From: a virus
Taxonomy: Duplodnaviria > Caudoviricetes
Reading direction: 5' to 3' (one strand)
IMG/VR virus record: IMGVR_UViG_3300025137_005045
Length of the DNA: 64,000 bases
Each line of letters opens with the position of its first letter. Positions within the stretch are counted from its first letter, which is position 1. Below, one piece after another: positions 1 through 64,000 of this stretch. A program made the translations under genes and the position numbers. The notes beneath the pieces were generated by a model. The model was not told the origin of the DNA. It worked only from the letters and a program-made list of their open reading frames with translations, and searched no databases.

Positions 1-751
1 TCATTATTTCAGTATAACAATTTAACACATTATCTACAGATTTAACATAAGGAATATCTATTCCAGCAGTAGAAAATAATGCCTGATTTTTCCAAGTGTT
101 TCCTTCGACTACCACAAAAGGACATCGTGCTTTACAGGCCGCATACATTTCGTGATGTCTTGATGTTATAAAAATATCTGCGTTTCTAAGTGTATTTACA
201 ATATGATTCCAGTTGTCTTTAAAAATATCAACAGTGGGAGCGTCTTCGAAACCACGATCAATTCCTGAGTTAGAATAGTTTTTACCTATCACTATTCTCT
301 TTTTGGGTTTATTCTGGACAGGCACATCAATCCAATAACTACAATCTAAATGTATTTCACTATCAATGTTGTATTCTTTTAAAAAACGTTGACTCATAAC
401 TTCACGTACACTGACATAACTTTGCTGTAGGGCGTTTATGTGCGTCTTAGACAGTGACATGCCTTGAAATACTGAGTTAATTACGCTAGTTTTTTTACCT
501 TGTTTTTGTGCTTTTACCAATATATCTAAAAATTCTAATGGAACACGTCTATCTGAGTGCATGGTCCCCTCACCATTTATCATGATATGTTCTGCTTGAT
601 CAAATAGATTTTCATCGTAAGTAACTCTGTCTCTATTGCCTGGTATTGTGGCTATAATGTCGTAACGTGATTTAATATATTCAATCACTTTGGCACAGCC
701 CGAATGATAGTTAGATGTGTCGTTAAACAATAGTGTTGAAGTTAACTTCAA
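1..751 (-). CDS. Polysaccharide pyruvyl transferase-like protein (runs off window edge; not in ORF track)
   Basis: Manual translation from TTG at 751 overlapping the upstream TGA: LFNDTSNYHSGCAKV...INGEGTMH...ADIFITSRHH...CPFVVVEGNTWK; frame open to position 2. Confidence 0.65.
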   Translation of the reverse strand, partial: MKLTSTLLFNDTSNYHSGCAKVIEYIKSRYDIIATIPGNRDRVTYDENLFDQAEHIMINGEGTMHSDRRVPLEFLDILVKAQKQGKKTSVINSVFQGMSLSKTHINALQQSYVSVREVMSQRFLKEYNIDSEIHLDCSYWIDVPVQNKPKKRIVIGKNYSNSGIDRGFEDAPTVDIFKDNWNHIVNTLRNADIFITSRHHEMYAACKARCPFVVVEGNTWKNQALFSTAGIDIPYVKSVDNVLNCYTEIM

Positions 752-1278
752 TTTATAGCAATCCTTTTAAATTTTGCTAATTTTAACATATATTCTCGCT
801 CTCGTTCATAGTTGTGTTTTTCAGGTTGCTTGTACCAAGATTTAGTATACCAAGTCGGAGTAGCTTTCCAATCGAATCCGTACACATTAATATGTTTAGG
901 ATTATATTTTAGTAACCACCATAAGGTCATAAGTCCGCAACTAGGTCGATCTACCTTAACTATCGATTTAATTTCATTATTGGATTCTAACGGTATTTTA
1001 TAAAAAGATATGTTATAATCTACTTCCCTATTTTTGTTACTACAATGTATGATTGTATCTCTATCACTAATATCTCTTACTGAACTATCAAACTGCATAG
1101 GATCTGAAAATACAGCTAGATCACATCGTGTGCCATGACTTTGGGGTCTATTCAATGTGGTACCAGCATTAAGTTTTACTACCAAATCGTGCTGATCAAT
1201 TGCTTGACCAAAGTTCTGATCAAAAAGACTTTCGGCATTGCCGACTAATGCCATGTTAAGTCCAAGCTCTACTTTCAC
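748..1278 (-). CDS. GT29 (sialyltransferase-like) glycosyltransferase
   Basis: ALVGNAESL...IDQHDLVVKLN (sialylmotif L-like); PSCGLMTLWWLL...INVYGFD (motif S-like). Confidence 0.6.
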   Translation of the reverse strand: MKVELGLNMALVGNAESLFDQNFGQAIDQHDLVVKLNAGTTLNRPQSHGTRCDLAVFSDPMQFDSSVRDISDRDTIIHCSNKNREVDYNISFYKIPLESNNEIKSIVKVDRPSCGLMTLWWLLKYNPKHINVYGFDWKATPTWYTKSWYKQPEKHNYEREREYMLKLAKFKRIAIN

Positions 1279-2360
1279 TATGCTGGGGTGAACTGATATA
1301 ATGCTTCGTTGGGTTTGCCTGTTGTAATGATTGCTGGTGTTGATGTTCGACGCCTAATTTTAAGAACGTCTTCTCCAGTCTTAACCACAGCCATGGTGTT
1401 AGCACCAAAGTTAATTGCGGCTAGTATTTGCCATTGACCACCTTCTCCACCTGCTTTATAATAATTGAAGTTAGCAACAGTGTATGCTTTAACTACTTCG
1501 AGTGGATCACTGTTAGGTCTAGCAAATGTACTAATTAATGGTCCTGCTTGTTGCCCAAACAGTTCACCAAATAGTTGAGTAGCTAGATTTTTTCTGGTAG
1601 GAGCATCTAAACCGGCGTTGTTGACTATTTCAGTAAAAGATTTAACATTTAAACTTTTTTGTTTTGATAATGCTTGTGCCAGTGGCTCTCTTAACTGTTC
1701 ATAACTGTTAATAATTTCTTGCATGCGTTCTCTAGTAGGAACAGATGTTGCTTCGCCGAAACGTCCACCACCTCCTCCACTTTTAGAAGCTTTAACTTCT
1801 ACAGGGACACCTTTAACAGCAACATCACCACCTGCTGATTTAAGTGTGATGTCTGGCGATAGTATAGCAAGTGCATGCTCTCCAGGGCCTTTCATTTGCT
1901 CACCTACACCATAATCTTTAAGATGATCGAATACTACGAGATTTTCAGGTTTGTTATAAGTTAAATCTTGTAACGTATGTTGTCCTGGTTTAAGTAGTAG
2001 CTCTGCATTAATAACTTGACCTGCTTTTAAATTATCAGCAAACTTCATTTTATCTTGATATCGCATAGGAACTTCTGAAATTTTACCTGCAATCTGTAAG
2101 ATTTTTTTATCTAATACTCGCTTGACTTTAGGATCACTGACTTGCCCGTACTCATTTGCTAATTCTTGAGCAACAATGTCTTTAAACTTGTCAAATGTTG
2201 ATTGTTGATTTAATAAAGAATAGATACGATCCAATACTTCTTCAACTTCTTCAGCTTTCTTAGGATCGTCTGGATCTGAATCTAGACCCATTAATCGTTT
2301 AATGATGTCTTGTTTCAGCATTTGAAGTTCATCCTCTTTTAATATTTCTCTAAATCTCAT
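1278..2360 (-). CDS. Late protein with CTS-like N-terminus and possible PD-(D/E)XK nuclease fold
   Basis: Starts MRFREILKE; GEHALAIL...GDVAVKGVPVEVKAS; TAAATA on minus strand at 2384-2389. Confidence 0.55.
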   Translation of the reverse strand: MRFREILKEDELQMLKQDIIKRLMGLDSDPDDPKKAEEVEEVLDRIYSLLNQQSTFDKFKDIVAQELANEYGQVSDPKVKRVLDKKILQIAGKISEVPMRYQDKMKFADNLKAGQVINAELLLKPGQHTLQDLTYNKPENLVVFDHLKDYGVGEQMKGPGEHALAILSPDITLKSAGGDVAVKGVPVEVKASKSGGGGGRFGEATSVPTRERMQEIINSYEQLREPLAQALSKQKSLNVKSFTEIVNNAGLDAPTRKNLATQLFGELFGQQAGPLISTFARPNSDPLEVVKAYTVANFNYYKAGGEGGQWQILAAINFGANTMAVVKTGEDVLKIRRRTSTPAIITTGKPNEALYQFTPA

Positions 2361-2377
2361 CGCTATTCTCTATTTTA

Positions 2378-2391
2378 GATAAGTATTTATC
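2378..2391. promoter_or_regulatory. Overlapping divergent late-promoter elements
   Basis: GATAAGTATTTATC gives TAAGTA on + and TAAATA on - in a 33-bp gap between divergent genes. Confidence 0.5.
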
Positions 2392-2393
2392 TA

Positions 2394-3524
2394 ATGAAGA
2401 ATAACAACAAACATATCTGCTTTCATCCTTGGGCAGGAATAGATATTAATGCACAACAAGAATTTAAACCTTGTTGTAAGATTGACGAATCATTTGGAAA
2501 CACGCTTGAAGAGTATCTTAATAATCCTGAACTAGCTAATATGAAAGAGCAGTTTCTTAAAGGAAATAAGCCTGTAGAATGTCAAAGATGTTGGCAAGAT
2601 GAGGATGCTGGTCTCGCTAGCAAGAGGCAACTAGACTGGGAACAAGTCTATAATAAACAGGTTCCCAAAGATGTTGGCATCCGTGTTGCTATGTTAACAT
2701 TTGGGAATAGCTGTAATCTTAAGTGTCGAACTTGTGGTAGTTTCGCATCAAGTAGTTGGATCAAAGAAGAAAAAAAATTATTTCCAGAGCACACAATTTA
2801 TCCACACAATAGTTACTATAAAGATATTAACTATCAGTCTGAGATAGCAGAGATAGCCAAAAAAGTAACATATGTTTATATTGCAGGAGGGGAGCCTTTC
2901 TTAAGCACAGATTTAAAATATCATTCAGACTTTTTAGATTTATTGTTGGATCGTGCCGAACAAATAAGTCTGAAATATATAACAAATTGCACAGTAACTC
3001 CTAGTGATGAAATGTGGGAGAAATTTAAACGATTTAAGAATATAGAATTTCATTTAAGTATAGATGGTGTTGGATCAGTTTATGAGTATACACGATATCC
3101 TGCTAATTGGGAGAAAGTTCTAGAGAATATTAAAAGATATCAATCTTTAGCCAATAGTACTCCAAATTTTAAAATAAGTATAGGGCATACTGTTAGCGTG
3201 TTAAATGTTTATTATCTACCTGATTTTTTAATTTGGTGTTTGAAAAACAAGTTAGGCAAACCTTATCTAGGTATGGTATATGAAGAACCTCATTATAATA
3301 TTAGAAACTTGCCATTGGAAATAAAAAATATCATAAAAGATAGACTAAGACTATATTCAGTAAATGAAGTGGTTTCATTTATGCAAGAAAAAGATGATCA
3401 ACCCGAACAGTTTCGTAAATTTTTAAAGTATACCCAAATATTAGATCAAGAACGAAAATCTACAATGGAACAAAGTTTACCAGAATTTTATAATATGTTA
3501 ATGGATCACGGCATAAAATATTAA
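2394..3524 (+). CDS. Radical SAM protein with N-terminal SPASM/twitch-like Cys domain
   Basis: CNLKCRTC; GGEPF; N-terminal CFHPW...PCC...CQRC. Confidence 0.85.
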   Translation: MKNNNKHICFHPWAGIDINAQQEFKPCCKIDESFGNTLEEYLNNPELANMKEQFLKGNKPVECQRCWQDEDAGLASKRQLDWEQVYNKQVPKDVGIRVAMLTFGNSCNLKCRTCGSFASSSWIKEEKKLFPEHTIYPHNSYYKDINYQSEIAEIAKKVTYVYIAGGEPFLSTDLKYHSDFLDLLLDRAEQISLKYITNCTVTPSDEMWEKFKRFKNIEFHLSIDGVGSVYEYTRYPANWEKVLENIKRYQSLANSTPNFKISIGHTVSVLNVYYLPDFLIWCLKNKLGKPYLGMVYEEPHYNIRNLPLEIKNIIKDRLRLYSVNEVVSFMQEKDDQPEQFRKFLKYTQILDQERKSTMEQSLPEFYNMLMDHGIKY

Positions 3525-3534
3525 TCAAAGCCAC

Positions 3535-3563
3535 TTGCGTTTTAAGACAAATGATCATATAAT
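3535..3563 (+). promoter_or_regulatory. sigma70-type promoter
   Basis: TTGCGT-17nt-TATAAT upstream of clpP. Confidence 0.65.
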
Positions 3564-3593
3564 TTTATTATATAAAATACGATAGGAATAATT

Positions 3594-4178
3594 ATGCCAC
3601 ATTTAGTACCAATAGTAGTTGAAAAAACACCACAAGGTGAACGAAGTTATGACATATACTCTAGACTGTTAAAAGATCGTATTGTGATGTTAGATACTGA
3701 TGTGAACTCAGCAAGTGCAAGTGCTGTTGTGGCACAGATGTTATTCTTAGAAGCTGATGATCCAGATAGAGACATACTGTTTTATATTAATTCACCAGGC
3801 GGGTCAGTGACTGCGGGCATGAGTATATATGATACCATGCAGTATATCAAACCAGACGTAACAACTATTGTTATGGGACAAGCGGCCAGTATGGGTTCAC
3901 TACTAGCAATGAGTGGTGCTAAAGATAAACGTTTTATCTTACCAAATGCTAGACACATGATACATCAACCAAGTGGTGGTGCACAAGGTATGGTTAGTGA
4001 TATTGAGATCACATACAAAGAAATTACACGCTGGAAAGATACATTAACCAAAGTATACGAAAAACATACAGGCAAACCTTATACACAATTAGAAATGGAC
4101 ATGGACAGAGATACTTTTATGTCAGCTGAAGAAGCAGTTTCTTATGGACTAGCCGATAAGGTCATTGAGAATAGATAA
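3594..4178 (+). CDS. clpP: ATP-dependent Clp protease proteolytic subunit
   Basis: [23 protein letters not shown] (Ser), MIHQP (His), DRD (Asp). Confidence 0.97.
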
Positions 4179-5302
4179 TGTTATTTGAATTGAAATACCA
4201 TAGTGACTTTCCTATTAGTCAAAATGATGTTTCAATCGAAATAGATGGGCATCTTGTTGATTATAAATTTGATAATACAACAATAACATTTATTTGGGGG
4301 TTAGACTTTGGTATTCATTTTATCAAAATACGTAATCTAAATCCTGCTACACTAAAGATAGAAGATCTTTTTTATAACAAAGATAGTTTAAGACACTTGC
4401 TTTATCTTGCATATCTTGGTCAAGATAATAACAAAAAAGATAGTACTTGGGTCAAACAGGAAGACGGACCTCTTACTATTCCATTTGGATATCCGTTAGG
4501 TTGGTGGTTTTCAAAATGTGCTACTCAGTTAAAGAATGGTGATGTGGGTAACGATTTATACCAAAAGTATCGAATATTTTATCCAGACAGGAAAGAAATC
4601 TCAAAAATATATTCAAGATTTATACAAGACTTTTTTAAATATGATTTTGATTTCACAATAATTCCTAAGAAAGAGTTTCATAATCCGTTGCATAGTAAAA
4701 GTGTCCCCTACATACCCATTGATCTAGATTATGATCAAGATGGATTATTTGAAGAGTTTGACAATAAACAAGATATACTATTCGACGGAACTTATTCGCC
4801 GTCCCAAAAAAAATATAACTCGCAATGGAAACTATCAATGTGTGTGCCTATGAGCTTACAAAATCAGACTGACGTTAAAGCCTGGAAGAACGGATATATT
4901 TACGAACCTGATCAATTTCCGTTGCTCTATCAGTTGCTTGATAAAATATCTGATCTAGGTGATGTGTATATCTATCATGCGTTCATTGGTTTAGTTGAAC
5001 CAAACACCAGAGTAGACCCGCATAAAGACGATTTAAGTAATAGCAATCGAAAACTTGGATATGATGTTGAAGGACTTTGTCAAATTTTTATCCCTATTAA
5101 TTGGAAAGAAGGCAACTATTATAAATTTGCAGGCGTAGGATTAATTGATTACAATCAAGGTGCAGTAATATCTAATAACCATAACTATGTGCATGCTTCA
5201 ATAAATGACAGCGATAGTGCCAGATATACTATTGGTATATACTGTAAGTTCACCGGAAATAATATATTAAATACTGTAAGTTCACAGGAAATAATATATT
5301 AA
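4178..5302 (+). CDS. Two-domain protein with C-terminal Asp/Asn beta-hydroxylase-like 2OG-Fe(II) oxygenase
   Basis: PNTRVDPHKDD (HxD)...HASINDSDSARYTIGI (distal His and Arg). Confidence 0.6.
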   Translation: MLFELKYHSDFPISQNDVSIEIDGHLVDYKFDNTTITFIWGLDFGIHFIKIRNLNPATLKIEDLFYNKDSLRHLLYLAYLGQDNNKKDSTWVKQEDGPLTIPFGYPLGWWFSKCATQLKNGDVGNDLYQKYRIFYPDRKEISKIYSRFIQDFFKYDFDFTIIPKKEFHNPLHSKSVPYIPIDLDYDQDGLFEEFDNKQDILFDGTYSPSQKKYNSQWKLSMCVPMSLQNQTDVKAWKNGYIYEPDQFPLLYQLLDKISDLGDVYIYHAFIGLVEPNTRVDPHKDDLSNSNRKLGYDVEGLCQIFIPINWKEGNYYKFAGVGLIDYNQGAVISNNHNYVHASINDSDSARYTIGIYCKFTGNNILNTVSSQEIIY

Positions 5303-6601
5303 ATGTCAAATAAAAGTGTATTTTGTAATACGCCTTGGTATGAGGCACATATCTACTGGAATGGCGATCTAGGTATTTGCTGTCAGGAAAGTCACAAATT
5401 ATATTCATCAGAAGAAAGCCAATATAATATTAAAAATATGTCCTTGAAAGATTGGTTTAATAGTGAGCCAGTAAGAAAATTAAGGAGAGACATACTTAGT
5501 AACGAAAGATTTGATCTATGTAGTATGTGCTATAAGGAACAAGAGGTTGGTGGTACCAGTCGACGACATCGATCAAATCAAAAAAGTGCAATTTTTACTG
5601 AATCAGCATTTGATCAGAGTTATCAACAAAGTCCTGGACTAATATATTTTGAACACAGTCGTAATCATAACGGATACTCAAATACACTACCAATTGATCT
5701 ACATATTGATCTAGGTAACTATTGTAATCTTGCTTGTAAAATGTGTTGGGCCGGAGCTTCAACAAAAATTGCTACGCAACATGTAAAATGGGGAATACAA
5801 GAAGATAAAAAATATCTAAAAAATGACTGGACAAAAGATAAGGTCGTTTGGAACAGATTTTTAAATGACCTATTAGAGATTCCTAAATTAAAGAATATAC
5901 ATTTAATGGGGGGAGAAACTCTACTTACTAAAAAGTTTGAGGAAATGGTTGACTTTATGATTGCTCATAAACGATTTGACCTTAATTGGAGTTTTGTCAC
6001 TAACGGAACAGTATTTAATCAGCCATTGATGGATAAACTGAAACAATTTCAGAGAGTTGGTATTGAAGTTAGTATCGAAACTGCATCACCACATAATCAA
6101 TATGTACGTCAAGGTACAGATAATAGTGTAGTAATGGAAACCATAAACAAATATTTAGAATATAACAATGAATATTTTTCAGTTACTTTACGTCCTGCTA
6201 TTTCAGCATTAACTGTTGGCTACTATGATACTCTATTAGAGTTTGCTATCAAAAAGAAATTGCTTATAAAAAGTTTAATTGTTTCTACTCCAGCCTATTT
6301 AGATATTAACAGTTTACCACTGTCAGTTAAACACGAATATCAAAAAAAATATCGTAAATTATTAGAAAAATTTAAAGAAATAGATAGCTCAAGTGAATTT
6401 AATCAAAGCGATACTGCCAATTATCAACAAAGTATTTTAATGCAAATTAATCAGGTAATAACATTATTAGAAAGAAATCACGATAATAAAAAATTTAAAG
6501 ATTTGGTCAAGCATTGTCAACGATGGGATCAAGAACTTGGTCTTGACGCATTAGAATTGTATCCAGAGTTGGGAGAAGAATTTAAAAAACATGGATACTA
6601 G
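5303..6601 (+). CDS. Radical SAM protein with N-terminal SPASM/twitch-like domain
   Basis: CNLACKMC; MGGETL; N-terminal CNTPW...ICC...CSMC. Confidence 0.85.
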   Translation: MSNKSVFCNTPWYEAHIYWNGDLGICCQESHKLYSSEESQYNIKNMSLKDWFNSEPVRKLRRDILSNERFDLCSMCYKEQEVGGTSRRHRSNQKSAIFTESAFDQSYQQSPGLIYFEHSRNHNGYSNTLPIDLHIDLGNYCNLACKMCWAGASTKIATQHVKWGIQEDKKYLKNDWTKDKVVWNRFLNDLLEIPKLKNIHLMGGETLLTKKFEEMVDFMIAHKRFDLNWSFVTNGTVFNQPLMDKLKQFQRVGIEVSIETASPHNQYVRQGTDNSVVMETINKYLEYNNEYFSVTLRPAISALTVGYYDTLLEFAIKKKLLIKSLIVSTPAYLDINSLPLSVKHEYQKKYRKLLEKFKEIDSSSEFNQSDTANYQQSILMQINQVITLLERNHDNKKFKDLVKHCQRWDQELGLDALELYPELGEEFKKHGY

Positions 6602-7031
6602 AATTGAAGTATTACTAAGTCAGAAGAGCTTTCATAGATATCCTACATGTCATGTCTCGTGTAACGGTCAAACTCAATCGCATACTGTAGACTGTCCAAT
6701 TTGGGTCGTATTTGATTTAGAACTATCGATTTCAGATACAGTGTCATTGGCTATAGAGCATTATGGTAAAACCAACAAAGATACTGATGTCGTTGGCAAT
6801 CGAGACACTGCTATTATAATTGAAGATATACGAATAAACGGAATCAGTGATCAAAGATTTATATGGAAAGGGTGGTATCATCCTGATTATCCTGAACACT
6901 ATGAACCCAAAATTCCTAAAATAACAAATGTAACTTATCTAGGTTTTAATGGTATTTGGACGCTTGACATTACTGCACCTTTATTCACCTGGATACATCA
7001 AACTCAAGGTATGGGTTGGCTATACGATTAA
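6591..7031 (+). CDS. Hypothetical beta-rich protein (paralog of 41165..41605)
   Basis: KDT..IIIEDIRINGI...YLGFNGIWTLDITAPLFTW. Confidence 0.7.
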   Translation: MDTRIEVLLSQKSFHRYPTCHVSCNGQTQSHTVDCPIWVVFDLELSISDTVSLAIEHYGKTNKDTDVVGNRDTAIIIEDIRINGISDQRFIWKGWYHPDYPEHYEPKIPKITNVTYLGFNGIWTLDITAPLFTWIHQTQGMGWLYD

Positions 7032-7055
7032 TATTACCAAAATACCAAGTAAGAG

Positions 7056-7084
7056 TTGACTTTATAATCAAACGCCTATATAAT
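7056..7084 (+). promoter_or_regulatory. sigma70-type promoter
   Basis: TTGACT-17nt-TATAAT. Confidence 0.75.
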
Positions 7085-7120
7085 ACTGTTTATGTTGATA
7101 GTTAATGTCAACATGATATC

Positions 7121-7417
7121 ATGTTAAAAACTAAATGGAGCATTATTAAAATGGCTAGAACTAAAAAAGCAGTAATTAATTTAAACAAGGTTAAGAATCA
7201 AAAAGCATTCTTAGAATCATATCTACGTGGCACAGGTCGCACAATTTCTTCAGCTCAAGCTGTAGCAAATTATGGAATTATGCAATTACCAGCTAGAATA
7301 TCTGAACTACGTTCAGCAGGTATGATAGTTAAAACATCAACTAACTCATCAGGTAATACTTGTTATAAAGTTGTTGCACGTGATGTAAGTGGTTCACGTT
7401 CTAAGATCTTTGCTTAA
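7121..7417 (+). CDS. Winged helix-turn-helix DNA-binding protein (start possibly 7151)
   Basis: ISSAQAVANYGIMQLPARISELR followed by a beta-wing. Confidence 0.7.
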   Translation: MLKTKWSIIKMARTKKAVINLNKVKNQKAFLESYLRGTGRTISSAQAVANYGIMQLPARISELRSAGMIVKTSTNSSGNTCYKVVARDVSGSRSKIFA

Positions 7418-7442
7418 TCCTAATAGGCAATTCAAGTAGTTC

Positions 7443-7471
7443 AAAAAAGGGTTCGCATTGAGCCCTTTTTT
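7443..7471 (+). terminator. Intrinsic terminator
   Basis: AAAAAAGGGTTC-GCATT-GAGCCCTTTTTT. Confidence 0.8.
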
Positions 7472-7472
7472 A

Positions 7473-7501
7473 TTGACCATAAAATCATTTTCAAGTATAC
7501 T
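7473..7501 (+). promoter_or_regulatory. sigma70-type early promoter (TTGACCA family)
   Basis: TTGACC-17nt-TATACT. Confidence 0.75.
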
Positions 7502-7536
7502 GCATATAAGTAAATACACATCACGGAGAAAAGATT

Positions 7537-7932
7537 ATGGAACTTATATTTTGGATGGTACTTGGTATGGTACTTGGTTTGTATTTGGTTAAATCAGTGG
7601 ACCGTACTATAAAAACACAAATGTTAGATCGTAATGTCGATAAAGCATTGGCTCTATATAAAGAAATGACAATACCATTGGAGTGTGAACGAGGTGATAG
7701 CGAGATAATATACTGTTATGACAATAAAAGCAAGGACTTTGTTTGTCAAGGTAAAACTCTAGATGAAATTAAAGAAAACTTTAGAAAACGATTTCCTGAT
7801 CATGGAAGTTATATCATGCACGAAAGTTTACATCTATTTCCAAATGCTAAAAACATAATGGTCGAAGATCCTACAGAAAGTGAACTTAAACAAAAAGTAG
7901 TTGAAAAAATTACGCCAAATGACAAATCCTAA
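7537..7932 (+). CDS. Hypothetical protein with N-terminal TM anchor
   Basis: GGAG SD; hydrophobic first 20 aa. Confidence 0.7.
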   Translation: MELIFWMVLGMVLGLYLVKSVDRTIKTQMLDRNVDKALALYKEMTIPLECERGDSEIIYCYDNKSKDFVCQGKTLDEIKENFRKRFPDHGSYIMHESLHLFPNAKNIMVEDPTESELKQKVVEKITPNDKS

Positions 7933-8686
7933 GGTAGTAGTTGCTACAGGTGGCTTTGATCCTATACACTCAGGACATATAGAATATCTTAAAGAAGCTC
8001 GCAAGTTAGGTGATATCCTGATTGTAGGAGTTAATTCTGATCAATGGCTAACACGTAAAAAAGGCTATCCTTTTATGCCTAGCACAGAACGTGTGTCTAT
8101 TGTGAAAGAACTTGAGTGTGTGGATCATTGTATATTGTTTGATGACACTGATGGTTCAGCTAGCCATGCTATAGACAATGCAAAATTACTTTATCCGAAC
8201 AGTCATATTATATTTTCAAACGGTGGTGACAGAACCATAAACAATATTCCTGAACAAGAATCATTTAAAGATGATCCAACAGTACAGTTTGTATTTGGAG
8301 TGGGTGGTAACTTTAAAATGAATTCAAGCTCATGGATCTTACAGGAATGGAAAGCACCCAAGAACCCTAGACAGTGGGGTTACTATCGGGTATTACATGA
8401 AGTACCAGGTATGAAAGTAAAAGAACTAACAGTGGAGCCAGGTAAAAAACTGTCGATGCAAAAGCATCAGTATCGTGCAGAGTTTTGGATAGTATCAGAA
8501 GGTGTTGCTAGTTTAAACCGATTTGGCAAGGAAGGTGTAACTGTATTGCAACCACATCATCAGAATACAATATATCCTGGACAATGGCATCAACTGATTA
8601 ATCAAACAGATGAACCTGTTCGCATAGTGGAAATACAATACGGTCACAAATGCGATGAAGAGGATATAATAAGACGTGTTGACTAA
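7919..8686 (+). CDS. Cytidylyltransferase-like (HIGH) domain fused to mannose-6-phosphate isomerase type II cupin
   Basis: GGFDPIHSGHIEYL; RQWGYYRVL...LSMQKH..RAEFW...EIQYG. Confidence 0.85.
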   Translation: MTNPKVVVATGGFDPIHSGHIEYLKEARKLGDILIVGVNSDQWLTRKKGYPFMPSTERVSIVKELECVDHCILFDDTDGSASHAIDNAKLLYPNSHIIFSNGGDRTINNIPEQESFKDDPTVQFVFGVGGNFKMNSSSWILQEWKAPKNPRQWGYYRVLHEVPGMKVKELTVEPGKKLSMQKHQYRAEFWIVSEGVASLNRFGKEGVTVLQPHHQNTIYPGQWHQLINQTDEPVRIVEIQYGHKCDEEDIIRRVD

Positions 8687-8687
8687 T

Positions 8688-8966
8688 ATGAAAACAAGTC
8701 AGGACGAATTTATAAAACGACAGTTAAAAATGCCTTGGAAGACATTCAATATAACAAAAGAAGATTATGATATATTTAAAAAAAGTTATGTTTTTATGGC
8801 AGTTAAAGGAATAAGTTACGGAGAGGCATTCTGTGAGTACTTTAAAGTATATGACTATCTAATTAAAAACGACTCTGATCATAATCGTGTAGACAAACTT
8901 ATACGTCACAGTTTTTTAAAACGGCAACAAGTAGTTCAGGAGTTATATAAAGAGGATATGACATAG
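8688..8966 (+). CDS. Hypothetical protein (tandem paralog 1)
   Basis: ITKEDYDIFKK...YGEAFCEYFKVYDY. Confidence 0.65.
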   Translation: MKTSQDEFIKRQLKMPWKTFNITKEDYDIFKKSYVFMAVKGISYGEAFCEYFKVYDYLIKNDSDHNRVDKLIRHSFLKRQQVVQELYKEDMT

Positions 8967-8969
8967 ACA

Positions 8970-9239
8970 ATGCACTACCAATTACAAAAGCAAATGTTAA
9001 ACGGAACTGCTAAAAAAAGAGATGTGCGTCTTACTCAAAAACAGTATGATCAGTTTAAGAAAGAGTTTACAATGATAGGACTACACGGTGAAGACTATGC
9101 TAACGCATTTTGTCGTCATTTTAAGATAGTAGACTATATGTTGTCAAGTTGTGCAAGAGATATAGATCGAGCAGAAGATTATATAATAAAAAACTATGTA
9201 AACAGCACAAGTCGAAATGTAATAGAATATTATGATTGA
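8970..9239 (+). CDS. Hypothetical protein (tandem paralog 2)
   Basis: LTQKQYDQFKK...YANAFCRHFKIVDY. Confidence 0.65.
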   Translation: MHYQLQKQMLNGTAKKRDVRLTQKQYDQFKKEFTMIGLHGEDYANAFCRHFKIVDYMLSSCARDIDRAEDYIIKNYVNSTSRNVIEYYD

Positions 9240-9396
9240 TGTTGAATACAGAGTTAAACGTGTGATACAAACTAATTGTTGTACCAAAACCTATTATGTC
9301 TGGCAAACAGAACAAGTAGATGTAACTACAGAGCATGAAGCTATTAATTATGTCTATGACAAATATAAACCAATGGAGGCTAGAATAAAAGAATGA
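9232..9396 (+). CDS. Small hypothetical protein (54 aa, not in track)
   Basis: MIDVEYRVKR...; overlaps both neighbours in operon fashion. Confidence 0.55.
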   Translation: MIDVEYRVKRVIQTNCCTKTYYVWQTEQVDVTTEHEAINYVYDKYKPMEARIKE

Positions 9397-9500
9397 CAAC
9401 TAAAAAGATATTGGCCTTAACAGGGTGGGGGATTGCTCTTTACATAGGATATAAACTAGCACTTGAAGCGTGGTGCTTACTTTATGGACTGGTATATTAA
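9393..9500 (+). CDS. Small membrane protein (35 aa, not in track)
   Basis: MTTKKILALTGWGIALYIG...; ATGA overlap with preceding gene. Confidence 0.5.
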   Translation: MTTKKILALTGWGIALYIGYKLALEAWCLLYGLVY

Positions 9501-9542
9501 CAATTAGATAAGTACATTTACATCAACCCAAAAGGAACTAAA

Positions 9543-9722
9543 ATGAACATCCTTACTACCGGTGCCACAATTAAAAAGGTTGATGATCTCACATACGAAA
9601 TATACTACAAAGATCAATTGATAGAAACATTTGAAAATAAAGCATTGGCTTTAATGTTTTCGTTAAGTAAAATTGAACTAGAAGAACAATTACAATTACA
9701 ACTCAAACTAAAATCAGCATAG
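9543..9722 (+). CDS. Small hypothetical protein (59 aa, not in track)
   Basis: AAGGA SD; TAAGTA element at 9509-9514. Confidence 0.6.
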   Translation: MNILTTGATIKKVDDLTYEIYYKDQLIETFENKALALMFSLSKIELEEQLQLQLKLKSA

Positions 9723-9723
9723 C

Positions 9724-9975
9724 ATGAAACAAGAAACAAAACTAATTTGGTGGACAAAATGGATAGCAACCTGGATGGCTGTTGGTTGTGCTCTCTGTAG
9801 TTCATTGGATTTATATCCAATTAATGTTTGGTTAGGTTTTCTTGCTGGAATAGGGTGGACCTGGGTTGGTTGGAAATGGGGAGAAAACGCTTTGGTAACT
9901 ATCAACATCTCAATGACCATAGTATACGGCATTGGTGTTATCAGATATCTGTTATCAGATGGGGTCTTTGTCTAA
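9724..9975 (+). CDS. Small 3-TM membrane protein
   Basis: KWIATWMAV...YPINVW...GWTWVGWKW.E.AL..IN. Confidence 0.7.
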   Translation: MKQETKLIWWTKWIATWMAVGCALCSSLDLYPINVWLGFLAGIGWTWVGWKWGENALVTINISMTIVYGIGVIRYLLSDGVFV

Positions 9976-9991
9976 TGAAAGAAGTTAACTT

Positions 9992-10354
9992 ATGACAGCA
10001 TATTGGGGATATCATTTAATTTTAGATTGTAAAAGTGGCAACCTAGATCAGGTTTCGTCTGCAGAAAATATCAAACTGTTTGTTCAAGAATTAATAACTG
10101 CGATTGATATGGTAGCTTATGGTGACCCGGTCATTGAACATTTTGCAACTCATGACAAAGATGCGGCCGGATATAGTCTTGTGCAATTGATCGAAACATC
10201 ATCAATAACTGGACATTTTGTAGATCGGAATGGCGACTGTTACATTGATATCTTTAGCTGTAAAGAGTTTAATATTGAAACTGCTCGATCGGTTGTTGAC
10301 AAATATTTCTCACCATCACAAACAAAAGTAACTTACTTAACCAGACAGGCATAA
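9992..10354 (+). CDS. speD: S-adenosylmethionine decarboxylase proenzyme
   Basis: GYHLILD...LIETSSITGHF...YIDIFSCK (self-cleavage ES-type site). Confidence 0.85.
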   Translation: MTAYWGYHLILDCKSGNLDQVSSAENIKLFVQELITAIDMVAYGDPVIEHFATHDKDAAGYSLVQLIETSSITGHFVDRNGDCYIDIFSCKEFNIETARSVVDKYFSPSQTKVTYLTRQA

Positions 10355-10356
10355 GC

Positions 10357-10653
10357 ATGAATGATTGCCCAATATTCGGAAGAGTGGCACAATTCGTGGC
10401 CAAAGATTTTAAGTCACATCCAATAAGATTTGTTGTTGAAGTAATCGCTTGGATATTAAGTATATCAGCTTCAATAATTATGGCATTGACTGTACCTAAT
10501 CCTCCTTTAATAATCATTTATCTCTTTTGGGTAATAGGCTGTAGCTTATATGCTTGGTGTGCTATTTCTAGGGGTAGCTTTGGCATGTTCGCTAACTATG
10601 CTCTACTCACAGCCATTGATACCTACGGATTAATTGCTGTATTACCTAGTTAA
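10357..10653 (+). CDS. Small 3-TM membrane protein
   Basis: Hydrophobic helices EVIAWILSI...PPL...W...R.SFGM..NY. Confidence 0.7.
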   Translation: MNDCPIFGRVAQFVAKDFKSHPIRFVVEVIAWILSISASIIMALTVPNPPLIIIYLFWVIGCSLYAWCAISRGSFGMFANYALLTAIDTYGLIAVLPS

Positions 10654-10663
10654 CAAATAAAAT

Positions 10664-10694
10664 AAAAAGTACCCCTTAATTGGGGTATTTTTTT
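10664..10694 (+). terminator. Intrinsic terminator
   Basis: AAAAAGTACCCC-TTAATT-GGGGTATTTTTTT. Confidence 0.8.
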
Positions 10695-10705
10695 GGTAAT
10701 TTTGG

Positions 10706-10734
10706 TTGACCAATAAATCGTTATTTGCTATACT
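10706..10734 (+). promoter_or_regulatory. sigma70-type early promoter (TTGACCA family)
   Basis: TTGACC-17nt-TATACT with extended -10 TG. Confidence 0.8.
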
Positions 10735-10779
10735 TACTTGTAAGTTAGAAAAACAAGTTAATTATTTAGGGGTAGATAA

Positions 10780-11130
10780 ATGACACAATTCAACAAAAAA
10801 GACTTTGCATTCGACGGTGAATATCTTATGTACAATGGTGCATTTGATGGTGCTCAAATGATGATGGATGTATTTCCAGATGCACACCCTTCATGGGAAG
10901 GTAAATTAAAGCCAACATTCGTAGCACGTTTCAAACGCAACAAAAAAGATCGTGCATCATTCACAAAATTCTTAATAGCTAACTTTACATGCGAAGAATA
11001 CTTTGGACACATGGAAAAGTTTAACATGGCTCCACTAGAAGTATTACGTGGTAAAGGTTATGAAACTGCTGACGAACGTAAAGATCAGCAGTCAGGTGAA
11101 TACAACGCTCTAATGCAGGCAAACTACTAA
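10780..11130 (+). CDS. Early hypothetical protein
   Basis: AGGGGT SD downstream of promoter. Confidence 0.75.
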   Translation: MTQFNKKDFAFDGEYLMYNGAFDGAQMMMDVFPDAHPSWEGKLKPTFVARFKRNKKDRASFTKFLIANFTCEEYFGHMEKFNMAPLEVLRGKGYETADERKDQQSGEYNALMQANY

Positions 11131-11402
11131 TGGAAACTATTAAACATACCTACCAAGTTGGCGATGATGTGTCATATGGTTTTAATGGTGATTGGTACTA
11201 TGCTGGTAAGGTGGCACGCATTACTAAAAAGTTTTTAACTACAGACCAAGGAAACAAGTTTAGTCTTGTAGTTCGCACACTGTGGACTAAAATTGGTAAC
11301 ACTGAATATGCTGACGTTGACAAAGAAGTTTTTGTTAGTGTAGGTGGCGGAATGTGGGTACTGACCAAAGGTCATATAGAAGAAAGAAATCCTCACTTTT
11401 AA
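11130..11402 (+). CDS. Early hypothetical protein
   Basis: TAATG coupling to preceding gene. Confidence 0.7.
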   Translation: METIKHTYQVGDDVSYGFNGDWYYAGKVARITKKFLTTDQGNKFSLVVRTLWTKIGNTEYADVDKEVFVSVGGGMWVLTKGHIEERNPHF

Positions 11403-11416
11403 TTTGATTTTTTTGG

Positions 11417-11445
11417 TTGACCATAAAATCCAAAACTGCTATAAT
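11417..11445 (+). promoter_or_regulatory. sigma70-type early promoter (TTGACCA family)
   Basis: TTGACC-17nt-TATAAT. Confidence 0.85.
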
Positions 11446-11491
11446 AGTATTAAGAAATAAGGAAAACGATTAATTTTTAGGGGTAGAGATT

Positions 11492-11758
11492 ATGAATAAC
11501 AAACAATTTGATGCATTACAAGCTGGTACTAAAGTTTTAATCAAAGCATGGGATCACGAAAACAATGATCAAGTTGAAACTGTTGCTACATTTAACGGTT
11601 GGTGTGATCACCCTGATTGGGGTACTGCTGTTAACGTTAGCTATGACAATAAAGATTGTCATTTTGATTCATTGTTTGGTGACTACAAAGAGGAAGATAC
11701 AGATATTCCTGTAGCACAATTTCAAAAAGCAGTTCTTAAAGTTATGGAGGTAGCATAA
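11492..11758 (+). CDS. Early hypothetical protein
   Basis: AGGGGT SD. Confidence 0.75.
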   Translation: MNNKQFDALQAGTKVLIKAWDHENNDQVETVATFNGWCDHPDWGTAVNVSYDNKDCHFDSLFGDYKEEDTDIPVAQFQKAVLKVMEVA

Positions 11759-11994
11759 TGGATATTTCAAAAATGAACAGAAAAGTATTTGCACAACCAG
11801 GCGATGGTGCTGAATACGCTTTAATCAAAGGTAAAACAGTTTACATGATTTCAGCACAAGACATCGACGAAGCAATGGCTAAGTTGAAAAAACAAGCAGG
11901 TGTACCAAACAACTGGAAAGTATCAACAGAAAAAGCAGTTCTTATTCCAGGAGTATGGGAATATCCTATGGCAACTTTTCAAGGAGCGGCATAA
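11758..11994 (+). CDS. Early hypothetical protein
   Basis: GGAGG SD; TAATG coupling. Confidence 0.75.
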   Translation: MDISKMNRKVFAQPGDGAEYALIKGKTVYMISAQDIDEAMAKLKKQAGVPNNWKVSTEKAVLIPGVWEYPMATFQGAA

Positions 11995-12350
11995 TGGAAC
12001 TAGTTAAAGAAGTAATAATGTTTAAAGATGAAAACATTGATCAAATAGCTCGTGAGGCCAAATTATCCGCTGACAAGGCACAGAGTGATCACCTAGCTAA
12101 ACACGGTGAAGATGCATATTGTGGCTTTGGTTGGGTTGAAGTGTATGTTGACAGAACTAATTCAAGAGAAGCAAAAGCATTGGCTAAAATGGGATTTGAA
12201 AAATCATATAGAAGAAAACGTATGGACATGTGGAAGCCTGGAGCATATAATGGACAGTCAATGACTATTCATGAAGTGGGTGCTCGAGCCTATGCTGAAG
12301 TATTATGCAAGTATGGCTTTAAGGCATACATGGGTTCAAGGGCAGATTAA
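11994..12350 (+). CDS. Early hypothetical protein (start corrected from 11955)
   Basis: AAGGAG SD and TAATG coupling give MELVKEV; AYCGFGWV...GQSM. Confidence 0.75.
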   Translation: MELVKEVIMFKDENIDQIAREAKLSADKAQSDHLAKHGEDAYCGFGWVEVYVDRTNSREAKALAKMGFEKSYRRKRMDMWKPGAYNGQSMTIHEVGARAYAEVLCKYGFKAYMGSRAD

Positions 12351-12438
12351 AAGTTTTGGGGAGTGTATCGGAAAAGGTTTTCTCGACTAAGGTACCTAAA
12401 AAAGTATGCTCCCTAATTAAATTGGAGAATAATATATA

Positions 12439-12702
12439 ATGTCAAACACTTTTGTATTTGAACGTAGAGTAATTTACTGGGAAAATACCTGGGTAGATGC
12501 TGATGATATGAATGAGGCCCGAGAAAAGTTACGAAATGGAGAGGCAGATGAATGCCAGCTGGAAGGGTTTGAAGATTACTATGATGACGATTACACTTTT
12601 GTGGAATCATTGGAACCTGTTATCCTTGATCCTTTAGTAGATATGGTTAAACAATATGGGTTACCTGAACAGTTGGAATTATTTGGAGACAATTATACAT
12701 AA
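12439..12702 (+). CDS. Acidic early hypothetical protein
   Basis: GGAG SD; D/E-rich. Confidence 0.7.
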   Translation: MSNTFVFERRVIYWENTWVDADDMNEAREKLRNGEADECQLEGFEDYYDDDYTFVESLEPVILDPLVDMVKQYGLPEQLELFGDNYT

Positions 12703-12707
12703 AATGG

Positions 12708-12736
12708 TTGACCAAAAAATCCAAAACTGCTATAAT
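12708..12736 (+). promoter_or_regulatory. sigma70-type early promoter (TTGACCA family)
   Basis: TTGACC-17nt-TATAAT; ~50 bp near-identical to 11414-11467. Confidence 0.85.
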
Positions 12737-12754
12737 GTATTTAAGAAATAAGGA

Positions 12755-12983
12755 AACAAGGTATTATTTGTCGGGGTATAGTGTAACTAACACGACAAAG
12801 ACTAAGGCTCGAGACTTAGTTGGCGATAATAGGGGTTAAGTTTGATCACTTTATAATCCCCTTGCTCCGTCAAATAATACTTTGTTCAGTGGTAGAGTTC
12901 CGTTGCGGTAGCGTCCACTTTAAATAAACGCAGTTGTGTGACAACTTTACGGACCCGGTTTACTGTCCTTAACTTAAACCGGG
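12755..12983 (+). ncRNA. Candidate structured noncoding RNA or long structured leader
   Basis: 16-bp stem 12755-12770/12871-12886 enclosing three hairpins; further stems to 12983; no ORF for ~270 nt after a strong promoter. Confidence 0.5.
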
Positions 12984-13006
12984 CAATTAATTTTAAGGAG
13001 TATGGT

Positions 13007-13090
13007 ATGAATAATTTAGACACAATTCTGCGAGTAGCAGTAGCTATTGTTGTAGCAGTCGTGGTAGTCGGTTTTATAATGGGAGCTTAA
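13007..13090 (+). CDS. Small membrane peptide (27 aa, not in track)
   Basis: AAGGAG SD; MNNLDTILRVAVAIVVAVVVVGFIMGA. Confidence 0.55.
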   Translation: MNNLDTILRVAVAIVVAVVVVGFIMGA

Positions 13091-13091
13091 T

Positions 13092-13223
13092 ATGGGAAAC
13101 TTTATTATAGGTACAATATTTGGAATCATTGTTAGCAGTGTGGGACTAACAGAAATAGCAGAATATATCGATTCGGGTGTTAGTGCTACTAAAGATTTTG
13201 TCGAAAATCGTGTTGACAAGTAA
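13092..13223 (+). CDS. Small membrane protein (43 aa, not in track)
   Basis: GGAG SD; MGNFIIGTIFGIIVSSVGL. Confidence 0.6.
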   Translation: MGNFIIGTIFGIIVSSVGLTEIAEYIDSGVSATKDFVENRVDK

Positions 13224-13252
13224 ATTAATTTAAACTAAGGAAGGAAATTATT

Positions 13253-13597
13253 ATGACAACAGCAACTTTTAAAATTGTAGGAACTAGTAATCTAAACGGT
13301 ACAACCAAAGTACGTTGGGCCAATGATTTAGTAACAAGATTTAAAATGTTACACAAAGGTGGACATATAGATATTGAACTGTTTGAACTACCAGAAGCAA
13401 TGACTAAACAAGCGGCCGCTCAGTGGTTAGCTGACAGCGACAACTTTGAAAGATTAAATCAGGATGCTCAGTACGCAGTTAATTCGAAACTTGACGAGTA
13501 CATGAAAGTTAAACCTGGGGTTAAGATTTCAATAGAAGAAATTGCTCAACGACCTACTATTGAGGCCGTAGAAATAAAAGATCCAGCTTTAAACTAA
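13253..13597 (+). CDS. Hypothetical protein
   Basis: AAGGAAGG SD; 114 aa. Confidence 0.75.
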   Translation: MTTATFKIVGTSNLNGTTKVRWANDLVTRFKMLHKGGHIDIELFELPEAMTKQAAAQWLADSDNFERLNQDAQYAVNSKLDEYMKVKPGVKISIEEIAQRPTIEAVEIKDPALN

Positions 13598-13610
13598 GTT
13601 AAATAAAGTT

Positions 13611-13877
13611 ATGTCCAAAAAGATGACAGTAGAAGAAGAGGCGGAAATTAAGGTACACGAAATTATGTACGACATCGTCTCTTTGCTCAACTCACATGGT
13701 ATTACAAGCGTTAGAGCCGGAGCAGTCATGAGACTGCTAGGTACAGACAACGAGGAAGCCAGAATGTTTGATGATAAAATATTATTCATTGTCGGCGATG
13801 CCGTTGACATGCGTGATGTAGATCAATCATTAGACGATGTTGATGAAGACGCTGATTCAGACAGGACTTTACATTAA
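13611..13877 (+). CDS. Hypothetical acidic protein
   Basis: 88 aa ORF in operon. Confidence 0.7.
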   Translation: MSKKMTVEEEAEIKVHEIMYDIVSLLNSHGITSVRAGAVMRLLGTDNEEARMFDDKILFIVGDAVDMRDVDQSLDDVDEDADSDRTLH

Positions 13878-13890
13878 CTAGGAGCAAGAT

Positions 13891-14064
13891 ATGAGCATTC
13901 ATGAAGATTTATTAGCCGCAGTAGAAACATACCAAGCAGAATCAGAAAAATTTGATGGTGGTAACAAATCAGCTGGAACCAGGGCAAGAGCGGCACTTCA
14001 AAATATTAAAAATCAAGCACAGGCACGTCGTCTAGAAATTCAAGCAATTAAAAACGGCGAATAA
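13891..14064 (+). CDS. Histone H1-like (Hc1-type) small basic protein (57 aa, not in track)
   Basis: AGGAG SD; EKFDGGNKSAGTRARAALQNIK...RRLEIQ. Confidence 0.7.
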   Translation: MSIHEDLLAAVETYQAESEKFDGGNKSAGTRARAALQNIKNQAQARRLEIQAIKNGE

Positions 14065-14067
14065 TCA

Positions 14068-14730
14068 ATGTACAATATCCTAATAGGATGCGATCAATCC
14101 TATTATGACACATGGGCAACAACATTACTCTGGAGCATACAACATTATGCTCCGTGGGTAAATTTACATTGCCACATTGTTAATCCAAGCAACACCCTCA
14201 ATAAATTAGACCATGTAAGTTACACAACAGAAGAGAGAGATCTTAGCGACCCTGATATGTTCAGTGGTTATCTACAAGCAGTTCGTTTCCTAAAAGCATA
14301 CGAGTTATTTCCAAACAATGAACCCGTAATTGTAGTAGACACTGATTCAATATGTACCCATTCTTTTACCAAAGAACAGTTTGATCAAGTGCATTTAGAT
14401 CATCCAGTTGTGCTATACAAAGAAAAAACGTCTAGATGGTTAGCAGGATTTATCAGTATGGGATCAAACACATTTAGAAAAGACTTCCATGATCTACTGA
14501 TGAGTAAGCCCATAGAAGAGTGGGCAGGATTTTGGGACCAAACATGTCTAAAACAACTCAATGACAAACACGTTTTTGAGAAGGCACCAATTGATTGGAT
14601 GAGTATTGGAAAGAATGGTAATGAGAGTATATTCTTAACTCTTAAAGGTGAACAAAAGGAATTAGAAAAGTACCTAGGCAATTATCTCAAAGTTAAAACT
14701 CAAATTGAAAATAGTCAATCATCTGACTAA
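14068..14730 (+). CDS. GT-A fold nucleotide-sugar transferase-like protein
   Basis: VRFL...VVDTDS (DxD)...WDQTCL. Confidence 0.55.
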   Translation: MYNILIGCDQSYYDTWATTLLWSIQHYAPWVNLHCHIVNPSNTLNKLDHVSYTTEERDLSDPDMFSGYLQAVRFLKAYELFPNNEPVIVVDTDSICTHSFTKEQFDQVHLDHPVVLYKEKTSRWLAGFISMGSNTFRKDFHDLLMSKPIEEWAGFWDQTCLKQLNDKHVFEKAPIDWMSIGKNGNESIFLTLKGEQKELEKYLGNYLKVKTQIENSQSSD

Positions 14731-14732
14731 AA

Positions 14733-14801
14733 TTATCTCGAACACGTTGTTGTTTTTCTTGTTTTTACAAATATAAATTTGTGTTTGTGACTTATTATCA
14801 T
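14733..14801 (-). pseudogene. 22-codon stub of a Sulfotransfer_2-family gene
   Basis: MIISHKHKFIFVKTRKTTTCSR*; TAAATA 5 nt upstream. Confidence 0.6.
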
Positions 14802-14854
14802 AGTGATATTTATAGGAATAAGTACATACATTATAACAAAGCAGATACGTATCC

Positions 14855-15805
14855 ATGAGTGATTTATTAGTAGTTGGTGTTGAAGGTGTGATGCGTAATC
14901 ATCCAATGCCTGAGTCTGATAACTTCGTAGTAGTACCTTGGGAAGATAAACACACTATCGAACGTGCAGACGTCTTTATACAGGCTAATATTAAAGAATG
15001 TAAACACAAAGGACTATGGGAGCAATATCAATATATTATCGATTCGGGTAAGCCTATTATCTGTGTAGAAAGTGCTGTGTTTAGAAAAAATATGGAAACT
15101 AATACAATACCCTACCATAGATGGTCATGGTGGTCATACTTCAATGACGAAGGTGACTACTGTAATGACAACTCAGACGAAACAAGATGGAAACAGATCT
15201 CTGAGGAACAACAGTTAAAGATAGAACCCTGGCAGAACAATCCAGAAGGACATATACTTCTTTGTCTACAACGTCCAGGTGATAGTAGTTTACATAGAAT
15301 CCTTACTAAGAAAAAATCATCATACCAACAGTGGATATGGAAAACAGTCAGGTATATCAGACGATACACTGATAGAAAAATTGTTATACGTATACATCCT
15401 TTGCGTCAACAAGCTAGTTTAAATATGTTGTTTTCAATTGACAGTGTATATAAGAATATCGAGATATCTACAGACACTACAGGTGCTACTATTGAAAATG
15501 GAAGTAATGGTGGTGATGGATTTATACGTGATCTTGAAGGTGCTTACTGTGTGGTAGGATTAAATTCAAATGCGTTAACTGAATCAGTTATGGCTGGTAT
15601 TCCTACATTTAGTTTATGTTCAGGTTCGATGGCATGGCCAGTGAGTAATCATTTTTTAAAAGATATTAATTCTCCAATTATGGAGTTTGATCGAACACAA
15701 TGGCTGTATAATTTAAGTTACTGCCAGTGGAGAAAGGATGAAATAGAGCAAGGACTTCCCTGGGAACATTTAAAGAAAAAATTACCGGAGATAATAAGAA
15801 AATAA
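14855..15805 (+). CDS. Capsule polysaccharide modification protein (KpsS/KpsC-like)
   Basis: ILLCLQRPGDSS...IRIHP...VVGLNSNALTESVMAGIP. Confidence 0.6.
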   Translation: MSDLLVVGVEGVMRNHPMPESDNFVVVPWEDKHTIERADVFIQANIKECKHKGLWEQYQYIIDSGKPIICVESAVFRKNMETNTIPYHRWSWWSYFNDEGDYCNDNSDETRWKQISEEQQLKIEPWQNNPEGHILLCLQRPGDSSLHRILTKKKSSYQQWIWKTVRYIRRYTDRKIVIRIHPLRQQASLNMLFSIDSVYKNIEISTDTTGATIENGSNGGDGFIRDLEGAYCVVGLNSNALTESVMAGIPTFSLCSGSMAWPVSNHFLKDINSPIMEFDRTQWLYNLSYCQWRKDEIEQGLPWEHLKKKLPEIIRK

Positions 15806-16299
15806 TGACAACTATTTTTATAGATATGGATGGAGTAGTGGCAGACTTTGATGGATATGCTCATAGAACATTGGGCATTGAAAGTAAACCAGGATTTAGA
15901 TTCGACCAAAACGATTGGTATAAACTACGTCAACATAGTAATCGCATATACAGCATAATTCCTGTCCTACCAAATGCGTATGAGCTTGTTAGTAAGCTAA
16001 AAGAATTTCGTGATCAATATGGAGTTGAACTGCGTTTTTTAACAGCAATACCTAAGGAAAATGATTTAGGCTGGGCATTTTGGGATAAAATGGAATGGGC
16101 ATGCAAGCATTTTCCAGGAATACCTGTATGGTTCGGTCCTTACTCAACAGATAAACAACACCACCATAAGCCTGGAGACATCCTGATAGATGATAGAGTT
16201 GGTAACATCGAACAATGGCCTGAACATGGAATATTATACCAAGGTAACGATGAAATAACGTTAAATACAGTAGAACAAATACTTAGGGGTAAATCGTAA
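15805..16299 (+). CDS. 5'(3')-deoxyribonucleotidase, HAD family
   Basis: IFIDMDGVVADF; FLTA; K..W; ILIDD. Confidence 0.85.
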   Translation: MTTIFIDMDGVVADFDGYAHRTLGIESKPGFRFDQNDWYKLRQHSNRIYSIIPVLPNAYELVSKLKEFRDQYGVELRFLTAIPKENDLGWAFWDKMEWACKHFPGIPVWFGPYSTDKQHHHKPGDILIDDRVGNIEQWPEHGILYQGNDEITLNTVEQILRGKS

Positions 16300-16300
16300 C

Positions 16301-16525
16301 TTGGCAAAAGAAGATATCATAGAATTAACAGGAGTAGTAACAGAAGTTTTACCTAACGCATTTTTTAAAGTTAAAATTGACAATATGGAAGATAAAGAAA
16401 TTACATGTTATCTATCTGGCAAGATGCGTAAATTTACTATTAAAGTTATTCTTGGAGATGCTGTCGAACTTGAACTTACTCCATATGATTTAGAAAAAGG
16501 TCGTATTACAAGACGCCACAAGTAA
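16301..16525 (+). CDS. infA: Translation initiation factor IF-1
   Basis: MAKEDIIELTGVVTEVLPNA...SGKMR...GD.V..ELTPYDLEKGRI. Confidence 0.95.
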   Translation: MAKEDIIELTGVVTEVLPNAFFKVKIDNMEDKEITCYLSGKMRKFTIKVILGDAVELELTPYDLEKGRITRRHK

Positions 16526-16544
16526 CTTAATTAGGAGAAACATT

Positions 16545-16706
16545 ATGACAAATTGGATTAAAAAACGTTGGGCTGAAAGAAGTTCACAAAGCGGCGTAGC
16601 ACTAGTAGCATTTGGAGTTATTGCTATTGTATTCACACCATTTGTATCATTTGCGGCTTATGCGGCAATTATCTACGGTGGATATCAGATTTGGAAGAAA
16701 GGATAG
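16545..16706 (+). CDS. Small 2-TM membrane protein (53 aa, not in track)
   Basis: AGGAG SD; [14 protein letters not shown]... Confidence 0.65.
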
Positions 16707-16707
16707 T

Positions 16708-17040
16708 ATGATTACCGTTACTGAATCAGCAATAAAAAAATTAAAAGAAATAATAGCTGAAGAAGACGACCCAAACTTAAAAGTAAGAATGTTTGTTAGT
16801 GGTGGCGGGTGTTCAGGAATGCAATATGGTTTTACTCTCGAAGAGGAACCAGCAAACGAAGATGATTTTGATCTAGAAGTAGCTCCAGGTGTACATATGT
16901 TAGTAGATTCAATGAGCGGACAATATGTGCAAGGTGCTGAAGTTGATTTTGCTGAATCTCTGCAAGGTAGCCAATTTGCTATTAAAAATCCTAACGCAGA
17001 AACAACATGTGGATGTGGATCCAGCTTTAGTCCAGGTTAA
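16708..17040 (+). CDS. erpA: A-type Fe-S carrier ErpA/IscA (start corrected from 16612)
   Basis: AAGGA SD; [11 protein letters not shown]; TTCGCGSSF. Confidence 0.9.
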
Positions 17041-17060
17041 ATACCTTCTTAGACTGACAT

Positions 17061-17087
17061 AAACCCGTCTAGTGCGGGTTTTCTTTT
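17061..17087 (+). terminator. Intrinsic terminator
   Basis: AAACCCG-TCTAGTG-CGGGTTT-TCTTTT. Confidence 0.75.
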
Positions 17088-17091
17088 CTGA

Positions 17092-17097
17092 TAAATA
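17092..17097 (+). promoter_or_regulatory. T4-like late promoter element
   Basis: TAAATA 5 nt before ATG 17103; same spacing recurs at six other genes. Confidence 0.65.
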
Positions 17098-17102
17098 GTT
17101 GC

Positions 17103-20000
17103 ATGGCACATTTACTCGGCACAGGCAAACCAATATGGGAAACTCCAGCAGGAGACCTAGGAACTATACAAGAAGGTAAGTTCTATCAAGTCACATTGTC
17201 TGCGTTTGAGGAAGAATCAAGTCCTCAAAGTTCAACAACACTCCATTACACTCTGATCGCAGGCGAGTTACCTGATGGTATACAAGTTACTAAAACAGGT
17301 TTTATAGAAGGCGTTCCTAGAGCAATATCAAGTGTGAAAGGTGTACCTACAGAAGTTGCCGAAAACGTAACTAGTAAATTTACAGTTAGAGCATTTACAA
17401 AAAACGAAGATGAAACTGTATTTCGTGTAGCAGACAGAACATTCAGTATTATAGTAACAGGCCAAGACATTCCAGAATGGAAAACAACTGCTGGTAGCTT
17501 AGGCACATTCATTGATGGAAATAAAATATCTTTACAATTAGAATATGAAGATCCTGATCCAGGGCAAACAGTAACTACAAATTTATTATCGGGATCATTA
17601 CCTCCTGGAATAACATTAAGTGATCAAGGTTTATTGTCTGGGGTATTAGAACCAGTTGTTAGACTGCCTGGAGATGCATTACCTGGTTATGATGTTACAC
17701 CATTTGACAAGTATCCATTAGATATTGCTACCCGAAGCTCAAGTCAAAATTATCAGTTTACTGTAGAAGTTTCCGACGGTATAGATTCAAACGTAAGAAC
17801 TTTTGAAATGTTTGTTCATAGTAGAGATGACCTTACAGCAGATAGTGGAATACTTACAGCAGATGGCGGAATACTTACAGCAGATACAGGTGTAAGAAGA
17901 ACTCCTTTTTTAACAACACCATCAACAGACTTAGGTATTGTTAGGCACGATAATTTCTTTGCATTTAAATTTGATGCAATAGATACCGACGGTGATGCTA
18001 TTCAATTTTCAATAACTGTTGGTGCCGGAGTAGGATTTGATGCTGACGGTTCACTGTTTGACGCTGAGGGAGTTGGGTTTGATCGAGGAACATTAAGTTT
18101 ACCACCAGGACTTTCCATTGATACTAATACTGGATTCTTTTACGGAAACATTCCCGATGTTGGGTTGACAGAAACAACATATACATTTGCAGTACAAGTA
18201 ATGAAAAAAGATGACAACACAATTAAAAGTCCATTGACCTACTTTACAATAACTATCATTGGTAATATCGACACTGATGTAACCTGGGTTACACCAACAA
18301 CAACTGTTGGTACAACCACTAATGTTATTTCTACAATTTCCAATGGTGATATATCTCAACTATATGTAGAAGCACAGATGTTAAGTGGTACACCAGTTGA
18401 ATATAGATTAAAAGCAGGAACAAACAGTTCATTGCCACAAGGATTAACTTTATTACCTAGTGGAAATATAGTCGGAATGGCAAGTTTCCAAGGATTTACT
18501 CTTGACAAGGGAACAACTACTTTTGACGAAGAACTAGGAACTAGATTAAAAGTTGATCCAACCACACTTGATAGAACCTACACATTCACTGTTGAAGCAT
18601 TCAATGCTGAAAAAAAGATTGCAACTAGTAAAACATTTAATATCATAATTAATCAGAAATATAAAAAACCATACGAAACTCTTTATATAAAAGCATTCAC
18701 TGAAAAAGAAGATAGAGATACACTAAACGAGCTATTAGATAATCAGGATATATTCAATAGCGATCACATATATAGATTAGATGATCCAAACTTTGGTAAA
18801 GCAACATCAATAGAATATCAACATGCGTTTGGACTACACTCATCGAGTCTTAATGATTATGCCACAGCCGTGCAATTAAATCATCATAGAAAAGATCTTG
18901 TGCTAGGTGAAATTAAAACAGCACAGGCACTTGATGTCAATGACAATATTTTATATGAGGTTGTATACAGCGAGATCAATGGTGGATTATTAAACAATGA
19001 TGGCCAGTCAGTAAGTTTAGCTGTTACATTAGATACAACAGCAAATATAAACGGAGTGGATTATAACACAGTGTATCCAGCTAGTTTATTAAATATGCAA
19101 ACCAGATTAATTAACCAGACTGGACAGTTTGGAGAAATATTACCAGACTGGATGAAATCAAAACAAACAGATGGAAAAGTACTTGGATTTACACCGGCTT
19201 GGGTTATAGCATATACTAAACCTGGTAGATCAAAACAAATTGCATACAATATTAAAGAAAACTTTACTGGTAAACTAAACAGCATTGATTTTACCATTGA
19301 CAGATATATTATCGATCGACGTGCAAGTCAACATTGGGACTTTACTAATCAAGAATTTTTAACTGGAACACAAACAACCTTTGATGACACTGGCATACTT
19401 TCAAGTTTAACATTTAAGAAACAGGTTAATTTAGCTACAGAACAAGCATTTAGTGACATTGACGGACAAACACTTGCTCATTTAGCAAGTCTAGGTGGCA
19501 TAGACGGTAAAACGACATTGGCTGAACTAAACGGAAAAACTTTAGTATTTGCCAAGCAAGAAGGATTCCCTGCAGGAACTGATGAAGCATTTACAACCAG
19601 TTCAAGTACAATTGTACCTGGACAAGATGATGCACTTGAAGATTCAACAGAAAATAATGATAGAATGAGTATTTGGACTATCAGTGTTAATTCAGAAACA
19701 AACATTATAACTTTAACAAAAACTACAGATACAACAACAAACGACTATATCAAGATCACAGAAGGTCTCTCTTACGGTAACAGCTTTTTATTCTTCCCAA
19801 CAAGTTCAGCACCAGGATTGAGATTTGTAAGCTGGCAACACACTAACTTTGAAGATACTGTTGAAACATTATTTGATGGTGGATCAACTCGCTTCATAAG
19901 TAAAGCTGATGTCTACGTAAGTGATGACAAGTTTGATAAATATGTATTATACCCAAAGCATAACATTATTGGAAACGAGGATTATATAACAAATGGCTAG
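17103..20000 (+). CDS. Baseplate wedge/tail-associated structural protein with putative Ig-like (He_PIG) repeats
   Basis: Repeated G.LP.G..L...G.I.G units, T-rich, TFD motifs, late promoter. Confidence 0.65.
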   Translation: MAHLLGTGKPIWETPAGDLGTIQEGKFYQVTLSAFEEESSPQSSTTLHYTLIAGELPDGIQVTKTGFIEGVPRAISSVKGVPTEVAENVTSKFTVRAFTKNEDETVFRVADRTFSIIVTGQDIPEWKTTAGSLGTFIDGNKISLQLEYEDPDPGQTVTTNLLSGSLPPGITLSDQGLLSGVLEPVVRLPGDALPGYDVTPFDKYPLDIATRSSSQNYQFTVEVSDGIDSNVRTFEMFVHSRDDLTADSGILTADGGILTADTGVRRTPFLTTPSTDLGIVRHDNFFAFKFDAIDTDGDAIQFSITVGAGVGFDADGSLFDAEGVGFDRGTLSLPPGLSIDTNTGFFYGNIPDVGLTETTYTFAVQVMKKDDNTIKSPLTYFTITIIGNIDTDVTWVTPTTTVGTTTNVISTISNGDISQLYVEAQMLSGTPVEYRLKAGTNSSLPQGLTLLPSGNIVGMASFQGFTLDKGTTTFDEELGTRLKVDPTTLDRTYTFTVEAFNAEKKIATSKTFNIIINQKYKKPYETLYIKAFTEKEDRDTLNELLDNQDIFNSDHIYRLDDPNFGKATSIEYQHAFGLHSSSLNDYATAVQLNHHRKDLVLGEIKTAQALDVNDNILYEVVYSEINGGLLNNDGQSVSLAVTLDTTANINGVDYNTVYPASLLNMQTRLINQTGQFGEILPDWMKSKQTDGKVLGFTPAWVIAYTKPGRSKQIAYNIKENFTGKLNSIDFTIDRYIIDRRASQHWDFTNQEFLTGTQTTFDDTGILSSLTFKKQVNLATEQAFSDIDGQTLAHLASLGGIDGKTTLAELNGKTLVFAKQEGFPAGTDEAFTTSSSTIVPGQDDALEDSTENNDRMSIWTISVNSETNIITLTKTTDTTTNDYIKITEGLSYGNSFLFFPTSSAPGLRFVSWQHTNFEDTVETLFDGGSTRFISKADVYVSDDKFDKYVLYPKHNIIGNEDYITNG
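17832..17885 (+). repeat. 21-bp in-frame tandem repeat (LTAD-x-GI)
   Basis: CTTACAGCAGAT core at 17832, 17853, 17874. Confidence 0.85.
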
Positions 20001-20886
20001 TAACATAAACCCAAACAACATTGACAGTGCATACCCTGTAGCTGGTCAAGACAACGATTCACAAGGCTTTCGTGATAACTTTACGAATATAAAAAATAAT
20101 TTTACAGAAGCTGAAACTGAAATTGACGATTTACAGGCTAAGGTAATAGTTAAGTCAGCACTTACAGGAACAACTGTAGACAATGACTTTAGTGATACTG
20201 TAGTAAAAGCGGCTAAGGTACAGGACCTTAGTGAAACTGCTGTCATACTTGGTACCACTGGCGGAACGCTAACACTTAATCACAACACTGGACACTATTA
20301 TACTGTAACTACAAATGCATCAGCAACACTAGCATTTACAAACTTTCCACCAAGTGGTGCAAAAGGTAGGGTACAACTAGCAATCACAGTTTCTAACGTG
20401 GCACATACACTAACACTACCATCGGCAGTATCAAGGGGTGTTGTAGGTATTCAGGGTATAGCTTCAAATGTAATTACATTTGGTGCAACCGGTACATACA
20501 TATTTGAATTTACAACTAGCGATAGTGGAACTCTTATCCACATTGAAGAATTATCCAGACCAAGAAATTCATTTGATAATCCAATTTTTCTAGGATCATC
20601 AGAGGATGTTGCAAATGCAGGTGCTATCAGTTTAACTACAGCGGCATCACACTTTTCCACAGGTGGAGCAGAAACAGCTACATTGGCCGCAGGTGCTGAT
20701 GGACAAGTTAAAACATTAATGATGGCCGCCGACGGTGGTAACATGGTTGTAACTGTAACTAATGCAGGTTGGAAGACAACAGGCACTGGTACAATTACTT
20801 TTGGAGACATTGGAGATGCTTGTACACTACAGTATATTAATTCAAAATGGTATGCAGTTGGAGTTAATGGCGTAGCATTTGGATAA
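19993..20886 (+). CDS. Tail fibre/baseplate-associated structural protein
   Basis: MASNINPNNID..YPVAGQDNDSQGFRDNF then coiled coil and T/G/A-rich beta domains. Confidence 0.6.
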   Translation: MASNINPNNIDSAYPVAGQDNDSQGFRDNFTNIKNNFTEAETEIDDLQAKVIVKSALTGTTVDNDFSDTVVKAAKVQDLSETAVILGTTGGTLTLNHNTGHYYTVTTNASATLAFTNFPPSGAKGRVQLAITVSNVAHTLTLPSAVSRGVVGIQGIASNVITFGATGTYIFEFTTSDSGTLIHIEELSRPRNSFDNPIFLGSSEDVANAGAISLTTAASHFSTGGAETATLAAGADGQVKTLMMAADGGNMVVTVTNAGWKTTGTGTITFGDIGDACTLQYINSKWYAVGVNGVAFG

Positions 20887-20898
20887 TACCAAAATAGT

Positions 20899-20927
20899 TT
20901 GACACCGGCTCCTAGTTACTATATAAT
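20899..20927 (+). promoter_or_regulatory. sigma70-type promoter
   Basis: TTGACA-17nt-TATAAT. Confidence 0.85.
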
Positions 20928-20950
20928 AACATATAGACTAGGAGTTTTTA

Positions 20951-21364
20951 ATGACTGAACAGATTGATTTAAACAAGTATCAAGATTTCGTTCAAGAAGT
21001 AACCAGTGACGAAAGTAACAGTAATAAATCACTATGCGATAGAGTAACACAATTAACTGATGAAACAGATGTTAATGTATCATTACTAATGACAGCCGCT
21101 ATTGGTTTATCTGCTGAATGTGGTGAGTTTGCTGAACTACCAAAAAAAGTAATATTTCAAGGTAAAGAACTCAATGAAGATACTGTATTCCATATGAAGC
21201 GTGAACTAGGTGATATACTTTGGTATTGGGCAAATGCTTGTAGAGCATTGAACTTGAATCCAAATGATGTTATACTAGAAAATATTAACAAACTAAAAAG
21301 CCGTTACCCTGGTGGTGAGTTCGACGCTTTTTATAGTGAAAATAGGAAAGACGGAGATTTATAA
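20951..21364 (+). CDS. MazG-like NTP pyrophosphohydrolase
   Basis: GLSAECGEFAE..KK...ELGDILWY. Confidence 0.85.
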   Translation: MTEQIDLNKYQDFVQEVTSDESNSNKSLCDRVTQLTDETDVNVSLLMTAAIGLSAECGEFAELPKKVIFQGKELNEDTVFHMKRELGDILWYWANACRALNLNPNDVILENINKLKSRYPGGEFDAFYSENRKDGDL

Positions 21365-21597
21365 TGGAACACCCATTGATTGGTGATTTAAAAGATCTTA
21401 ATCTAGAGCAACTTCAAGGTAAGCTCAGCGAAATAAACAAAAAATTAAGTTTTAGTTATAAAACTAACAACCAGGCACTAATAAATCAATTACAGTTGGT
21501 GCAATCCAGTTATCAAACAGAGTATAATCGTAAAATGAAAGAACTAATGCCTAAAGATGATGATGACGAACACAATGATAAAATTGATATATCGTGA
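21364..21597 (+). CDS. Hypothetical coiled-coil protein
   Basis: TAATG coupling. Confidence 0.7.
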   Translation: MEHPLIGDLKDLNLEQLQGKLSEINKKLSFSYKTNNQALINQLQLVQSSYQTEYNRKMKELMPKDDDDEHNDKIDIS

Positions 21598-22199
21598 ATA
21601 TACGTTTAGCTAAAGATTATAATTTACTAGCATCAGTGTATTGGGACGAAGAAATAATGAGTAATTATTATTCAATAAGTTTAGGTATGCTTACTAATAG
21701 TGAAAGCAGTAGTGAACAAAATATAGCTTTTGGTCGTGTTGCTAGTTATATTGGAGATATTTTACAATCAGGTGTGTTTATTAGTCAGTCTGAAAAAGAA
21801 CAAATACATCAACTACAAAATGCTAAAATGAAAACGATAATATTACCCGAACGACCATTTGACCAAAGTGTAGCAATTATGTTATTCTGTAAGTTAAATG
21901 CAATTTGTGAAGATAAATTGTTAATTACTGATATCACTGTTACCAGTTCACTTAGTGATAACGTTAGATATATGATTGATGCTGAAGATCAATTTGGTCC
22001 ATTTGGTGAAGATGGATGGTGGCACGAATCTAATCCAGATTGGTTTGATCACACCATTGGCGAAGATAACACCAAAGTTATTAAAATGGATGAAAGATTA
22101 ACCTGGGAAAATGTTAATCTAAATTGGGAAGAAAAAGAAGAAAAAGAAGAAAGTATTAACAATGTTGTTAAAGGAAATTTTAATAAACAAGATGATTGA
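21594..22199 (+). CDS. Hypothetical protein
   Basis: GTGA overlap; 201 aa. Confidence 0.7.
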   Translation: MNIRLAKDYNLLASVYWDEEIMSNYYSISLGMLTNSESSSEQNIAFGRVASYIGDILQSGVFISQSEKEQIHQLQNAKMKTIILPERPFDQSVAIMLFCKLNAICEDKLLITDITVTSSLSDNVRYMIDAEDQFGPFGEDGWWHESNPDWFDHTIGEDNTKVIKMDERLTWENVNLNWEEKEEKEESINNVVKGNFNKQDD

Positions 22200-22698
22200 A
22201 GACCGTTACGGAAGAATAGCATTAGAACAAGATGATATCATTGATGTTATGATGACAGATCCTGACGTAAAAATAAAAAAAGCATTGGTTAAAGATTGTG
22301 ACCTAACTCAAGTACAGGATCTAATAGATGAAGTATATGATTTTCAACAGTATACTAATTTAGATATACCAGTAGCTGAATTTGATGCACAAAATCAAGT
22401 TGCTTGGCATATGCCTAACGAATACAAAGACTTAGATATTGCAAAATGGTTAATTGATCAATGTGAAACACAACCTGAACTACAAAGAGTTGGTGAAGAG
22501 CTACTGCTGTTCCAAGAACGTGATTTATTTGATCTGTTGAAATATCTTAAATATTTGGTAGACACTATGAGAAAAAACAAGGTCATATGGGGAGTAGGTA
22601 GGGGTAGTTCAGTAGCAAGTTATGTATTATATCTAATTGGTATTCATAAAGTGGATTCGATGTATTATGATTTACCCATTGACGAGTTCCTTAGATAA
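22192..22698 (+). CDS. Stand-alone DNA polymerase III alpha (DnaE)-like fragment
   Basis: R...ELLL...YLVD...GVGRGSSVASYVLYLIGI...D...YDL...EFL. Confidence 0.7.
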   Translation: MIEDRYGRIALEQDDIIDVMMTDPDVKIKKALVKDCDLTQVQDLIDEVYDFQQYTNLDIPVAEFDAQNQVAWHMPNEYKDLDIAKWLIDQCETQPELQRVGEELLLFQERDLFDLLKYLKYLVDTMRKNKVIWGVGRGSSVASYVLYLIGIHKVDSMYYDLPIDEFLR

Positions 22699-22728
22699 GT
22701 ATGTATATAATGATTATGGAGAAATATT

Positions 22729-23277
22729 ATGGCAAACAAGCGTAGGACAGCAAGCGGTGGCATGGTTGATCTTGGTGCTTTAATACTGTCGCAAGATAAT
22801 ACAAGGTCAGTTGGTAATATGGGAGTTAATGCTCGTGGGGATAGAATTAACAGTCGTAACGAAGTAGTTGAAACGAGGAATGAAATAGTGCAAACACAAT
22901 ATGATAGAGCTCACTCTAATGTAGTTCAAGATGCTCCAATACCTACCAGTGCTAAACATGCAGAAGAACTAGCACGACAAGAAGAAAAAAATACTAAAAG
23001 GGCAAAAGCAGTTACTCCTAAAGTTAAAAAGACAAAAGCAAAAGCAAAAGCACCAGAGGTTAAAGAAGAAATACTTCCAGTTGCAAAGGAAACTGTAATT
23101 GAAAAACCTATAATTGAAAAACCAGTAACACAAGAATCAGTTGTGTCTGTTAATAAAAATACAGTACCACAAGGTGGATTGGCGGCGGCAATTGCTAAAG
23201 CAAAACAGATTAAAGAAGAAGAAAGAAAAACACCTAGACAACAGGAACAAGAGAAAAAAGGAGTTACAAAACTATAA
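22729..23277 (+). CDS. Hypothetical late protein, K/E-rich
   Basis: TAAGTA element and GGAG SD upstream. Confidence 0.7.
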   Translation: MANKRRTASGGMVDLGALILSQDNTRSVGNMGVNARGDRINSRNEVVETRNEIVQTQYDRAHSNVVQDAPIPTSAKHAEELARQEEKNTKRAKAVTPKVKKTKAKAKAPEVKEEILPVAKETVIEKPIIEKPVTQESVVSVNKNTVPQGGLAAAIAKAKQIKEEERKTPRQQEQEKKGVTKL

Positions 23278-23645
23278 TGGCTTACGGTGCGGCTTGGGAA
23301 ATTAAATCTATTAGACCATTACACGATCAAGTGATTGTACGTGATATGGATTTTAAAGAAAGAGTAACTAGTTCAGGAATCATTGTACTTGGTGATGATG
23401 GAAAAAGTGAAGGCATTAGACCAAGATGGGGTCAAGTGTATGCAGTTGGTCCAGAACAAAAAGACTATCAAGTTGGCCAATGGATTATGATTGCACACGG
23501 TCGTTGGACACGAGGAGCAGAGGTTGAAATCAATGGAGAAGAATTTACTATACGTAAAGTAGACCTCAATGACATATTACTAGTCAGTGATGAAAAACCA
23601 GAAGATGACACAATGTCAACAGTTGAAATGCCAGAACGTAATTAA
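23277..23645 (+). CDS. groES: Co-chaperonin GroES
   Basis: IRPLHDQVIV...TSSGII...G.V.AVG. Confidence 0.85.
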   Translation: MAYGAAWEIKSIRPLHDQVIVRDMDFKERVTSSGIIVLGDDGKSEGIRPRWGQVYAVGPEQKDYQVGQWIMIAHGRWTRGAEVEINGEEFTIRKVDLNDILLVSDEKPEDDTMSTVEMPERN

Positions 23646-23661
23646 ATATAACCTAAATTGA

Positions 23662-23690
23662 TTGCAATTTTTAAATATCTTTGCTATAAT
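23662..23690 (+). promoter_or_regulatory. sigma70-type promoter
   Basis: TTGCAA-17nt-TATAAT with TG extension. Confidence 0.65.
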
Positions 23691-23719
23691 ATAAAAAACT
23701 TTATCAATAAGGGATCTAA

Positions 23720-24637
23720 ATGAAACAACTGTGGACTGAGAAGTATCGACCTGATAACGTAGACGGATATGTATTCCGTGATGGTGCACAAAAAGAACAA
23801 GTAGCACAATGGATTAAAGAAAAAACTATTCCGCACTTACTGTTTAGTGGTGCACCTGGTGTAGGTAAGACTACACTGGCAAAAATCTTAATCAAACAAC
23901 TAGGTATAGATGATTATGATGTATTAGAGATTAATGCATCAAGAGAAAACTCTGTAGATACTATCCGTGATAAGATATCTGGTTTTGTAGAAACTATGCC
24001 TTTTGGTGACTTTAAAATTGTACTGTTGGATGAGGCTGATTACATAAGTCCAAATGGTCAAGCGGCACTTCGTGGGGTTATGGAAACATATGCACAGACA
24101 GCAAGATTTATGTTAACTTGTAACTATCCAAACAGGGTTATACCAGCACTACATTCTAGATGCCAGGGCTTTCATATTGAGAAGATTGATCAAAATGAGT
24201 TTACAGCACGTATGGCTAAAGTAATGCTAGATGAAGAAGTTAAGTTTGAATTAGACATATTAGATACCTATGTAAAAGCAACGTATCCAGACTTGCGTAA
24301 ATGCTTAAACATCTGTCAGATGAATTCAAATGACGGTACATTAAGCAAACCACACGGTGATGAAGGTGGCAGTCAAGAGTATAAACTGGAAGTGGTTACC
24401 TTGTTTAAAGCAGGAAAGATCAAAGAAGCAAGGCAAATGCTATGCAAGAATGCACGTCCTGAGGAGATGGAAGAAATGTTTCGTTGGATGTATGACAATA
24501 TTGATTTATGGGGCACGACAGAAGAACAACGAGATGCCGCAATCATTGTGATTAGAAATGGATTAGTTAATCATGCTATGGTAGCAGATCCTGAAATCAA
24601 CTTATCAGCAACACTGTGCGAGCTTACACAATTATGA
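23720..24637 (+). CDS. Clamp loader AAA+ subunit (RFC / T4 gp44-like)
   Basis: WTEKYRP; GAPGVGKTT; INAS; LLDEAD; SRC. Confidence 0.92.
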   Translation: MKQLWTEKYRPDNVDGYVFRDGAQKEQVAQWIKEKTIPHLLFSGAPGVGKTTLAKILIKQLGIDDYDVLEINASRENSVDTIRDKISGFVETMPFGDFKIVLLDEADYISPNGQAALRGVMETYAQTARFMLTCNYPNRVIPALHSRCQGFHIEKIDQNEFTARMAKVMLDEEVKFELDILDTYVKATYPDLRKCLNICQMNSNDGTLSKPHGDEGGSQEYKLEVVTLFKAGKIKEARQMLCKNARPEEMEEMFRWMYDNIDLWGTTEEQRDAAIIVIRNGLVNHAMVADPEINLSATLCELTQL

Positions 24638-24667
24638 TAACAAAAATAGATTCAATAAATAGTCATA

Positions 24668-25576
24668 ATGAGGAAAATAGATTTAAAAATAGTAGAAATA
24701 CTAGTTGGCTGGAAATGCAACTTGGCATGTCGAGACTGTTCCTCGGGTGTTGACATACTCAGAAATAAAATAGATCAAGAACCTGAATTAGATAATCTAA
24801 TTAAATCCATTGATGATTTATCCAAATATGTTAATAATGTTACTGACTTGTTTACTGTTACAGGTGGAGAGCCTATGCTTTATTGGGACATAGTCAAACC
24901 GGTTGTTAGACACATAAGAAAAAAGTTTCCTCTTGCTAAAATTATGATTAATTCTAATGGAAGACTATTACACAAACGTAAAGATGAATTAATAGATTTT
25001 TTAAAAGAAATACAAAATATCGCTATAGGATTATCCAATCATGCAAGCGAGTTTCCAAATGATCCTGCAGGACAGGCATATTATAATGATTTAGATAAGT
25101 TTTTTAGTGACAGCAGACTATATAAAATCCACTCAATGCACTATGACATTCCGGATAATGAAGTTAATTTCCACTGGGGTACCCATTCAGATGGATTCAT
25201 AGCTCAATGGAAAAGAGTTGGAGATAAATTAAAGCCGTTTGCTACAAAAAATCCGGCCAAGTCATTTGAAAACGGGTGTGTTAGCCCCATCTGTGCTTCA
25301 CTGAGTGATGATTCAAAACTTTATAAATGTTTTAAATTACAAGTGTTACCAACTATACTAAAAAGAATAGATCAACTTGATGATCCAGATTGGCAACCTT
25401 ATCTTACATATCAACCCATTGATATTTCCAAAGACAATGTCTGGAATGATATATATAAATTTGCTGAAGAAGAAGGCAACCCGATTTCTGTTTGTGATAT
25501 GTGCCCTGATAACAAAGTTATTGGAATATCTAGGGTACCTCACACCAAAGAAAATATTTTTACAAAGAGGAAATAA
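24668..25576 (+). CDS. Radical SAM protein
   Basis: CNLACRDC; TGGEPM; C-terminal C...KC...CDMC. Confidence 0.85.
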   Translation: MRKIDLKIVEILVGWKCNLACRDCSSGVDILRNKIDQEPELDNLIKSIDDLSKYVNNVTDLFTVTGGEPMLYWDIVKPVVRHIRKKFPLAKIMINSNGRLLHKRKDELIDFLKEIQNIAIGLSNHASEFPNDPAGQAYYNDLDKFFSDSRLYKIHSMHYDIPDNEVNFHWGTHSDGFIAQWKRVGDKLKPFATKNPAKSFENGCVSPICASLSDDSKLYKCFKLQVLPTILKRIDQLDDPDWQPYLTYQPIDISKDNVWNDIYKFAEEEGNPISVCDMCPDNKVIGISRVPHTKENIFTKRK

Positions 25577-25833
25577 TGAGATACTTAGTAATTACCTATA
25601 TATTAAAACCTGATGGTCGTAGCGATGAAGCGGTGTCAGTTAAACAAAAATTAACTAATTATATTAATAATAATGCTAATATAATTATGGATTTTAAGGA
25701 AAAAAGAATATTAAAATCTCGTATGAATGAACCTATTCCTCGTGAGTGGAATGCTATCTATTATTACTTTGTAAATATCTATTCAGATATATTTAAAGCT
25801 CTTGAAGATGCAAATCCCCAAGAGCCCAAATAA
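25576..25833 (+). CDS. Hypothetical protein
   Basis: TAATG coupling. Confidence 0.65.
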   Translation: MRYLVITYILKPDGRSDEAVSVKQKLTNYINNNANIIMDFKEKRILKSRMNEPIPREWNAIYYYFVNIYSDIFKALEDANPQEPK

Positions 25834-26586
25834 CTAGTCCTTATATAAAGTTAATACTGAATCAATAATTGGATGTCGTTGGATGTCTTGGCCAGTAAAC
25901 TGATTAATAGCCATTCCGTTAACATTTTGCTGTGACAACCGATCGCAAAGATCTAATAGACCATTATTGCTACCGTGTTTGTCTGCTTGTTCTATGTCAC
26001 CTGTTACTACTATTTTACTGCCTTCTCCTATCCTGGTTAATAACATTTTAACTTGTGCTGGTGTTGCATTCTGCATCTCATCAGCCACAATCCATGCGTC
26101 CTTAAATGTTCGTCCTCTCATAAATGCTAAAGGTGATATCTCAATGATTTGTTCTTCCATCATGTGAGCTATTTCTTTTGCGTTATAGTACATCCTCAAA
26201 ACATCAAATAAAGGTCGAGTCCACGGTTCCATTTTTTGTTCCAGTGTTCCTGGTAAAAATCCGTGTTTCTCATCCTCAACTCCTACTGCTGGTCTTGTTA
26301 ATACTATACGTTCGCATTCATGATTTCTAAATGCTTTGATAGCGGCAATCATTGCTAGATATGTTTTACCAGTACCTGCTGGACCGTGCCCTATTACTAT
26401 ATGTGTGGATTTGTTTAACAAGTTTAAGATATACGTTTCTTGATTCCTACTTTTTGGAATCAATTCTATATGTCTTGATTTTATAGCCTGTTCAAAGTTT
26501 ATTGTGTTATGAAGTTCTTGATGGTTATTGTTACGTTTTGCTCTTCTTGGTTTTGACAAAAGCGTCTCCTTTGTGGAATAATACAT
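25834..26586 (-). CDS. phoH: PhoH-family ATPase
   Basis: GPAGTGKT; LTRPAV; RGRTF; DEMQN; GDIEQAD. Confidence 0.93.
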   Translation of the reverse strand: MYYSTKETLLSKPRRAKRNNNHQELHNTINFEQAIKSRHIELIPKSRNQETYILNLLNKSTHIVIGHGPAGTGKTYLAMIAAIKAFRNHECERIVLTRPAVGVEDEKHGFLPGTLEQKMEPWTRPLFDVLRMYYNAKEIAHMMEEQIIEISPLAFMRGRTFKDAWIVADEMQNATPAQVKMLLTRIGEGSKIVVTGDIEQADKHGSNNGLLDLCDRLSQQNVNGMAINQFTGQDIQRHPIIDSVLTLYKD

Positions 26587-26709
26587 GAAGTAGTCCTCTA
26601 TTAAACTACAAATGTATTTACGATGTAATCAGGATGGTTAAACTGCTCACTCAATCACGATCTTTGTCGACTAAATACTGGGCTATCCTGCAATTCTATA
26701 ATTAACAAC

Positions 26710-26910
26710 ATGACTACTTTTTTATTAGTTTTTATTTTTTTAGTTGGTTTCATCTTATTGATGTCGCTTGGAGTAATTTTTATGGGTAAAAACATCAAAG
26801 GAAGTTGTGGTGGATTAAATGCTATCTCTAATTCAGATAAATGTCTGGTTTGTAATAAAGATATTGATCCAAATAATCCATTAAAAAGTAAACTTGATTG
26901 TAAAAAGTAA
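26710..26910 (+). CDS. NqrM/DUF539-like small membrane protein
   Basis: TM helix then IKGSCGGL...C..C. Confidence 0.7.
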   Translation: MTTFLLVFIFLVGFILLMSLGVIFMGKNIKGSCGGLNAISNSDKCLVCNKDIDPNNPLKSKLDCKK

Positions 26911-26953
26911 TTTACAAAAACTTACCAACTAACACTTAGTGATAAATACTCGT

Positions 26954-27493
26954 ATGAAAAACATATTCAATGATGGATTAGACTATTGGCGTGTAGCAGA
27001 GACTGTTAGAGATCTCTATATGTCTGAAGGTACTATATCTGTTCTATTAGACTACGAGCGTGTATTTGACGAAATGGATTTATATGCGTTTAAGAATTGG
27101 TCAGCTGGTGAGTTAGTAGATGGACCAGATATTGGTCGTTATTCAGTAACATGCACTTGGTTATGGCCAGCAGAAATGATGCCAGACCCTCGCGGTGCTA
27201 AACGATTACTGCCATTTGGTGCTACAGTCAAGTTCAAAAAGACCAAAATGAAAGTACCAATTAAAATTAAAACACCCAATGACTATCGTGCAGGTACTAA
27301 AAAACCAAAAATAATTGAAAAAGAAGTATGGTTAGTCCAAATTCAGTTACCTAAATATCTAATTAACGAAATACGAAGTGGTTCTAAAGAACTTGAAGAT
27401 CAAGATATCGACATGAGTGATTTAGACAGTGCATACGAACAAGATCTAGATCTAGAACAATATCAGGACACCCAAGATGAAGAAACAGCTTAA
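26954..27493 (+). CDS. Hypothetical late protein (start corrected from 26939)
   Basis: TAAATA-5nt-ATG. Confidence 0.7.
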   Translation: MKNIFNDGLDYWRVAETVRDLYMSEGTISVLLDYERVFDEMDLYAFKNWSAGELVDGPDIGRYSVTCTWLWPAEMMPDPRGAKRLLPFGATVKFKKTKMKVPIKIKTPNDYRAGTKKPKIIEKEVWLVQIQLPKYLINEIRSGSKELEDQDIDMSDLDSAYEQDLDLEQYQDTQDEETA

Positions 27494-28016
27494 CGAAGGT
27501 CTTGAATATAAAAGTTTAGAAAATATGGTTAAGTCTACCCTGCATATAGATGAATTTTCAAGTAAGATGGGAGATGATGATGATATCGTGGTTGTTAGTT
27601 TTTATGTAACTGATAATCGTGCGGCCATTGATCTAGTCAGTTGGTTTGAAAAAGGGTATGACTTCATACTTGATGCAGATCGTAGCCCAGGCGAAATAGA
27701 GCCTAACAAATATTTGGTATACATTGAATTAAAGAGACGTACTAATGTATCTGATCATATAGAAACGTTGCTAGACGACCTTACAACGCTTACAGAGCAC
27801 GAAACTACTGATTGGTCTTGCCACTACGGTAAAGACGAATTTAGTTATTCACCAGAAGCAATCAAAAAGTATGTACCACTAAGTCCAAAAGTATATCGCT
27901 CAATGAAAGACGGTGAACTTAATAAAATGAGAGCTATTGCAGGTGTCAAAATACCTGAACTTAAAGAAGTTGCACAAGATGTTCGTGACTTTGTAAATTT
28001 ATCTACTAAGCGTTAA
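27477..28016 (+). CDS. Hypothetical late protein
   Basis: MKKQLNE; 179 aa. Confidence 0.7.
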   Translation: MKKQLNEGLEYKSLENMVKSTLHIDEFSSKMGDDDDIVVVSFYVTDNRAAIDLVSWFEKGYDFILDADRSPGEIEPNKYLVYIELKRRTNVSDHIETLLDDLTTLTEHETTDWSCHYGKDEFSYSPEAIKKYVPLSPKVYRSMKDGELNKMRAIAGVKIPELKEVAQDVRDFVNLSTKR

Positions 28017-28543
28017 TCTCTAACCCATTCAGCATACAATCTATTATTGCTACCGTTGGTATCCTCTCGTATCTCAATACACTCGTAGCCGTAATGATAA
28101 GCATAAAAATCTAATAGATCACGATTCCAAGGATAGAAATCTATTTGTTTACATAACGGATTACCATGATCTGCATGACCTGGATTAACACGCCAGTATA
28201 TTCGTGATTTAGGTTTTAAACATTCCACCACTTTTTCTATTTGATTAGAAATGGTATCACCATTTCCAAAGTTTATACTACCTAAACAAAATGCCACATC
28301 AAACAATCTATCCGGAACATAATCTTCAATTGTGGTTACAACATCTGCTTGACTACAGCCGGGATCTATACCTACTATGTTTTTGATCATGCCTTTGAAT
28401 TCGTTATGCCCGCACCCTACGTCAAGTACCCATTCATCATTGTTAATTTTATTCACTAGGCTAAACCCACTGTATAAGTATTTGTCAGTAGTAGGTTGCC
28501 ATACTTGGCTAAAATATTTGTTTAGGAATTCTTGATCGTGCAT
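28013..28543 (-). CDS. Class I SAM-dependent methyltransferase (probable start 28543)
   Basis: VLDVGCG...GID...FDVAFCLGS. Confidence 0.75.
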   Translation of the reverse strand: MHDQEFLNKYFSQVWQPTTDKYLYSGFSLVNKINNDEWVLDVGCGHNEFKGMIKNIVGIDPGCSQADVVTTIEDYVPDRLFDVAFCLGSINFGNGDTISNQIEKVVECLKPKSRIYWRVNPGHADHGNPLCKQIDFYPWNRDLLDFYAYHYGYECIEIREDTNGSNNRLYAEWVRD

Positions 28544-28768
28544 GATAAAACCGTAATAGTTAAATATTGTAGTGCTTGTATTATACTTATCGCTATGGTA
28601 TTCCACACCTTAGGAATTACTCCTTGGAATTCAATCCTACAGTTAATAGGTATTGCAGGATGGACTTATGTTGCACTTAAATGGAATGAGCGAGCCTTGT
28701 TACTAAACTTCTTGCCTCAAGTATTAATTATAGTCCCGGGACTAGTTTATCTATATGCTACCCAATAG
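28538..28768 (+). CDS. Small 3-TM membrane protein (start uncertain)
   Basis: GWTYVALKWNERALLLN; resembles 9724..9975. Confidence 0.55.
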   Translation: MHDKTVIVKYCSACIILIAMVFHTLGITPWNSILQLIGIAGWTYVALKWNERALLLNFLPQVLIIVPGLVYLYATQ

Positions 28769-29330
28769 AATTTGGTTTACAGGAGTTCCTGGCAGTCGAT
28801 GGAGTGGTATAGCACAGACACTTGAGCAGTTGCCTGGTATGAATACCACAGACCGTACACCCGAACGTGAATATAATCATCATGAATACAGTGGTCACAA
28901 AGGTGCTTACTTTGGCCAAGGCATGGAGTTTTCAGCTTTAGTAATTGACAGTCACGTAGATCAAGCATTTACCTCGCAAGAAGGATGTAAGTTAATTAAA
29001 AGTCATGAGTGGGCAGATCATTTAGAAGGTATACAAACATTGTGTCCTAATGATTGGATTATGCTAGTATACCGTCCAGATCAAACAAGTTTTGCATGGT
29101 GGCACGAAGCAGGCGGCTTTCAGATAGGATATCCCAACTATTCAGAATACAAAAATTCAGCTAACATGCTAGCAGAAATAGTCCGTACTAATCAATTGAT
29201 ACTAGAATATGCTTGCATAAATATGTGCAGATGGGAGTACTTTACTTCCTCCTGGATAGCTGAAAATTTTGGTTATCAGATCGATGTTGATCATGTCTGG
29301 CCAGACATAATGGTCACATTGATAAAATAA
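28755..29330 (+). CDS. Hypothetical protein with P-loop-like start
   Basis: FTGVPGSRWSG. Confidence 0.7.
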   Translation: MLPNRIWFTGVPGSRWSGIAQTLEQLPGMNTTDRTPEREYNHHEYSGHKGAYFGQGMEFSALVIDSHVDQAFTSQEGCKLIKSHEWADHLEGIQTLCPNDWIMLVYRPDQTSFAWWHEAGGFQIGYPNYSEYKNSANMLAEIVRTNQLILEYACINMCRWEYFTSSWIAENFGYQIDVDHVWPDIMVTLIK

Positions 29331-29352
29331 CGTTATTAAAAGGAATAATAAT

Positions 29353-30048
29353 ATGAACGCGAAACAATTCGTAAAACAAATGAAGGAAGACAACCAAGCG
29401 TTGTTTACTGCTTCAGAAATGCAAGTTGAAGCTTACTTTAATAGCAATCCTAGCCAAGAAAAACTAGTTGATCATTTCATCGGCCGTATGGTTAATGAAA
29501 GAATGAACATGGTTGAAATCTCAGCTAAAGTTGCTAGTATGCCTGCATCTACTCCAATAGAAGAGCTTGCACTATTAACAAAACAAGCACAGGATGAAGC
29601 TAAACATTTTGGTATGGTTAGAAATGTAATTGAACATATCACAGGTGAAACATTAGATGTTGAAGCGGCCATTAAGGCTGAAGAAGCAAATCCAACAGCA
29701 AAAGGTGCGGCTCTATTAGACAAGTACGAAGCGGCTACTGATCCTCTTGCAATGGCGGCATATCAAATGATTGCTGAAGGTCGTGCAGAAGCAGTTTGGA
29801 TGAAGATGTCTGAATGTATTGAGGACAAATATGTGGCAGATACATACGCTAAAATTGGTAAGGATGAAGGCTTTCACGCTAACATTGGTGCACGCTCACT
29901 AGTAGAACTAGCTACAGATACAGAAACACAAGCTAAAGTTCTTAAAATTGCAAATCAAATGAGAATGGACTTATTTGAAGTATCTTGCATGAACACAAAA
30001 GCACTTCCAGAAGCACAAGCATTAATTAATGAAGCATACGCTGTTTAA
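29353..30048 (+). CDS. Ferritin-like di-iron carboxylate protein (aldehyde decarbonylase-like)
   Basis: NE..., DEAKH, AEG..., DEGFH; strong SD. Confidence 0.7.
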   Translation: MNAKQFVKQMKEDNQALFTASEMQVEAYFNSNPSQEKLVDHFIGRMVNERMNMVEISAKVASMPASTPIEELALLTKQAQDEAKHFGMVRNVIEHITGETLDVEAAIKAEEANPTAKGAALLDKYEAATDPLAMAAYQMIAEGRAEAVWMKMSECIEDKYVADTYAKIGKDEGFHANIGARSLVELATDTETQAKVLKIANQMRMDLFEVSCMNTKALPEAQALINEAYAV

Positions 30049-30072
30049 TTAATTCTTATAGGTAACACTAAG

Positions 30073-30107
30073 AAGGCTAATTACTATTAACGTAATTGGC
30101 CTTTTTT
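30073..30107 (+). terminator. Intrinsic terminator inside operon
   Basis: AAGGCTAATTAC-loop-GTAATTGGCCTT-TTTT directly before ATG 30108. Confidence 0.7.
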
Positions 30108-30644
30108 ATGAATATAGCAATCACACAAAGAGAATTAGATATCAGAGGATGGACATACGACTGTATCCAACAAGACTGGTACGATTTCCTTGCACATCAC
30201 ACGTTATGGGCTGTACCTAACAAATCTAATTTTACACTAGCTGAAGCAGACTGTTTAATCCTTGGTGGAGGTAATAGTTCAGATCGTAGAGATCGTACTG
30301 AATCTATAGCTGTACAATTATTTGCTGACAAACCAATCATCGGAGTGTGTCACGGAGCATTTTTTCTAAATACATTTTATGGTGGTGTTAACACAAGTAT
30401 AGAAGGACACCAAGGAACAGATCATTCAATAAAAATGGAATTTAAAACTCATCAGGTCAATAGTCATCATTCAGTCGGTATAGAAACTCTAGCTGATTGT
30501 TTGGAGCCAATAGCATTTGACGATAATGGTAACGTTGAAGCATTTAAACATAAAGAACTGCCCCAATGGGGTATAGTATGGCATCCTGAACGCATGGAAA
30601 CACCCGTGTTACCTCAAGCAGTTGGAGAATTATTAGATGCGTAA
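30108..30644 (+). CDS. Class I glutamine amidotransferase (peptidase C26-like)
   Basis: LILGGG; GVCHG (Cys); VNS.H; WHPE. Confidence 0.85.
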   Translation: MNIAITQRELDIRGWTYDCIQQDWYDFLAHHTLWAVPNKSNFTLAEADCLILGGGNSSDRRDRTESIAVQLFADKPIIGVCHGAFFLNTFYGGVNTSIEGHQGTDHSIKMEFKTHQVNSHHSVGIETLADCLEPIAFDDNGNVEAFKHKELPQWGIVWHPERMETPVLPQAVGELLDA

Positions 30645-31632
30645 GCCAATTTTAATAATCTACGCACCTGGTGCATACGGAACGTTTATAGAATGGTTAT
30701 TAACTTACCTAACAGATCAAACCTTAGATGATCAACTGCCCTTTGGAAAATCCGGAAATGCTCATAATTTTTTAGGTAATCAAATAGTTACTAATGCACA
30801 TGATTATTATCGCACAAAAGATTCTCATGGACAGGAAAGTCTTAAGAAAATAGATGAAACTTTTTCTCATAATAAATTTTATAGAATACATCCTCCCTCC
30901 ATTGAAGGGGAAAAATCTTTATTTTCCTGTACTATTTCAATAATTGCACCGACGACTTCGGCTCTTTGGATATTCAGAAATGAAATTGAAAAATTTGATA
31001 CAGTTGAAATGCTTGAGATTGCAAAAACAAATATCCCAATGGTATTAAACAAAATTGGTATTGAATTTCATGACATTGAACGTTTAAGATCATATAGTGA
31101 TCAAATTGATAAAGTATGGATTGACATTGTTACAAGATATTTAGAACAACAACATTTTAAAGCATATAACGTAAACAGGGTTGAAGACTTGGAAAGATGG
31201 CAAGTAAGAGAAATATTTAGTTACCAGAATATAAGTGATATCCCAGGTAGGTTACCTGATTCTAAACACCTCCCCCACCTCAACCACATCATAAGTGTTG
31301 AAGATCTAAGAGATCAAATGCCAACAGTTATCAATGACCTAATAGAAAAATTAGAACTTAAAGTTATTCCGTACCGTCATGAAAAATTAGATTGGATTTG
31401 GCAAGAGTGGAAATCTAGACAGGAATATGCAAATATAGATGCCATGATTGATGAATATATCAAGAATGTGATTAACGGAATTGATCAAACTATGCCATTT
31501 TCTTTTAATATATGTGAAGAAATTTTGATACAACAAAAATTACGTGAAGCCGGTTATGAAATTAAATGTAACGGATTAGATAGTCTTCCGTTACGGACCA
31601 TTGACTTAAAAGAGTTATTACACAATGCGTAA
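30637..31632 (+). CDS. Hypothetical protein with P-loop/sulfotransferase-like start
   Basis: IIYAPGAYGTFIEWLL. Confidence 0.65.
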   Translation: MRKPILIIYAPGAYGTFIEWLLTYLTDQTLDDQLPFGKSGNAHNFLGNQIVTNAHDYYRTKDSHGQESLKKIDETFSHNKFYRIHPPSIEGEKSLFSCTISIIAPTTSALWIFRNEIEKFDTVEMLEIAKTNIPMVLNKIGIEFHDIERLRSYSDQIDKVWIDIVTRYLEQQHFKAYNVNRVEDLERWQVREIFSYQNISDIPGRLPDSKHLPHLNHIISVEDLRDQMPTVINDLIEKLELKVIPYRHEKLDWIWQEWKSRQEYANIDAMIDEYIKNVINGIDQTMPFSFNICEEILIQQKLREAGYEIKCNGLDSLPLRTIDLKELLHNA

Positions 31633-32260
31633 ACAAATGTTAATTTTAACAGGACCACAAGGAGCAGGTAATCACTTATGGTCAAAAGTTTTTAGTCAAC
31701 ACAAAGATGTATTTGGTTGGAAAACTCTATTAGAAAACTATTGGGAACCACATAGATTATCAGAGCCCTTTGCCAGGTATTGGCGAGATCCTAGTATACT
31801 GTCAAAATTTGATTGGAGCCAGAGCGATAATTATCTTACATCAATATCAGTTCCATTGGGAATACCAGGCAGTAAAGAAAATCCTGTATGGGAACCTAAT
31901 TTAGATTTATTTAAACGCTGTGTTGAAAAACAAGGTGTTGATGTCCAACTTGCTGTTATAGGTAGAGATCAAAATATATTAAACAAGCAACAGCATCGAA
32001 TAAGAACACAATCAACTCTGCCAATGTTCTTAAAACAATTACAAAGCATACACACAGGAAATCCTATATTTTTAAGTTATGAATTATTATACTTGTACAA
32101 AGATGATTATGTAAAGAGTTTAGATGTAAACATTCCTGTGGACTCGAATGTCAAACACCTGTTAGAAGATGATGCTAATCGTAAGTATGTACACGGTGTT
32201 GATAATAATGAACTTGACATGGGCAATCGTAAGAGTGTAATATTTAAAACAAAGCCATGA
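31625..32260 (+). CDS. Sulfotransferase-like P-loop protein (paralog 1)
   Basis: ILTGPQGAGNHLWSKVF; IGRD; LSYELL. Confidence 0.55.
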   Translation: MRKQMLILTGPQGAGNHLWSKVFSQHKDVFGWKTLLENYWEPHRLSEPFARYWRDPSILSKFDWSQSDNYLTSISVPLGIPGSKENPVWEPNLDLFKRCVEKQGVDVQLAVIGRDQNILNKQQHRIRTQSTLPMFLKQLQSIHTGNPIFLSYELLYLYKDDYVKSLDVNIPVDSNVKHLLEDDANRKYVHGVDNNELDMGNRKSVIFKTKP

Positions 32261-32889
32261 AGAAACTATTAATCATAACAGGCCCGCAAGGTAGTGGTAA
32301 TCATTTGTTTAGTAGAATACTAAGCCTGCATCCTGATGTAGGTGGATGGAAGGATCTATCAGATGAGTATTGGGTTCCTAGCGATCAGGAACCATTTGCT
32401 GACTATTGGGTGGATCCGGATAAATTAACTTTAGATACATTTGAAGGTAACGACTACTGGGTAGCTAATGTATCAGTGCCATTTGTATATGATGGTGTTA
32501 AGCAGGTACCTAAGATTGATGCTATGGCGTCTAAGGCACGTTCTTTGGGAATAGATGTACAAATATGTGTTATAGTCAGAGACATGTATATAAACGATTT
32601 ACAACAACAAAGAGTACGAGGAGAACGAACATTACCTATAGCAGTTGACTACTTTGATACATTAGGTGATGTACACTATTTAGATCATGAAGCATTCTTC
32701 CTATACAAAGACCGTTACTTAAAATGGTTAAGTAAGATATTAGACTTTCCAATAGACTATGATAATTTAGATATTATGAAGTTCATTGAAGAAGGTCCTA
32801 ACAAGAAATATGTTAACTATGTCGACGAGTATTGGTTAGACGAACAAGTATGGAAAGGTATACAGCCCAAAAAGGCTAGAGGACTATGA
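32257..32889 (+). CDS. Sulfotransferase-like P-loop protein (paralog 2)
   Basis: IITGPQGSGNHLFSRIL; IVRD; LDHE. Confidence 0.55.
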   Translation: MKKLLIITGPQGSGNHLFSRILSLHPDVGGWKDLSDEYWVPSDQEPFADYWVDPDKLTLDTFEGNDYWVANVSVPFVYDGVKQVPKIDAMASKARSLGIDVQICVIVRDMYINDLQQQRVRGERTLPIAVDYFDTLGDVHYLDHEAFFLYKDRYLKWLSKILDFPIDYDNLDIMKFIEEGPNKKYVNYVDEYWLDEQVWKGIQPKKARGL

Positions 32890-33314
32890 AAGGAAAGAAA
32901 ATACTAATCATGGGCCTTCCTGGCTCCGGCAAAACTACTCTGGCAGAACAATTAGTAGATCGCTTACCAGCAGTATGGTTTAATGCTGATGAGATTCGTA
33001 ACAACATCAATAAAGATTTAGGATTTACTGACAAGGACCGTGTAGAGCAAGCAAGACGACTTGGCCTTCTATGTGATATTGCTTTGCGTAATCATGTTGT
33101 TAATTACGCTCTGGCAGACTTCATATGTCCTACCGATGTTACTCGTAAAACATTTAATCCAGATATTATCGTATGGATGAATACCATACAGAAAGGACGA
33201 TTCGAAGATACCAATCAAATTTTTGAAAATCCTGACTTCTATAATATAGAAATTACAAGTTGGGACTACGATATTGATTACATATTTGAACAGATAAAAT
33301 TACATGATAGATAA
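32886..33314 (+). CDS. cysC: Adenylylsulfate (APS) kinase-like protein
   Basis: MGLPGSGKTTLA; NADEIR...DLGFTDKDR.EQARR; FICP. Confidence 0.75.
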   Translation: MKGKKILIMGLPGSGKTTLAEQLVDRLPAVWFNADEIRNNINKDLGFTDKDRVEQARRLGLLCDIALRNHVVNYALADFICPTDVTRKTFNPDIIVWMNTIQKGRFEDTNQIFENPDFYNIEITSWDYDIDYIFEQIKLHDR

Positions 33315-34017
33315 AATAAAATCATACGGATGCAGTTTTGTCTTCGGTTCCGATCTTTCTGATTGTTTACATTCAACCGTTCCAGGATCTTTAAAAGCTA
33401 GTAACAAAACATGGCCTGCATTGATTGCACAAGAATTAGAATTAGAATATGAGTGTTATGCTAAGCCTGGAGTAGGTAATAACTATATTGCTCAGCAGGT
33501 TATTAGCAACGCGGATCCAGACAGTATAAATGTCATAGTATGGTCCTGGATTGATCGTTGGGAGTTTTTTGATATTACAGATAATTGCTGGACCACTGTA
33601 AGGCCTGCTGGTACAGAAGATCATCCCTTAGCAGAAATATATTACAAATATTTACAAAGTGAGCTACAGGACAAATGGCAAAGCCTAAACTACATTTATT
33701 CAACACACGAATACTTACGTAAACACAATATTCCTTTTATCAGTCATATCATGGACGAACTATTGCTAGACGTAACTTATAATTGTCCGCCATACATAGC
33801 AACACTGCAAGATGATACAAGAGACACCATTGAATCCTTTTCAGCGGCTACCCCAATGGGCCTAATTGTTCAGCCATCATTCTTAGATTGGAGCCAGCTA
33901 AACAACTATCCTATTAGCAAAGGCATGCACCCTCTAGAAGAAGCACATGAAGCCGCGGCCAGATATTGGATATCTCTATATAAAAAAGAGATAAGTAAGC
34001 ATATAATAGATAAGTAA
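33304..34017 (+). CDS. SGNH-hydrolase-like protein
   Basis: GCSF; PGVGN; HP at C-terminus. Confidence 0.6.
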   Translation: MIDKIKSYGCSFVFGSDLSDCLHSTVPGSLKASNKTWPALIAQELELEYECYAKPGVGNNYIAQQVISNADPDSINVIVWSWIDRWEFFDITDNCWTTVRPAGTEDHPLAEIYYKYLQSELQDKWQSLNYIYSTHEYLRKHNIPFISHIMDELLLDVTYNCPPYIATLQDDTRDTIESFSAATPMGLIVQPSFLDWSQLNNYPISKGMHPLEEAHEAAARYWISLYKKEISKHIIDK

Positions 34018-34052
34018 AAGCAAGTACACAATTTAATAAACGGAACATTACA

Positions 34053-34565
34053 ATGAAATCAAATTACGATAAATGTTTGAAAACAATATTACACCATGAA
34101 GGTGGTTATGTAAATCATCCAAAAGACCCAGGCGGTGAAACTAACTTAGGTGTTACTAAGAGAGTTTACGAAGAACATGGTGGTACAAAAGATATGAAAA
34201 ATTTGTTAGTTGAAGATGTAGCACCAATTTACAAAAAAGGTTATTGGGATAGAATGAAAGGTGATCAACTACCTGGTGGGTTAGATCTTTGCGTTTTTGA
34301 CTTTGGTGTAAATGCAGGTCCAGGTCGTAGTGCAAAATACCTACAAACAATGATTGGCACAGTTGCAGACGGTGGTATTGGACCAAATACATTAAAAAAA
34401 TTAGATGAGTATGTTGAAAAACATGGTATTAAAAAATGTATTGAAGACTTTCAAGGTGCAAGACAAGATTACTATGAAAAATTATCTACATTTGCAACTT
34501 TTGGTAAAGGGTGGACCAGACGAGTTGATGAAACGACAGAGTTAGCTTTGTCTATGGTTATATAA
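34053..34565 (+). CDS. Endolysin, glycosyl hydrolase family 108
   Basis: HEGGYVNHPKDPGGETNLGVT; FDFGVNAG; FGKGWTRR. Confidence 0.9.
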   Translation: MKSNYDKCLKTILHHEGGYVNHPKDPGGETNLGVTKRVYEEHGGTKDMKNLLVEDVAPIYKKGYWDRMKGDQLPGGLDLCVFDFGVNAGPGRSAKYLQTMIGTVADGGIGPNTLKKLDEYVEKHGIKKCIEDFQGARQDYYEKLSTFATFGKGWTRRVDETTELALSMVI

Positions 34566-34584
34566 TAAGGGGAAATAACTTAAT

Positions 34585-35028
34585 ATGTGGTTACTACAAT
34601 TAATACCTAGTAGTTGGTTGTCCTTTGCGGCCGTGGCCATACTAGTGGCAGGTATTGTATTATTCTTTGCAGGAAAGATATTTAAACACATTCCTTTCTT
34701 TAGACAATACAATTTACCAATGCGTGTAGTTGGATTTATATTCTTATTATTAGGTGCATATTTCAACGGTGGACTAGGTGTTGAAATGGAATATCGTGAA
34801 CGTATTGCAGAAATGGAAAAACGTATTGCTGTTGCTGAAGAAAAATCTCAGCAAGAGAATGTTAAAATAGTTGAAAAGATTATAACTGAAACTAAAATTA
34901 TTAAAGAAGATACAGCTGATTCATTATATCTAATAGAAAAAATGCGAGATCAAATTAATCAAGGTTGTGAGTTGACAGACGAGGCAATTGATCTGTATAA
35001 TGAAAGTATAACCGGGAGAAGTGAATAA
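34585..35028 (+). CDS. Inner-membrane spanin (Rz-like)
   Basis: TM segments then coiled coil, single C-terminal Cys; follows endolysin. Confidence 0.65.
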   Translation: MWLLQLIPSSWLSFAAVAILVAGIVLFFAGKIFKHIPFFRQYNLPMRVVGFIFLLLGAYFNGGLGVEMEYRERIAEMEKRIAVAEEKSQQENVKIVEKIITETKIIKEDTADSLYLIEKMRDQINQGCELTDEAIDLYNESITGRSE

Positions 35029-35303
35029 TGAAATTACTAGCACTAGTACCCATACTATTTCTGATAGGATGTGCATCAACCACGGTTCCTGTAACTATGA
35101 ACTTTCCACAAGCACCAGAGCCCTTAATGACAAAGCCTGAATCTTTAGAAACACTGCCAGAAGACAAAAAAGAACTAAGTGACCTGTTAGAAAATTCAAC
35201 AATAAACTATGGCAAGTATAGAGAATTACAAATAAAGTTTCAACAATGGCAACGTTGGTATGATACTAATAGAAAATTACACAAAGAAACAACTAAAAAT
35301 TAA
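35028..35303 (+). CDS. Outer-membrane spanin lipoprotein (Rz1-like)
   Basis: Lipobox LIGC; Pro-rich segment. Confidence 0.7.
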   Translation: MKLLALVPILFLIGCASTTVPVTMNFPQAPEPLMTKPESLETLPEDKKELSDLLENSTINYGKYRELQIKFQQWQRWYDTNRKLHKETTKN

Positions 35304-36068
35304 ATGAATGTAAACACACGCATAGAAAGAATAACTGATTGGATCAATGATTATGTTGAGGACAACAATGTTAATTCGCTGGTAGTTGGAGTATCAGGAG
35401 GCATTGATAGTGCTGTAGTCAGTACCTTATGTGCAAGAACAGGTCGACCTACAACGGTCCTTTCAATGCCAATTAGACAAAAACAAGAGCAACATGATCT
35501 AGGTGTTAATCACTGTTTAAGTTTGTTAGATCAATTCCAAAATGTGCATTGGGACACTGTTGATCTGACAGAAACATTTGATAAGTTTGCATGTTTATTT
35601 GCTGAGCATAATGATTTAGCTTTAGCAAATAGTCGTGCAAGATTACGCATGACTACACTATATCAGATAGCACAAACACAAGGTGGCATAGTGGTTGGTA
35701 CAGGTAATAAAGTAGAAGATTTTGGCGTAGGTTTTTATACCAAATATGGAGATGGTGGAGTAGATATAAGCCCTATAGCTGACTGCTTAAAAACAGAAGT
35801 ATGGGAAATGGGACGAGAACTAGGTGTTAGTGATGAAATAATTAATGCCGCACCAACAGATGGATTATGGGATGATGGTCGTAACGATGAAGATCAATTA
35901 GGTATGACATATCCAGAATTAGAACAAGCAATGTTACATCATAAACAAGATACTATACCTATGACTGCAAGAGAAAAGAAAAATTTATTAAAGTTTTTAA
36001 GCATACAACAACAAGCAAAGCATAAAATGGAACCAATTCCTGTATGTAAATTAGGAGAACAAGAATGA
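35304..36068 (+). CDS. nadE: NH3-dependent NAD+ synthetase
   Basis: GVSGGIDSAV; N..AR.RM..LY; GTGNKVE; TKYGDG; PT..LW; DEDQLG. Confidence 0.92.
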   Translation: MNVNTRIERITDWINDYVEDNNVNSLVVGVSGGIDSAVVSTLCARTGRPTTVLSMPIRQKQEQHDLGVNHCLSLLDQFQNVHWDTVDLTETFDKFACLFAEHNDLALANSRARLRMTTLYQIAQTQGGIVVGTGNKVEDFGVGFYTKYGDGGVDISPIADCLKTEVWEMGRELGVSDEIINAAPTDGLWDDGRNDEDQLGMTYPELEQAMLHHKQDTIPMTAREKKNLLKFLSIQQQAKHKMEPIPVCKLGEQE

Positions 36069-36490
36069 AACATTTATTAATATTATTAGTTGCAGTAATG
36101 TCCTTATCAGGCTGTTCAACAATATCCGATGCCTGGGACTATTATGACATGGCACGTTATGATAACAACGAGTACATGCTAGCAAACAAAGTAAGAACGC
36201 AGGCTAACTTAGGTGCTCGTAAATGTGGTACTCCAGCAGTTAATCAGGAAGTAAGTAGATTATGGGAAACTACCTTAGAACTTAAAAACTATGCACAGTC
36301 AATGGAAAAGAATGATGAAACAGTTATTATGACAACAGAGTTATTAGAAATTGTTAGAGGACTTGATAAGCGTTATAACATCGACCTTAAAGATGTTAGC
36401 ATGACTTACTGTACTAGAAAGTTTGGCAACATTGAAAAGAATGCAACAATTATTACTAATGTTATAGGTAGAAAACCTCGAGAGTGGTAA
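36065..36490 (+). CDS. Lipoprotein
   Basis: Signal peptide with LSGC lipobox. Confidence 0.7.
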   Translation: MKHLLILLVAVMSLSGCSTISDAWDYYDMARYDNNEYMLANKVRTQANLGARKCGTPAVNQEVSRLWETTLELKNYAQSMEKNDETVIMTTELLEIVRGLDKRYNIDLKDVSMTYCTRKFGNIEKNATIITNVIGRKPREW

Positions 36491-36505
36491 ACAAGGAGAA
36501 TAGTT

Positions 36506-36763
36506 ATGGTAGATAATGCAATAAAAGAATTAGAAGAATGGGTAGGTAATAATCACACAGAACTAGCAGATTGGGCCGCTGATGCCAAGTCACTTACAGA
36601 AGATTTTAAAGCAGGCCATCTGAGTGAAGACGAATATAAAGAACTTATGGAAGATCTAAAACGCAGTAAAAAGATATCCGATGCCGCTGACGCACTAGCA
36701 GTTCGTTCAAGAGCTGTTGAACTAATAGACAACATCATCACATCAGCTGGCGTAATTCTTTAA
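36506..36763 (+). CDS. Hypothetical protein
   Basis: AAGGAG SD. Confidence 0.7.
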   Translation: MVDNAIKELEEWVGNNHTELADWAADAKSLTEDFKAGHLSEDEYKELMEDLKRSKKISDAADALAVRSRAVELIDNIITSAGVIL

Positions 36764-36787
36764 GCTACCAATATAAAGGTAATTAGG

Positions 36788-36816
36788 TTGACTAGTTACC
36801 TTTTTCCTTATATAAT
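36788..36816 (+). promoter_or_regulatory. sigma70-type promoter; leaderless dnaJ mRNA likely
   Basis: TTGACT-17nt-TATAAT, 6 nt before ATG, no SD. Confidence 0.75.
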
Positions 36817-36822
36817 TAATCT

Positions 36823-37593
36823 ATGAATCCTCATGAAGTCTTAGGCATCAAACAAGGTGCCACTGAACAAGAAGCTAAAAAGGCCTATAAAAAATTAGCC
36901 AGTAAGCATCACCCTGACAAAGGTGGTGACACTAAGCAGTTTCAAGAAATTAAAGAAGCGTACGAACGTATCACTAATCCAGAAAAGTTTGCACATGAAA
37001 ATATGGGACATACTCCTGGAGGCTTTAGATATCAGCGTGGCGGATCTGTCGACGATATATTCTCAGATTTCTTTGGACATCACGCAGGTAGACAACAAAG
37101 ACAATCAACTGTGCAACTTAGCTTGTGGATAACTTTAGAAGATGTCAATACTGGTGGAGAAAGAACTGTAAAACTTCAAGGTAATGAAGGACCTCAAATA
37201 GTTAATATTACCATACCTAGAGGTGTATTGGACAATACCCATGTTCGATATCCTGATTTGGGTCCTAGTGGTCAAGATCTGGTAGTAGTATTTCGTGTAC
37301 GGGACCATCAGAAGTTTGTTAGAATTAAATCAATTGATCTTGCTTGTGAACAACAGGTTGATATATGGACGTTGTTATTAGGTGGCAACATCAAAGTTAC
37401 TACATTATCAGGTGATATCAAGACTTTAAAAATACAACCCAAGACTGATTTTAATACTCAATTAAGATTAAAAGGTTATGGTATTCAAAATACTAGGCAA
37501 ACCGGTGATCTTTATGTTAAAATTAAAGCTACAATGCCAGATAACATCTCAGATGATTTACTGGAAATATTAAGACAACATTTAAACAAATAA
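36823..37593 (+). CDS. DnaJ/CbpA-type J-domain co-chaperone
   Basis: J domain with HPD; G/F linker; C-terminal domain; no Zn finger. Confidence 0.9.
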   Translation: MNPHEVLGIKQGATEQEAKKAYKKLASKHHPDKGGDTKQFQEIKEAYERITNPEKFAHENMGHTPGGFRYQRGGSVDDIFSDFFGHHAGRQQRQSTVQLSLWITLEDVNTGGERTVKLQGNEGPQIVNITIPRGVLDNTHVRYPDLGPSGQDLVVVFRVRDHQKFVRIKSIDLACEQQVDIWTLLLGGNIKVTTLSGDIKTLKIQPKTDFNTQLRLKGYGIQNTRQTGDLYVKIKATMPDNISDDLLEILRQHLNK

Positions 37594-37624
37594 GTACTAA
37601 TAACAATAACGAATTAGGTGAACA

Positions 37625-39934
37625 ATGCAGAATAACCCAGAAATAGAACAAATCATTGATGACGCTGTTAAGAGTGCTCAACAGATGAATCATCAATACG
37701 TAACTGTTGAACATTTAAGTCTTGCACTAATAAGATTTGCCAGTTTCCGTAAGGTATTAATTACGTTTGGCATCAACTGTGCCCAACTTGAAAAAGAGTT
37801 AGAGAGTTACGTTAACGGCATGGCACATCTGATTAAAATAAGTGACGACAAAGAAAAACCTGTTGTAAAACCAAAAAAAACTAACGCATTAGAAAGAATA
37901 TTTAATAGAGCAGGTACGCAGGTATTATTCTCAGGTAGACGTTTTGTTACAACACTTGATTTATATCTTGCTATTATGAGCGAAGGGCAAAGTCATGCTC
38001 ATTATTTCTTTTTAAAGTACGGAGTTAATCGTAAAGAATTTACTACACATTGGAATAGTTCATATCCCAAAGAGCGTGAAGTTAAACTCAGTGAAAAACA
38101 AGCCACAATGGTATTAGACGAACATTGTACTGACTTAACTAATCTTGCCAAAGAACAAAAATTAGAACCAATGATTGGTAGAACACAAGAATTGGATGAC
38201 ATGGTTAACGTGTTAGCTAAAAAGTTTAAAGCTAATGTACTGTTGGTCGGAGACCCTGGTGTGGGTAAAACTGCAATTGTTGAAGGTCTAGCACAATTAT
38301 TATCTAACAATGATGTTCCTAAATTTTTACATGATCATAAACTATATTCACTAGAGATAGGTAGCTTGCTAGCAGGTAGTAAGTATCGAGGTGAGTTTGA
38401 AGAAAAAGTTAAAGAAGTTCTTGATGCACTCAGTGCAAAAGGAAAATGTGTCCTATTCATTGATGAAGCACATCAAATGAAAGGCGCTGGAGCGGGAAGC
38501 GGTAGTTCAGTAGATTTTGCTAACATGATTAAACCAGCAATCACTAGCGGTAATCTAAAAGTTATAGCATCAACTACTTGGGAGGAATACTACGAGTCGT
38601 TCGAAAAAGAACGTGCTCTAATGCGTAGATTCTTTAGAGTAACTGTAGACGAACCTGATAAAGCAAGTACTGAAAAAATACTTACTGGTGTAGCACGTCG
38701 ACTTGAAGCATTTCATGAAGTTGAAATCAAAGATGATGCACTAGAAGCCGCAGTTGAAATGACTGCTAGGTATATGACAGATAAGAAAAATCCAGATAAG
38801 TCAATTGACGTTGTTGATGCCGCCTGTGCTAGAGAACGTGCTCGTAACGAAACTGGAGCAATAATTGATAGAAATAAGGTTATGGTTGAAGTTTCAAAGT
38901 TAGCTAATGTTCCTGTTGATAGACTTAAAAATGAACAAAGCGAAAAAATTAAAAACTTAGAATCAAACATTAAAGATAAATTATACGGACAAGAACATGT
39001 TATTACTGACGTGCTAGATCGTATATATGTTAGCTTTTCAGGTATTAAACAAGAAAATAGACCAGTAGCTAGTTTCTTATTCCTAGGACCAACTGGTACA
39101 GGTAAAACAGAAATGGCCAAACTATTAAGTGAGAATTTGGATATGAAGTTACTAAAATATGACATGAGTGAATATCAAGAACGTCATACAGTATCCAGTC
39201 TTATTGGTGCCCCTCCGGGATATGTTGGATTTGAAGATGGTAATGTGGGTGGTGGTAGACTAATATCAGATCTGACTAAAAATCCATTCTCAATTATATT
39301 ATTTGATGAAATTGAAAAAGCACATCCAGATGTGTCAAACATATTACTTGCAATGATGGATGAAGGTATTGTTACTAGCTCTGCAGGTAAATCAGTAGAT
39401 ATCAAAAATTGTATTATTATTTTAACATCAAACTTAGGTGCTAGGGAAAACGAAGCAAATAACATTGGCTTTGGTCAAGAGTTAGATAAAATAGGAAGTG
39501 AAGATAAAGCTGTTAAAGACTTCTTCAAACCTGAGCTTAGAAATAGACTTGACATGATTTGTAAGTTTAAAAAACTAGATAATCTAGCTGTTAAGAAAAT
39601 TGTAGTTAAATTTATCGATGAACTTAAACAGGGTCTTAAAGATAAGAATATTACCATTGGCACCACTGAAGAATTGATCGATCATCTGGTCAAAGTAGGT
39701 TATGATCCTAAAATGGGTGCAAGACCATTAAACAGAAAAATAGATCAACTTATACGTGTTCCTCTCAGTAAAAAAATATTGTTTGATAATATGCAATCCT
39801 GTGAACTTGTGTTAGATTGGAAAAACGAAAATCTAGATATCAAACAGGTAGGACAGAAACAGTTAGTGTCTCCTCAACCTAAAGTAACCGACGACGGTTT
39901 TATAGTTCTTGATCAGTTCAAACCAAAGAACTAA
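37625..39934 (+). CDS. clpA: ClpA ATP-binding subunit
   Basis: Clp N-domain; two AAA modules (GVGKT, GTGKT); IGF loop; no ClpB middle domain. Confidence 0.9.
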   Translation: MQNNPEIEQIIDDAVKSAQQMNHQYVTVEHLSLALIRFASFRKVLITFGINCAQLEKELESYVNGMAHLIKISDDKEKPVVKPKKTNALERIFNRAGTQVLFSGRRFVTTLDLYLAIMSEGQSHAHYFFLKYGVNRKEFTTHWNSSYPKEREVKLSEKQATMVLDEHCTDLTNLAKEQKLEPMIGRTQELDDMVNVLAKKFKANVLLVGDPGVGKTAIVEGLAQLLSNNDVPKFLHDHKLYSLEIGSLLAGSKYRGEFEEKVKEVLDALSAKGKCVLFIDEAHQMKGAGAGSGSSVDFANMIKPAITSGNLKVIASTTWEEYYESFEKERALMRRFFRVTVDEPDKASTEKILTGVARRLEAFHEVEIKDDALEAAVEMTARYMTDKKNPDKSIDVVDAACARERARNETGAIIDRNKVMVEVSKLANVPVDRLKNEQSEKIKNLESNIKDKLYGQEHVITDVLDRIYVSFSGIKQENRPVASFLFLGPTGTGKTEMAKLLSENLDMKLLKYDMSEYQERHTVSSLIGAPPGYVGFEDGNVGGGRLISDLTKNPFSIILFDEIEKAHPDVSNILLAMMDEGIVTSSAGKSVDIKNCIIILTSNLGARENEANNIGFGQELDKIGSEDKAVKDFFKPELRNRLDMICKFKKLDNLAVKKIVVKFIDELKQGLKDKNITIGTTEELIDHLVKVGYDPKMGARPLNRKIDQLIRVPLSKKILFDNMQSCELVLDWKNENLDIKQVGQKQLVSPQPKVTDDGFIVLDQFKPKN

Positions 39935-40613
39935 ACACTCAGATCGATTGTACTACGATCAGTATCGTTACTGTTTCCGGGTAATACTTCCTCACATCGA
40001 AACAATAGGACAGAAGTTGGATCACGATCATATCAATCAAATAGTTGTACTAAAAGAAAATATGGAGTTCTTTGCCCGTAAAATTAATTTTGGCGGATCT
40101 TGGAGAGAAAGAGACGATAAAATTTCTCAACATGATGTAGACAATCTTCATATCTTATGCGACTTCTTTATTGACAATCAGCAACTAATTAAATTACAAT
40201 TCTCAAGAAGTAAATGTTTTATCTACACAAATAGACTAGAGTTAAGCGAACAACTAGATCAATTAGGAATATTTGAAGAAGTTAGAGTTAATGAAATAAT
40301 ATTGGCTCGGCCAAAGAACACAGTAAAATCAAGATATCCTGGATATAAATTGCGTATATATTTTAAACCTATTAGTATTACTGAAATGGACAGATGGAAT
40401 ATTCTAAAATTCATTGACAATAATGATCACGCTATTAAAATGAATATTGGAATGGAAAGATTTCATGGTGGAGGACAGTCAGGAGGTAGACATCTGACAT
40501 TACGTGATTACTATTTTATTGACTTTAAAGACGAAAGACTAGCCAGTGTGTTAGAATTAACATGTCCTGGAGTAATTAGAAAGACCATGGATATTATCTA
40601 CGACGATAAATAA
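39909..40613 (+). CDS. Hypothetical protein (start uncertain)
   Basis: 234 aa ORF filling the gap after clpA. Confidence 0.65.
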   Translation: MISSNQRTKHSDRLYYDQYRYCFRVILPHIETIGQKLDHDHINQIVVLKENMEFFARKINFGGSWRERDDKISQHDVDNLHILCDFFIDNQQLIKLQFSRSKCFIYTNRLELSEQLDQLGIFEEVRVNEIILARPKNTVKSRYPGYKLRIYFKPISITEMDRWNILKFIDNNDHAIKMNIGMERFHGGGQSGGRHLTLRDYYFIDFKDERLASVLELTCPGVIRKTMDIIYDDK

Positions 40614-40617
40614 TAGC

Positions 40618-40782
40618 ATGGCAAAAATAAACTCAACAAATTTAGTTATTTCATTAAGTAAATTGGTCAAGGACACTGATCCTATTGAACCAGTATTAAA
40701 CGACGAAACCCGATCACAGTTAGAAGTAATACTAACTGAACTTGCCGGTGCAGGCGTTCTTGTAGAAATACAGGAGGCTTAA
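40618..40782 (+). CDS. Small late protein (54 aa, not in track)
   Basis: TAAATA-5nt-ATG; MAKINSTNLVISLSKLVK. Confidence 0.7.
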   Translation: MAKINSTNLVISLSKLVKDTDPIEPVLNDETRSQLEVILTELAGAGVLVEIQEA

Positions 40783-41165
40783 TGAAAACTTCTAGCTTAC
40801 AATTATTACCGTTTACAGATTTTGGTGCGGCAAGTGGAAACTATAATGGCACTAGTTCTAGTTTTAGTGGAACAGAAGTAAAGGCCGCGGCTTATTCAAG
40901 TAGTATCGGTGACAATCAAACCGTTGGTATATTTACTGAAGACTTTATTGGTACTATGACTATTGAAGCTACTTTAGATACAACAGTTGCAGATTCAAGT
41001 TGGTTTACTGTACATACCTTTAGCGGTGACGGTTCATCAGCAAATGACTCAACATTAAGATTTTTTAATACTTCCCAAAACATCACAGGACGTTTTACCT
41101 GGATGCGAGTAACAATCACAGGTTTCACTCAAGGTACAATTCATAAAGTAACACTCAGCTATTAG
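40782..41165 (+). CDS. Probable virion structural protein, S/T/G-rich
   Basis: GGAGG SD; ends FTWMRV...GTIHKV. Confidence 0.65.
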   Translation: MKTSSLQLLPFTDFGAASGNYNGTSSSFSGTEVKAAAYSSSIGDNQTVGIFTEDFIGTMTIEATLDTTVADSSWFTVHTFSGDGSSANDSTLRFFNTSQNITGRFTWMRVTITGFTQGTIHKVTLSY

Positions 41166-41605
41166 TGGAAACAGTAAACATTAAATTTACCTTAGAACCT
41201 GAATGGTTCAACAATGCTCCCAAAATAAAAGTAGCTGTCGACAATCAAGTTTTATTAGATACTCAAATCGAAAATAAGTTAGATTTTGAACAGACTGTTG
41301 ACTTAGAAGATAACAGCAATCATCAGTTAACCTTTACATTGTATAATAAAAGCAAATACGACACTGTAATTAAAGATGATGTTATACAAAAAGATACTCT
41401 AATTAAAATATCAAATATAGAATTAGAAGAAATTGATCTTATGTCAATACTATCCTTAAAAAAAGACTTATTTTATTACGAACACAACAATAATGGTAGC
41501 ACAGAATTAGAAAGATATACATTATACGATACTTTAGGATGTAACGGAACTGCTACCATTAATTTCTCAACTCCATGTTACGTATGGCTGTTAGAAAATT
41601 TATAG
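41165..41605 (+). CDS. Hypothetical beta-rich protein (paralog of 6591..7031)
   Basis: KDTLIKISNIEL...LGCNG...FSTPCYVWL. Confidence 0.7.
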   Translation: METVNIKFTLEPEWFNNAPKIKVAVDNQVLLDTQIENKLDFEQTVDLEDNSNHQLTFTLYNKSKYDTVIKDDVIQKDTLIKISNIELEEIDLMSILSLKKDLFYYEHNNNGSTELERYTLYDTLGCNGTATINFSTPCYVWLLENL

Positions 41606-41631
41606 AATTAACTATATAGATAAATAGTTGT

Positions 41632-42627
41632 ATGAAAACAATTGCAATATACGCAGGTAGGTTCCACCCGTTCCATAAAGGACATAAGGCCAGTTACGAC
41701 TTTTTAACTAAGCAGTTTGGCACAGACAATGTTTACGTTGCTACATCGAACGCACAGGCACCTTTAACCAGTCCATTTAGCTTTGAAGAAAAGAAAAAAA
41801 TGGCTGAACTGACCGGCATACCAGCAGACAAGGTTGTAATGGTTAAGAATCCATATCAAGCTAAAGAAATTACCAGTAAACTTAAACCTGAGGATACTAA
41901 TTTAGTATTTGCATTGAGTGAAAAAGATATAGATAGATTTACATTCACTAAGAAAGATGGCACTCCGGGTTATATACAACCATATCCAAAGAATGATGCA
42001 CATCTTGCTCCAATGGACAAACATGCTTACGCTTTTTTAACACCAACAATTAAATTTAAAGTAGCAGGTAAAGATGCTGATTCAGCAAGTGCCATACGTA
42101 AGGCATACATTGATGCCGATAAACAAGGCCGTAAGAAAATTGTAGCTGACCTTTACGGAACAGTAAATAAAGACATAGAAGTAATATTTGATAAAAAATT
42201 AAGTATTACAGAAGAACTATCAAAAATTATGACAATGCTCAAAGAAGGTACTGTAGATAAGCATGATAAGAACATGCGTAAGATACAAGTAGCACTTGAG
42301 ATGGAGAGAGAAGTGAAAGCAATCGAAGAAGCAGATTTAACACATGCCAAAGTAATTAATACATCTAAAGGCCATAGGATTGTTCCAAGTGGCGGAATTG
42401 GATCCTGGGATTTTGATGGCTTAAGAAAATCAGTTGTTTCTCAACTTGATCAAATGAATACCATGGTCAAGAGTGGTAATCTTGCATCAGCTTACTATAC
42501 TTTGTATCAAAACGGTGCCTTAGAGAAAAAACTACAAGCACTTGAGTTGTATCAGCAATGGCTAGACGCACATGGCGATAAACCTTTACCGCTAGATCAA
42601 GAAATAGATCTTATTCCTGAAAAATAA
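41632..42627 (+). CDS. Cytidyltransferase-like (HxGH) nucleotidyltransferase with C-terminal extension
   Basis: AGRFHPFHKGH; SASAIR. Confidence 0.75.
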   Translation: MKTIAIYAGRFHPFHKGHKASYDFLTKQFGTDNVYVATSNAQAPLTSPFSFEEKKKMAELTGIPADKVVMVKNPYQAKEITSKLKPEDTNLVFALSEKDIDRFTFTKKDGTPGYIQPYPKNDAHLAPMDKHAYAFLTPTIKFKVAGKDADSASAIRKAYIDADKQGRKKIVADLYGTVNKDIEVIFDKKLSITEELSKIMTMLKEGTVDKHDKNMRKIQVALEMEREVKAIEEADLTHAKVINTSKGHRIVPSGGIGSWDFDGLRKSVVSQLDQMNTMVKSGNLASAYYTLYQNGALEKKLQALELYQQWLDAHGDKPLPLDQEIDLIPEK

Positions 42628-42639
42628 TTTCCACCTGGC

Positions 42640-42668
42640 TTGACAAAGCTATTAAATATCCGTATAAT
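42640..42668 (+). promoter_or_regulatory. sigma70-type promoter
   Basis: TTGACA-17nt-TATAAT. Confidence 0.85.
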
Positions 42669-42697
42669 ATAATAAACAATTTAACTTAGGATATATA

Positions 42698-43543
42698 ATG
42701 GCCGACGCTCCAAAAGAAATAAGAATAAATTCACCAATACCAATGTCAATAAACTTAGCTGACCTTAAAAAAAGAGTCTTGCACTTTGCTATACCTTGTT
42801 ATGGAGGTATGATCACAGAGTCTACCATGATGAGTATGATTAAATGGGCCAACCAGGCAAAAGACCTAGGACTAAGTTGGACAGTAGAAACATTGGTTAA
42901 CGAAAGTCTTATTACACGTGGACGTAATACACTTGTTGCAAAATTTTTAGAGAATTCAGACACAACTGATTTATTTTTTGTAGACAGCGATATTGGATTT
43001 GAACCTTGGCATGTAATAGCTCTTATGGCTATGGACAAGGATGTAGCATGTGGATTATATCCTATGAAAACTGTTCCCGTGCAATGGGTAGTTAACAATG
43101 TTCTAGGTACCAAGGCTGAAAATGATGGTAATTGGATGGAGGTTACCAAATCAGGCACAGGATTTATGATGATTAAAAAACATGTATTTGAAAAACTTAA
43201 AGATCATCCAGCAGTAAAACCATTTACAAACGATATTGGACTACCTAAAGAATTAGATCCTCATATGCGTACTTACTTCGACACTGCTGTTAGAGAAGGA
43301 CGTTACTATTCAGAAGATTGGACATTCTGTGAAAACTGGAGAGATATAGGTGGAGAAATATGGATTGACCGTCGCGTACATCTCAGACATTCAGGTTCAT
43401 TTGTATTTTGTGCTGAAGCAGATGATGCTATTAAACAACAAATGAAAGACCATGTGCCAACAATGAAGCTAGAGCAAATACCTGAAAAACCTAAAACAGC
43501 AAAAGTTTTAGCTAAATCAAAGTCCAAGTCTAAAAAGAAGTAA
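42698..43543 (+). CDS. GT-A fold glycosyltransferase-like protein
   Basis: ESLITRGRN; FVDSDI; GTGFMMI; SEDWTFC. Confidence 0.7.
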   Translation: MADAPKEIRINSPIPMSINLADLKKRVLHFAIPCYGGMITESTMMSMIKWANQAKDLGLSWTVETLVNESLITRGRNTLVAKFLENSDTTDLFFVDSDIGFEPWHVIALMAMDKDVACGLYPMKTVPVQWVVNNVLGTKAENDGNWMEVTKSGTGFMMIKKHVFEKLKDHPAVKPFTNDIGLPKELDPHMRTYFDTAVREGRYYSEDWTFCENWRDIGGEIWIDRRVHLRHSGSFVFCAEADDAIKQQMKDHVPTMKLEQIPEKPKTAKVLAKSKSKSKKK

Positions 43544-43575
43544 TGATAAATACTAGCCTACATTAAGGAATACTT

Positions 43576-44373
43576 ATGAAAGCTAGTGAATTTATTACAG
43601 ACGCCGGTGTTGGCATTATTACAAAACAAAATACGACTGCTGACGTCAAGCCTGGCGAAACAAAAAGACAAGCCAAGAAATTAGGGATGACGTTGGACAA
43701 GAAGAACCGTCCGCCCTTACTGCATAAAAAAGCAGTTAAGAACTCTTCACCCAATACCCTTTTTAATCTTGGCCTCAGTGAAAGTAATGCCGACGATCTT
43801 ATGGCCTATGCCGACAAAATGGATCCGACGGACATAGACTATAAAAAATTTATCCGTGCCGCAAAGATAGCTAGAACAGGCAAAAAGATACACATGGATA
43901 ACTTTTTAAACACAATAGATACAGACCCTAGAGATAAAATTATTAGTATGCTAGGTGAAACCAAAGAAGCACCCAAGGGAACTTACTTCACCAAGACAGG
44001 TAATTTGGTCAAGGGCAAACTGACCAAGGATGCCAAGACCAAGGGTGCCAGAGAAACTGACCCCAAGGACAAGATAAGAAAAAAAGTACCCAAGGTCACA
44101 CAGTACAATGAGGAAGAAGACAAAGAATTTGAAACGGATCTAAAACTGCCCAATGGTAAGAAGATGGTGCTACAGGCAGATGACCCAAAATATGTCAGAG
44201 GCATAGTGGTCAGGAGCAACAAGGATGGATCCTACGATTCATACTATTGGATTGATCATCCTGACAATGTTATGGCTATTGAAATCAAGTTGGATGATGA
44301 GAGTGTAAAGAAAGATGCCAAGATGATACATTGGGCATATCACCCTGAACTGGAAGAGCATAGGGTAAAATGA
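43576..44373 (+). CDS. Modular late protein with CTS-like N-terminus
   Basis: MKASEFITD; TAAATA at 43547-43552. Confidence 0.7.
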   Translation: MKASEFITDAGVGIITKQNTTADVKPGETKRQAKKLGMTLDKKNRPPLLHKKAVKNSSPNTLFNLGLSESNADDLMAYADKMDPTDIDYKKFIRAAKIARTGKKIHMDNFLNTIDTDPRDKIISMLGETKEAPKGTYFTKTGNLVKGKLTKDAKTKGARETDPKDKIRKKVPKVTQYNEEEDKEFETDLKLPNGKKMVLQADDPKYVRGIVVRSNKDGSYDSYYWIDHPDNVMAIEIKLDDESVKKDAKMIHWAYHPELEEHRVK

Positions 44374-45191
44374 GAGCAACTGACTTTACAAAAAAAGCCA
44401 CGGAGCGATCTAAAATTTATCTAGATATGGATGGTGTACTTGCTGATTTCTTTTCTGAATATGCTAAATTGGCTAATGTTAAATCATATAGAGATATCCC
44501 CCCAGCTAAGGTAGATCCAATACTTAACTCTATTGCTGGCACAAATTTCTTTGCTAAGTTACCTAAGTTTCCAACAACAGACAAACTAGTTAACCTTGCT
44601 GTATCACATGCAGGTAGTTACAGTATTTGTTCAAGTCCTTTACGTAATGATTATAATAATTCAGAGTACTGGAAAAAGATTTGGATTAAAGCTAAACTAA
44701 CACCACAACCAAGCACTGTAAAAATAACATCAAACAAATCTTACTACGCAGTATCAGACGGCACACCTAATATTTTAATCGACGACAAAGGTTCAAACAT
44801 TATAGGATGGAGAGAAGCAGGTGGTATTGGCATTAAGTATCAAGCAGATGAAGATAGTTTAGAAGTTGTCAAGCAAGCATTAGAACTAATATTCTGTGAT
44901 GTCAAGGATACATGTGACACGGATGAGGTAGAAGAAGACTGGTCAGAAAAATATAAAAAATCTATAGATTGTAATAGTCCAAAAGGATTTAGTCAGAAGG
45001 CACATTGTGCTGGTAAAAAGAAAAAAGCAAACGAAAACTTTGCGGATGGCAAAAAGCCTGGACGCAAAGGTTTAGCAAAACGTATGGGTGTTGACTGTAG
45101 TAAGTCAAAAACAGCATTACGTAAAATTGCCAAAAATAGCACAGGTGAGAAACAACGTATGGCCCATTTCTGTGCTAACATGAAGAAGTAG
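44370..45191 (+). CDS. 5'(3')-deoxyribonucleotidase with CTS-like leader and basic Cys-containing tail modules
   Basis: MRATDF; IYLDMDGVLADF; ILIDD; tail SIDCNSPKGFSQKAHC...ENFADGKKPGRKG. Confidence 0.8.
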   Translation: MRATDFTKKATERSKIYLDMDGVLADFFSEYAKLANVKSYRDIPPAKVDPILNSIAGTNFFAKLPKFPTTDKLVNLAVSHAGSYSICSSPLRNDYNNSEYWKKIWIKAKLTPQPSTVKITSNKSYYAVSDGTPNILIDDKGSNIIGWREAGGIGIKYQADEDSLEVVKQALELIFCDVKDTCDTDEVEEDWSEKYKKSIDCNSPKGFSQKAHCAGKKKKANENFADGKKPGRKGLAKRMGVDCSKSKTALRKIAKNSTGEKQRMAHFCANMKK

Positions 45192-45200
45192 TATAAGAGA

Positions 45201-45225
45201 CAAAAAGGATCGTACACGATGAAAG
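45201..45225 (+). repeat. 25-bp direct repeat copy 1 (RBS plus start)
   Basis: CAAAAAGGATCGTACACGATGAAAG. Confidence 0.9.
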
Positions 45226-45470
45226 TTAACGAAATTATAGTAGAAAAGAAAGAGTCCTTAGAAGAATTAGATTCTTTAATGGGAGTCAAAGATCCTGTGA
45301 TATCAATTTATGATACCAAGGGTAAGTATCTTGACAGACTTAAGATGAGTATTGCGGCTAAGAAATATAAGTTTGATATGAAAACTATCAGACCACAGTT
45401 TCAAAATCAAGACAGAGTCGATCATGGCGAATACACATTAATGGCACCAGTTGCTGGTCAACCATCATAA
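45219..45470 (+). CDS. Small protein with CTS-like N-terminus
   Basis: MKVNEIIVE. Confidence 0.7.
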   Translation: MKVNEIIVEKKESLEELDSLMGVKDPVISIYDTKGKYLDRLKMSIAAKKYKFDMKTIRPQFQNQDRVDHGEYTLMAPVAGQPS

Positions 45471-45495
45471 CAAAAAGGATCGTACACAATGAAAG
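45471..45495 (+). repeat. 25-bp direct repeat copy 2 (24/25 identical)
   Basis: CAAAAAGGATCGTACACAATGAAAG. Confidence 0.9.
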
Positions 45496-46034
45496 CAATT
45501 GATATTTTAACGGAAGTTAAAAAGGAACAATCACTGACACTCGAAAAATTACCCTATGGTACCGACGAATTATCTCCTGTACTGTCTAAGGAAAACGTGG
45601 AATATCATTATAATATATTGTCAAAAGGTTATGTTGATCGATATAACAACAACGAAGGCGATCCTGATTTTAATTATGGAGGAGCAAAGTTGCACAATCT
45701 GTGGTGGACACAATTGCGTAAACCGAGTGGAGCAAACTTACCAGTAGGACCTATAAAAGAATTTATTAATACCAACTTCAAAGATTATGATAATTTTAAA
45801 GATGAAGTGTTATCAGCAGGACTGAAATTACAGGGTTCGGGTTGGATTTACCTTTCAAAAAAGGGAGAAGTAAAAACTACGCCAAATCAATCTTATAAAA
45901 CAGAGATAATGATGCCAATAGACATGTGGGAACATTCATATTCGGATTATGTTCCTGATAAAAGTGCTAAGAAAAAATACATAGAAAATGTAATGAAAAT
46001 AATTAATTGGGATATTGTCAATCAGAGACTTTAA
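45489..46034 (+). CDS. Fe/Mn superoxide dismutase family protein with CTS-like extension
   Basis: LPY; EYHY; FNYGGAKLH; IDMWEHSY. Confidence 0.88.
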   Translation: MKAIDILTEVKKEQSLTLEKLPYGTDELSPVLSKENVEYHYNILSKGYVDRYNNNEGDPDFNYGGAKLHNLWWTQLRKPSGANLPVGPIKEFINTNFKDYDNFKDEVLSAGLKLQGSGWIYLSKKGEVKTTPNQSYKTEIMMPIDMWEHSYSDYVPDKSAKKKYIENVMKIINWDIVNQRL

Positions 46035-46036
46035 AT

Positions 46037-46339
46037 ATGAGAGCAATCGATCTGACAGCAACACAAGGAAAAGAGCCACCTCAGGTCAGACCTGGGCAGT
46101 ATCCTGGTGAATATCTTGACCTGTCAGTTAAAGACCTAGTACCTGTACAAAAGGTTAGACACGTACATAAAACTATTAAAGCAAACAAAAAAGTTAAACA
46201 GGGAGACTATACTCCTATTGTCATTGATCGAGATAATCGTATTGTAAATGGACATCATAGATATGATGCTCTTAAAAATGCGGGTCATCATCAAGCAAAA
46301 GTATATAAGTTAGAAAAGGATATAGAAGAGATAGTATGA
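46037..46339 (+). CDS. ParB/sulfiredoxin-like domain protein (start corrected from 46007)
   Basis: MRAIDL; PIVIDRDNRIVNGHHRYDA. Confidence 0.75.
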   Translation: MRAIDLTATQGKEPPQVRPGQYPGEYLDLSVKDLVPVQKVRHVHKTIKANKKVKQGDYTPIVIDRDNRIVNGHHRYDALKNAGHHQAKVYKLEKDIEEIV

Positions 46340-47070
46340 AAAAATTACTAATAATACTATTACTATTCACAACAACATCATTTGCATATGATCCTAAAAA
46401 CTTTAATCCAGACTTATGGCCATACATACAAGAAAGAATGTTCGGTGTTAGACCAGTTGTTGTATTAGATGCTAACGATGAGTTGATGGTGTCAGGACCT
46501 ATAAGAGCTTCAAGTGGAGCACAGGTTCCAGTAAATATAAAAATTAATACAGAACGTTTTGTAAAAATACATCTGATCATCGATTCTAATCCAACACAGC
46601 TTGCGGCCACATTTAAATTAACTAAAAATACTCAGAACACAGAAATAACGACCCGTATCAGAATGGAAACAGATAGTTACGTTCGTGTGGTAGGAGAAAC
46701 TATCCGTGGAGAGCTATACACACACAAGACAGGTATCAGAGCCAGTGGCGGCTGTTCGGGTTACATGGATGTACATGATCCAGAACTTACTCGAGACTTA
46801 GGCAAGATATTATATAAAAAGAAAGACAATGCTCATACTACCAGGATTAAACATCCTATGTTTACTGGTTTACAAAAAGATTTAGAGTCAGGTGGTTATA
46901 TACCATTATGGACTGTTAAAACTATTACATGGATCGACGATGAAAATAATATTATAATGCAAGCGGATACTTACATTTCAATTTCAAAAGATCCATATAT
47001 TAAATTTAAATACAATGGTGATGTTAAAATTGTTGCCGATGATACAAAAGGAAATTCATTTAAAAAATGA
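46336..47070 (+). CDS. Secreted SoxY-SoxZ-like fusion (quinoprotein dehydrogenase-associated carrier type)
   Basis: Signal peptide; TRIRMETDSYVRVV; ASGGCSG; IKHPMFTGLQKD; SISKDPYIKF. Confidence 0.75.
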   Translation: MKKLLIILLLFTTTSFAYDPKNFNPDLWPYIQERMFGVRPVVVLDANDELMVSGPIRASSGAQVPVNIKINTERFVKIHLIIDSNPTQLAATFKLTKNTQNTEITTRIRMETDSYVRVVGETIRGELYTHKTGIRASGGCSGYMDVHDPELTRDLGKILYKKKDNAHTTRIKHPMFTGLQKDLESGGYIPLWTVKTITWIDDENNIIMQADTYISISKDPYIKFKYNGDVKIVADDTKGNSFKK

Positions 47071-48389
47071 GAGCAAGACAATTTATACGAGAGTACTCCA
47101 GAGAAAAAACTCAGCAGGTGCATGGCGAGAAAATCATACAAGCACTACAGAGAGATAAGCAACCTCGTGCCGATTTAGATATATGGAACTTGCATTCAAG
47201 TAGTGGCAGTTGGAAAGACATGCACCCAAATTCCAAACAAGAGTTGTTAAACAAGATATTTGCTCAAATTGAATCAGGAGATCCTAGTAAAAACAAAGAA
47301 TACAGTCAATGGTTAGCACGTATGTATTCAAAAGGTGATACACCGCTAGAAGATATTAAAAGTAAGACACGAGACGATTTAGAAAAATATATAGCTCTCA
47401 AGTTAAGAAAGAAACTAAAGCCCGAACACAAAGATATTAATCAAATAAAAGCACCCATTAATCTATCACAGGCAATGGCTAACTACAGTGATGAAGAACT
47501 AGAAGCACCTGTTACAGACAAAGGTAGCAGTCGTGAAATTTATCGTGACAGTGCAATTAGAGTTATAGTGCCTAAGGATACAGCGGCGGCTTGTTATTAT
47601 GGTCAAGGGACTAAATGGTGTACTGCGGCACGCAGTAACAACATGTTTGATCAGTATCACAAGATGGGAGATATGTATATCATAATGCCTACTAAACCCA
47701 AGTACGAAGGCGAAAAGTATCAGTTCCATTTCCAAAGTGGACAGTTTATGGACGAGCAAGATCGTGATGTAGATATGTATAAGGTACTAAGACAGTATCC
47801 TTCAATACGTAATATTAAAACAATAACTGATTGGGCTAAACGTAAAACGGTACCAGCACTAATGACTGATGAAGATTATGCTGAGTGGAAAGACGAAAGC
47901 AATACACAGATACTTAACAATCGTGTAATGTACGGTGATATGTATACCTTAAGTTTAAATCAACCAGGCACTTCAATGGATTCCTGGACAATTAGTAGTA
48001 GTACTATTAAAATGTTAACTGAAAAAAGCATGATGAAAGAATCAGAATGGTCTCAGCTAGCAGGTACAGACTACATAGCCTATGGTTGGTTTGACACAAC
48101 CAGTAATACTTGTTTGGGTGTAACATATGCTGAACTAGGTGAAGATCCTGGATTTGCAGTTCAGACCATTGATAATGATCAGTTTGAAGAGGCAGTCGGG
48201 TTAAATGTTGAACCCGAAGTTGTAAAGCTAGAAAAATTCTTAAAAGGTATGGTACGAATAGAAAATGAAGCAATGGGGGATGGTTTAGCTAAAGAACAGT
48301 ATGACAAAGCAGTTAACCAACTGTTGGATAGTTATGGTTACCCAATGTCAGTAACAGGATATGTAGGTGGAGAGCCAGAGAGAGCATAA
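47067..48389 (+). CDS. CTS-bearing late protein with GTxWC (PcfJ-like) domain, paralog 1
   Basis: MRARQFIRE; AACYYGQGTKWCTAA; KYQFH..SGQFMDEQD. Confidence 0.7.
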   Translation: MRARQFIREYSREKTQQVHGEKIIQALQRDKQPRADLDIWNLHSSSGSWKDMHPNSKQELLNKIFAQIESGDPSKNKEYSQWLARMYSKGDTPLEDIKSKTRDDLEKYIALKLRKKLKPEHKDINQIKAPINLSQAMANYSDEELEAPVTDKGSSREIYRDSAIRVIVPKDTAAACYYGQGTKWCTAARSNNMFDQYHKMGDMYIIMPTKPKYEGEKYQFHFQSGQFMDEQDRDVDMYKVLRQYPSIRNIKTITDWAKRKTVPALMTDEDYAEWKDESNTQILNNRVMYGDMYTLSLNQPGTSMDSWTISSSTIKMLTEKSMMKESEWSQLAGTDYIAYGWFDTTSNTCLGVTYAELGEDPGFAVQTIDNDQFEEAVGLNVEPEVVKLEKFLKGMVRIENEAMGDGLAKEQYDKAVNQLLDSYGYPMSVTGYVGGEPERA

Positions 48390-49606
48390 TGAGAGCAAAA
48401 CAATTTATAATAGAATACGATAGAACTAAAACTGCACAGGCATTTGCCGCAAAGCTAGTTAATACTGCTATGCAAGACAACACTGTTCCGGGTGCTGTTA
48501 GAAAAAATATACAGGATAACATGACTCCTGTAGAAGCCGCTGAGATGATACTTAAAAATCAAATTGAAGTGGGTGATCCTACCAAACAGAAAAAGTATTC
48601 ACAAGCCCTAGCAAAGATGTATGCCAACGGTTTAATCAAATGGGAAGACATAGGTAGCACAATGCGTGACTACTTGACTAAGTTTGCTACTCTGGCAGTT
48701 AAAAAATTACTTAAACCTGAACACTCAGACTTTAATAGATTTAAAGATTTAAAATCATTCTATGATGTAGTTGATCAATATGAAGAGCCCGAAGGCAAAG
48801 AAAAGAGATCAAAAGGTGATGCCAAGGAAGTTTACAGAGATGCGAATGTGCGTGTCATACAGCCCGAGGACATGAATGCCGCTTGCTACTATGGACAGGG
48901 TACACGTTGGTGTACAGCCGCAGATAGTAATAATATGTTTGATAGATATAATCAAGATGGTGATATGTATATCATAATACCCACCAAAGCCACCCACGAA
49001 GGTGAGAAGTATCAGATACATCCTGCGTCAGGACAATACATGGACGAACAAGATCGTGATGTAGAAGCAGACGATTTAATAAAACGTTTTGGTCAAGACT
49101 TCAGAACATGGTGGTTAACTATAGACCCAGACCTAGGCGGACGTATAATATTTTTCCCTAATGAAGATGAACTTAGAAAAGCCTGTGAAGAAATTAAACA
49201 GATGAGTTTAGAATTCTTAAATGACGTTATGATAGATTGGGAAATGGATGATGAAACATATTATCAGTATCTTCAGGACGAGGGGTATGTTGATGAAGAA
49301 GGTGAGTACCAGGGTGATTATCCTTCATACACAGCATACAATGATTCTGCTGGTGCATATTATGGTAATGTTTACGGTGCCCTTGATATAACTGTAGATG
49401 AAGTGCGTGAACTAGCTAGACAAATTGAAGAAGATGACGGACGTAATCAATACATAGGCGATTTAGAAAATGTGTTTAGTATTAGTGTAGAAAACGCAAT
49501 AGATAGACAAGATGGATTACCAACTACAATATACAGACAGATACAAGTAACGCTTAAAAACGGTAAAATAACTGTAGAGTACATTCCACCACCTAAAAAA
49601 GATTAA
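48389..49606 (+). CDS. CTS-bearing late protein with GTxWC (PcfJ-like) domain, paralog 2
   Basis: MRAKQFIIE; AACYYGQGTRWCTAA; KYQIH..SGQYMDEQD. Confidence 0.7.
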   Translation: MRAKQFIIEYDRTKTAQAFAAKLVNTAMQDNTVPGAVRKNIQDNMTPVEAAEMILKNQIEVGDPTKQKKYSQALAKMYANGLIKWEDIGSTMRDYLTKFATLAVKKLLKPEHSDFNRFKDLKSFYDVVDQYEEPEGKEKRSKGDAKEVYRDANVRVIQPEDMNAACYYGQGTRWCTAADSNNMFDRYNQDGDMYIIIPTKATHEGEKYQIHPASGQYMDEQDRDVEADDLIKRFGQDFRTWWLTIDPDLGGRIIFFPNEDELRKACEEIKQMSLEFLNDVMIDWEMDDETYYQYLQDEGYVDEEGEYQGDYPSYTAYNDSAGAYYGNVYGALDITVDEVRELARQIEEDDGRNQYIGDLENVFSISVENAIDRQDGLPTTIYRQIQVTLKNGKITVEYIPPPKKD

Positions 49607-49639
49607 TAAATATTAGTATATAATACTCGGGGGAGTAAA

Positions 49640-49963
49640 GTGGCAGAAGATAAAAAAGTTGCAGTCCAAGCAACAGAAAAAAAACAAACAAAAAAAGTTA
49701 ATTTAGAACTAGAAGTAGATGCTACAGCAAAAGATCTAGGTGTTAGTCCTTATATAAATTGGGTACATATGGCTCGTGCTGTTGATGCATGGAGAATATT
49801 TCCAAGATTATTCTTAACTGTTTACATCATCTTATTATATAAATGTGTAATTTGGTATATGGCATTGCCTTTACCTACAATGGAACAATCAGGTTTAATC
49901 AGTATTGTAGTTGGTGCTGGTGCGGCATGGTTTGGACTTTACACAGGTTCAAGCAAAAAATAG
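49640..49963 (+). CDS. 2-TM membrane protein (holin candidate)
   Basis: GGGGAG SD, GTG start; WRIFPRLF TM1, TM2, basic C-terminus. Confidence 0.6.
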   Translation: MAEDKKVAVQATEKKQTKKVNLELEVDATAKDLGVSPYINWVHMARAVDAWRIFPRLFLTVYIILLYKCVIWYMALPLPTMEQSGLISIVVGAGAAWFGLYTGSSKK

Positions 49964-49985
49964 AACACTCCTTCCTTAGGACCGT

Positions 49986-50040
49986 GTAGCTTTGCTCCTG
50001 GCTTTAATTATTAGGAACAATAATTTAAAAGGAGCACTAC
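49986..50040. terminator. Long hairpin between convergent genes
   Basis: GTAG/CTAC, TGCTCCT/AGGAGCA, TTAATTATT/AATAATTTAA. Confidence 0.5.
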
Positions 50041-51036
50041 TCATTTCCAACCTAATTTATCAATACGATCTAAAATATTTTTACTGTACATCTCGTGAGT
50101 AAGTGGACCAGGATGGAGATCATCTGTGCCAAAATCTAAAAAGTTCGAATCAAAATCTGTGCCTGATCTCCCATTTATCATTATAAAATTTTTCCTGGAA
50201 GATAACATAGCACTAATTTCTACGCTATTGTGTAGTCCTACTAATAGCAAATCTACGCCAATTTTATCACAAACATTTTCTACTCTGTATATTGCTGATA
50301 GTGCTTCAAAAGTCCAATGATCTTCTAATAGACTAATTTCGGGTATTATTTTATCAAATTCTTTATTAGATTGATAATATCCACTGTTTATCATTTTAAT
50401 TGATTTGTTACGATACCAATAAAATCTTTCTGTACCGGTTAACCCCCATATTATTTTGTCGCCTTTTTTTAAATCAGCTCTTAAAAGTTGATCACTAGCA
50501 TACGATATACTACTACCTCCCATTGCTAAATCTATTGCAGGGAGATTAAGGTGTTTGCATACAGACTTCCAATATACTTTATCTTTATCTACTCCAACAG
50601 AAGCAGTTGTACTACATCCTGCTATCCATATATTTGAAGAATTAGAAACTCGACGTTGAGGAACTTCGGGCTTAAATTTGTAATTTTCTTCTGAAAAAGG
50701 AATATGTAAAGGTATGTTACTAGCATTAGAAGCTATTACAGAATAGTATAGAGAAAACCATGCCATGGAGTATTTTTTGTTTATAGTCTGTTTATCTGAC
50801 CAAAGATCATTGGCATTTTCAGACGGAGGATGAAATATAATTTCTGAAGATTTGAATAAAAGATTTATAAAACTTTTTAAATCAACATATCCGAGACTTA
50901 CATATACAACTCCACGATGTGTATCATTTACATTATTGGAATCTATCAAATATGCATCACTGTCTATATTTTTCGCATATTTACTGAGATATTCAGTGGT
51001 ATCACCGACTACTATTGTTAAATTTTTACTATACAC
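50041..51036 (-). CDS. Protein with C-terminal SGNH-like domain
   Basis: AGCSTT; GGSSI; DLHPG. Confidence 0.6.
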   Translation of the reverse strand: MYSKNLTIVVGDTTEYLSKYAKNIDSDAYLIDSNNVNDTHRGVVYVSLGYVDLKSFINLLFKSSEIIFHPPSENANDLWSDKQTINKKYSMAWFSLYYSVIASNASNIPLHIPFSEENYKFKPEVPQRRVSNSSNIWIAGCSTTASVGVDKDKVYWKSVCKHLNLPAIDLAMGGSSISYASDQLLRADLKKGDKIIWGLTGTERFYWYRNKSIKMINSGYYQSNKEFDKIIPEISLLEDHWTFEALSAIYRVENVCDKIGVDLLLVGLHNSVEISAMLSSRKNFIMINGRSGTDFDSNFLDFGTDDLHPGPLTHEMYSKNILDRIDKLGWK

Positions 51037-52981
51037 AATGTAATTGTTTCATTTTTGTTTCTTTAGTGATAAATGCTTTACCGAAATTACGTTTACGTCC
51101 ATACCAAAAGTCTTGTAAGAAACGATCAAATGTCATATCTTTATTTTCACGGAAGTCAAACTTGACCATGGTGGTTGAATCCAATGGTTCCTCATTGACA
51201 ATGTATCCAAAGAAGTCATAGTCAAATGTTTTTGCTAACGGATACTGCGTTAGTTTATCGTAGTTTAATACATATGTTCTATTGTAATCTAATAGTTGTG
51301 TCATTAACTTCTCAGGTAAGTCAAACGTTTTTCTAACAAATTGTTCTATTAGATCAAACACACGATCATGCTGATGATCTGCGTGCATGGTCATCGCTGT
51401 TCTGTGTATTAGATTCCAACCATGGATAGGAACTGTTCCACCAATTAACGGATGATTAATTCTACCTTTGTCTTTCCAATTATCGTAATATTTTCTAATT
51501 TCATCTTCTTCTTTTTTAAACCAATCATCTTGCTGTAAGAAAGGTATAAGTTTTTCATAAAATTCAGAATAGTCAATACTTTGATGTTTATGCAGGAATC
51601 TAGCTATCCAAGTTGTAAGTCCATTCATATGAAACGTGTTTATAAACCAATTGAATACTTGCGTGTCTACCATAATGTTTCTTGGCATTGTTCCTGTTGA
51701 CATAACAACTTCCACTGATTCTGCTAGACTATCATAGTTATAACTACCACTCATATAATCATATATAGGAACAGCTTCTAGTTTGTTCATTTTACGCTGT
51801 AGTAAATTCATTTCAGCATTTTCTAATAGCTGACACTGATGTATGGTAACACCTGTATGATTTCCTAAACGAAATAACGACCAAAGATTTTCTTTCCAGG
51901 TTTCCTGTGTTTCTCCAGGTAATCCTAATATAACTTCTGTGTCAACTGGTATACCATTCTTGTTACATAGATCAAATATTTCTGTAATATTATGTTGTCC
52001 TAGATTTTTACGTTTAATATTTTCTAAAACATCTAAGTTCATTGATTGTACTGATACTGTTAAACCTTGATTAAAGGATCCAGCTTTGAATAATTTTTGT
52101 ACTATTTTATATACATCTGCTTTTTGATTTTTAGCCCAAGTCATGCTTACACCTTGAGGAAATTTATACTTGGATTGAACTTCTAGTATTTTATCTGCTA
52201 TTTCATTGTCGCGATCACGGAACATACCAAAGTTAGCATCAGCAATAGTTATATAACCACATTTATTTTTACCTATCCATTCTATTTCGTCAAGCACACG
52301 ACTGTATTCAAACTTTTTAACTTTACCATATGTTAGACTACCCCAATCACAGAATGTACATTGATACGGACAACCTCTATTAGTTTCGATAGTGGCATTC
52401 CATTCTACTTTGCCCAATGTTTCTTTCATAAGTTTATCAAATACTCCTGTCAGATAAGGGCTAGGTACATCTTCGAGATCTTTTATTCTAGGAGCGTCTG
52501 GTGTTGCTACCCGTACTCCGTTTTTATTAAGTACAACACCGTTAATTTCTTCAAGGTCAGTGCCTTGATGTAATGCTACTAGTAAATTTCTAAATGTTAT
52601 TTCACCTTCTCGAACTACAACAAGATCCATGAAAGGATAAGTTTCAAAAACATTTTTCTTTTCATGTGGTATTTCTGGACCACCAAAAAATAGAAATACA
52701 TCTGGATTAACTTCTTTTAGTCGACGAGCAAGAGCATATATGTAATTACGATTCCACACATATGTTGAAAATCCAACTACTTTGTTATCTTTTAGCTGTT
52801 CAACATATTCTTCTATATCACGTCTTTCCCATATTAACTGATCTAACTCGTAATTATCTTTAACAACATCATCCTGCTGTGCATAACTCCATAGGATACC
52901 TGCACTATAGGGAAGATAGTGGGCATTAAGCTCTATAGGGCCTTGTTGAAAATTTGGTTGACACAGACTGACTTTTTTCAT
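51029..52981 (-). CDS. Cobalamin-binding radical SAM enzyme (class B-like)
   Basis: GFSTYVWN...GGPE; RGCPYQCTFCDW. Confidence 0.88.
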   Translation of the reverse strand: MKKVSLCQPNFQQGPIELNAHYLPYSAGILWSYAQQDDVVKDNYELDQLIWERRDIEEYVEQLKDNKVVGFSTYVWNRNYIYALARRLKEVNPDVFLFFGGPEIPHEKKNVFETYPFMDLVVVREGEITFRNLLVALHQGTDLEEINGVVLNKNGVRVATPDAPRIKDLEDVPSPYLTGVFDKLMKETLGKVEWNATIETNRGCPYQCTFCDWGSLTYGKVKKFEYSRVLDEIEWIGKNKCGYITIADANFGMFRDRDNEIADKILEVQSKYKFPQGVSMTWAKNQKADVYKIVQKLFKAGSFNQGLTVSVQSMNLDVLENIKRKNLGQHNITEIFDLCNKNGIPVDTEVILGLPGETQETWKENLWSLFRLGNHTGVTIHQCQLLENAEMNLLQRKMNKLEAVPIYDYMSGSYNYDSLAESVEVVMSTGTMPRNIMVDTQVFNWFINTFHMNGLTTWIARFLHKHQSIDYSEFYEKLIPFLQQDDWFKKEEDEIRKYYDNWKDKGRINHPLIGGTVPIHGWNLIHRTAMTMHADHQHDRVFDLIEQFVRKTFDLPEKLMTQLLDYNRTYVLNYDKLTQYPLAKTFDYDFFGYIVNEEPLDSTTMVKFDFRENKDMTFDRFLQDFWYGRKRNFGKAFITKETKMKQLHCV

Positions 52982-53045
52982 AATTTAATTATACTTGGTT
53001 AGCTAGTATTTAACAAGACCTAGCTTTATCAATATAAATATTTAT

Positions 53046-53336
53046 ATGGAAGAAAAATTTATTAAAGTTCATTTTAACCTCAACGTTGCACGTCTTAAAA
53101 AGCAAACAGCCGGATATCGATTATATGTTAACGATGAGCTATTTAACGAACGCACCTGGCGATGGGACACCTTTGTTTATCTAGAAGAAATGTTACAAAT
53201 CAAGGCAGTTCCTGGTAAATATAAAGTAACAATAGAAAAATATCATCCTAGCAAGGCAAGATTTGATATAAGCAATATGAGAGTTGAGCTAGGTAATGCT
53301 CGAATTATTGAAAACAATACTATAGAGATATTATAA
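53046..53336 (+). CDS. Hypothetical late protein
   Basis: TATAAATA-5nt-ATG. Confidence 0.7.
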   Translation: MEEKFIKVHFNLNVARLKKQTAGYRLYVNDELFNERTWRWDTFVYLEEMLQIKAVPGKYKVTIEKYHPSKARFDISNMRVELGNARIIENNTIEIL

Positions 53337-53337
53337 A

Positions 53338-53526
53338 ATGAAAATATTTGAAATTATTAAAGAAACTGCATCAGCTGGTACGACCACTGCTGGAAATATC
53401 GCTAGTGTTGCTAACCCACATGTGACCAAATACAAAGGTCCAAAGCCTAAAAAACAAAAACCCACAGACAACGCTCTAGATATGAAGGGAACTTCGATCT
53501 TTGGTGGCCCGCTCAAAAGAGTCTAA
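53338..53526 (+). CDS. Small protein with CTS-like N-terminus
   Basis: MKIFEIIKE-TASAGTTTAGNIASV. Confidence 0.7.
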   Translation: MKIFEIIKETASAGTTTAGNIASVANPHVTKYKGPKPKKQKPTDNALDMKGTSIFGGPLKRV

Positions 53527-53575
53527 TACTTTTCCTTAGTGATAAATATACTTAACGAAAAGGTTTAGGTATATT

Positions 53576-53806
53576 ATGAACATCAATGACTTTAATGAAG
53601 ACCAATTGGACCACGAGGTTCAAATGGCAAAATCAGATCTATTAGAACTAGCTAAGAATGCAATGCAAACTTACAAATTACTAGCAGAACACTATAACGA
53701 AGAGCGTGGGCTACCAGGCTGGGTACAATCAAAAGTAACCAAAGCCGACGACTATATGAGATCAGTACGTAAGTATCTTGAACATAAAGAAGATCACATG
53801 CTATGA
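53576..53806 (+). CDS. Small late protein, probably an internal head protein
   Basis: MNINDFNE; LPGWVQSKVTKADDY; TAAATA at 53543-53548. Confidence 0.7.
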   Translation: MNINDFNEDQLDHEVQMAKSDLLELAKNAMQTYKLLAEHYNEERGLPGWVQSKVTKADDYMRSVRKYLEHKEDHML

Positions 53807-54240
53807 TTGTAGAAGATTTAAAAGTATTGCTAGCAAGCTCATACAGCTACTCACTGAAAGCTCAATACTTTCATTGGAATGTGGAGGGACGTAGCTTTTC
53901 ACAATTGCATGAATTTTTTGGTGATGTGTATCATGAAGTATATGACAGCATTGACACCAATGCTGAATTAATAAGACAATTAGACAGTTATGCTCCTGGA
54001 AGTTACAATCGTTTCAGAGAATTATCAACAGTTGCTGATCAAACTAAAGTACCTAGAGCAAGCATGATGATCGAAGAATTACTTGAAGATACTAACAAGA
54101 TGTTAGACTTAACTAAACGTATGTTTACCGTAGCTGAACAAGAAAACGAGCAAGGTATAGCAGATTTTATAGCGGACCGTATAGATGCTTTCGCAAAACA
54201 CGCATGGATGATGCGTAGCTTTTTAAAGGCAAGAGATTGA
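53803..54240 (+). CDS. dps: Dps/ferritin-like DNA protection protein
   Basis: HWNVEG..F..LHEFFG..Y; D..AE; K..WM. Confidence 0.9.
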   Translation: MIVEDLKVLLASSYSYSLKAQYFHWNVEGRSFSQLHEFFGDVYHEVYDSIDTNAELIRQLDSYAPGSYNRFRELSTVADQTKVPRASMMIEELLEDTNKMLDLTKRMFTVAEQENEQGIADFIADRIDAFAKHAWMMRSFLKARD

Positions 54241-54241
54241 T

Positions 54242-55564
54242 ATGATATTAAACAATTTATTTGAATCAAAATATGGGGCGGCGGCAGGCGTAGAAACAAT
54301 ACGTCAATTATTGCATGCTGTGAAAAATTCAAAGGACATAGATCTTAAAGTAGGTCCGGAAATGTTTCCGTTGACATACGGTGATGCACGATACTTGCTA
54401 CAATATTTTAAAGCAAACAGAGAAGGTGGTGATGCTACTGCTGAATACTTTGGTGATGCTAACTGGATTGAAGGTATGTTAGCTAAACGTGATCACGCCA
54501 TGAGTCCAGATAGATTAAAAGACATGGATCAGGAGCGTATGAAATCAAAAGACTACGATCGTATGCTAGACATACAAGAAGGTGAAGTAAGAGATACACA
54601 TTGTTCACCCAAGTGTTGTGGAGCAGATGTAAAGGCAGAAGACTGTGGTTGTGCACCAGACTGTTCACATTGTAATTGTAATAAAGAAGAATTAGAAGAA
54701 TATTCACTTCAAGCTACTAATCAACAAGACAGAGAAGCAAAAATGAAATCATTGCAAGCATTGCTTACTGATCCTAACACCTCAAAAGATCCAGATTTAA
54801 AACGAGCAGTTATGCGTAGAATGGCACAACTATCAGAAGATCAGAAGTGGCCAGCAGAATACAAAGGTTGGAAGTATAGTGAAGACGTAGAGCAGTATGA
54901 TGATGTTAGTAAAAAATTCCATTATGCTACTAAAGATGGCAAGCAAGTGCCAATTGATTGGTCACCATATTCAACCATGAGCGATACACAATTTAAAACC
55001 TGGATTGACCTAGACATGCCAACACGTAAAGCAGTTAAGGGCATTGGTCCATTAGGTGCAACTGATCTAGAACAGTTAATGAAAACTAAACTAGGTACTC
55101 GAGCAAGACTAGCCCAAGAAGACAAACCAATGGATATTGAATTAGATGTGTTAAAATACACACGAGATGACATTGCCAAGGCAATTGCTATAGCAAGAGG
55201 AAGTAGTGGCGATATGACCGGTGCTACTGAGCGTATTGAAGCAATGGCAGACGGTTTATCAAATCATTCAGACGTGGCAAAAGTACTAAAAATTGCAAAT
55301 GAACAAAAAGAAGATGATATCACTAAAAAATTAGATCCTAAAACTAAACTAGCACTTAAAAAAGCACAAATGAGAACTGCTGGTGTTACCAAAGGCGACC
55401 CAATAGCCGCACTGGCAATGGGTTTAGAAAAAGATGTTGATCGTTTGGATAAAGAAAATGATCAAGAAGAAGCTGATATTGCAGGTCAGGCACTAGTTGA
55501 CAAGTATCACAATCAAGAGTTAGAACAACTTAAAAAAAGCCTAACCAATTTACTCAGAAAGTAA
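54242..55564 (+). CDS. Modular late protein with CTS-like start and internal xxE-bounded modules
   Basis: MILNNLFE; Cys-rich module HCSPKCCG...CGC..DCSHCNC. Confidence 0.7.
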   Translation: MILNNLFESKYGAAAGVETIRQLLHAVKNSKDIDLKVGPEMFPLTYGDARYLLQYFKANREGGDATAEYFGDANWIEGMLAKRDHAMSPDRLKDMDQERMKSKDYDRMLDIQEGEVRDTHCSPKCCGADVKAEDCGCAPDCSHCNCNKEELEEYSLQATNQQDREAKMKSLQALLTDPNTSKDPDLKRAVMRRMAQLSEDQKWPAEYKGWKYSEDVEQYDDVSKKFHYATKDGKQVPIDWSPYSTMSDTQFKTWIDLDMPTRKAVKGIGPLGATDLEQLMKTKLGTRARLAQEDKPMDIELDVLKYTRDDIAKAIAIARGSSGDMTGATERIEAMADGLSNHSDVAKVLKIANEQKEDDITKKLDPKTKLALKKAQMRTAGVTKGDPIAALAMGLEKDVDRLDKENDQEEADIAGQALVDKYHNQELEQLKKSLTNLLRK

Positions 55565-55577
55565 CCTACGCCAATTA

Positions 55578-56624
55578 ATGAAGGTTACAATATGCAATAG
55601 TTGGCAACTTGATCCTGTCAGGAATTATGATTCAGACTTTGAGATTAAAAGAATCTACCAGAGCATAATACTTGCTGAGATATTTAAACAATATAATCCC
55701 GCTGATCGAAAGTTAGATTTATATTTCACTGACAATCAATTCTCAAATCTTCTTTGTTTAGACATAGAAGAACTTAAAGGTATTCTCAATGATAAATTTG
55801 ATGAGATTACCTTTTACAGTGACAATCCATTAGACTGCTGTTCCGGCGAATTTAAATTAATAAAAACACTCGCAATTGAAGCAGATCATCTCTTTGTAGC
55901 AAGTACTGTGGAATCAAAGTTAGAATGCTCCTCCCCAAAATATAAATTTGGATTCTGCATACAACGTCCAGATCAACATAGATTAAGTTTGTTAGTTGGG
56001 CTATCAGATTTAAAAGAGTTAGACTTATTTTCTAAAATTGGCTTTAACGAACACACGTTAAACACCATTGACTATTGGAGACAATCGTGTGGAGATCAGG
56101 TATTAAGGCGTCATGGAATATCATATCTGGACTTTATAAAAAAGTTACAACACTTTAATCAAAGCGATTTAATTGATTTTATGAATCCAACTGTTGATGG
56201 ACACGAGCTGGATAACTTAGCACACAATCAAACTTGTCTTAATTTTTGTTTAGACATAGTGTGCGAATCAGCAGTCAGTGACAAAGTTTTTATACCAAGC
56301 GAAAAAGTATTAAGACCTATGCTGTTAAAACAACCTTTTGTTGTTTATTCTAGTCAATATTTTTACAAAAATTTACACAAATTAGGATTTAAAACGTTTA
56401 GCAGTCTCTGGAATGAAAGCTGGGACGAACTTGATCAACATTCGTTGTTTGACAAAACTAGACAAATAGTTGACACTATAACAGATATTAACAGTCGATA
56501 CACTATAGATCAATTATTTGAGTGTACTAAAGATATTAGAGAACATAACTATCAGAGATGTGTTGATCTATATACCAATGACATTGAATGGAATAAAGCA
56601 ATGCGAGAAATCATCAATGGTTGA
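55578..56624 (+). CDS. Glycosyltransferase-like (GT10-like C-terminus) protein
   Basis: DIVCES...SEKVLRPM..KQPF...GFKTF...ESWD. Confidence 0.5.
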   Translation: MKVTICNSWQLDPVRNYDSDFEIKRIYQSIILAEIFKQYNPADRKLDLYFTDNQFSNLLCLDIEELKGILNDKFDEITFYSDNPLDCCSGEFKLIKTLAIEADHLFVASTVESKLECSSPKYKFGFCIQRPDQHRLSLLVGLSDLKELDLFSKIGFNEHTLNTIDYWRQSCGDQVLRRHGISYLDFIKKLQHFNQSDLIDFMNPTVDGHELDNLAHNQTCLNFCLDIVCESAVSDKVFIPSEKVLRPMLLKQPFVVYSSQYFYKNLHKLGFKTFSSLWNESWDELDQHSLFDKTRQIVDTITDINSRYTIDQLFECTKDIREHNYQRCVDLYTNDIEWNKAMREIING

Positions 56625-57399
56625 TGTTTATAAAGATATTATTACAGACGATGATATTGCTAGTCTGCTAGAGTATTTTAGATTAGTTGATGATAGAACA
56701 GACAGCCGACCTGATGTTGTTAGTAAGCATCCTCATTGGGATAAAGATCATTGGCCGCAGGGCATTATTAAAAGAATACTTAATCAGGTACTAGATAAAG
56801 AATATCTAGTAGAAGAAGTAATCTTTAATCATTCTAAGATTAGTTTTGGATTACATGCTGATAGCGGAGTACTTGATCAACCTATATATAAAGCCATATT
56901 GATTCCATTGGAAGTGACAGCAAACAGTGGAACAGCATTTTTTAATAATCATTGGTTGTTTCCAAGTGCTAAGTTTACACGTCAAAAATTTAATCCTTTA
57001 GATTATACAGTGTTTGACTGCGACAATAATCCTGTAAAAGTTAATCTTAAAGAATTTTTACAGAATAGAAATTTAAGTTTATTCTCAAATTATACAGATG
57101 CATACATTAAAAATCTCATCGAGACTCGATTAAACAATACAGGTTATACTAAAACTGATGTTCGAACTAATCAATATGAAAAAATCAAAGGATACGATCC
57201 CAAAAAAACTATAGATCAAAAGGTCTATAACCAACATCTTAATCATATTGTTTATGATGATCTACAGGGACTTAGCCTAGATCAAATCGTTCCTTGGGTA
57301 ACCGGAGAAGCTATAGTGTTTGACAGGACACAATTACATTGTGCTACCAGTGGACATACATCTAAGACTGGCATAACGATATTTACTGATCTGGTTTAA
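56617..57399 (+). CDS. 2OG-Fe(II) oxygenase-like protein (start corrected from 56518)
   Basis: GLHADSG; W..G..IVFDRTQLHCA. Confidence 0.6.
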   Translation: MVDVYKDIITDDDIASLLEYFRLVDDRTDSRPDVVSKHPHWDKDHWPQGIIKRILNQVLDKEYLVEEVIFNHSKISFGLHADSGVLDQPIYKAILIPLEVTANSGTAFFNNHWLFPSAKFTRQKFNPLDYTVFDCDNNPVKVNLKEFLQNRNLSLFSNYTDAYIKNLIETRLNNTGYTKTDVRTNQYEKIKGYDPKKTIDQKVYNQHLNHIVYDDLQGLSLDQIVPWVTGEAIVFDRTQLHCATSGHTSKTGITIFTDLV

Positions 57400-59278
57400 C
57401 ATTACATTTCCAGTATCTATTTTTTCGTTGATAATGGTATGCTACATGACAAAATTCTTTGTCATCGGTTATTAAATTATCCCAATGATCAATGACTAAA
57501 TTATCAGCATCGATACCTAATACTGTGTTAGCTAGGTTACGGTCAACATCTATCTTTATAGGATACTCAACTCTCCAGTCAGCACACAGTGACAAATTAA
57601 GATCAACTAACTCTTTTGCCTTGGGAAACTTAAAAGTCAATTCAACGAATTCTGTAAGTTCTTTTGCTAAATCAGTTCTATTATGGTGAAACGCAATACA
57701 ACTAGCGGATTTATATTCCCAATAAACTCCATCAATGTATGTTCCCCAGAAGCTATTATCATCGAATACATTTTTAATTCCTGATTCAGTGATGGTATGC
57801 TGTTCCCATAACAATCCTTTTCGTTTATTAACTACATAATCCATTAACAATTTAACCACTTCTGTTTGTTTTATATTTTCATGTTTGGCTAAAGTCTCTA
57901 TTATGTAATGTCCCCAACCATAGTAATAAAGTAATATCAACCAAAAACTAAACATGTGACCTTCCAGCATGCTGTCAAAAGTAGCAGTATTTGTTGAATA
58001 GACTGCGTCGACACTTTCCATAATATAACTCTTAACGTCTTTGATCTCTAACCAAAATATGTCAAGTGGAACATTTTTATATTTTAATTTATTTTTTTCT
58101 ATATAATCCGGTTGTGCCATAGGAGAATTGTTAGTGAGCACCAATGGATGGACCATTAAAAAGTCTTTTTGGTCGTAGTCTATTAATTGTTGTATACTTT
58201 CCTGAAGAGTGTCTACTGTTTCATGTGGTAAAGGCCATATAAGTTCACTATATGTTGGAATATTTTCTTCTTGGTACTTTTGTAAATAATCTTTAACGAC
58301 ATCGTCCTTGAGGTTAAATCTATTAGTAGCTGTGAGAGTGTCCTTATTAAGGCTTTGCATGGAGAAGGTGATTCCTTTGAATAATCTTGTGCCAGCTTGT
58401 TTGTCTAACATCGCAATTTCATAGATACGTTCACTATTGCTTTTTGCCCAAGTAATGTCCCAAAATTTAGGATACCCGTACTTTAATTTTGTAGCAATAA
58501 CATGTTTGGTTATGTCAACATCTCTAGGTAGCATACCCCAATTACTGTCACAAACAGTAACATACTCGATTTTATTTTTTCCCATCCAAGTAATTTCTTC
58601 ATAGACACGTTCTAGATCAAACTTAGTGATCTTATTCCAGTAGTCATCTCCTATGTCGCAGAATGAACACTTATAAGGACATCCCCTAAGTGTTTCAAAT
58701 GTAACTTGCCAAAATACATCTTCTTTATGTGTATCTTTATATTTTTTAATTATAGTGTCATAAAATCCAGTCAGTATAGGACTAGGTATTTCGTCTAGTT
58801 GTCTTGTACGAGCAGGAGGGGATAATTTATTTTTTCTAGTAACTACATGTGGTATATTCTCATAGTTTCCGGAAGGGTATCTATCTAATATATCAGCGAA
58901 TGCTAATTCACCCTCACCTAAAATAGCTAGATCAAAATACGGATATTTTTTAAAAAATTCTAAATCATATTTGCTGACCTGAGGACCACCTACTACTATC
59001 AAACAGTTAGGGTATTTTTCTTTAATAGCCGAAGCTAATTGTTTGTTATATTCCCAGGTCCAAACATAACAACTCAAAGTTACCACCTTAGGTTCTTTAA
59101 GAGTTGATACTATTTTTTTAATTGGTAACTTTTCAAAAATAACATCTTTGACTTGCCAGTTCTGTTTGATCTTAGCATTTTTCTGAGCATAAGTCCATAG
59201 ATAACTAACAGCCAATGGTAAAAACTTATTTGGACCATAGCTATCAGAAACTTGAATTAAATAGAGGTTATTTTTCAT
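57383..59278 (-). CDS. Cobalamin-binding radical SAM enzyme (class B-like)
   Basis: LSCYVWT...GGPQ; RGCPYKCSFCD. Confidence 0.88.
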   Translation of the reverse strand: MKNNLYLIQVSDSYGPNKFLPLAVSYLWTYAQKNAKIKQNWQVKDVIFEKLPIKKIVSTLKEPKVVTLSCYVWTWEYNKQLASAIKEKYPNCLIVVGGPQVSKYDLEFFKKYPYFDLAILGEGELAFADILDRYPSGNYENIPHVVTRKNKLSPPARTRQLDEIPSPILTGFYDTIIKKYKDTHKEDVFWQVTFETLRGCPYKCSFCDIGDDYWNKITKFDLERVYEEITWMGKNKIEYVTVCDSNWGMLPRDVDITKHVIATKLKYGYPKFWDITWAKSNSERIYEIAMLDKQAGTRLFKGITFSMQSLNKDTLTATNRFNLKDDVVKDYLQKYQEENIPTYSELIWPLPHETVDTLQESIQQLIDYDQKDFLMVHPLVLTNNSPMAQPDYIEKNKLKYKNVPLDIFWLEIKDVKSYIMESVDAVYSTNTATFDSMLEGHMFSFWLILLYYYGWGHYIIETLAKHENIKQTEVVKLLMDYVVNKRKGLLWEQHTITESGIKNVFDDNSFWGTYIDGVYWEYKSASCIAFHHNRTDLAKELTEFVELTFKFPKAKELVDLNLSLCADWRVEYPIKIDVDRNLANTVLGIDADNLVIDHWDNLITDDKEFCHVAYHYQRKNRYWKCNVKPDQ

Positions 59279-60108
59279 TTAAATGTCACTGTTGATATAT
59301 GATTAACTGTTGCTTCTTCAGGGCACATTCTACATATTGAGTGAGGTTTTCCAAAGTTGTTAATAAACTTGTTAATGCTACCCAGACCAGACTGCGGAGT
59401 AATCATAGTATCAGGTTGATCTAAATACGGACTCCAACTTTCATTATTCTGTTGTCCAACTTTATCTAATACGTCGTTGAGTAGCCCCCTGGTGCTACAT
59501 TTATATATTATACCATTATATAATAGAGGACACTGTTGCTGGCAACAAGCGTCAAACGCAGTAGATGGATTGGAATTATGCGGTTCCATATTGTCGTATG
59601 TTCCTTTATAGCTTTTAGTAAAATGTGTAGGTCTATTGATCTGAAATCTAAAAGTACCCGATTTCCATCTATCTATGCCATATTCGGTAACAGACTCCCA
59701 ATCGTATCTCTTAAAAATTTTATCAATGGCCGAATTTATTCTTTGGTCATCAACGTGAACTGTTATTTTAAATACCGAATTCCCAATCTCTTTCATTAGA
59801 TCTACTACATCAAAATGTTTTTCAAGTAATAAGCCGTTGGTAGTAAAGCGTACTTGACTATCTGGTAAGAGTTCTCTGGTGCCAGAGATCCATTCTCGAA
59901 CTTGAGGATTGATCAACGGTTCTCCACCCATGAGTCCAAAGTCAGAAATATTAATCTTTTTTAACCATTTAGATAGATCTTCTTTACCTTGTTCCCAGGG
60001 AACAAATCCTCCAAATTTTAAATCTGAGTAGTTAGTACACCCAGTGCAACTTAGATTGCATACTTGGGTCAGCATTGTTTCAACAAAGGGTAAAGTAGGT
60101 TTAATCAT
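59275..60108 (-). CDS. Radical SAM protein
   Basis: CNLSCTGC; GGEPL; C-terminal C...CP...KC...CRMC. Confidence 0.85.
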   Translation of the reverse strand: MIKPTLPFVETMLTQVCNLSCTGCTNYSDLKFGGFVPWEQGKEDLSKWLKKINISDFGLMGGEPLINPQVREWISGTRELLPDSQVRFTTNGLLLEKHFDVVDLMKEIGNSVFKITVHVDDQRINSAIDKIFKRYDWESVTEYGIDRWKSGTFRFQINRPTHFTKSYKGTYDNMEPHNSNPSTAFDACCQQQCPLLYNGIIYKCSTRGLLNDVLDKVGQQNNESWSPYLDQPDTMITPQSGLGSINKFINNFGKPHSICRMCPEEATVNHISTVTFK

Positions 60109-60130
60109 CTAAGTATTTAACCAGAATAAT

Positions 60131-60158
60131 TTGACTCTCCAATGAACGATGCTATAAT
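60131..60158 (+). promoter_or_regulatory. sigma70-type promoter
   Basis: TTGACT-16nt-TATAAT with TG extension. Confidence 0.7.
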
Positions 60159-60190
60159 TAATAGTAGTATTGTTAACAAGGAGATTCACA

Positions 60191-60448
60191 ATGAGTACAG
60201 TATTCAATTCAGACCAACAAGCAAAACTTAAAAATCTTATCAATGAAGGTTTAGGTGTTATGACTGAGGTCGAAACATTACAAGGCGGGCTAAAAGACAC
60301 GGTTAGAGCAGTAGCTGAAGAATTAAATGTTAAGCCTAGTATATTAAACAAAGCATTAAGAATAGCATACAAGTCAGAATTTCAACAAGAGCAACAAGAT
60401 CATGAAACACTAGAAACTATACTTACTACTGTTGGACGCACTCTTTAG
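60191..60448 (+). CDS. T4 DsbA/GapR-like dsDNA-binding protein (start corrected from 60170)
   Basis: AAGGAG SD; LKDTVRAVAEELNVKPSILNKALRIAYK. Confidence 0.7.
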   Translation: MSTVFNSDQQAKLKNLINEGLGVMTEVETLQGGLKDTVRAVAEELNVKPSILNKALRIAYKSEFQQEQQDHETLETILTTVGRTL

Positions 60449-60530
60449 CAAACAGTAGTTGGTTGGTGGTAACAGGTTTCGCTCACCTAAGAGCATGTAG
60501 AGGTTGATCAGCCATAAGTGATTAGGACAA

Positions 60531-61199
60531 ATGAAAATAAAAAATTGGCAAACATATTGGAAGTCTCATAACCTATGGTTTGATGCACACGTCTACGGTG
60601 AGTGTTTAATTAACCATAATACCAAACAGTTTTATGTATTAATACCCAAAAATGCAAGCACCTGGCTTAGAGAAAAATTACCAAAGTATAATTTTGTTTT
60701 AGGAAACTATCACACAGACAATTTATTAGAAAAAAATTACACTCCTGTAATAGTATTGAGAGATCCTGTTAGTAGATGGACAAGTGGAATATCTGAGTTT
60801 TTATTACGTCGATCAATAATTTCAATGACATCTTGGAAAGATCATATCACACAACCTTTAATAAATTTAATTTTTGCAAGAATAGCTCTAGACGAACATA
60901 CAGAAAGTCAATCAATGTATCTTGAGGGGATTGATACAGAACATGGTATATTCTTTGAACATAATGATGATCTTAACGCTAATATAAGCTACCATCTAAA
61001 GACACAAGACATTACAAATACATTAGATACAAGTGAAAAGAAATATCAATCTACTGGTATTAAACGAGAAGTTATCAACTATTTTACTAATCTTCTGAGA
61101 CATAATAAACAGTTAAGACAAAAGGTAAACGACTACTGCCAGGTTGACACTGACCTTATTACGAGTGTAAAATACTACAAACAACAAGGAAATGAATGA
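60531..61199 (+). CDS. Sulfotransferase family 2-like protein
   Basis: IPKNASTWL (5'-PSB-like); VLRDPVSRWTSG (3'-PB-like). Confidence 0.7.
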   Translation: MKIKNWQTYWKSHNLWFDAHVYGECLINHNTKQFYVLIPKNASTWLREKLPKYNFVLGNYHTDNLLEKNYTPVIVLRDPVSRWTSGISEFLLRRSIISMTSWKDHITQPLINLIFARIALDEHTESQSMYLEGIDTEHGIFFEHNDDLNANISYHLKTQDITNTLDTSEKKYQSTGIKREVINYFTNLLRHNKQLRQKVNDYCQVDTDLITSVKYYKQQGNE

Positions 61200-63853
61200 G
61201 TTATATAGACGCATTATTTGATCGCAACGGCGACAAGATACATATCGTAGAAAGAATAGACGGGGAACGTAAGTTTACCGAGTTTCCTGCTAGTTATGTG
61301 TTTTATTATGAAGATCAAAAAGGAAAGCATAAGTCAATTTACGGCACACCAGTGAGTCGCTTTGCTACACGTTCAGCTAAAGAGTTTCATAGAGAAGTTA
61401 AAATACAAAGTGATAAGAAACTGTTTGAAAGTGATATCAATCCTGTATTCCGTTGTTTAGCAGATAACTATCAAGGTGTTGACGCACCTAAACTTAATAT
61501 AGCGTTTTTTGATATTGAGGTTGACTTTGATCCCGAAAAAGGATACAGTCGTCCAGAAGATCCGTTCAATCCAATTACGGCTATATCAATATATCTAGAT
61601 TGGATGGAGAAAATGGTTACCCTAGCACTACCACCCAAAGGTATGAGTTGGGAAGAAGCACAGACCATTTGTGATAAATTTGACGATACATTTTTGTTTG
61701 AACGTGAGCAAGATCTATTAGGTACATTCCTAGATCTAATAGAAGATGCTGATATATTATCTGGATGGAACAGCGAAGGATATGATATTCCTTATTGTAT
61801 TAATAGGGTAACAAAAGTGTTATCAAAAGATGATACCAGACGTTTTTGTTTATGGAATCAACTGCCTAAGAAGCGTGAGTTTGAACGTTTTGGTGCTAGC
61901 AATTTAACCTTTGATACGATAGGTCGTGTACATATGGATTATATGCAACTGTATCGTAAGTACACATATGAAGAACGTCATTCGTATTCGTTGGATGCTA
62001 TTGGTGAACATGAACTACAAGAACGTAAAACAAATTATGAAGGAACATTAGACCAACTGTATAACAATGACTTTGAAACATTCATTGAGTACAACAGACA
62101 AGATACTCTACTGCTTAAAAAACTAGATGACAAACTTAAATTTATTGACCTAGCCAATGAACTTGCACACGCAAACACAGTGTTACTGCAAACAACAATG
62201 GGTGCTGTGGCTGTTACAGAGAGTGCCATTATCAATGAAGCACATGAACGTGGGCTTGTGGTACCAAACAGAAGAGAACGCTTAACAGGAGAGGATACAC
62301 AAGCCGCAGGTGCCTATGTAGCGTTTCCAAAGAAAGGACTACATGATTGGATAGGATCCGTTGATATTAATTCACTATATCCGTCAGCTATTCAAGCATT
62401 AAATATGGGTAATGAAAGTATTGTCGGACAACTGCAACCTATAATGACTGATCGTTATATCAAAGAGAAAATGGCTAAAGGCAACTCATTTGCATCAGCA
62501 TGGGAGGGTTTGTTTGGTAGCTTAGAATACGAAGCGGTTATGGCCAAAGAAGTAGGTACAGAAATAACTGTTGAGTGGGCAAATGGTAAAGAAGATACAT
62601 ACTCAGCGGCTAATATATGGAAAATGATATTTGATAATAATAATCCTTGGATACTAAGTGCAAATGGCACTATCTTTACATATGAAACTGAAGCAGTAGT
62701 GCCTGGACTGCTAAAACGCTGGTACAAAGAACGTAAAGAATTACAAGCAACAATGAGAGAAACAACTGATCCTAAACAACGAGCATTTTGGGATAAACGA
62801 CAGTTGGTTAAAAAGATTAACTTGAACAGTTTGTATGGTGCTATTCTTAATCCTGGTTGTAGATTCTTTGACAAACGTATTGGACAATCAACTACGCTAA
62901 CAGGGCGTGCTATTGCTAAACACATGGACGCACATATCAATGAAGCACTAACAGGCAAGTACGATCACACTGGAGACACAATTATATATGGTGATACTGA
63001 TAGTTGTTACTTTAGTGCGTGGCCTGTATTAAAAGATGATATTGAAAGCGGTAAGATGGAATGGAACAAGGAATCTGCAATACAGTTGTATGATAAATTG
63101 TCAGACTCAGTCAATGAAAGTTTTCCTAACTTTATGAAACAAGCATTTCATGTTCCATCAAGCATGGGTACTATCATTAAAGGTGGTAGAGAAATTGTAG
63201 CCAGTAAAGGATTGTTTATTACTAAAAAACGTTATGCTGTTATGACATATGATGTTGAGGGCAGACGTTTTGATCTTGAAGGTAAACCTGGAAAGATTAA
63301 AGCAATGGGCTTAGATCTTAAACGTTCAGATACTCCAGTAGTAATACAGAACTTCTTAAGTGATGTACTTGAGCAAGTTCTACAAGGTGCAGATCGTGCA
63401 GAGATCATTGAAAAGATATTAAAGTTCAAACATGAATTTAAAGAACGACCAGGTTGGGAAAAAGGTACTCCTAAACGTGTCAACAACTTGACCAAGTATA
63501 CCAAAGAAGAAAAACGACTAGGTAAAGCCAACATGCCAGGGCATGTTAGAGCAGGCATGAACTGGAATACCATGCGTAGAATGAATTCAGATAATTATAG
63601 TATTAATATTGTTGATGGTATGAAGATTATTGTGTGTAAACTAAAAGCGAACCCAATGGGATGGACTTCAATAGGATATCCTACAGATGAACAGCATATA
63701 CCTAAATGGTTTAAGGAATTGCCATTTGATGACACAGCAATGGAAGAAACAGTTGTTGATCAAAAGGTAGATAATTTATTATCAGTACTGGACTGGAATC
63801 TTTCCGGAGCAACACAAACAGCAAATACATTTAATAACTTATTTGAATTCTAA
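61196..63853 (+). CDS. Family B DNA polymerase (T4 gp43-like)
   Basis: Exo FFDIE, GWNSEGYD, YNRQD; pol DINSLYPS, K..LNSLYG, YGDTDS. Confidence 0.97.
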   Translation: MSYIDALFDRNGDKIHIVERIDGERKFTEFPASYVFYYEDQKGKHKSIYGTPVSRFATRSAKEFHREVKIQSDKKLFESDINPVFRCLADNYQGVDAPKLNIAFFDIEVDFDPEKGYSRPEDPFNPITAISIYLDWMEKMVTLALPPKGMSWEEAQTICDKFDDTFLFEREQDLLGTFLDLIEDADILSGWNSEGYDIPYCINRVTKVLSKDDTRRFCLWNQLPKKREFERFGASNLTFDTIGRVHMDYMQLYRKYTYEERHSYSLDAIGEHELQERKTNYEGTLDQLYNNDFETFIEYNRQDTLLLKKLDDKLKFIDLANELAHANTVLLQTTMGAVAVTESAIINEAHERGLVVPNRRERLTGEDTQAAGAYVAFPKKGLHDWIGSVDINSLYPSAIQALNMGNESIVGQLQPIMTDRYIKEKMAKGNSFASAWEGLFGSLEYEAVMAKEVGTEITVEWANGKEDTYSAANIWKMIFDNNNPWILSANGTIFTYETEAVVPGLLKRWYKERKELQATMRETTDPKQRAFWDKRQLVKKINLNSLYGAILNPGCRFFDKRIGQSTTLTGRAIAKHMDAHINEALTGKYDHTGDTIIYGDTDSCYFSAWPVLKDDIESGKMEWNKESAIQLYDKLSDSVNESFPNFMKQAFHVPSSMGTIIKGGREIVASKGLFITKKRYAVMTYDVEGRRFDLEGKPGKIKAMGLDLKRSDTPVVIQNFLSDVLEQVLQGADRAEIIEKILKFKHEFKERPGWEKGTPKRVNNLTKYTKEEKRLGKANMPGHVRAGMNWNTMRRMNSDNYSINIVDGMKIIVCKLKANPMGWTSIGYPTDEQHIPKWFKELPFDDTAMEETVVDQKVDNLLSVLDWNLSGATQTANTFNNLFEF

Positions 63854-64000
63854 TGAAACTTAGTGAACTAGTTGCGTATAAAACAAGTTTAGATCAATAC
63901 GATTTTATTCGTAGCAGTAAAAGTTTGGTTAAGAAAATTAACGAATCGCAAACTGATATAGAGGGAGCCAGGGGAGCAGATAGTAATATTAGATTTGGCG
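63853..64000 (+). CDS. Partial ORF running off window end
   Basis: TAATG coupling; MKLSELVAYK... open to the end. Confidence 0.6.
   Translation, partial: MKLSELVAYKTSLDQYDFIRSSKSLVKKINESQTDIEGARGADSNIRFG

Follow-up and report, generated by a model that had tools for sequence, protein, structure and literature searches.

In the 64,000-nucleotide stretch of viral DNA analysed here (the window), the segment between an early promoter and the SD of two tiny genes almost certainly encodes real and mutually independent structured RNAs, namely module A and modules B+C. Sequence comparison shows that module A folds into a four-way tRNA core which a long stalk closes off. Comparison of its relatives with tRNAs shows that the tRNA scaffold is kept in this fold, while the elbow, the anticodon loop and, in most copies, the encoded CCA have been removed. 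We infer that A is a tRNA scaffold no longer used in translation. It behaves as a tRNA-derived non-coding RNA and belongs neither to the tRNA, YrlA or tmRNA families nor to any other family in Rfam. The tRNA fold has thus been reused with a rebuilt elbow, G18G19 and C56 being lost together and a hairpin growing out of the T loop, and our literature search found no design that combines these features. At least two uncatalogued phage RNA families travel as plug-ins between jumbo and T4-like phages.

An RNA cassette behind a phage promoter

The window stems from a jumbo phage, as it encodes ClpP, a Clp ATPase, a GroES-like protein, ErpA and IF-1. Its DNA polymerase is nearest (43-45%) to those of phages of 350-470 kb, e.g. 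Serratia BF, and the sequencing runs that contain the stretch are marine or marsh samples. The cassette sits among short genes, directly 3' of the promoter, and comprises the following elements.

12708-12736, + strand: sigma-70-type promoter with extended -10, 11/12 consensus; predicted start at about 12743
12755-12886, + strand: module A, stalk-clamped tRNA-core RNA (z -5.67; covariation; model matches of 132-151 bits)
12888-12931, + strand: module B, with helix 12888-92/12915-19, an A-rich linker and a possible H-type pseudoknot
12932-12985, + strand: module C; the loop (12964-67) of its 9-bp hairpin (12954-62/12975-83) pairs with 12940-43
12986-13090, + strand: U-rich spacer, SD and 27-aa hydrophobic ORF; no fixed partner of the RNA, as downstream genes vary among relatives
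13092-13223, + strand: 43-aa hydrophobic ORF, kept in close relatives

The promoter that a preliminary description had placed ahead of the stretch is thus confirmed, and it is kept in relatives with and without RNA modules. The SD reported before two tiny peptides is also there, both ORFs being hydrophobic; a family search with the 43-aa ORF returned no match. Small ORFs overlapping the gap (12708-12839, 12735-12839, 12820-12927 and 12938-13090) were rejected as spurious, since they start within the promoter or lack an evident SD. The gap had been called the only long one free of ORFs, which is incorrect, as the window has others, e.g. 41166-41440. Long stretches with no convincing ORF are seen at 41166-41631 and 56625-57382. 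A second strong promoter (11/12) lies at 12223-12251 inside gene 11955-12350 and could read through the cassette. The same gene run (13891-14064, 16301-17040) encodes an Hc1 histone-H1-like protein, IF-1 and ErpA, with synteny kept in relatives; the search for ErpA homologues provided no named host.

Compared with shuffled sequences, the whole stretch folds with a z-score of -3.8, module A alone with -5.67 and B+C alone with only -1.3. The fold signal therefore comes from the 5' part, i.e. A, and not from the 3' part. The stretch had been proposed to be one novel structured RNA. Its novelty is supported by the Rfam search that had been suggested, which gave no match at the gathering score and only noise at E values up to 10, and no match with the homologous loci either. 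Its unity is not, as it consists of two or three separable modules. ARAGORN detected no tRNA or tmRNA and gave nothing but intron-laden noise at relaxed thresholds, and blastn against isolated phages found nothing for A, its T4-like copy or B+C. No description of these RNAs emerged from the literature searched, short of the 8,495 candidate RNAs from viruses listed by Fremin et al. 2023 (PMC10690425). Likenesses to glmS, preQ1-I, SAM-II, pistol and HDV-like ribozymes were dropped after the Rfam search or inspection.

As for expression, a relative about 92% identical and harbouring A+B+C is represented by contigs in two DNase-treated marsh RNA libraries from one study, which inform on neither strand, ends nor level. 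The depth of these contigs over A+B+C (runs X19 and X20) is 3.5-6, not above that of the gene, and one of them starts upstream of the promoter; for these reasons, we make no claim of an abundant discrete RNA. A further RNA run (X18) covers the downstream gene only.

Module A keeps the core of a tRNA

Relatives were collected via a conserved gene (13253-13597) serving as anchor and via DNA patterns. For module A, they include 15 full-length copies, with identity down to 61%, from estuarine and marine jumbo phages and from unrelated T4-like phages. In the alignment of the 12 distinct sequences, 97.6% of cells are paired, and each helix has at least one compensatory pair; slid controls drop to 37-52% paired. 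These 12 sequences represent about five lineages, and shuffle counts are therefore not probabilities. The covariation analysis that the preliminary description had recommended thus revealed compensatory pairs both in A (14/39) and in C (4). The exchanges between G-U, A-U and G-C in the stems of A indicate that pairing acts in the + strand RNA rather than in DNA. The parts of A are the following.

12755-12770, + strand: 5' strand of the outer stalk, pairing with 12871-12886; about 12-13 bp conserved
12772-12778, + strand: 5' strand of the acceptor stem, pairing with 12863-12869; position 73 is U12870; no CCA
12779-12794, + strand: U8, A9, 4-bp D stem, 5-nt D loop and R26; A14, A15 and A21 kept, G18G19 missing
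12795-12821, + strand: lengthened arm in the anticodon position, with a 5-nt connector, a 7-bp stem and an invariant 8-nt loop (12807-14)
12822-12830, + strand: variable linker ending, in the alignment, in an invariant U48
12831-12862, + strand: T arm with a 5-bp T stem; U54, U55, A58, Y60 and C61 kept

Most of the helices seen earlier find their place in this scheme. The 16-bp closing stem is present in the window, its conservation covering only the 12-13 bp given above. The D-like and anticodon-like hairpins are where they had been drawn. The AGGGGTT/AATCCCCT hairpin also exists, as what is really a 5-bp T stem plus T-loop remnants around an inserted hairpin (12838-51) that stands in for C56/R57. 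The 7-bp helix 12772-78/12863-69 had been missed. It matches the acceptor stem of a tRNA and continues into the stalk, of 12-16 bp, which locks the acceptor end. All four listed differences between the window and the marsh RNA contigs within A map to the linker.

The view that the RNA does not resemble a tRNA is thus mistaken. All 17 core positions tested hold in 12/12 sequences, both in the 5' half (U8, R9, G10, Y11, A14, R15, A21, R24, Y25, R26) and in the 3' half (Y48, G53, U54, U55, A58, Y60, C61). With canonical tRNAs (RF00005), A shares the order of the cloverleaf arms, the acceptor branch made of a 7-bp acceptor and a 5-bp T stem, U8-A14-A21, R15-Y48, G53-C61, U54-A58 and U55. It differs from them by the absence of the G18G19/C56 elbow, of a 7-nt T loop and of a 5-bp anticodon stem with a 7-nt loop, in place of which it has a T-loop hairpin and a long arm with an 8-nt loop. 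Its ends are locked in the stalk and usually lack CCA: positions 73-76 read UCAA in 10/12 sequences and ACCA in 2/12, all paired. Neither ARAGORN nor RF00005 scores A as a tRNA. When it is aligned with phage tRNAs, its D loop looks like a canonical one from which G18G19 is missing, and the T loop holds a hairpin of 14-15 nt at the place of C56. Acceptor identity varies, with C1:G72 or G1:C72 and U73 or A73. The nearest tRNA likeness in the 5' half is to phage tRNA-Gln and amber tRNAs; the 5' 15-mer of the window's copy is identical to 5' ends of phage tRNA-Gln/CUA, in this subgroup only.

Modules B, B' and C

The copy of module B in L300, L302 and L303 is nearly identical to that of the window. 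The H-type pseudoknot proposed earlier (AGTGG with CCACT and GCGT with ACGC) is half sustained, in that both pairings are present but compensatory changes are absent; L302 and the marsh RNA contigs retain the helix and the short pseudoknot and differ in loops and linkers. A long-range pairing of 12892-99 with 12943-50 reaches 8/8 in four variants, among which a change from U-A to C-G is seen, and is imperfect in two others (6/8 and 7/8). In module C, the 9-bp final hairpin was correctly described. Together with the pseudoknot 12940-43/12964-67, it is 94% paired over five distinct sequences, with four compensatory pairs. The pseudoknot is kept and covarying, whereas the AGTTG/CAACT pairing that had been proposed is present in the window but lost in the L093 and L113 groups. 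Every C copy contains an open, startless frame of 10 codons ending in UAA, with no indel, and C often immediately precedes an SD.

In several loci (L086, L093, L109, L113, L118 and L119), B is replaced just upstream of C by an 80-nt pseudoknotted element with a covarying small hairpin, which we call B' (e.g. L113:420-500) and which has no match in Rfam. T4-like phages harbour a B-type element, with or without A (L156:3650-3712 on the - strand, L295:5684-5740 and L301:3310-3365), that has the first helix and A-rich linker of B but a different inner hairpin.

Accessory and mobile modules

Among 53 related jumbo loci, which are redundant and in part have short flanks, 27 have no module, eight have A only, eight A+B'+C and eight B'+C; C is seen in one truncated locus, and A+B+C in the window. 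Locus L312, like a loose end in run X3, has this promoter, leader and SD but no insert, and L159 has C alone behind the promoter. At another place in a jumbo genome (L153), A is followed by a new promoter. Near-identical B+C copies in L302 and L303 (incomplete in L300) have their own 12/12 promoter, and both complete copies are followed by a terminator, formed by a GC-rich hairpin and a U run, with no ORF. In T4-like phages, A is found with a third B-like element at two places (L156 and L295-L299), and L301 and L304 represent the L156 site without A. The clamp loader of these carriers is only 34% identical to that of the window. This distribution indicates that A and B+C are accessory, independent, mobile and untied to a downstream gene, and that A has moved between unrelated jumbo and T4-like phages.

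The pattern of the two loops of A gave at least 120 matches in bacterial genomes; none of the 80 listed fits our model of A (R1), and we regard those as chance matches. A search of five more distant jumbo records with R1 was negative, as was one with a stalk-only pattern.

Two invariant palindromic loops and a possible mode of action

Both 8-nt loops of A contain a 6-nt palindrome, CUCGAG (12808-13) in the anticodon-position loop and UGAUCA (12843-48) in the hairpin 12838-51. The two hexamers are unchanged in 15/15 full-length copies, in which the flanking stems vary and even the closing pair beside UGAUCA changes; most copies were found without using loop letters. The chance of finding 6-nt palindromes in both loops is about 0.002, as computed post hoc. 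As an ordinary T-loop also has UCGA at its centre, the first palindrome is less of a surprise. The window shows no depletion of either hexamer, and so no sign of a restriction-site effect. The self-duplexes are calculated at -9.9 and -5.4 kcal/mol versus -2.4 for the mixed pair. Subunits of OLE, GOLLD and ROOL are joined by symmetric palindromic kissing loops (10.1101/2024.12.08.627333), and A has conserved self-complementary loops like those of such RNA-only oligomers.

Considering these invariant palindromes and the kissing-loop precedent, docking of A with copies of itself is the best mechanism we can offer, closely followed by a protein decoy. It is a tentative proposal, to which we give a probability of roughly one in three. 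No switch from one palindrome to another is available to prove kissing, as the loops are invariant in all copies. The cassette would consist of stand-alone non-coding RNAs that are plugged in behind a reusable promoter, ahead of its SD, and act in trans, which agrees with the earlier suggestion of a trans-acting phage sRNA. A would have lost the surfaces read by the ribosome, synthetases and RNase P, i.e. the G19-C56 elbow, the 7-nt anticodon loop and the free CCA end. Its two lengthened arms, roughly at a right angle, would display the hexamers and dock by symmetric kissing with other copies, and the resulting RNA-only oligomer might, early in infection, offer a binding platform to a host factor or act as its sponge. 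The stalk would shield the ends of A and may permit its release from a long transcript, and B+C would have the same accessory role as a further small RNA with multiple pseudoknots. A more specific version, in which A is a self-assembling tRNA-corner block whose two arms at about 90 degrees build RNA-only squares or chains through kissing loops, is unlikely in that form. If true, unrelated marine phages would use squares or chains of A, stalks outward, in host takeover. A host factor of A, if there is one, would bear on what many orphan tRNA-like phage RNAs do.

Alternatively, A might be a monomeric decoy or ligand for a host protein that recognises tRNAs, such as a defence system's anticodon nuclease or a different factor linked to translation, with the invariant loops as the binding site of that protein. 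We consider this doubtful, with the following points in its favour. The tRNA core is kept, the first loop includes a Y32-U33-NNN-R37-A38 pattern, and a protein-binding site would be equally invariant. Patchy presence (27/53 loci have no module) and transfer between jumbo and T4-like phages fit counter-defence, and phage tRNAs are reported to neutralise PARIS (PMC11464382). However, the elbow, the CCA end and the 7-nt loop are the usual recognition surfaces and are all altered, the known cases rely on working tRNAs, and the second palindromic loop is left unexplained.

That A is mainly a cis-acting processing or stability signal, its stalk being an RNase III-type site that cuts or caps a long early transcript, appears improbable. 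The stalk and acceptor stem form a helix of about 20 bp on an AAGG base, as in the long AU-rich stem of T7 R1.1, and the invariant base, which consists of two A-U pairs, G-U and G-C, agrees in part with the proximal-box rule (PMC1540722). A is also always the first element after the promoter. Nevertheless, the distal box is non-canonical, the conserved tRNA core that the stalk encloses and the loops are not accounted for, A occurs in L153 without a gene of its own, and empty sites exist.

A riboswitch-like leader or a self-cleaving ribozyme, most plausibly formed by B+C, was among the options of the preliminary description and is quite improbable. The nested pseudoknots and alternative pairings of B+C, and the position of C just before an SD in many cases, would suit it. 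On the other hand, no Rfam riboswitch or ribozyme was found even at E 10, and the SD is unsequestered. At one and the same promoter, modules stand singly, in combination or are missing altogether, and the genes that follow are unrelated and differ at each locus, which argues against a riboswitch, as do the promoters with empty sites, the fresh promoter after A in L153 and the lack of an ORF after B+C in L302 and L303.

It is very unlikely that RNase P, trimming of the 3' end and addition of CCA turn A into a non-canonical tRNA that works with an 8-nt anticodon loop. Its 7/5 acceptor branch is intact and L078 encodes ACCA right after it, and tRNA-Pyl works with a 5-nt D loop devoid of G18G19 (PMC7609411). 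Nonetheless, acceptor identity is not conserved, CCA is missing in 10/12 sequences, the anticodon arm is far too long, the T loop carries a hairpin, and ARAGORN and Rfam are negative. The order of elements in tmRNA is pk1, tag and helix 5. A barely credible reading of A+B+C as a rearranged tmRNA-like system (tRNA-like domain, pseudoknot, startless frame of 10 codons with its stop in the last hairpin loop) is invited by this similar order and by the open frame of all C copies, but is weakened by a pseudoknot-to-frame spacing that differs by 0, 2, 7 and 9 nt, by modules occurring apart, and by the absence of G3:U70, CCA and any tmRNA or permuted-tmRNA match.

Comparison with known RNAs and additional observations

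T4 RNA C and RNA D resemble A as small stable phage RNAs with tRNA-like parts and no assigned function, but they end in CCA and belong to the tRNA cluster. Like A, the bacterial Y RNAs YrlA and Yrn1 have a tRNA-like domain on a long stem formed by the 5' and 3' ends, are non-decoding and occur in phages (PMC4201824). In YrlA, the order is permuted (T, acceptor, D), D/T contacts and a Ro60-binding motif are found, and the gene is next to that of Ro60. In contrast, A has the natural tRNA order, the motif and D/T contacts are not seen, and A does not match the Y RNA model of Rfam. Among the genes recognised beside the copies of A, none is Ro60/TROVE-like, and DUF2828, taken as the Ro60-like domain, is absent from five carrier fragments that are each only 2-31% complete. 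A DUF2828 gene is present in a distant jumbo relative without A (L310, G004:C1:55775-56515).

GOLLD, ROOL and OLE resemble A as phage or bacterial RNAs of obscure function with symmetric kissing loops, which are proposed for A. They are several times larger than A and have no sequence or Rfam match with it. The tRNA-Pyl and allo-tRNAs (PMC7609411, PMC5389517) are non-canonical cloverleaves as well, but their CCA end is free and their anticodon loop has 7 nt, with no T-loop hairpin or stalk in the passages compared. As for the RNase III stalks, A fits the proximal and distal boxes only partly.

Several other elements came to light in these phages. A conserved, apparently structured non-tRNA element lies behind a promoter in a phage tRNA cluster (L059, about 6075-6200; L052, about 3990-4120), with no Rfam match. 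Several jumbo phages encode a tRNA that combines a GAU anticodon with an irregular T arm (L052:3676-3746, L059:5751-5821 and L066), and CUA (amber) tRNAs with a long variable arm, which ARAGORN calls Pyl, are found at L003:1619-1707, L014:13850-13937 and L027:6183-6271. Finally, a long intergenic stretch with a common 5' part lies between early genes in two loci (L312:1806-2414 and L318:1571-1853) and may hold RNA.

Follow-up and report, generated by a model that had tools for sequence, protein, structure and literature searches.

A T4-like N-terminal leader on unrelated late proteins of a marine jumbo phage, a candidate capsid-targeting propeptide

What could a superoxide dismutase (SOD), a deoxyribonucleotidase and a set of small basic peptides have in common, that they should start with nearly the same nine residues? 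The question is raised by a late gene cluster (43576-55564) in the 64,000-nucleotide stretch of viral DNA analysed here, hereafter the window. The source is an uncultured marine jumbo phage of roughly 300-350 kb, related to Pseudomonas phage PA5oct (clamp loader 58% identical, N-terminal half of the DNA polymerase 49%, synteny kept). An earlier note had compared these starts with the capsid-targeting sequence (CTS) of the T4 internal proteins. From sequence and analogy, we put the probability that the shared N-terminus is a T4-style capsid-targeting propeptide at about 0.7; since the tag is much like the T4 head-loading tag, the tagged late proteins probably travel within the virion.

Distribution of the leader

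All the N-termini listed in the earlier note are present at their starts, with MRAIDL alone requiring an internal ATG (46037), which lies within a TTG-started ORF (46007) and directly 3' of the SOD stop codon. The strict form of the motif (^M[KR]..[EDQ][FIL]) is found in 10 of the 94 called genes as opposed to 1.2 expected (binomial p=5e-7), and the excess persists in a column shuffle that keeps the position-specific composition (P=1.5e-4); at internal Met residues its rate is 0.8%. Eight of the ten matches fall among the 16 genes of the cluster (hypergeometric p=4e-6) and none on the replication or metabolic genes of the window. In a relative (G001, 82% identical to the window phage in the 47067 protein) a single strict match lies outside the syntenic cluster at 107-114 kb. 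The tenth window match, a radical SAM protein at 24668 (MRKIDL), aligns from residue 1 with an untagged paralogue and probably matches by chance; it was absent from the earlier list. There are thus nine credible strict members and two loose ones (53576, 54242), the latter genuine as judged from the leaders of their orthologues in relatives (Table 1). Apart from one paralogous pair (47067 and 48389, 47% identity over 245 aa), these proteins are alike in the tag alone, which bears out the proposal of a short leader common to unrelated late proteins.

Eight of the 11 leaders have hydrophobic-x-Glu at residues 6-9; of the three without Glu at 9, 43576 ends in ITD, and the first fitting Glu is residue 12 in 44370 and 13 in 46037. 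The density of [ILVFMA]-x-E is no higher in the tagged proteins (2.2 per 100 aa) than in the rest (2.5), a point against the propeptide reading. Two leader types, MKAxEFIxE and MIxxDLFE, occur in the window, and relatives also show a long LKKLAGI type. The tagged operons are preceded by T4-late-promoter-like ATAAATA boxes, which are depleted 3-fold in the window (14 copies vs 40±6 expected); ten of the 14 are correctly oriented and stand 12-64 nt before the start of a called gene. The cluster also carries untagged SoxYZ and ferritin-like genes (the latter counted as untagged because it has no N-terminal extension), and is therefore not purely a cargo island.

Table 1. Features of the leader-bearing cluster and related loci in the window
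Coordinates	Strand	Feature	Leader or remark
1278..2360	-	360-aa protein	MRFREILKE; ATAAATA box 2384-2390 before start
15805..16299	+	untagged nucleotidase paralogue	comparator
43546..43552	+	ATAAATA box (GATAAATA), T4-late-promoter-like	30 nt 5' of first tagged gene
43576..44373	+	265-aa basic protein, pI 9.3, no family assigned	MKASEFITD, Asp at 9; 93%-identical homologue in IMG/VR locus L052
44370..45191	+	tagged 5'-3' deoxyribonucleotidase (HAD, DMDGV)	MRATDFTKK
45200..45254	+	55-nt repeat, copy 1	19 nt upstream/RBS + leader codons of 45219
45219..45470	+	83-aa protein	MKVNEIIVE
45470..45524	+	55-nt upstream-plus-leader repeat, copy 2	before SOD gene
45489..46034	+	tagged Fe/Mn superoxide dismutase	MKAIDILTE
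46037..46339	+	100-aa ParB/Srx-like protein	MRAIDL start, first Glu residue 13
46336..47070	+	SoxY-SoxZ fusion, Sec-type signal peptide	untagged, same operon
47067..48389	+	440-aa protein	MRARQFIRE then Y
48389..49606	+	405-aa paralogue of 47067	MRAKQFIIE then Y
53034..53040	+	ATAAATA box	before 53046/53338
53338..53526	+	62-aa basic peptide, pI 10.3	MKIFEIIKE
53542..53548	+	ATAAATA box	before 53576
53576..53806	+	76-aa protein	loose, MNINDFNE; L003 orthologue MKANEFVNE
53803..54240	+	ferritin-like protein, untagged	Pfam match residues 6-142 of 145
54242..55564	+	440-aa protein	second type, MILNNLFE then S; L003 orthologue MIVTDLFTE

The leader as a separable and exchangeable extension

The proteins that carry the leader include recognisable enzymes, as had been claimed, with Pfam support for the SOD and PHROG support for the nucleotidase; the ParB-like assignment of 46037 comes from PHROG only (1e-8), the Pfam search giving no match. 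The nucleotidase 44370 is identified by profile (phrog_2643, 6e-22; no Pfam match at E<=0.01) and has its DMDGV nucleophile motif (DxDxT/V) at residues 19-23. It carries a 12-aa N-terminal extension (MRATDFTKKATE) relative to the untagged paralogue, which, as previously described, has DMDGV at its very start and can be aligned with 44370 over residues 14-171 of the latter. At the C-terminal end of 44370 there are two Cys/Lys-rich modules, which have been shuffled between relatives. The SOD matches Sod_Fe_N and Sod_Fe_C (4e-10 and 1e-19), the alpha-hairpin match being limited to profile positions 3-41 of 82, and keeps all the metal ligands (His, His, Asp, His) in an alignment to 1ues/1qnn; its leader lies within a 13-aa extension relative to solved SODs. 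The 47067 protein is one of a large family of viral proteins in which a WCTA core is conserved; its AF2 model shows disorder over residues 1-7 and no helix before residue 12, where the first one begins. These extensions and this model indicate that the leader is an add-on outside the predicted folded or catalytic domain.

In the 47067 family the leader is kept in 112 of 120 members, down to about 35% identity, and orthologues retain M-R-A-[RK]-x-F-[IL]-x-E-Y despite synonymous codon changes. Conservation in this family extends beyond the leader (EY[SD]R.KT), and the N-terminus could therefore belong to the mature protein.

All 21 SOD homologues examined in IMG/VR contigs have a leader before the conserved ...LEKLPY core; this leader usually ends in hydrophobic-x-Glu but varies in sequence (...YISLFE, MIIRELLE, MIIMEVTE, ...YIDIVE, ...LIDLFE, or the long MDL.YLKKLAGIGE type). 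The SOD of L030, 85% identical to the window SOD, has another leader: the DNA is ~90% identical from codon 13 on and unrelated upstream. Such a sharp breakpoint bears out the suggestion that the system is extended by tagging new genes, as the tag can evidently be acquired; by comparison of sequences, this natural swapping shows interchangeability of leaders rather than sufficiency for head targeting. Within the window, the leader of the SOD gene and the 19 nt before it recur at the adjacent gene 45219, as a 55-nt repeat (family D3) with 75% identity between copies and an identical 16-nt core, AAAAAGGATCGTACAC; these are the only two copies in the window, and the relatives have none.

A further possible mode of recombination is suggested by the leader ends. 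In the relative L003 the body of 53338 is found as the C-terminal half of a fusion protein, and the 53338 leader end IKE/TASAG aligns with an internal ISE/DATAG of a fused relative. Likewise, a Cys-basic module is preceded by EVEE/, LPEE/, PVNE/ or the leader ...DLFE/, and an NFADG module by x-x-E in every case. From these alignments we argue that the leader end may be equivalent to a processing-type site.

Head assembly, the virion proteome and alternative explanations

The head genes of the window phage lie outside the 64 kb, and the head module was read from relatives. A gp21-family (Peptidase S77) protease with a T4-type core/scaffold module is present in G001, G006 and PA5oct; in the first two the S77 protease (E 2e-27 and 9e-27) is accompanied by a portal, a small protein, a core protein, a scaffold and an MCP, and the small proteins adjoining the portal begin MNILEFFE and MRYKELKE. 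We posit that, late in infection, the tagged proteins would be made from the ATAAATA-type promoters and that the leader, ~9 residues in which Met and a basic residue precede acidic-hydrophobic-hydrophobic-x-Glu, would dock them on the scaffolding core during prohead assembly. The S77 protease would then cut after the leader Glu, and the trimmed enzymes (SOD, nucleotidase), the ParB-like protein, both 47067/48389 paralogues and a number of small basic peptides would remain in the head with the DNA. New cargo might be recruited by recombination that places the leader and ribosome-binding region before a gene, or alternatively by the joining of modules at Glu sites. We infer docking and cleavage and, with greater reserve, ejection into a newly infected cell. 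The earlier reading is thus partly supported, the roles it proposed in oxidative stress, nucleotide pools and anti-defence being hypothetical.

For a comparison with a virion proteome, the closest cultured phage that we found is PA5oct. In ESI-MS/MS of its particles (Lood et al., 2020; PMC7318152), the proteins marked as found include gp261, a SOD homologue with the leader MNDSIKKYISIAE, gp205, a 47067-family homologue starting MKLFEVF..., gp150 (MKINDIITE), which adjoins the portal, and gp381, as opposed to the motif-bearing gp75, gp382 and gp422. Detection thus covers three of six regex-bearing genes, or four of seven if the SOD homologue is counted; the baseline being about 21%, this is only a weak enrichment. 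The starting material was a purified lysate in which '7 virion-unrelated enzymes' were listed as well, and an abundant late protein may therefore have co-purified. It annotates gp261 as hypothetical, and 'superoxide dismutase' and 'propeptides' have 0 occurrences each in its text. Strict-motif genes are far fewer in PA5oct than in the window phage.

The chief alternative, which we consider improbable though the most serious of the rivals, is that the leader targets the prohead without the tagged proteins being delivered cargo. They might act only in the particle, as with a SOD that protects the packaged genome from oxidation in sunlit seawater, or be core/scaffold accessories, to be broken down and expelled as the head matures. 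An Fe/Mn SOD is an oligomeric metalloenzyme and would need unfolding for passage through the tail tube, and the leader is also present on small portal-adjoining proteins in G001, G006 and PA5oct. In T4, too, the core and shell proteins gp22, gp24 and gp67 have N-termini similar to those of the injected ones (PMC5694885). However, T4 delivers CTS fusions up to beta-galactosidase and GFP into cells (PMC9026906), and complete degradation and expulsion would be hard to reconcile with the finding of gp261 and gp205 by MS in mature particles of PA5oct.

It is less probable still that the leader is some other N-terminal signal, for example a handle or degron for a phage Clp system or a non-capsid docking peptide. 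The window encodes ClpP (3594) and a ClpA/B-like ATPase (37625), in PA5oct a gene for a ClpS-like adaptor immediately precedes that of the SOD, in Vibrio phage 2.275.O such a gene lies two genes 5' of it, and a cut between the invariant Glu9 and Tyr10 of the 47067 family would, from the alignment, expose an N-terminal Tyr. Yet such a signal would account neither for the leader on head-module proteins beside the portal and the detection in particles, nor for the close match to T4 propeptides and the correspondence between leader ends and internal Glu sites; moreover, the SOD of the Vibrio phage is without a clear leader of the window type. We regard as least plausible of all that the shared start is a functionless by-product of gene-start cassettes (RBS plus first codons) spreading through local duplication and recombination, or of AT-rich codon choice favouring translation initiation. 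While ATGAGAGCA starts four genes, the 55-nt repeat joins 45219 and 45489, and Lys/Arg at position 2 is frequent in the genome (33%), the amino-acid pattern survives synonymous changes and is found in leaders with unrelated DNA. Its absence from replication and metabolic genes of the window, its rarity in the rest of G001 and the column shuffle also speak against a by-product. A capsid-targeting propeptide remains our preferred reading.

Parallels with known head-targeting systems

Phage P1 is not of the T4-type lineage, and its Dar anti-restriction proteins are incorporated hierarchically through DarA/Hdf and are not known to use a short common leader. They provide a parallel as head-packed proteins delivered with DNA (PMC9024508, PMC12810830). 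The phiKZ-like giant phages (SPN3US, phiKZ, 201phi2-1) also have many head-internal proteins, including ejection proteins, trimmed after Glu by a homologous, gp21-related protease (PMC5694885); these belong to another lineage, are cut at A/S/G-x-E, have propeptides that for the most part exceed 100 aa, and lack the window leader.

The closest parallels are in T4, where the CTS of IPI, IPII, IPIII and Alt is removed by the prohead protease gp21 (Mullaney and Black, 1996, as reviewed in PMC9026906, PMC3012670, PMC5694885). Similar propeptides in the T4 record are those of ipII/ipIII (MKTYQEFIAE), ipI (MKTFKEF...), gp24 (MAKINELLRE), gp22 (MLKEQLIAE) and Alt (MELITE). When the window leaders were turned into a regex whose spacing could vary by one residue, it matched four T4 ORFs including ipII and ipIII (hypergeometric p=1.4e-5); a fixed-register matrix did not find the T4 internal proteins. 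The proposed likeness to the T4 CTS thus stands in its resemblance to the ipII/ipIII and gp24 propeptides, with a register one residue shorter (9 as opposed to 10) and several leader types; nine residues cannot prove homology. The gp24 and gp22 propeptides match window leaders such as MKVNEIIVE almost residue for residue, with one extra residue, and share their start type with the portal-adjoining proteins of the relatives; however, in T4 these are shell and core components and not cargo, and profile searches with the window's tagged proteins gave no similarity to capsid or scaffold families. In T4, Asp in place of Glu permits targeting and blocks cutting (PMC9026906), and 43576 has Asp at the end of its leader.

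That diverse cargo may share just a CTS is an established principle for T-even phages (PMC3012670, PMC9026906, PMC12373910). Both systems have a short leader as the sole shared part of unrelated proteins, a basic residue at position 2, an acidic-Phe/Ile-hydrophobic-x-Glu core and (here in eight of 11 leaders) a hydrophobic-x-Glu end, and clustered and variable genes; an S77 protease with a T4-type head module is, on the present side, known from the relatives. An enzyme, Alt, is among the proteins loaded by T4 as well. They differ in their cargo, in that T4 has small restriction inhibitors as opposed to the shuffled Cys/Lys-rich modules and predicted housekeeping-type enzymes (Fe/Mn SOD, deoxyribonucleotidase, ParB-like) of the window phage. 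The proposed reading would extend the T4 principle to a marine PA5oct-like jumbo phage lineage.

The shared leader as a conserved appendage

The N-terminal pattern ^M[KR]..[EDQ][FIL] opens 10 of the 94 called genes, against the 1.2 that N-terminal composition predicts (P=5e-7); shuffling of the N-terminal columns reached 10 matches in 0.015% of trials, and the strict pattern follows an internal Met in only 0.8% of cases. Of the ten strict matches, eight belong to the 16 genes of 43576-55564 (P=4e-6), and all the tagged N-termini listed in the earlier note, which had proposed a virion-cargo system, are present where that note had placed them. All-against-all BLAST of the tagged proteins recovered a sole paralogous pair, 47067 and 48389. 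The two loose members, 53576 (MNINDFNE) and 54242 (MILNNLFE), are genuine, since their orthologues in the related contig L003 begin MKANEFVNE and MIVTDLFTE. The tenth strict match, a radical SAM gene at 24668 (MRKIDL), was dropped and is best treated as chance, because its alignment with an untagged paralogue runs from residue 1; the ferritin-like 53803 was also dropped, as it has no N-terminal extension.

The tag is appended to the proteins and is under selection at the protein level. As the earlier note had claimed, the untagged nucleotidase at 15805 begins directly at DMDGV, and the tagged deoxyribonucleotidase 44370 aligns with it from residue 14. The tagged Fe/Mn superoxide dismutase (SOD, 45489) aligns from its residue 19 onward with solved SODs from their residue 6, with the four metal ligands kept. 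The AF2 model of 47067 (pLDDT 83.8) shows disorder over residues 1-7 and a first helix from residue 12; a Foldseek search of the PDB with this model returned nothing at E<=0.001, and the ESM Atlas returned only unnamed viral clusters for 47067 and nothing usable for 43576 and 54242 (Atlas models, pLDDT about 0.52). Orthologous leaders hold M-R-A-[RK]-x-F-[IL]-x-E-Y despite synonymous changes (AGA/CGT, GCA/GCT, ATA/ATC/ATT, GAA/GAG), and the same start recurs in 112 of 120 database homologues of 47067, at identities down to about 35%.

Leader exchange, module junctions and promoters

The tag is also exchangeable. A leader precedes the conserved ...LEKLPY enzyme start in 21 of 21 SOD homologues from IMG/VR contigs, and it varies among them (...YISLFE, MIIRELLE, MIIMEVTE, ...YIDIVE, ...LIDLFE or a roughly 40-aa MDL.YLKKLAGIGE type), most having hydrophobic-x-Glu at the end. 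The SOD of one of these relatives, L030, is 85% identical to that of the window at the protein level and about 90% identical in DNA from codon 13 onward; upstream of that codon, the leader and 5' region have no similarity. This comparison is direct evidence of leader cassette replacement, as required by the earlier idea that the phage extends its cargo by tagging new genes. The leader of the window SOD, together with the 19 bases before it, is a repeat of the corresponding stretch of the neighbouring 83-aa gene; the 16-nt upstream part occurs only twice in the window and in none of the relatives compared. The longer MDL.YLKKLAGIGE... type, which lies before the SOD in more distant relatives and may on sequence likeness constitute a second capsid-targeting class, resembles the start of the MS-detected gp203 of the cultured Pseudomonas phage PA5oct (MFNINDILRLAGV...); a search for the LKKLAGI type in the window and the relatives G001 and G006 found it at the G006 SOD alone.

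Aligned junctions suggest that the leader ends behave like internal processing sites. In the 62-aa product of 53338 a leader ending in ...IKE is followed by TASAGTTTAGNIASV..., and in L003 the same module, there beginning DATAGATAAGNIASV..., follows ...GEISE as the C-terminal half of a fused protein. A Cys/Lys-rich module (WSEKYKKSIDC...) follows EVEE in 44370, LPEE and PVNE in two relatives and a leader ending in ...DLFE in a third, and the NFADGKKPG... module, which comes next, is always preceded by x-x-Glu. The density of hydrophobic-x-Glu sites is not higher in the tagged proteins, so that a 'polyprotein' reading is without density support and only the specific aligned junctions count. Certain leader-bearing proteins of relatives have an HExxH (HEMVHY) metalloprotease-like module joined to the same Cys/Lys-rich modules that end the window nucleotidase; as these occur in either order, modules appear to be shuffled among the putative cargo genes.

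The description of the tagged genes as 'late' is plausible from an ATAAATA motif. T4 late promoters read TATAAATA, with transcription beginning a few bases past the box. ATAAATA has 14 copies in the window against 40+-6 expected, and 10 of these stand, correctly oriented, 12-64 nt ahead of called gene starts, including those of 43576, 49640, 53046, 53576 and 2360(-); the alternative SOD leader of L030 has GATAAATA upstream too. In five plus-strand cases (17091, 24655, 40606, 41620 and 53034) the motif starts 12-13 nt before the ATG, e.g. GATAAATAGTTGCATG, and with a T4-like start such mRNAs would be nearly leaderless and without a Shine-Dalgarno sequence.

The phage, its relatives and their heads

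The 64-kb window (35% G+C, densely coding) includes a T4-family DNA polymerase (phrog_262), a gp44-type clamp loader, MazG, PhoH, a GroES/gp31-like protein and several radical SAM enzymes. The best cultured match of the polymerase is Sinorhizobium phage Phosso (45% identity; 43% for 350-kb enterobacterial jumbo phages), for which a literature search found no paper. Window 20951-39934 is syntenic with PA5oct 183.7-195.7 kb, the clamp loaders being 58% and the N-terminal halves of the polymerases 49% identical. Against cultured phages, Megablast of the region and tblastn of 43576, 54242 and 2360(-) gave no match. A sequencing-run search found near-identical DNA in marine metagenomes of several studies and listed no RNA run with it. 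CheckV estimates IMG/VR contigs with tagged-protein homologues to be 33% complete (115 kb) and 55% complete (242 kb), from which genome sizes of roughly 350-440 kb follow.

The relative G001, with 82% identity in 47067 and the same gene order as the window up to the DNA polymerase, has a head module comprising, in order, the portal (phrog_213), a 79-aa protein (MNILEFFE), a 283-aa protein (MNKYEQLIE), an S77/gp21-type protease (PF03420, 1.7e-27; phrog_207), a scaffold-like protein and the major head protein (phrog_138). The 242-kb G006 has the same module (protease 9e-27), its portal-adjacent 66-aa protein beginning MRYKELKE, and at 227-237 kb some ten leader-bearing genes in a syntenic cluster, nucleotidase and SOD homologues among them. 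PA5oct too encodes an S77/gp21-type protease, and 93 of its 445 CDS bear the GenBank note 'ESI-MS/MS', marking detection by mass spectrometry of particle proteins (PMC7318152). Among these are gp205, the homologue of 47067/48389 (start MKLFEVF...); gp150, of 73 aa and adjoining the portal (MKINDIITE); gp381 (MKILEFNLTE); and gp261, a 37%-identical SOD homologue annotated as hypothetical, with the extension MNDSIKKYISIAE ahead of its ...IPIPY core. As three further motif-bearing PA5oct genes were undetected in the particle ESI-MS/MS, and the hits include seven 'virion-unrelated enzymes' (PMC7318152), these data are supportive rather than proof; the paper itself mentions neither superoxide dismutase nor propeptides (PMC7318152).

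Several other genes of the window and its relatives are collected in the table. The SoxY-SoxZ fusion of the tagged operon is untagged and thus presumably exported in the infected cell, not packaged. In PA5oct the gene immediately upstream of the SOD gene encodes a ClpS-like adaptor; in Vibrio phage 2.275.O such a gene is found two genes upstream of the SOD. Glu9-Tyr10 is invariant in the 47067 family, such that cleavage behind the leader would leave Tyr at the N-terminus, and this residue is a classical ClpS N-degron.

Coordinates of features in the window, its relatives and T4
Feature	Sequence	Coordinates	Remarks
ClpP	window	3594-4178	
ClpA/B-like ATPase	window	37625-39934	
Two adjacent genes of PHROG 'virion structural protein' families	window	26939-28016	phrog_12928 (3e-36), phrog_13138 (8e-17); counterparts at PA5oct 191.7-192.6 kb; surrounding block otherwise replication and chaperone genes
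Four consecutive P-loop (GxxGxGK/N) kinase-like genes	window	30637-33314	31625 and 32257 are 39% identical paralogues
SoxY-SoxZ fusion with Sec-type signal peptide	window	46336-47070	mid tagged operon; 74-75% conserved in relatives L002-L004
Two paralogous B12-binding radical SAM enzymes and neighbouring genes	window	50041-52981 and 57383-60108 (- strand)	33% identity; on the opposite strand, interleaved between tagged clusters and DNA polymerase
Leader-bearing protein with HExxH module	L005	6391-7080	
Leader-bearing protein with HExxH module	L002	11208-11720	
Leader-bearing protein with HExxH module	L006	17745-18947	
SOD with longer leader type	G006	235150-235788	
SOD with longer leader type	L046-L049		
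gp203	PA5oct	127321-128817	
ClpS/SOD neighbourhood	PA5oct	172602-173527	
ClpS/SOD neighbourhood	L073	1494-3537	
Gene 61.1	T4 (NC_000866)	18966-19130	hypothetical 54-aa gp61.1
Gene 2	T4 (NC_000866)	76061-76885	

Readings and the comparison with T4

The reading that we consider most likely (probability about 0.7) is that this PA5oct-like marine jumbo phage has a T4-type system of capsid-targeting propeptides; the cargo would be enzymes and shuffled small modules, with recombination exchanging the leaders. A serious alternative is that the proteins do their work solely within the particle. Another signal function of the leader, for instance one tied to the Clp system that the phage encodes, is less likely, as is a non-functional origin of the shared start.

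More tentatively, and with the odds against the whole holding jointly, the head of PA5oct-like marine jumbo phages might serve generally to load a modular and evolvable set of proteins, namely SOD, nucleotidase, ParB-like and HExxH modules and small Cys/Lys-rich peptides. Several interchangeable leader types and internal Glu junctions would then allow recombination, packing, trimming and delivery; an antioxidant enzyme would be active in the particle or cell from the first second of infection, and cleavage at the invariant Glu9|Tyr10 of the 47067 family would create a Tyr N-degron, setting how long the protein lasts after delivery.

Should the tag function like its T4 counterpart, sequence alone would reveal which proteins are packaged by a large, abundant and uncultured group of marine jumbo phages. 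The predicted set includes metabolic enzymes that are normally classed as 'auxiliary metabolic genes' with expression in the infected cell; for such genes, a virion-borne SOD would shift the interpretation from mid-infection metabolism to protection of the particle or of the very first moments of infection. The leader swaps and the shuffling of Glu-delimited modules suggest a route by which phages recruit new cargo, and PA5oct provides a cultured system for testing each step.

According to the T4 record, ipII and ipIII begin MKTYQEFIAE, ipI begins MKTFKEFTS... with ITE at residue 19, and gp24, gp22 and Alt begin MAKINELLRE, MLKEQLIAE and MELITE; window leaders such as MKVNEIIVE, MKAIDILTE and MRAKQFIIE differ mainly in having one residue fewer near the start. 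A regex derived from the window, with one residue of spacing slack (2-3 residues), matched four T4 ORFs including ipII and ipIII (P=1.4e-5); a fixed-register weight matrix from the window leaders did not rank the T4 internal proteins (IPs), because the T4 capsid targeting sequence (CTS) is one residue longer. T4 gp61.1 starts MKTFKEFIKE, a near-perfect CTS, and gp2, the DNA-end protector resident in the head, begins MAIFQIINE. In T4, propeptides 10-19 residues long direct IPs to the core, and gp21 cleaves them after (L/I)-x-E; a final Glu -> Asp change keeps targeting and blocks cutting, Alt is cut at ITE-6, and in T-even IPs the leader is the only common feature (PMC9026906, PMC5694885, PMC3012670, PMC12373910). 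The CTS principle is thus already known, and textbook for T-even phages. In our literature searches, no paper connected a CTS with jumbo phages that are marine or PA5oct-like, and none connected SOD with a phage particle; new here are the lineage, the types of cargo, the register of 9 residues, the variety of leader types and the evidence from the junctions.

What the first reader, a model, noticed from the sequence alone, without database searches (positions are those of the whole stretch)
46336..47070. Periplasmic SoxYZ-like carrier of the PQQ-dehydrogenase type in a phage
A Sec signal peptide is followed by fused SoxY-like (ASGGCSG) and SoxZ-like (HPMxTGLQ, SISxDP) halves. The internal GGCS and the fusion match the quinoprotein alcohol/methanol-dehydrogenase-associated carrier, not thiosulfate-oxidising SoxY (C-terminal GGCGG). 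This would be a rare auxiliary gene for C1/alcohol oxidation and suggests a methylotroph-like marine host (e.g. OM43-type; inference). It is the only untagged gene inserted in the cargo array.
Basis: partly seen in the sequence, partly recalled or inferred. Interest (0 to 1): 0.7.

Follow-up and report, generated by a model that had tools for sequence, protein, structure and literature searches.

The report
Phage SoxYZ-like carrier for methanol oxidation
A giant marine phage of methanol-eating OM43 bacteria carries a host-derived, exported cysteine "carrier" protein that has been published as a sulfur-oxidation gene but belongs to the family that accompanies PQQ-dependent methanol dehydrogenases, so it most likely helps keep the host's methanol oxidation running during infection.

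Summary
The ORF at 46336-47070 (+) is real. It encodes 244 aa: a Sec-type signal peptide, a SoxY-like half with the protein's only cysteine (ASGGCSG, Cys140), and a SoxZ-like half. [quoted passage not shown] It fails the true SoxY and SoxZ models, and the predicted fold matches solved SoxY.

All 34 nearest cellular relatives are OM43-clade Methylophilaceae. Five such genomes have XoxF and the SoxH-related relay hydrolase TIGR04559, but no SoxA or SoxB. In 21 of 27 OM43 loci, two pqqA genes lie 0.7-1.9 kb upstream. A related viral contig carries xoxF (95% identical to OM43), a formate-dehydrogenase gene, pqqA and this gene together. The window's own phage (~293 kb) has pqqA 63 kb upstream.

However, the gene is neither rare nor new. 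An overlapping contig, identical to the window over the 3.5 kb compared, is listed with a "soxYZ" thiosulfate-oxidation AMG in Kieft et al. 2021, and a 2024 paper placed viral SoxYZ in the xoxF-linked clade. What this work adds is the reassignment to PQQ/XoxF methylotrophy. The chemistry is untested.

Earlier notes of this scan on the same genome (pqqA, nqrF/nqrM) agree.

The parts
46336..47070 (+). Gene for the 244-aa fused SoxYZ-like carrier (stop codon included)
   Evidence: ORF list and translation. TIGR04557 scores 189.6 bits against a cut-off of 140. AlphaFold2 model has mean pLDDT 94.2 and pTM 0.89.
46336..46386 (+). Sec-type signal peptide (residues 1-17: MKK, a hydrophobic core, then SFA before the likely cleavage site)
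   Evidence: Read from the sequence. All viral and OM43 homologues have an equivalent hydrophobic N-terminus ending in A before the conserved (D)ANPDxWPY start of the mature protein. No dedicated signal-peptide predictor was available.
46459..46755 (+). SoxY-like domain (residues 42-140) ending at the carrier cysteine Cys140 (46753-46755) in the arm ASGGCSG
   Evidence: Pfam PF13501. In a profile-to-PDB alignment the Cys falls on the carrier Cys of solved SoxY chains 4uwq_B and 2ox5_Y. Foldseek top hit is 2ox5_Y, TM 0.84, rmsd 2.2 A. G138 and G139 are invariant and C140 at least 90% conserved in 80 diverse homologues.
46756..46836 (+). Conserved linker after the cysteine (SGYMDVHDPELTRDLGKILYKK...), replacing the free C-terminus of canonical SoxY
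   Evidence: Nearly invariant among viral and OM43 sequences. It has the lowest pLDDT of the mature protein (86) and contains a short helix at 149-153.
46837..47064 (+). SoxZ-like domain (residues 168-243) with the HPMFTGLQ and SISKDP motifs
   Evidence: Pfam PF08770, 58.2 bits. Profile hits to SoxZ chains 4uwq_C and 1v8h_A, E 1.3e-14.
42640..42668 (+). Perfect sigma-70 consensus promoter-like site (TTGACA, 17 nt spacer, TATAAT) heading the same-strand gene run 42698-49963 that contains the carrier gene
   Evidence: 12 of 12 matches. The carrier's start overlaps the stop of the upstream gene (ATGA at 46336-46339). Its stop overlaps the start of the next gene (ATGA at 47067-47070). Co-transcription is inferred, not shown.
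46037..46339 (+). Upstream 100-aa gene (starts MRAIDL...), a conserved neighbour
   Evidence: The same order, 100-aa gene then SoxYZ-like then a 410- or 440-aa gene, occurs in related viral contigs L001, L002 and L004-L006. No Pfam family matched.
47067..48389 (+). Downstream 440-aa gene (starts MRARQFIREY), a conserved neighbour of unknown function
   Evidence: No Pfam family matched.

Best explanation
The gene encodes a periplasmic, single-cysteine SoxYZ-like carrier of the 'quinoprotein relay' type (TIGR04557). It was taken from OM43-clade Methylophilaceae by large T4-like marine phages and is kept under purifying selection. It is exported by the host Sec system. In the periplasm it adds to the host's own carrier, which works with PQQ-dependent, lanthanide-type methanol dehydrogenase XoxF and with the host's SoxH-related zinc hydrolase (TIGR04559). 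The most likely chemistry is that Cys140, on the exposed ASGGCSG arm, covalently takes up a reactive sulfur or thiol species. This would protect or keep active the PQQ and vicinal-disulfide active site of XoxF. The host hydrolase would then regenerate the carrier. The phage also encodes pqqA (the peptide consumed to make PQQ) and nqrF/nqrM, and relatives encode xoxF itself. Together these would sustain methanol-driven energy supply while the phage replicates. Shown here: identity, fold, family, host lineage, genomic links to pqqA and xoxF, and selection. Inferred: export, timing, the partner enzymes and the chemistry.
For: - **Family:** TIGR04557 scores above its cut-off; true SoxY and SoxZ score below theirs.
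- **Fold:** the SoxY and SoxZ folds are confirmed, and Cys140 aligns with the carrier Cys.
- **Host lineage:** all 34 nearest cellular homologues (50-58% identity) are OM43/Methylophilaceae. Viral and OM43 sequences form one clade, with 100% SH-aLRT support, apart from other family members.
- **Host gene content (five OM43 genomes):** XoxF 5/5, TIGR04559 hydrolase 5/5 above cut-off, SoxB 0/5, SoxA 0/5.
- **pqqA in hosts:** tandem pqqA genes lie 0.7-1.9 kb upstream, divergently oriented, in 21 of 27 OM43 loci.
- **Related viral contig G006:** it carries xoxF (95% aa identity to OM43 XoxF), an FDH-alpha-like gene, pqqA about 120 bp upstream of the carrier gene, and phage genes (ligase, NrdAB, tail-fibre-like, phage-only PHROGs).
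- **Same phage genome:** pqqA lies about 17.3 kb before the window start, on a contig 100% identical to the window over 3,478 bp. NqrF is 87% and NqrM 71% identical to the HTCC2181 proteins.
- **Wider family:** in 20 fused family members sampled from the same class, 10 have a full-length PQQ dehydrogenase match within 10 kb.
- **Selection:** dN/dS is 0.08-0.25 among viral copies, and every residue invariant in OM43 is retained.
- **Literature:** PP_2677 and its partners accompany Ln/PQQ alcohol dehydrogenases (PMC12997753). Viral SoxYZ falls in the xoxF/fdh-linked clade 4 (PMC11237559).
Against: - No experiment exists for any TIGR04557 member. RB-TnSeq of PP_2677 showed minimal phenotypes under the conditions used (PMC12997753).
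- In the window and in OM43 genomes the gene is not next to xoxF. It is about 700 kb away in complete OM43 genomes.
- No PQQ dehydrogenase is in the window or in the other viral sequence held for this phage type.
- OM43 lacks the CXXCW rhodanese partner TIGR03865, so the host system is reduced.
- The phage sequences held carry no SoxH-like hydrolase.
- No expression evidence was obtained.
Confidence: 0.62

Rival explanations
1. It is a canonical Sox-pathway carrier, the published reading. The phage would boost thiosulfate oxidation in a sulfur-oxidising host by supplying SoxYZ to SoxAX, SoxB and SoxCD.
For: It has the SoxY and SoxZ domains and the GGC carrier cysteine. This is the interpretation given to the overlapping contig's soxYZ gene and its relatives by Roux et al. 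2016 and Kieft et al. 2021.
Against: It fails the curated true-SoxY and true-SoxZ models (58.8 against 125, 42.9 against 76). The cysteine is internal (GGCSG plus a linker), not a C-terminal GGCGG. The only close cellular relatives are OM43, where SoxB and SoxA were not found in 5 of 5 genomes, three of them complete. No sox gene lies near the gene in any viral or host locus examined.
Confidence: 0.06
2. It is a general periplasmic sulfur or thiol scavenger that is not specifically tied to XoxF or PQQ. For example, it might bind sulfide, sulfite or methanethiol-derived sulfur released during C1 and organosulfur metabolism or during cell takeover.
For: The chemistry of the fold is covalent sulfur binding on a cysteine arm (solved SoxYZ structures). 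In OM43 the gene stands alone, with a TauE/SafE-family transporter gene close downstream on the other strand. In about half of the sampled family members no PQQ dehydrogenase lies within 10 kb.
Against: The pqqA link is conserved in OM43 (21 of 27 loci), and pqqA is directly adjacent in viral contig G006 with xoxF 6 kb away. The same phage genome carries pqqA. Association with PQQ dehydrogenases is about 50% within 10 kb, far above chance.
Confidence: 0.15
3. It handles PQQ itself rather than sulfur. The single cysteine would reversibly bind PQQ or a precursor in the periplasm and deliver it to apo-XoxF, so the phage pairs it with pqqA to speed cofactor supply.
For: The gene is paired with pqqA, not with xoxF, in OM43 (21 of 27 loci) and in viral contig G006 (about 120 bp apart). 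The arm and linker after the cysteine are conserved and differ from sulfur-carrying SoxY.
Against: There is no precedent for this. Elsewhere in the family the neighbour is the dehydrogenase with SoxH-like and rhodanese proteins, which points to sulfur chemistry. pqqA and the carrier gene are separate transcription units, divergent in OM43 and separated by a terminator-like hairpin in G006.
Confidence: 0.1
4. It is a passenger gene with no role in infection, picked up from the host and not yet lost.
For: Large phages carry many host-derived genes, and no expression evidence was obtained here.
Against: dN/dS is 0.08-0.25 across viral copies that have diverged to 60-70% identity, with every invariant residue kept. 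The position is conserved in several related phages. The gene occurs in at least four different phage genome contexts, including a T7-like podovirus contig.
Confidence: 0.04

Closest known systems
[quoted passage not shown]
   Same: One polypeptide with SoxY-like and SoxZ-like halves, a signal peptide and an internal A-S-G-G-C-S arm. It scores above the curated cut-off. Genomes that carry it have PQQ/lanthanide alcohol or methanol dehydrogenases and a SoxH-like hydrolase.
   Different: It is encoded by a phage. The OM43/viral branch has its own conserved linker (GYMDVHDPELT...) in place of the usual SAP.... It is linked to pqqA rather than lying next to the dehydrogenase, and the CXXCW rhodanese partner is absent from the hosts.
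Viral 'soxYZ' auxiliary metabolic genes of marine T4-like phages (Roux et al. 2016, bioRxiv 10.1101/053090; Kieft et al. 2021, PMC8190135)
   Same: Almost certainly the same gene. Contig JGI24004J15324_10000009, whose gene _131 is listed as soxYZ, is 100% identical to the window over the 3,478 bp of overlap compared, and by its coordinates it spans the gene. The 'ggCs' motif, the fusion, the myovirus context and purifying selection were all reported there.
   Different: Those papers read it as a thiosulfate-oxidation carrier of sulfur-oxidising hosts. The evidence here points to OM43 methylotroph hosts without Sox enzymes and to the PQQ/XoxF system.
SoxYZ-S4 / clade 4 fused SoxYZ linked to xoxF and formate dehydrogenase genes (PMC11237559, 2024)
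   Same: Fused SoxYZ, syntenic with xoxF and fdh genes, found in organisms that do not live on thiosulfate. That paper noted viral sequences inside the clade. Viral contig G006 shows the same xoxF-fdh-soxYZ neighbourhood.
   Different: That work concerned symbiont genomes and treated the viral sequences only as a hint of horizontal transfer. It did not assign the host lineage or note the pqqA link.
SoxYZ carrier complex of Paracoccus pantotrophus and Thermus (PDB 2ox5, 2oxg, 4uwq)
   Same: Same two folds and the same position of the carrier cysteine after GG.
   Different: The canonical carrier is two separate proteins with the cysteine in a free C-terminal GGCGG 'swinging arm', working with SoxAX, SoxB and SoxCD. 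Here the halves are fused, the cysteine is internal, and the true-family cut-offs are not reached.
Viral methanol dehydrogenase and pqqA in T4-like phages of freshwater Methylophilaceae (Coutinho et al. 2020, PMC7678222)
   Same: Large T4-like phages of Methylophilaceae that carry parts of the PQQ-dependent methanol oxidation system. The window's phage has pqqA, and relative G006 has xoxF and pqqA.
   Different: That study did not mention a SoxYZ-like gene. Here the phages are marine (OM43), and the carrier gene appears as a further component of the module.

Membership tests
[quoted passage not shown] | Score above NCBI's curated cut-off over the full-length model | tested here: met
   189.6 bits against a cut-off of 140, residues 28-243 on model positions 1-226 of 226.
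[quoted passage not shown] | SoxY-like and SoxZ-like domains fused in one chain, with an internal GGC arm | tested here: met
   Pfam SoxY at 42-140 and SoxZ at 168-243. ASGGCSG at 136-142 is followed by 102 more residues. The model has pLDDT 94.2 and matches solved SoxY; the SoxZ half matches solved SoxZ chains by sequence profile.
[quoted passage not shown] | Exported (periplasmic) protein | tested here: inconclusive
   The N-terminus has the n/h/c layout of a Sec signal peptide, and all homologues share it. No signal-peptide predictor or experiment was available.
[quoted passage not shown] | Genomic association with a PQQ-dependent (methanol/ethanol family) dehydrogenase system | tested here: met
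   Met at the level of genome and relatives, not of the immediate neighbourhood in the window. No PQQ dehydrogenase is in the window. pqqA is in the same phage genome. xoxF and pqqA lie beside the orthologue in viral contig G006. Tandem pqqA genes lie within 2 kb in 21 of 27 OM43 loci. XoxF is present in 5 of 5 OM43 genomes. 10 of 20 sampled family members have a PQQ dehydrogenase within 10 kb.
[quoted passage not shown] | Companion SoxH-related zinc hydrolase and CXXCW rhodanese-like protein | tested here: inconclusive
   The hydrolase TIGR04559 scores above its cut-off in 5 of 5 OM43 genomes. The CXXCW protein TIGR03865 was found in 0 of 5. Neither was found in the phage sequences held (for the hydrolase).
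Canonical thiosulfate-oxidation SoxY (TIGR04488) and SoxZ (TIGR04490) | Score above the curated cut-offs | tested here: not met
   58.8 against 125 for SoxY and 42.9 against 76 for SoxZ.
Canonical thiosulfate-oxidation SoxY (TIGR04488) and SoxZ (TIGR04490) | Carrier cysteine in a C-terminal GGCGG of a separate SoxY chain | tested here: not met
   The motif is GGCSG at 138-142 of 244, fused to SoxZ.
Canonical thiosulfate-oxidation SoxY (TIGR04488) and SoxZ (TIGR04490) | Sox partner enzymes (SoxAX, SoxB) in the same genome or in the host | tested here: not met
   SoxB 0 of 5 and SoxA 0 of 5 in OM43 genomes, three of them complete chromosomes. None was seen near the gene in viral loci.
Published viral soxYZ AMG set (Kieft et al. 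2021) | Identity with a listed viral contig and gene | tested here: met
   JGI24004J15324_10000009 is 100% identical to window 1-3478. By its coordinates it spans to about window 51,578. Its gene _131 is listed as soxYZ in Supplementary Data 1. The gene sequence itself on that record could not be fetched.

The most novel reading that the evidence does not exclude
The carrier may not carry sulfur at all. Its single conserved cysteine would bind PQQ (or a late precursor) covalently in the periplasm and load it into apo-XoxF. This would explain why OM43 and a related phage keep the gene beside pqqA rather than beside xoxF, and why phages carry the two together as a cofactor-supply kit.
Probability: 0.1. 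Interest if true: 0.8.

Novelty: new member of a known kind. Interest (0 to 1): 0.5.

Why it matters
Viral "soxYZ" has been counted as a major phage contribution to marine sulfur oxidation. Kieft et al. estimated that about a third of soxYZ gene coverage in their Tara Oceans samples was viral. If this gene, and probably much of that clade, instead belongs to phages of OM43 methylotrophs and serves PQQ/XoxF methanol oxidation, then those estimates describe C1 cycling rather than sulfur cycling. OM43 phages would then carry a coherent methylotrophy kit: xoxF, pqqA, the SoxYZ-like carrier and NQR parts. This also offers a handle on a protein family whose function is unknown in every organism. Strong selection in phages, and a minimal host system (carrier plus one hydrolase, no rhodanese), make OM43 and its phages a simple setting in which to test what the quinoprotein relay does.

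Tried and rejected
- **Cultured phages:** tblastn of the protein against 50,697 isolated phage records gave no match, so no cultured phage with this gene is available in that collection.
- **Window genome:** no whole genome is held for the window. The rest of the ~293 kb contig could only be reached by walking along identical overlapping contigs.
- **Failed look-ups:** three exact-protein look-ups failed because of start-codon choice. The JGI record could not be searched directly.
- **Expression:** the one metatranscriptome run that shared a few words laid no contig on the stretch. This is neither evidence for nor against transcription.
- **Complex prediction:** Complex prediction of OM43 XoxF with the mature carrier gave no verdict (score 0.00, controls not run). 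It is not evidence either way.
- **Number of captures:** the ML tree nests one viral group (G009 type) inside an OM43 clade with 98% support. However, an AU test does not reject a single viral clade (p = 0.377), so the number of captures is left open.
- **Partner genes in phages:** searches of the phage sequences held for a SoxH-like hydrolase, and for xoxF outside G006, found nothing.
- **Misclassified contigs:** the idea that the IMG/VR contigs with FecR, CHASE2 cyclase, CsgG or xoxF are misclassified cellular DNA was considered. It was rejected for G006 and G008 for three reasons. They carry phage tail tube, tail-fibre-like, ligase and phage-only PHROG genes. Their flanks do not match OM43. 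And xoxF and fdh, which are 12 kb apart in OM43, are adjacent in G006 at different divergence. Chimeric assembly cannot be fully excluded for a single contig.
- **Class-wide search:** the search with TIGR04557 partly counts ordinary adjacent soxY-soxZ pairs read through a stop codon. Only hits without internal stops were used for the neighbourhood sample.
Full report
**Observation.** The window has an ATG-started ORF at 46336..47070 on the + strand, encoding 244 residues. The N-terminus (MKK, a 13-residue hydrophobic stretch, SFA) has the layout of a Sec signal peptide. ASGGCSG is at residues 136-142 and holds the protein's only cysteine (Cys140, nt 46753-46755). HPMFTGLQ is at 173-180 and SISKDP at 215-220. 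Pfam finds SoxY (42-140, 83.4 bits) and SoxZ (168-243, 58.2 bits), both well above their cut-offs. The gene's start overlaps the stop of the preceding 100-aa gene, and its stop overlaps the start of the following 440-aa gene. The same-strand neighbours from 43576 to 49606 share an N-terminal M[KR]-[AV]-x-[DEQ]-[FIL] word that this gene lacks.

[quoted passage not shown] It reaches only 58.8 of 125 bits on true SoxY and 42.9 of 76 on true SoxZ. A profile of 80 homologues hits the solved SoxY chains 4uwq_B (E 8.8e-19) and 2ox5_Y and the SoxZ chains 4uwq_C and 1v8h_A. In these alignments Cys140 falls on the carrier cysteine. An AlphaFold2 model is confident (pLDDT 94.2, pTM 0.89). Its best structural matches are SoxY of the Paracoccus SoxYZ complex (TM 0.84 on the target, rmsd 2.2 A). 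The fold is SoxYZ, and the best family is not the sox-operon one.

**The phage.**
- The window encodes a T4-type clamp loader, a family-B DNA polymerase, ClpP, ClpB, DnaJ, several radical SAM enzymes and an Fe/Mn superoxide dismutase.
- Its polymerase is closest, at about 44% identity, to jumbo myoviruses.
- The exact protein is recorded on a 293,090-bp contig.
- A related 115-kb IMG/VR contig carries a gp23-type capsid gene and is rated 33% complete.
- No cultured phage in a 50,697-record collection has the gene.

**Relatives.** A search of 5.8 billion proteins gave 484 homologues.
- Those at 62-96% identity lie on contigs syntenic with the window: DnaJ, ClpB..., 100-aa gene, carrier, 410/440-aa gene..., DNA polymerase.
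- IMG/VR holds 22 contigs with the gene.
- By shared gene content these fall into several types: the window type (G007, G010), a second type (G006, G008) and a third (G009).
- The second type carries a tail tube gene, CsgG, a CHASE2 cyclase, NrdAB, a DNA ligase, GroEL and tail-fibre-like genes.
- The third type has a phage lysozyme gene immediately upstream of the carrier gene.
- A 39%-identical fusion sits on a 41-kb T7-like contig.
- Viral copies evolve under purifying selection (pairwise dN/dS 0.08-0.25) and keep every residue that is invariant in the cellular proteins.
- Near-identical DNA occurs in marine metagenomes from about nine or more studies.

**Host lineage.**
- In one genome per prokaryotic species, all 34 loci encoding a close relative (50-58% identity) are OM43-clade Methylophilaceae. 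They include HTCC2181, KB13 and three complete LSUCC/Uisw genomes. One short contig is binned as an archaeon but is identical in sequence type.
- On a 163-row tree the viral and OM43 sequences form one clade (100% support) apart from other family members. The main viral group (window type, G008 type, G006) is separate from four OM43 groups, and the G009-type group nests inside an OM43 group (98%).
- An AU test does not reject a single viral clade (p = 0.377), so I do not claim a number of captures.
- Independent host links in the same phage genome are NqrM (window 26710-26910), 71% identical to HTCC2181, and an NqrF 87% identical to HTCC2181. These agree with earlier notes of this scan.

**What the hosts have.** In five OM43 genomes:
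- An XoxF-type PQQ dehydrogenase is present in 5 of 5, above the TIGR03075 cut-off.
- The 'quinoprotein relay system zinc metallohydrolase 2' (TIGR04559) is present in 5 of 5, above its cut-off.
- SoxB and SoxA were found in none.
- The CXXCW rhodanese-like partner TIGR03865 was found in none.

The close cellular relatives therefore live in methylotrophs that have no Sox pathway. That is hard to reconcile with a thiosulfate-oxidation role.

**The PQQ link.**
- In OM43 the carrier gene is about 700 kb from xoxF. However, two tandem pqqA genes lie 0.7-1.9 kb upstream on the opposite strand in 21 of 27 loci with enough flank.
- In viral contig G006 (72 kb) a pqqA identical to one HTCC2181 copy ends about 120 bp before the carrier gene. 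A terminator-like hairpin and a promoter-like site lie between them.
- Six to eight kb upstream in G006 lie a full XoxF (TIGR03075 608 bits; 95% aa and 87.6% nt identity to an OM43 XoxF) and a formate-dehydrogenase alpha-like gene (about 75% aa identity to OM43).
- These two genes are adjacent in G006 but 12 kb apart in OM43, and the flanks do not match OM43.
- For the window's own phage I walked upstream along overlapping contigs (100% and 99.93% identical to the window). I found pqqA (MWTKPQATEMRFGFEVTMYVMNK) about 17.3 kb before the window start, beside NqrF, a thioredoxin and a CHASE2 cyclase. This confirms earlier notes of this scan.
- As a check on the family name, I sampled 20 fused TIGR04557 genes from the same class. 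Of these, 10 have a full-length PQQ-dehydrogenase match within 10 kb and one more has only a weak match.

**What is already known.**
- Fused soxYZ in marine T4-like phages was reported by Roux et al. 2016 and analysed by Kieft et al. 2021. Those papers describe the ggCs motif, purifying selection and a 34% viral share of soxYZ coverage in Tara samples. They read it as a thiosulfate-oxidation AMG.
- Contig JGI24004J15324_10000009 is identical to the window over the 3,478 bp of overlap compared, and by its coordinates it spans the gene. It is listed in their Supplementary Data 1 with gene _131 as soxYZ.
- A 2024 study of SoxY diversity placed viral sequences in 'clade 4', the fused SoxYZ linked to xoxF and fdh, and suggested a role in carbon metabolism or in protecting methanol dehydrogenase.
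- A 2026 review of the Pseudomonas ped cluster describes PP_2666, PP_2677 and PP_2678 as conserved companions of lanthanide/PQQ alcohol dehydrogenases of unknown function.
- Coutinho et al. 2020 reported methanol dehydrogenase and pqqA in freshwater Methylophilaceae phages, without mentioning SoxYZ.
- The gene and its kind are therefore known. I did not find three things stated in the papers I read: the explicit assignment of this viral gene to OM43 phages and to the PQQ/XoxF system, the pqqA linkage in hosts, and the marine xoxF-fdh-pqqA-soxYZ viral cluster.

**Mechanism.** I commit to the following, with about 0.6 confidence.
- The protein is exported.
- Its Cys140 arm takes up a reactive sulfur or thiol species that would otherwise inactivate the PQQ and vicinal-disulfide site of XoxF. 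Alternatively, it exchanges with that disulfide. The OM43 XoxF has the Cys-Cys pair.
- The host TIGR04559 hydrolase recycles the carrier.
- The phage supplies extra copies of a stoichiometric, easily damaged component, just as it supplies pqqA, a peptide consumed once per PQQ.

The rivals are the canonical Sox role (0.06), a general sulfur scavenger (0.15), a PQQ-handling carrier (0.10) and a passenger gene (0.04). None of the chemistry has been tested in any organism. A structure-prediction test of XoxF with the carrier gave no verdict, and I obtained no expression evidence.

**Verdict.** The claim of rarity is wrong, and the gene is already in the literature under a different functional label. 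The value here is a better-supported re-reading of a published, abundant viral gene. Interest is moderate.

Noticed in passing
window 43576-49606: A run of same-strand genes whose products all start M[KR]-[AV]-x-[DEQ]-[FIL] (MKASEFI, MRATDFT, MKVNEII, MKAIDIL, MRAIDLT, MRARQFI, MRAKQFI). This resembles, from memory, the capsid-targeting leader of T4 internal proteins. One of them is an Fe/Mn superoxide dismutase (45489-46034) whose Pfam domain starts only at residue 17, after the leader. In the related contigs L001 and L002 a Cu/Zn superoxide dismutase occupies that place instead.
   Followed up: partly
L057 / G006 (IMGVR_UViG_3300025120_009955), contig positions 32272-45654: A marine viral contig carries, in order: a curlin-repeat protein, a full XoxF methanol dehydrogenase (95% aa identity to OM43), a formate-dehydrogenase alpha-like gene, an outer-membrane barrel protein, pqqA, the SoxYZ-like carrier and a CHASE2 adenylate/guanylate cyclase. 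Elsewhere it has NrdAB, DNA ligase, GroEL and ClpP. It looks like the marine counterpart of the Lake Baikal methylotroph phages.
   Followed up: partly
L052 7900-9735; L057 11573-13585; L121 6001-8052: A CHASE2-sensor adenylate/guanylate cyclase gene sits close to the carrier gene or to pqqA in three different phage genome types. In the window's phage it directly follows pqqA. Its role is unknown.
   Followed up: no
OM43 loci L009-L041 (for example L013 8392-8636): In 21 of 27 OM43-clade genomes, two tandem extra pqqA genes lie 0.7-1.9 kb upstream of, and divergent from, the SoxYZ-like gene. They are separated from it by a small lipoprotein-like ORF and a Sel1-repeat-like ORF. A TauE/SafE-family transporter gene lies just downstream on the other strand.
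   Followed up: partly
L125 8001-8741: [quoted passage not shown] The gene is therefore not confined to large myoviruses.
   Followed up: no
window 42640-42668: A perfect 12-of-12 sigma-70 consensus (TTGACA, 17 nt spacer, TATAAT) lies just upstream of the gene run that contains the carrier gene.
   Followed up: no
window 26710-26910: A 66-aa membrane protein is 71% identical to a protein of HTCC2181 only among five OM43 genomes. The NqrF gene of the same phage (L121 3890-5110) is 87% identical to HTCC2181, which points to an HTCC2181-like OM43 host that has Na+-NQR.
   Followed up: partly
window 2394-3524, 5303-6601, 24668-25576, 51029-52981: There are four radical SAM enzyme genes in 64 kb: one with a SPASM domain, and one with a B12-binding domain by homology to L002. 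The window also has ClpP (3594-4178), DnaJ (36823-37593) and ClpB (37625-39934). Kieft et al. also list 'cysC' on the overlapping contig; several P-loop kinase-like ORFs at 30637-33314 may be what was meant, but this was not checked.
   Followed up: no
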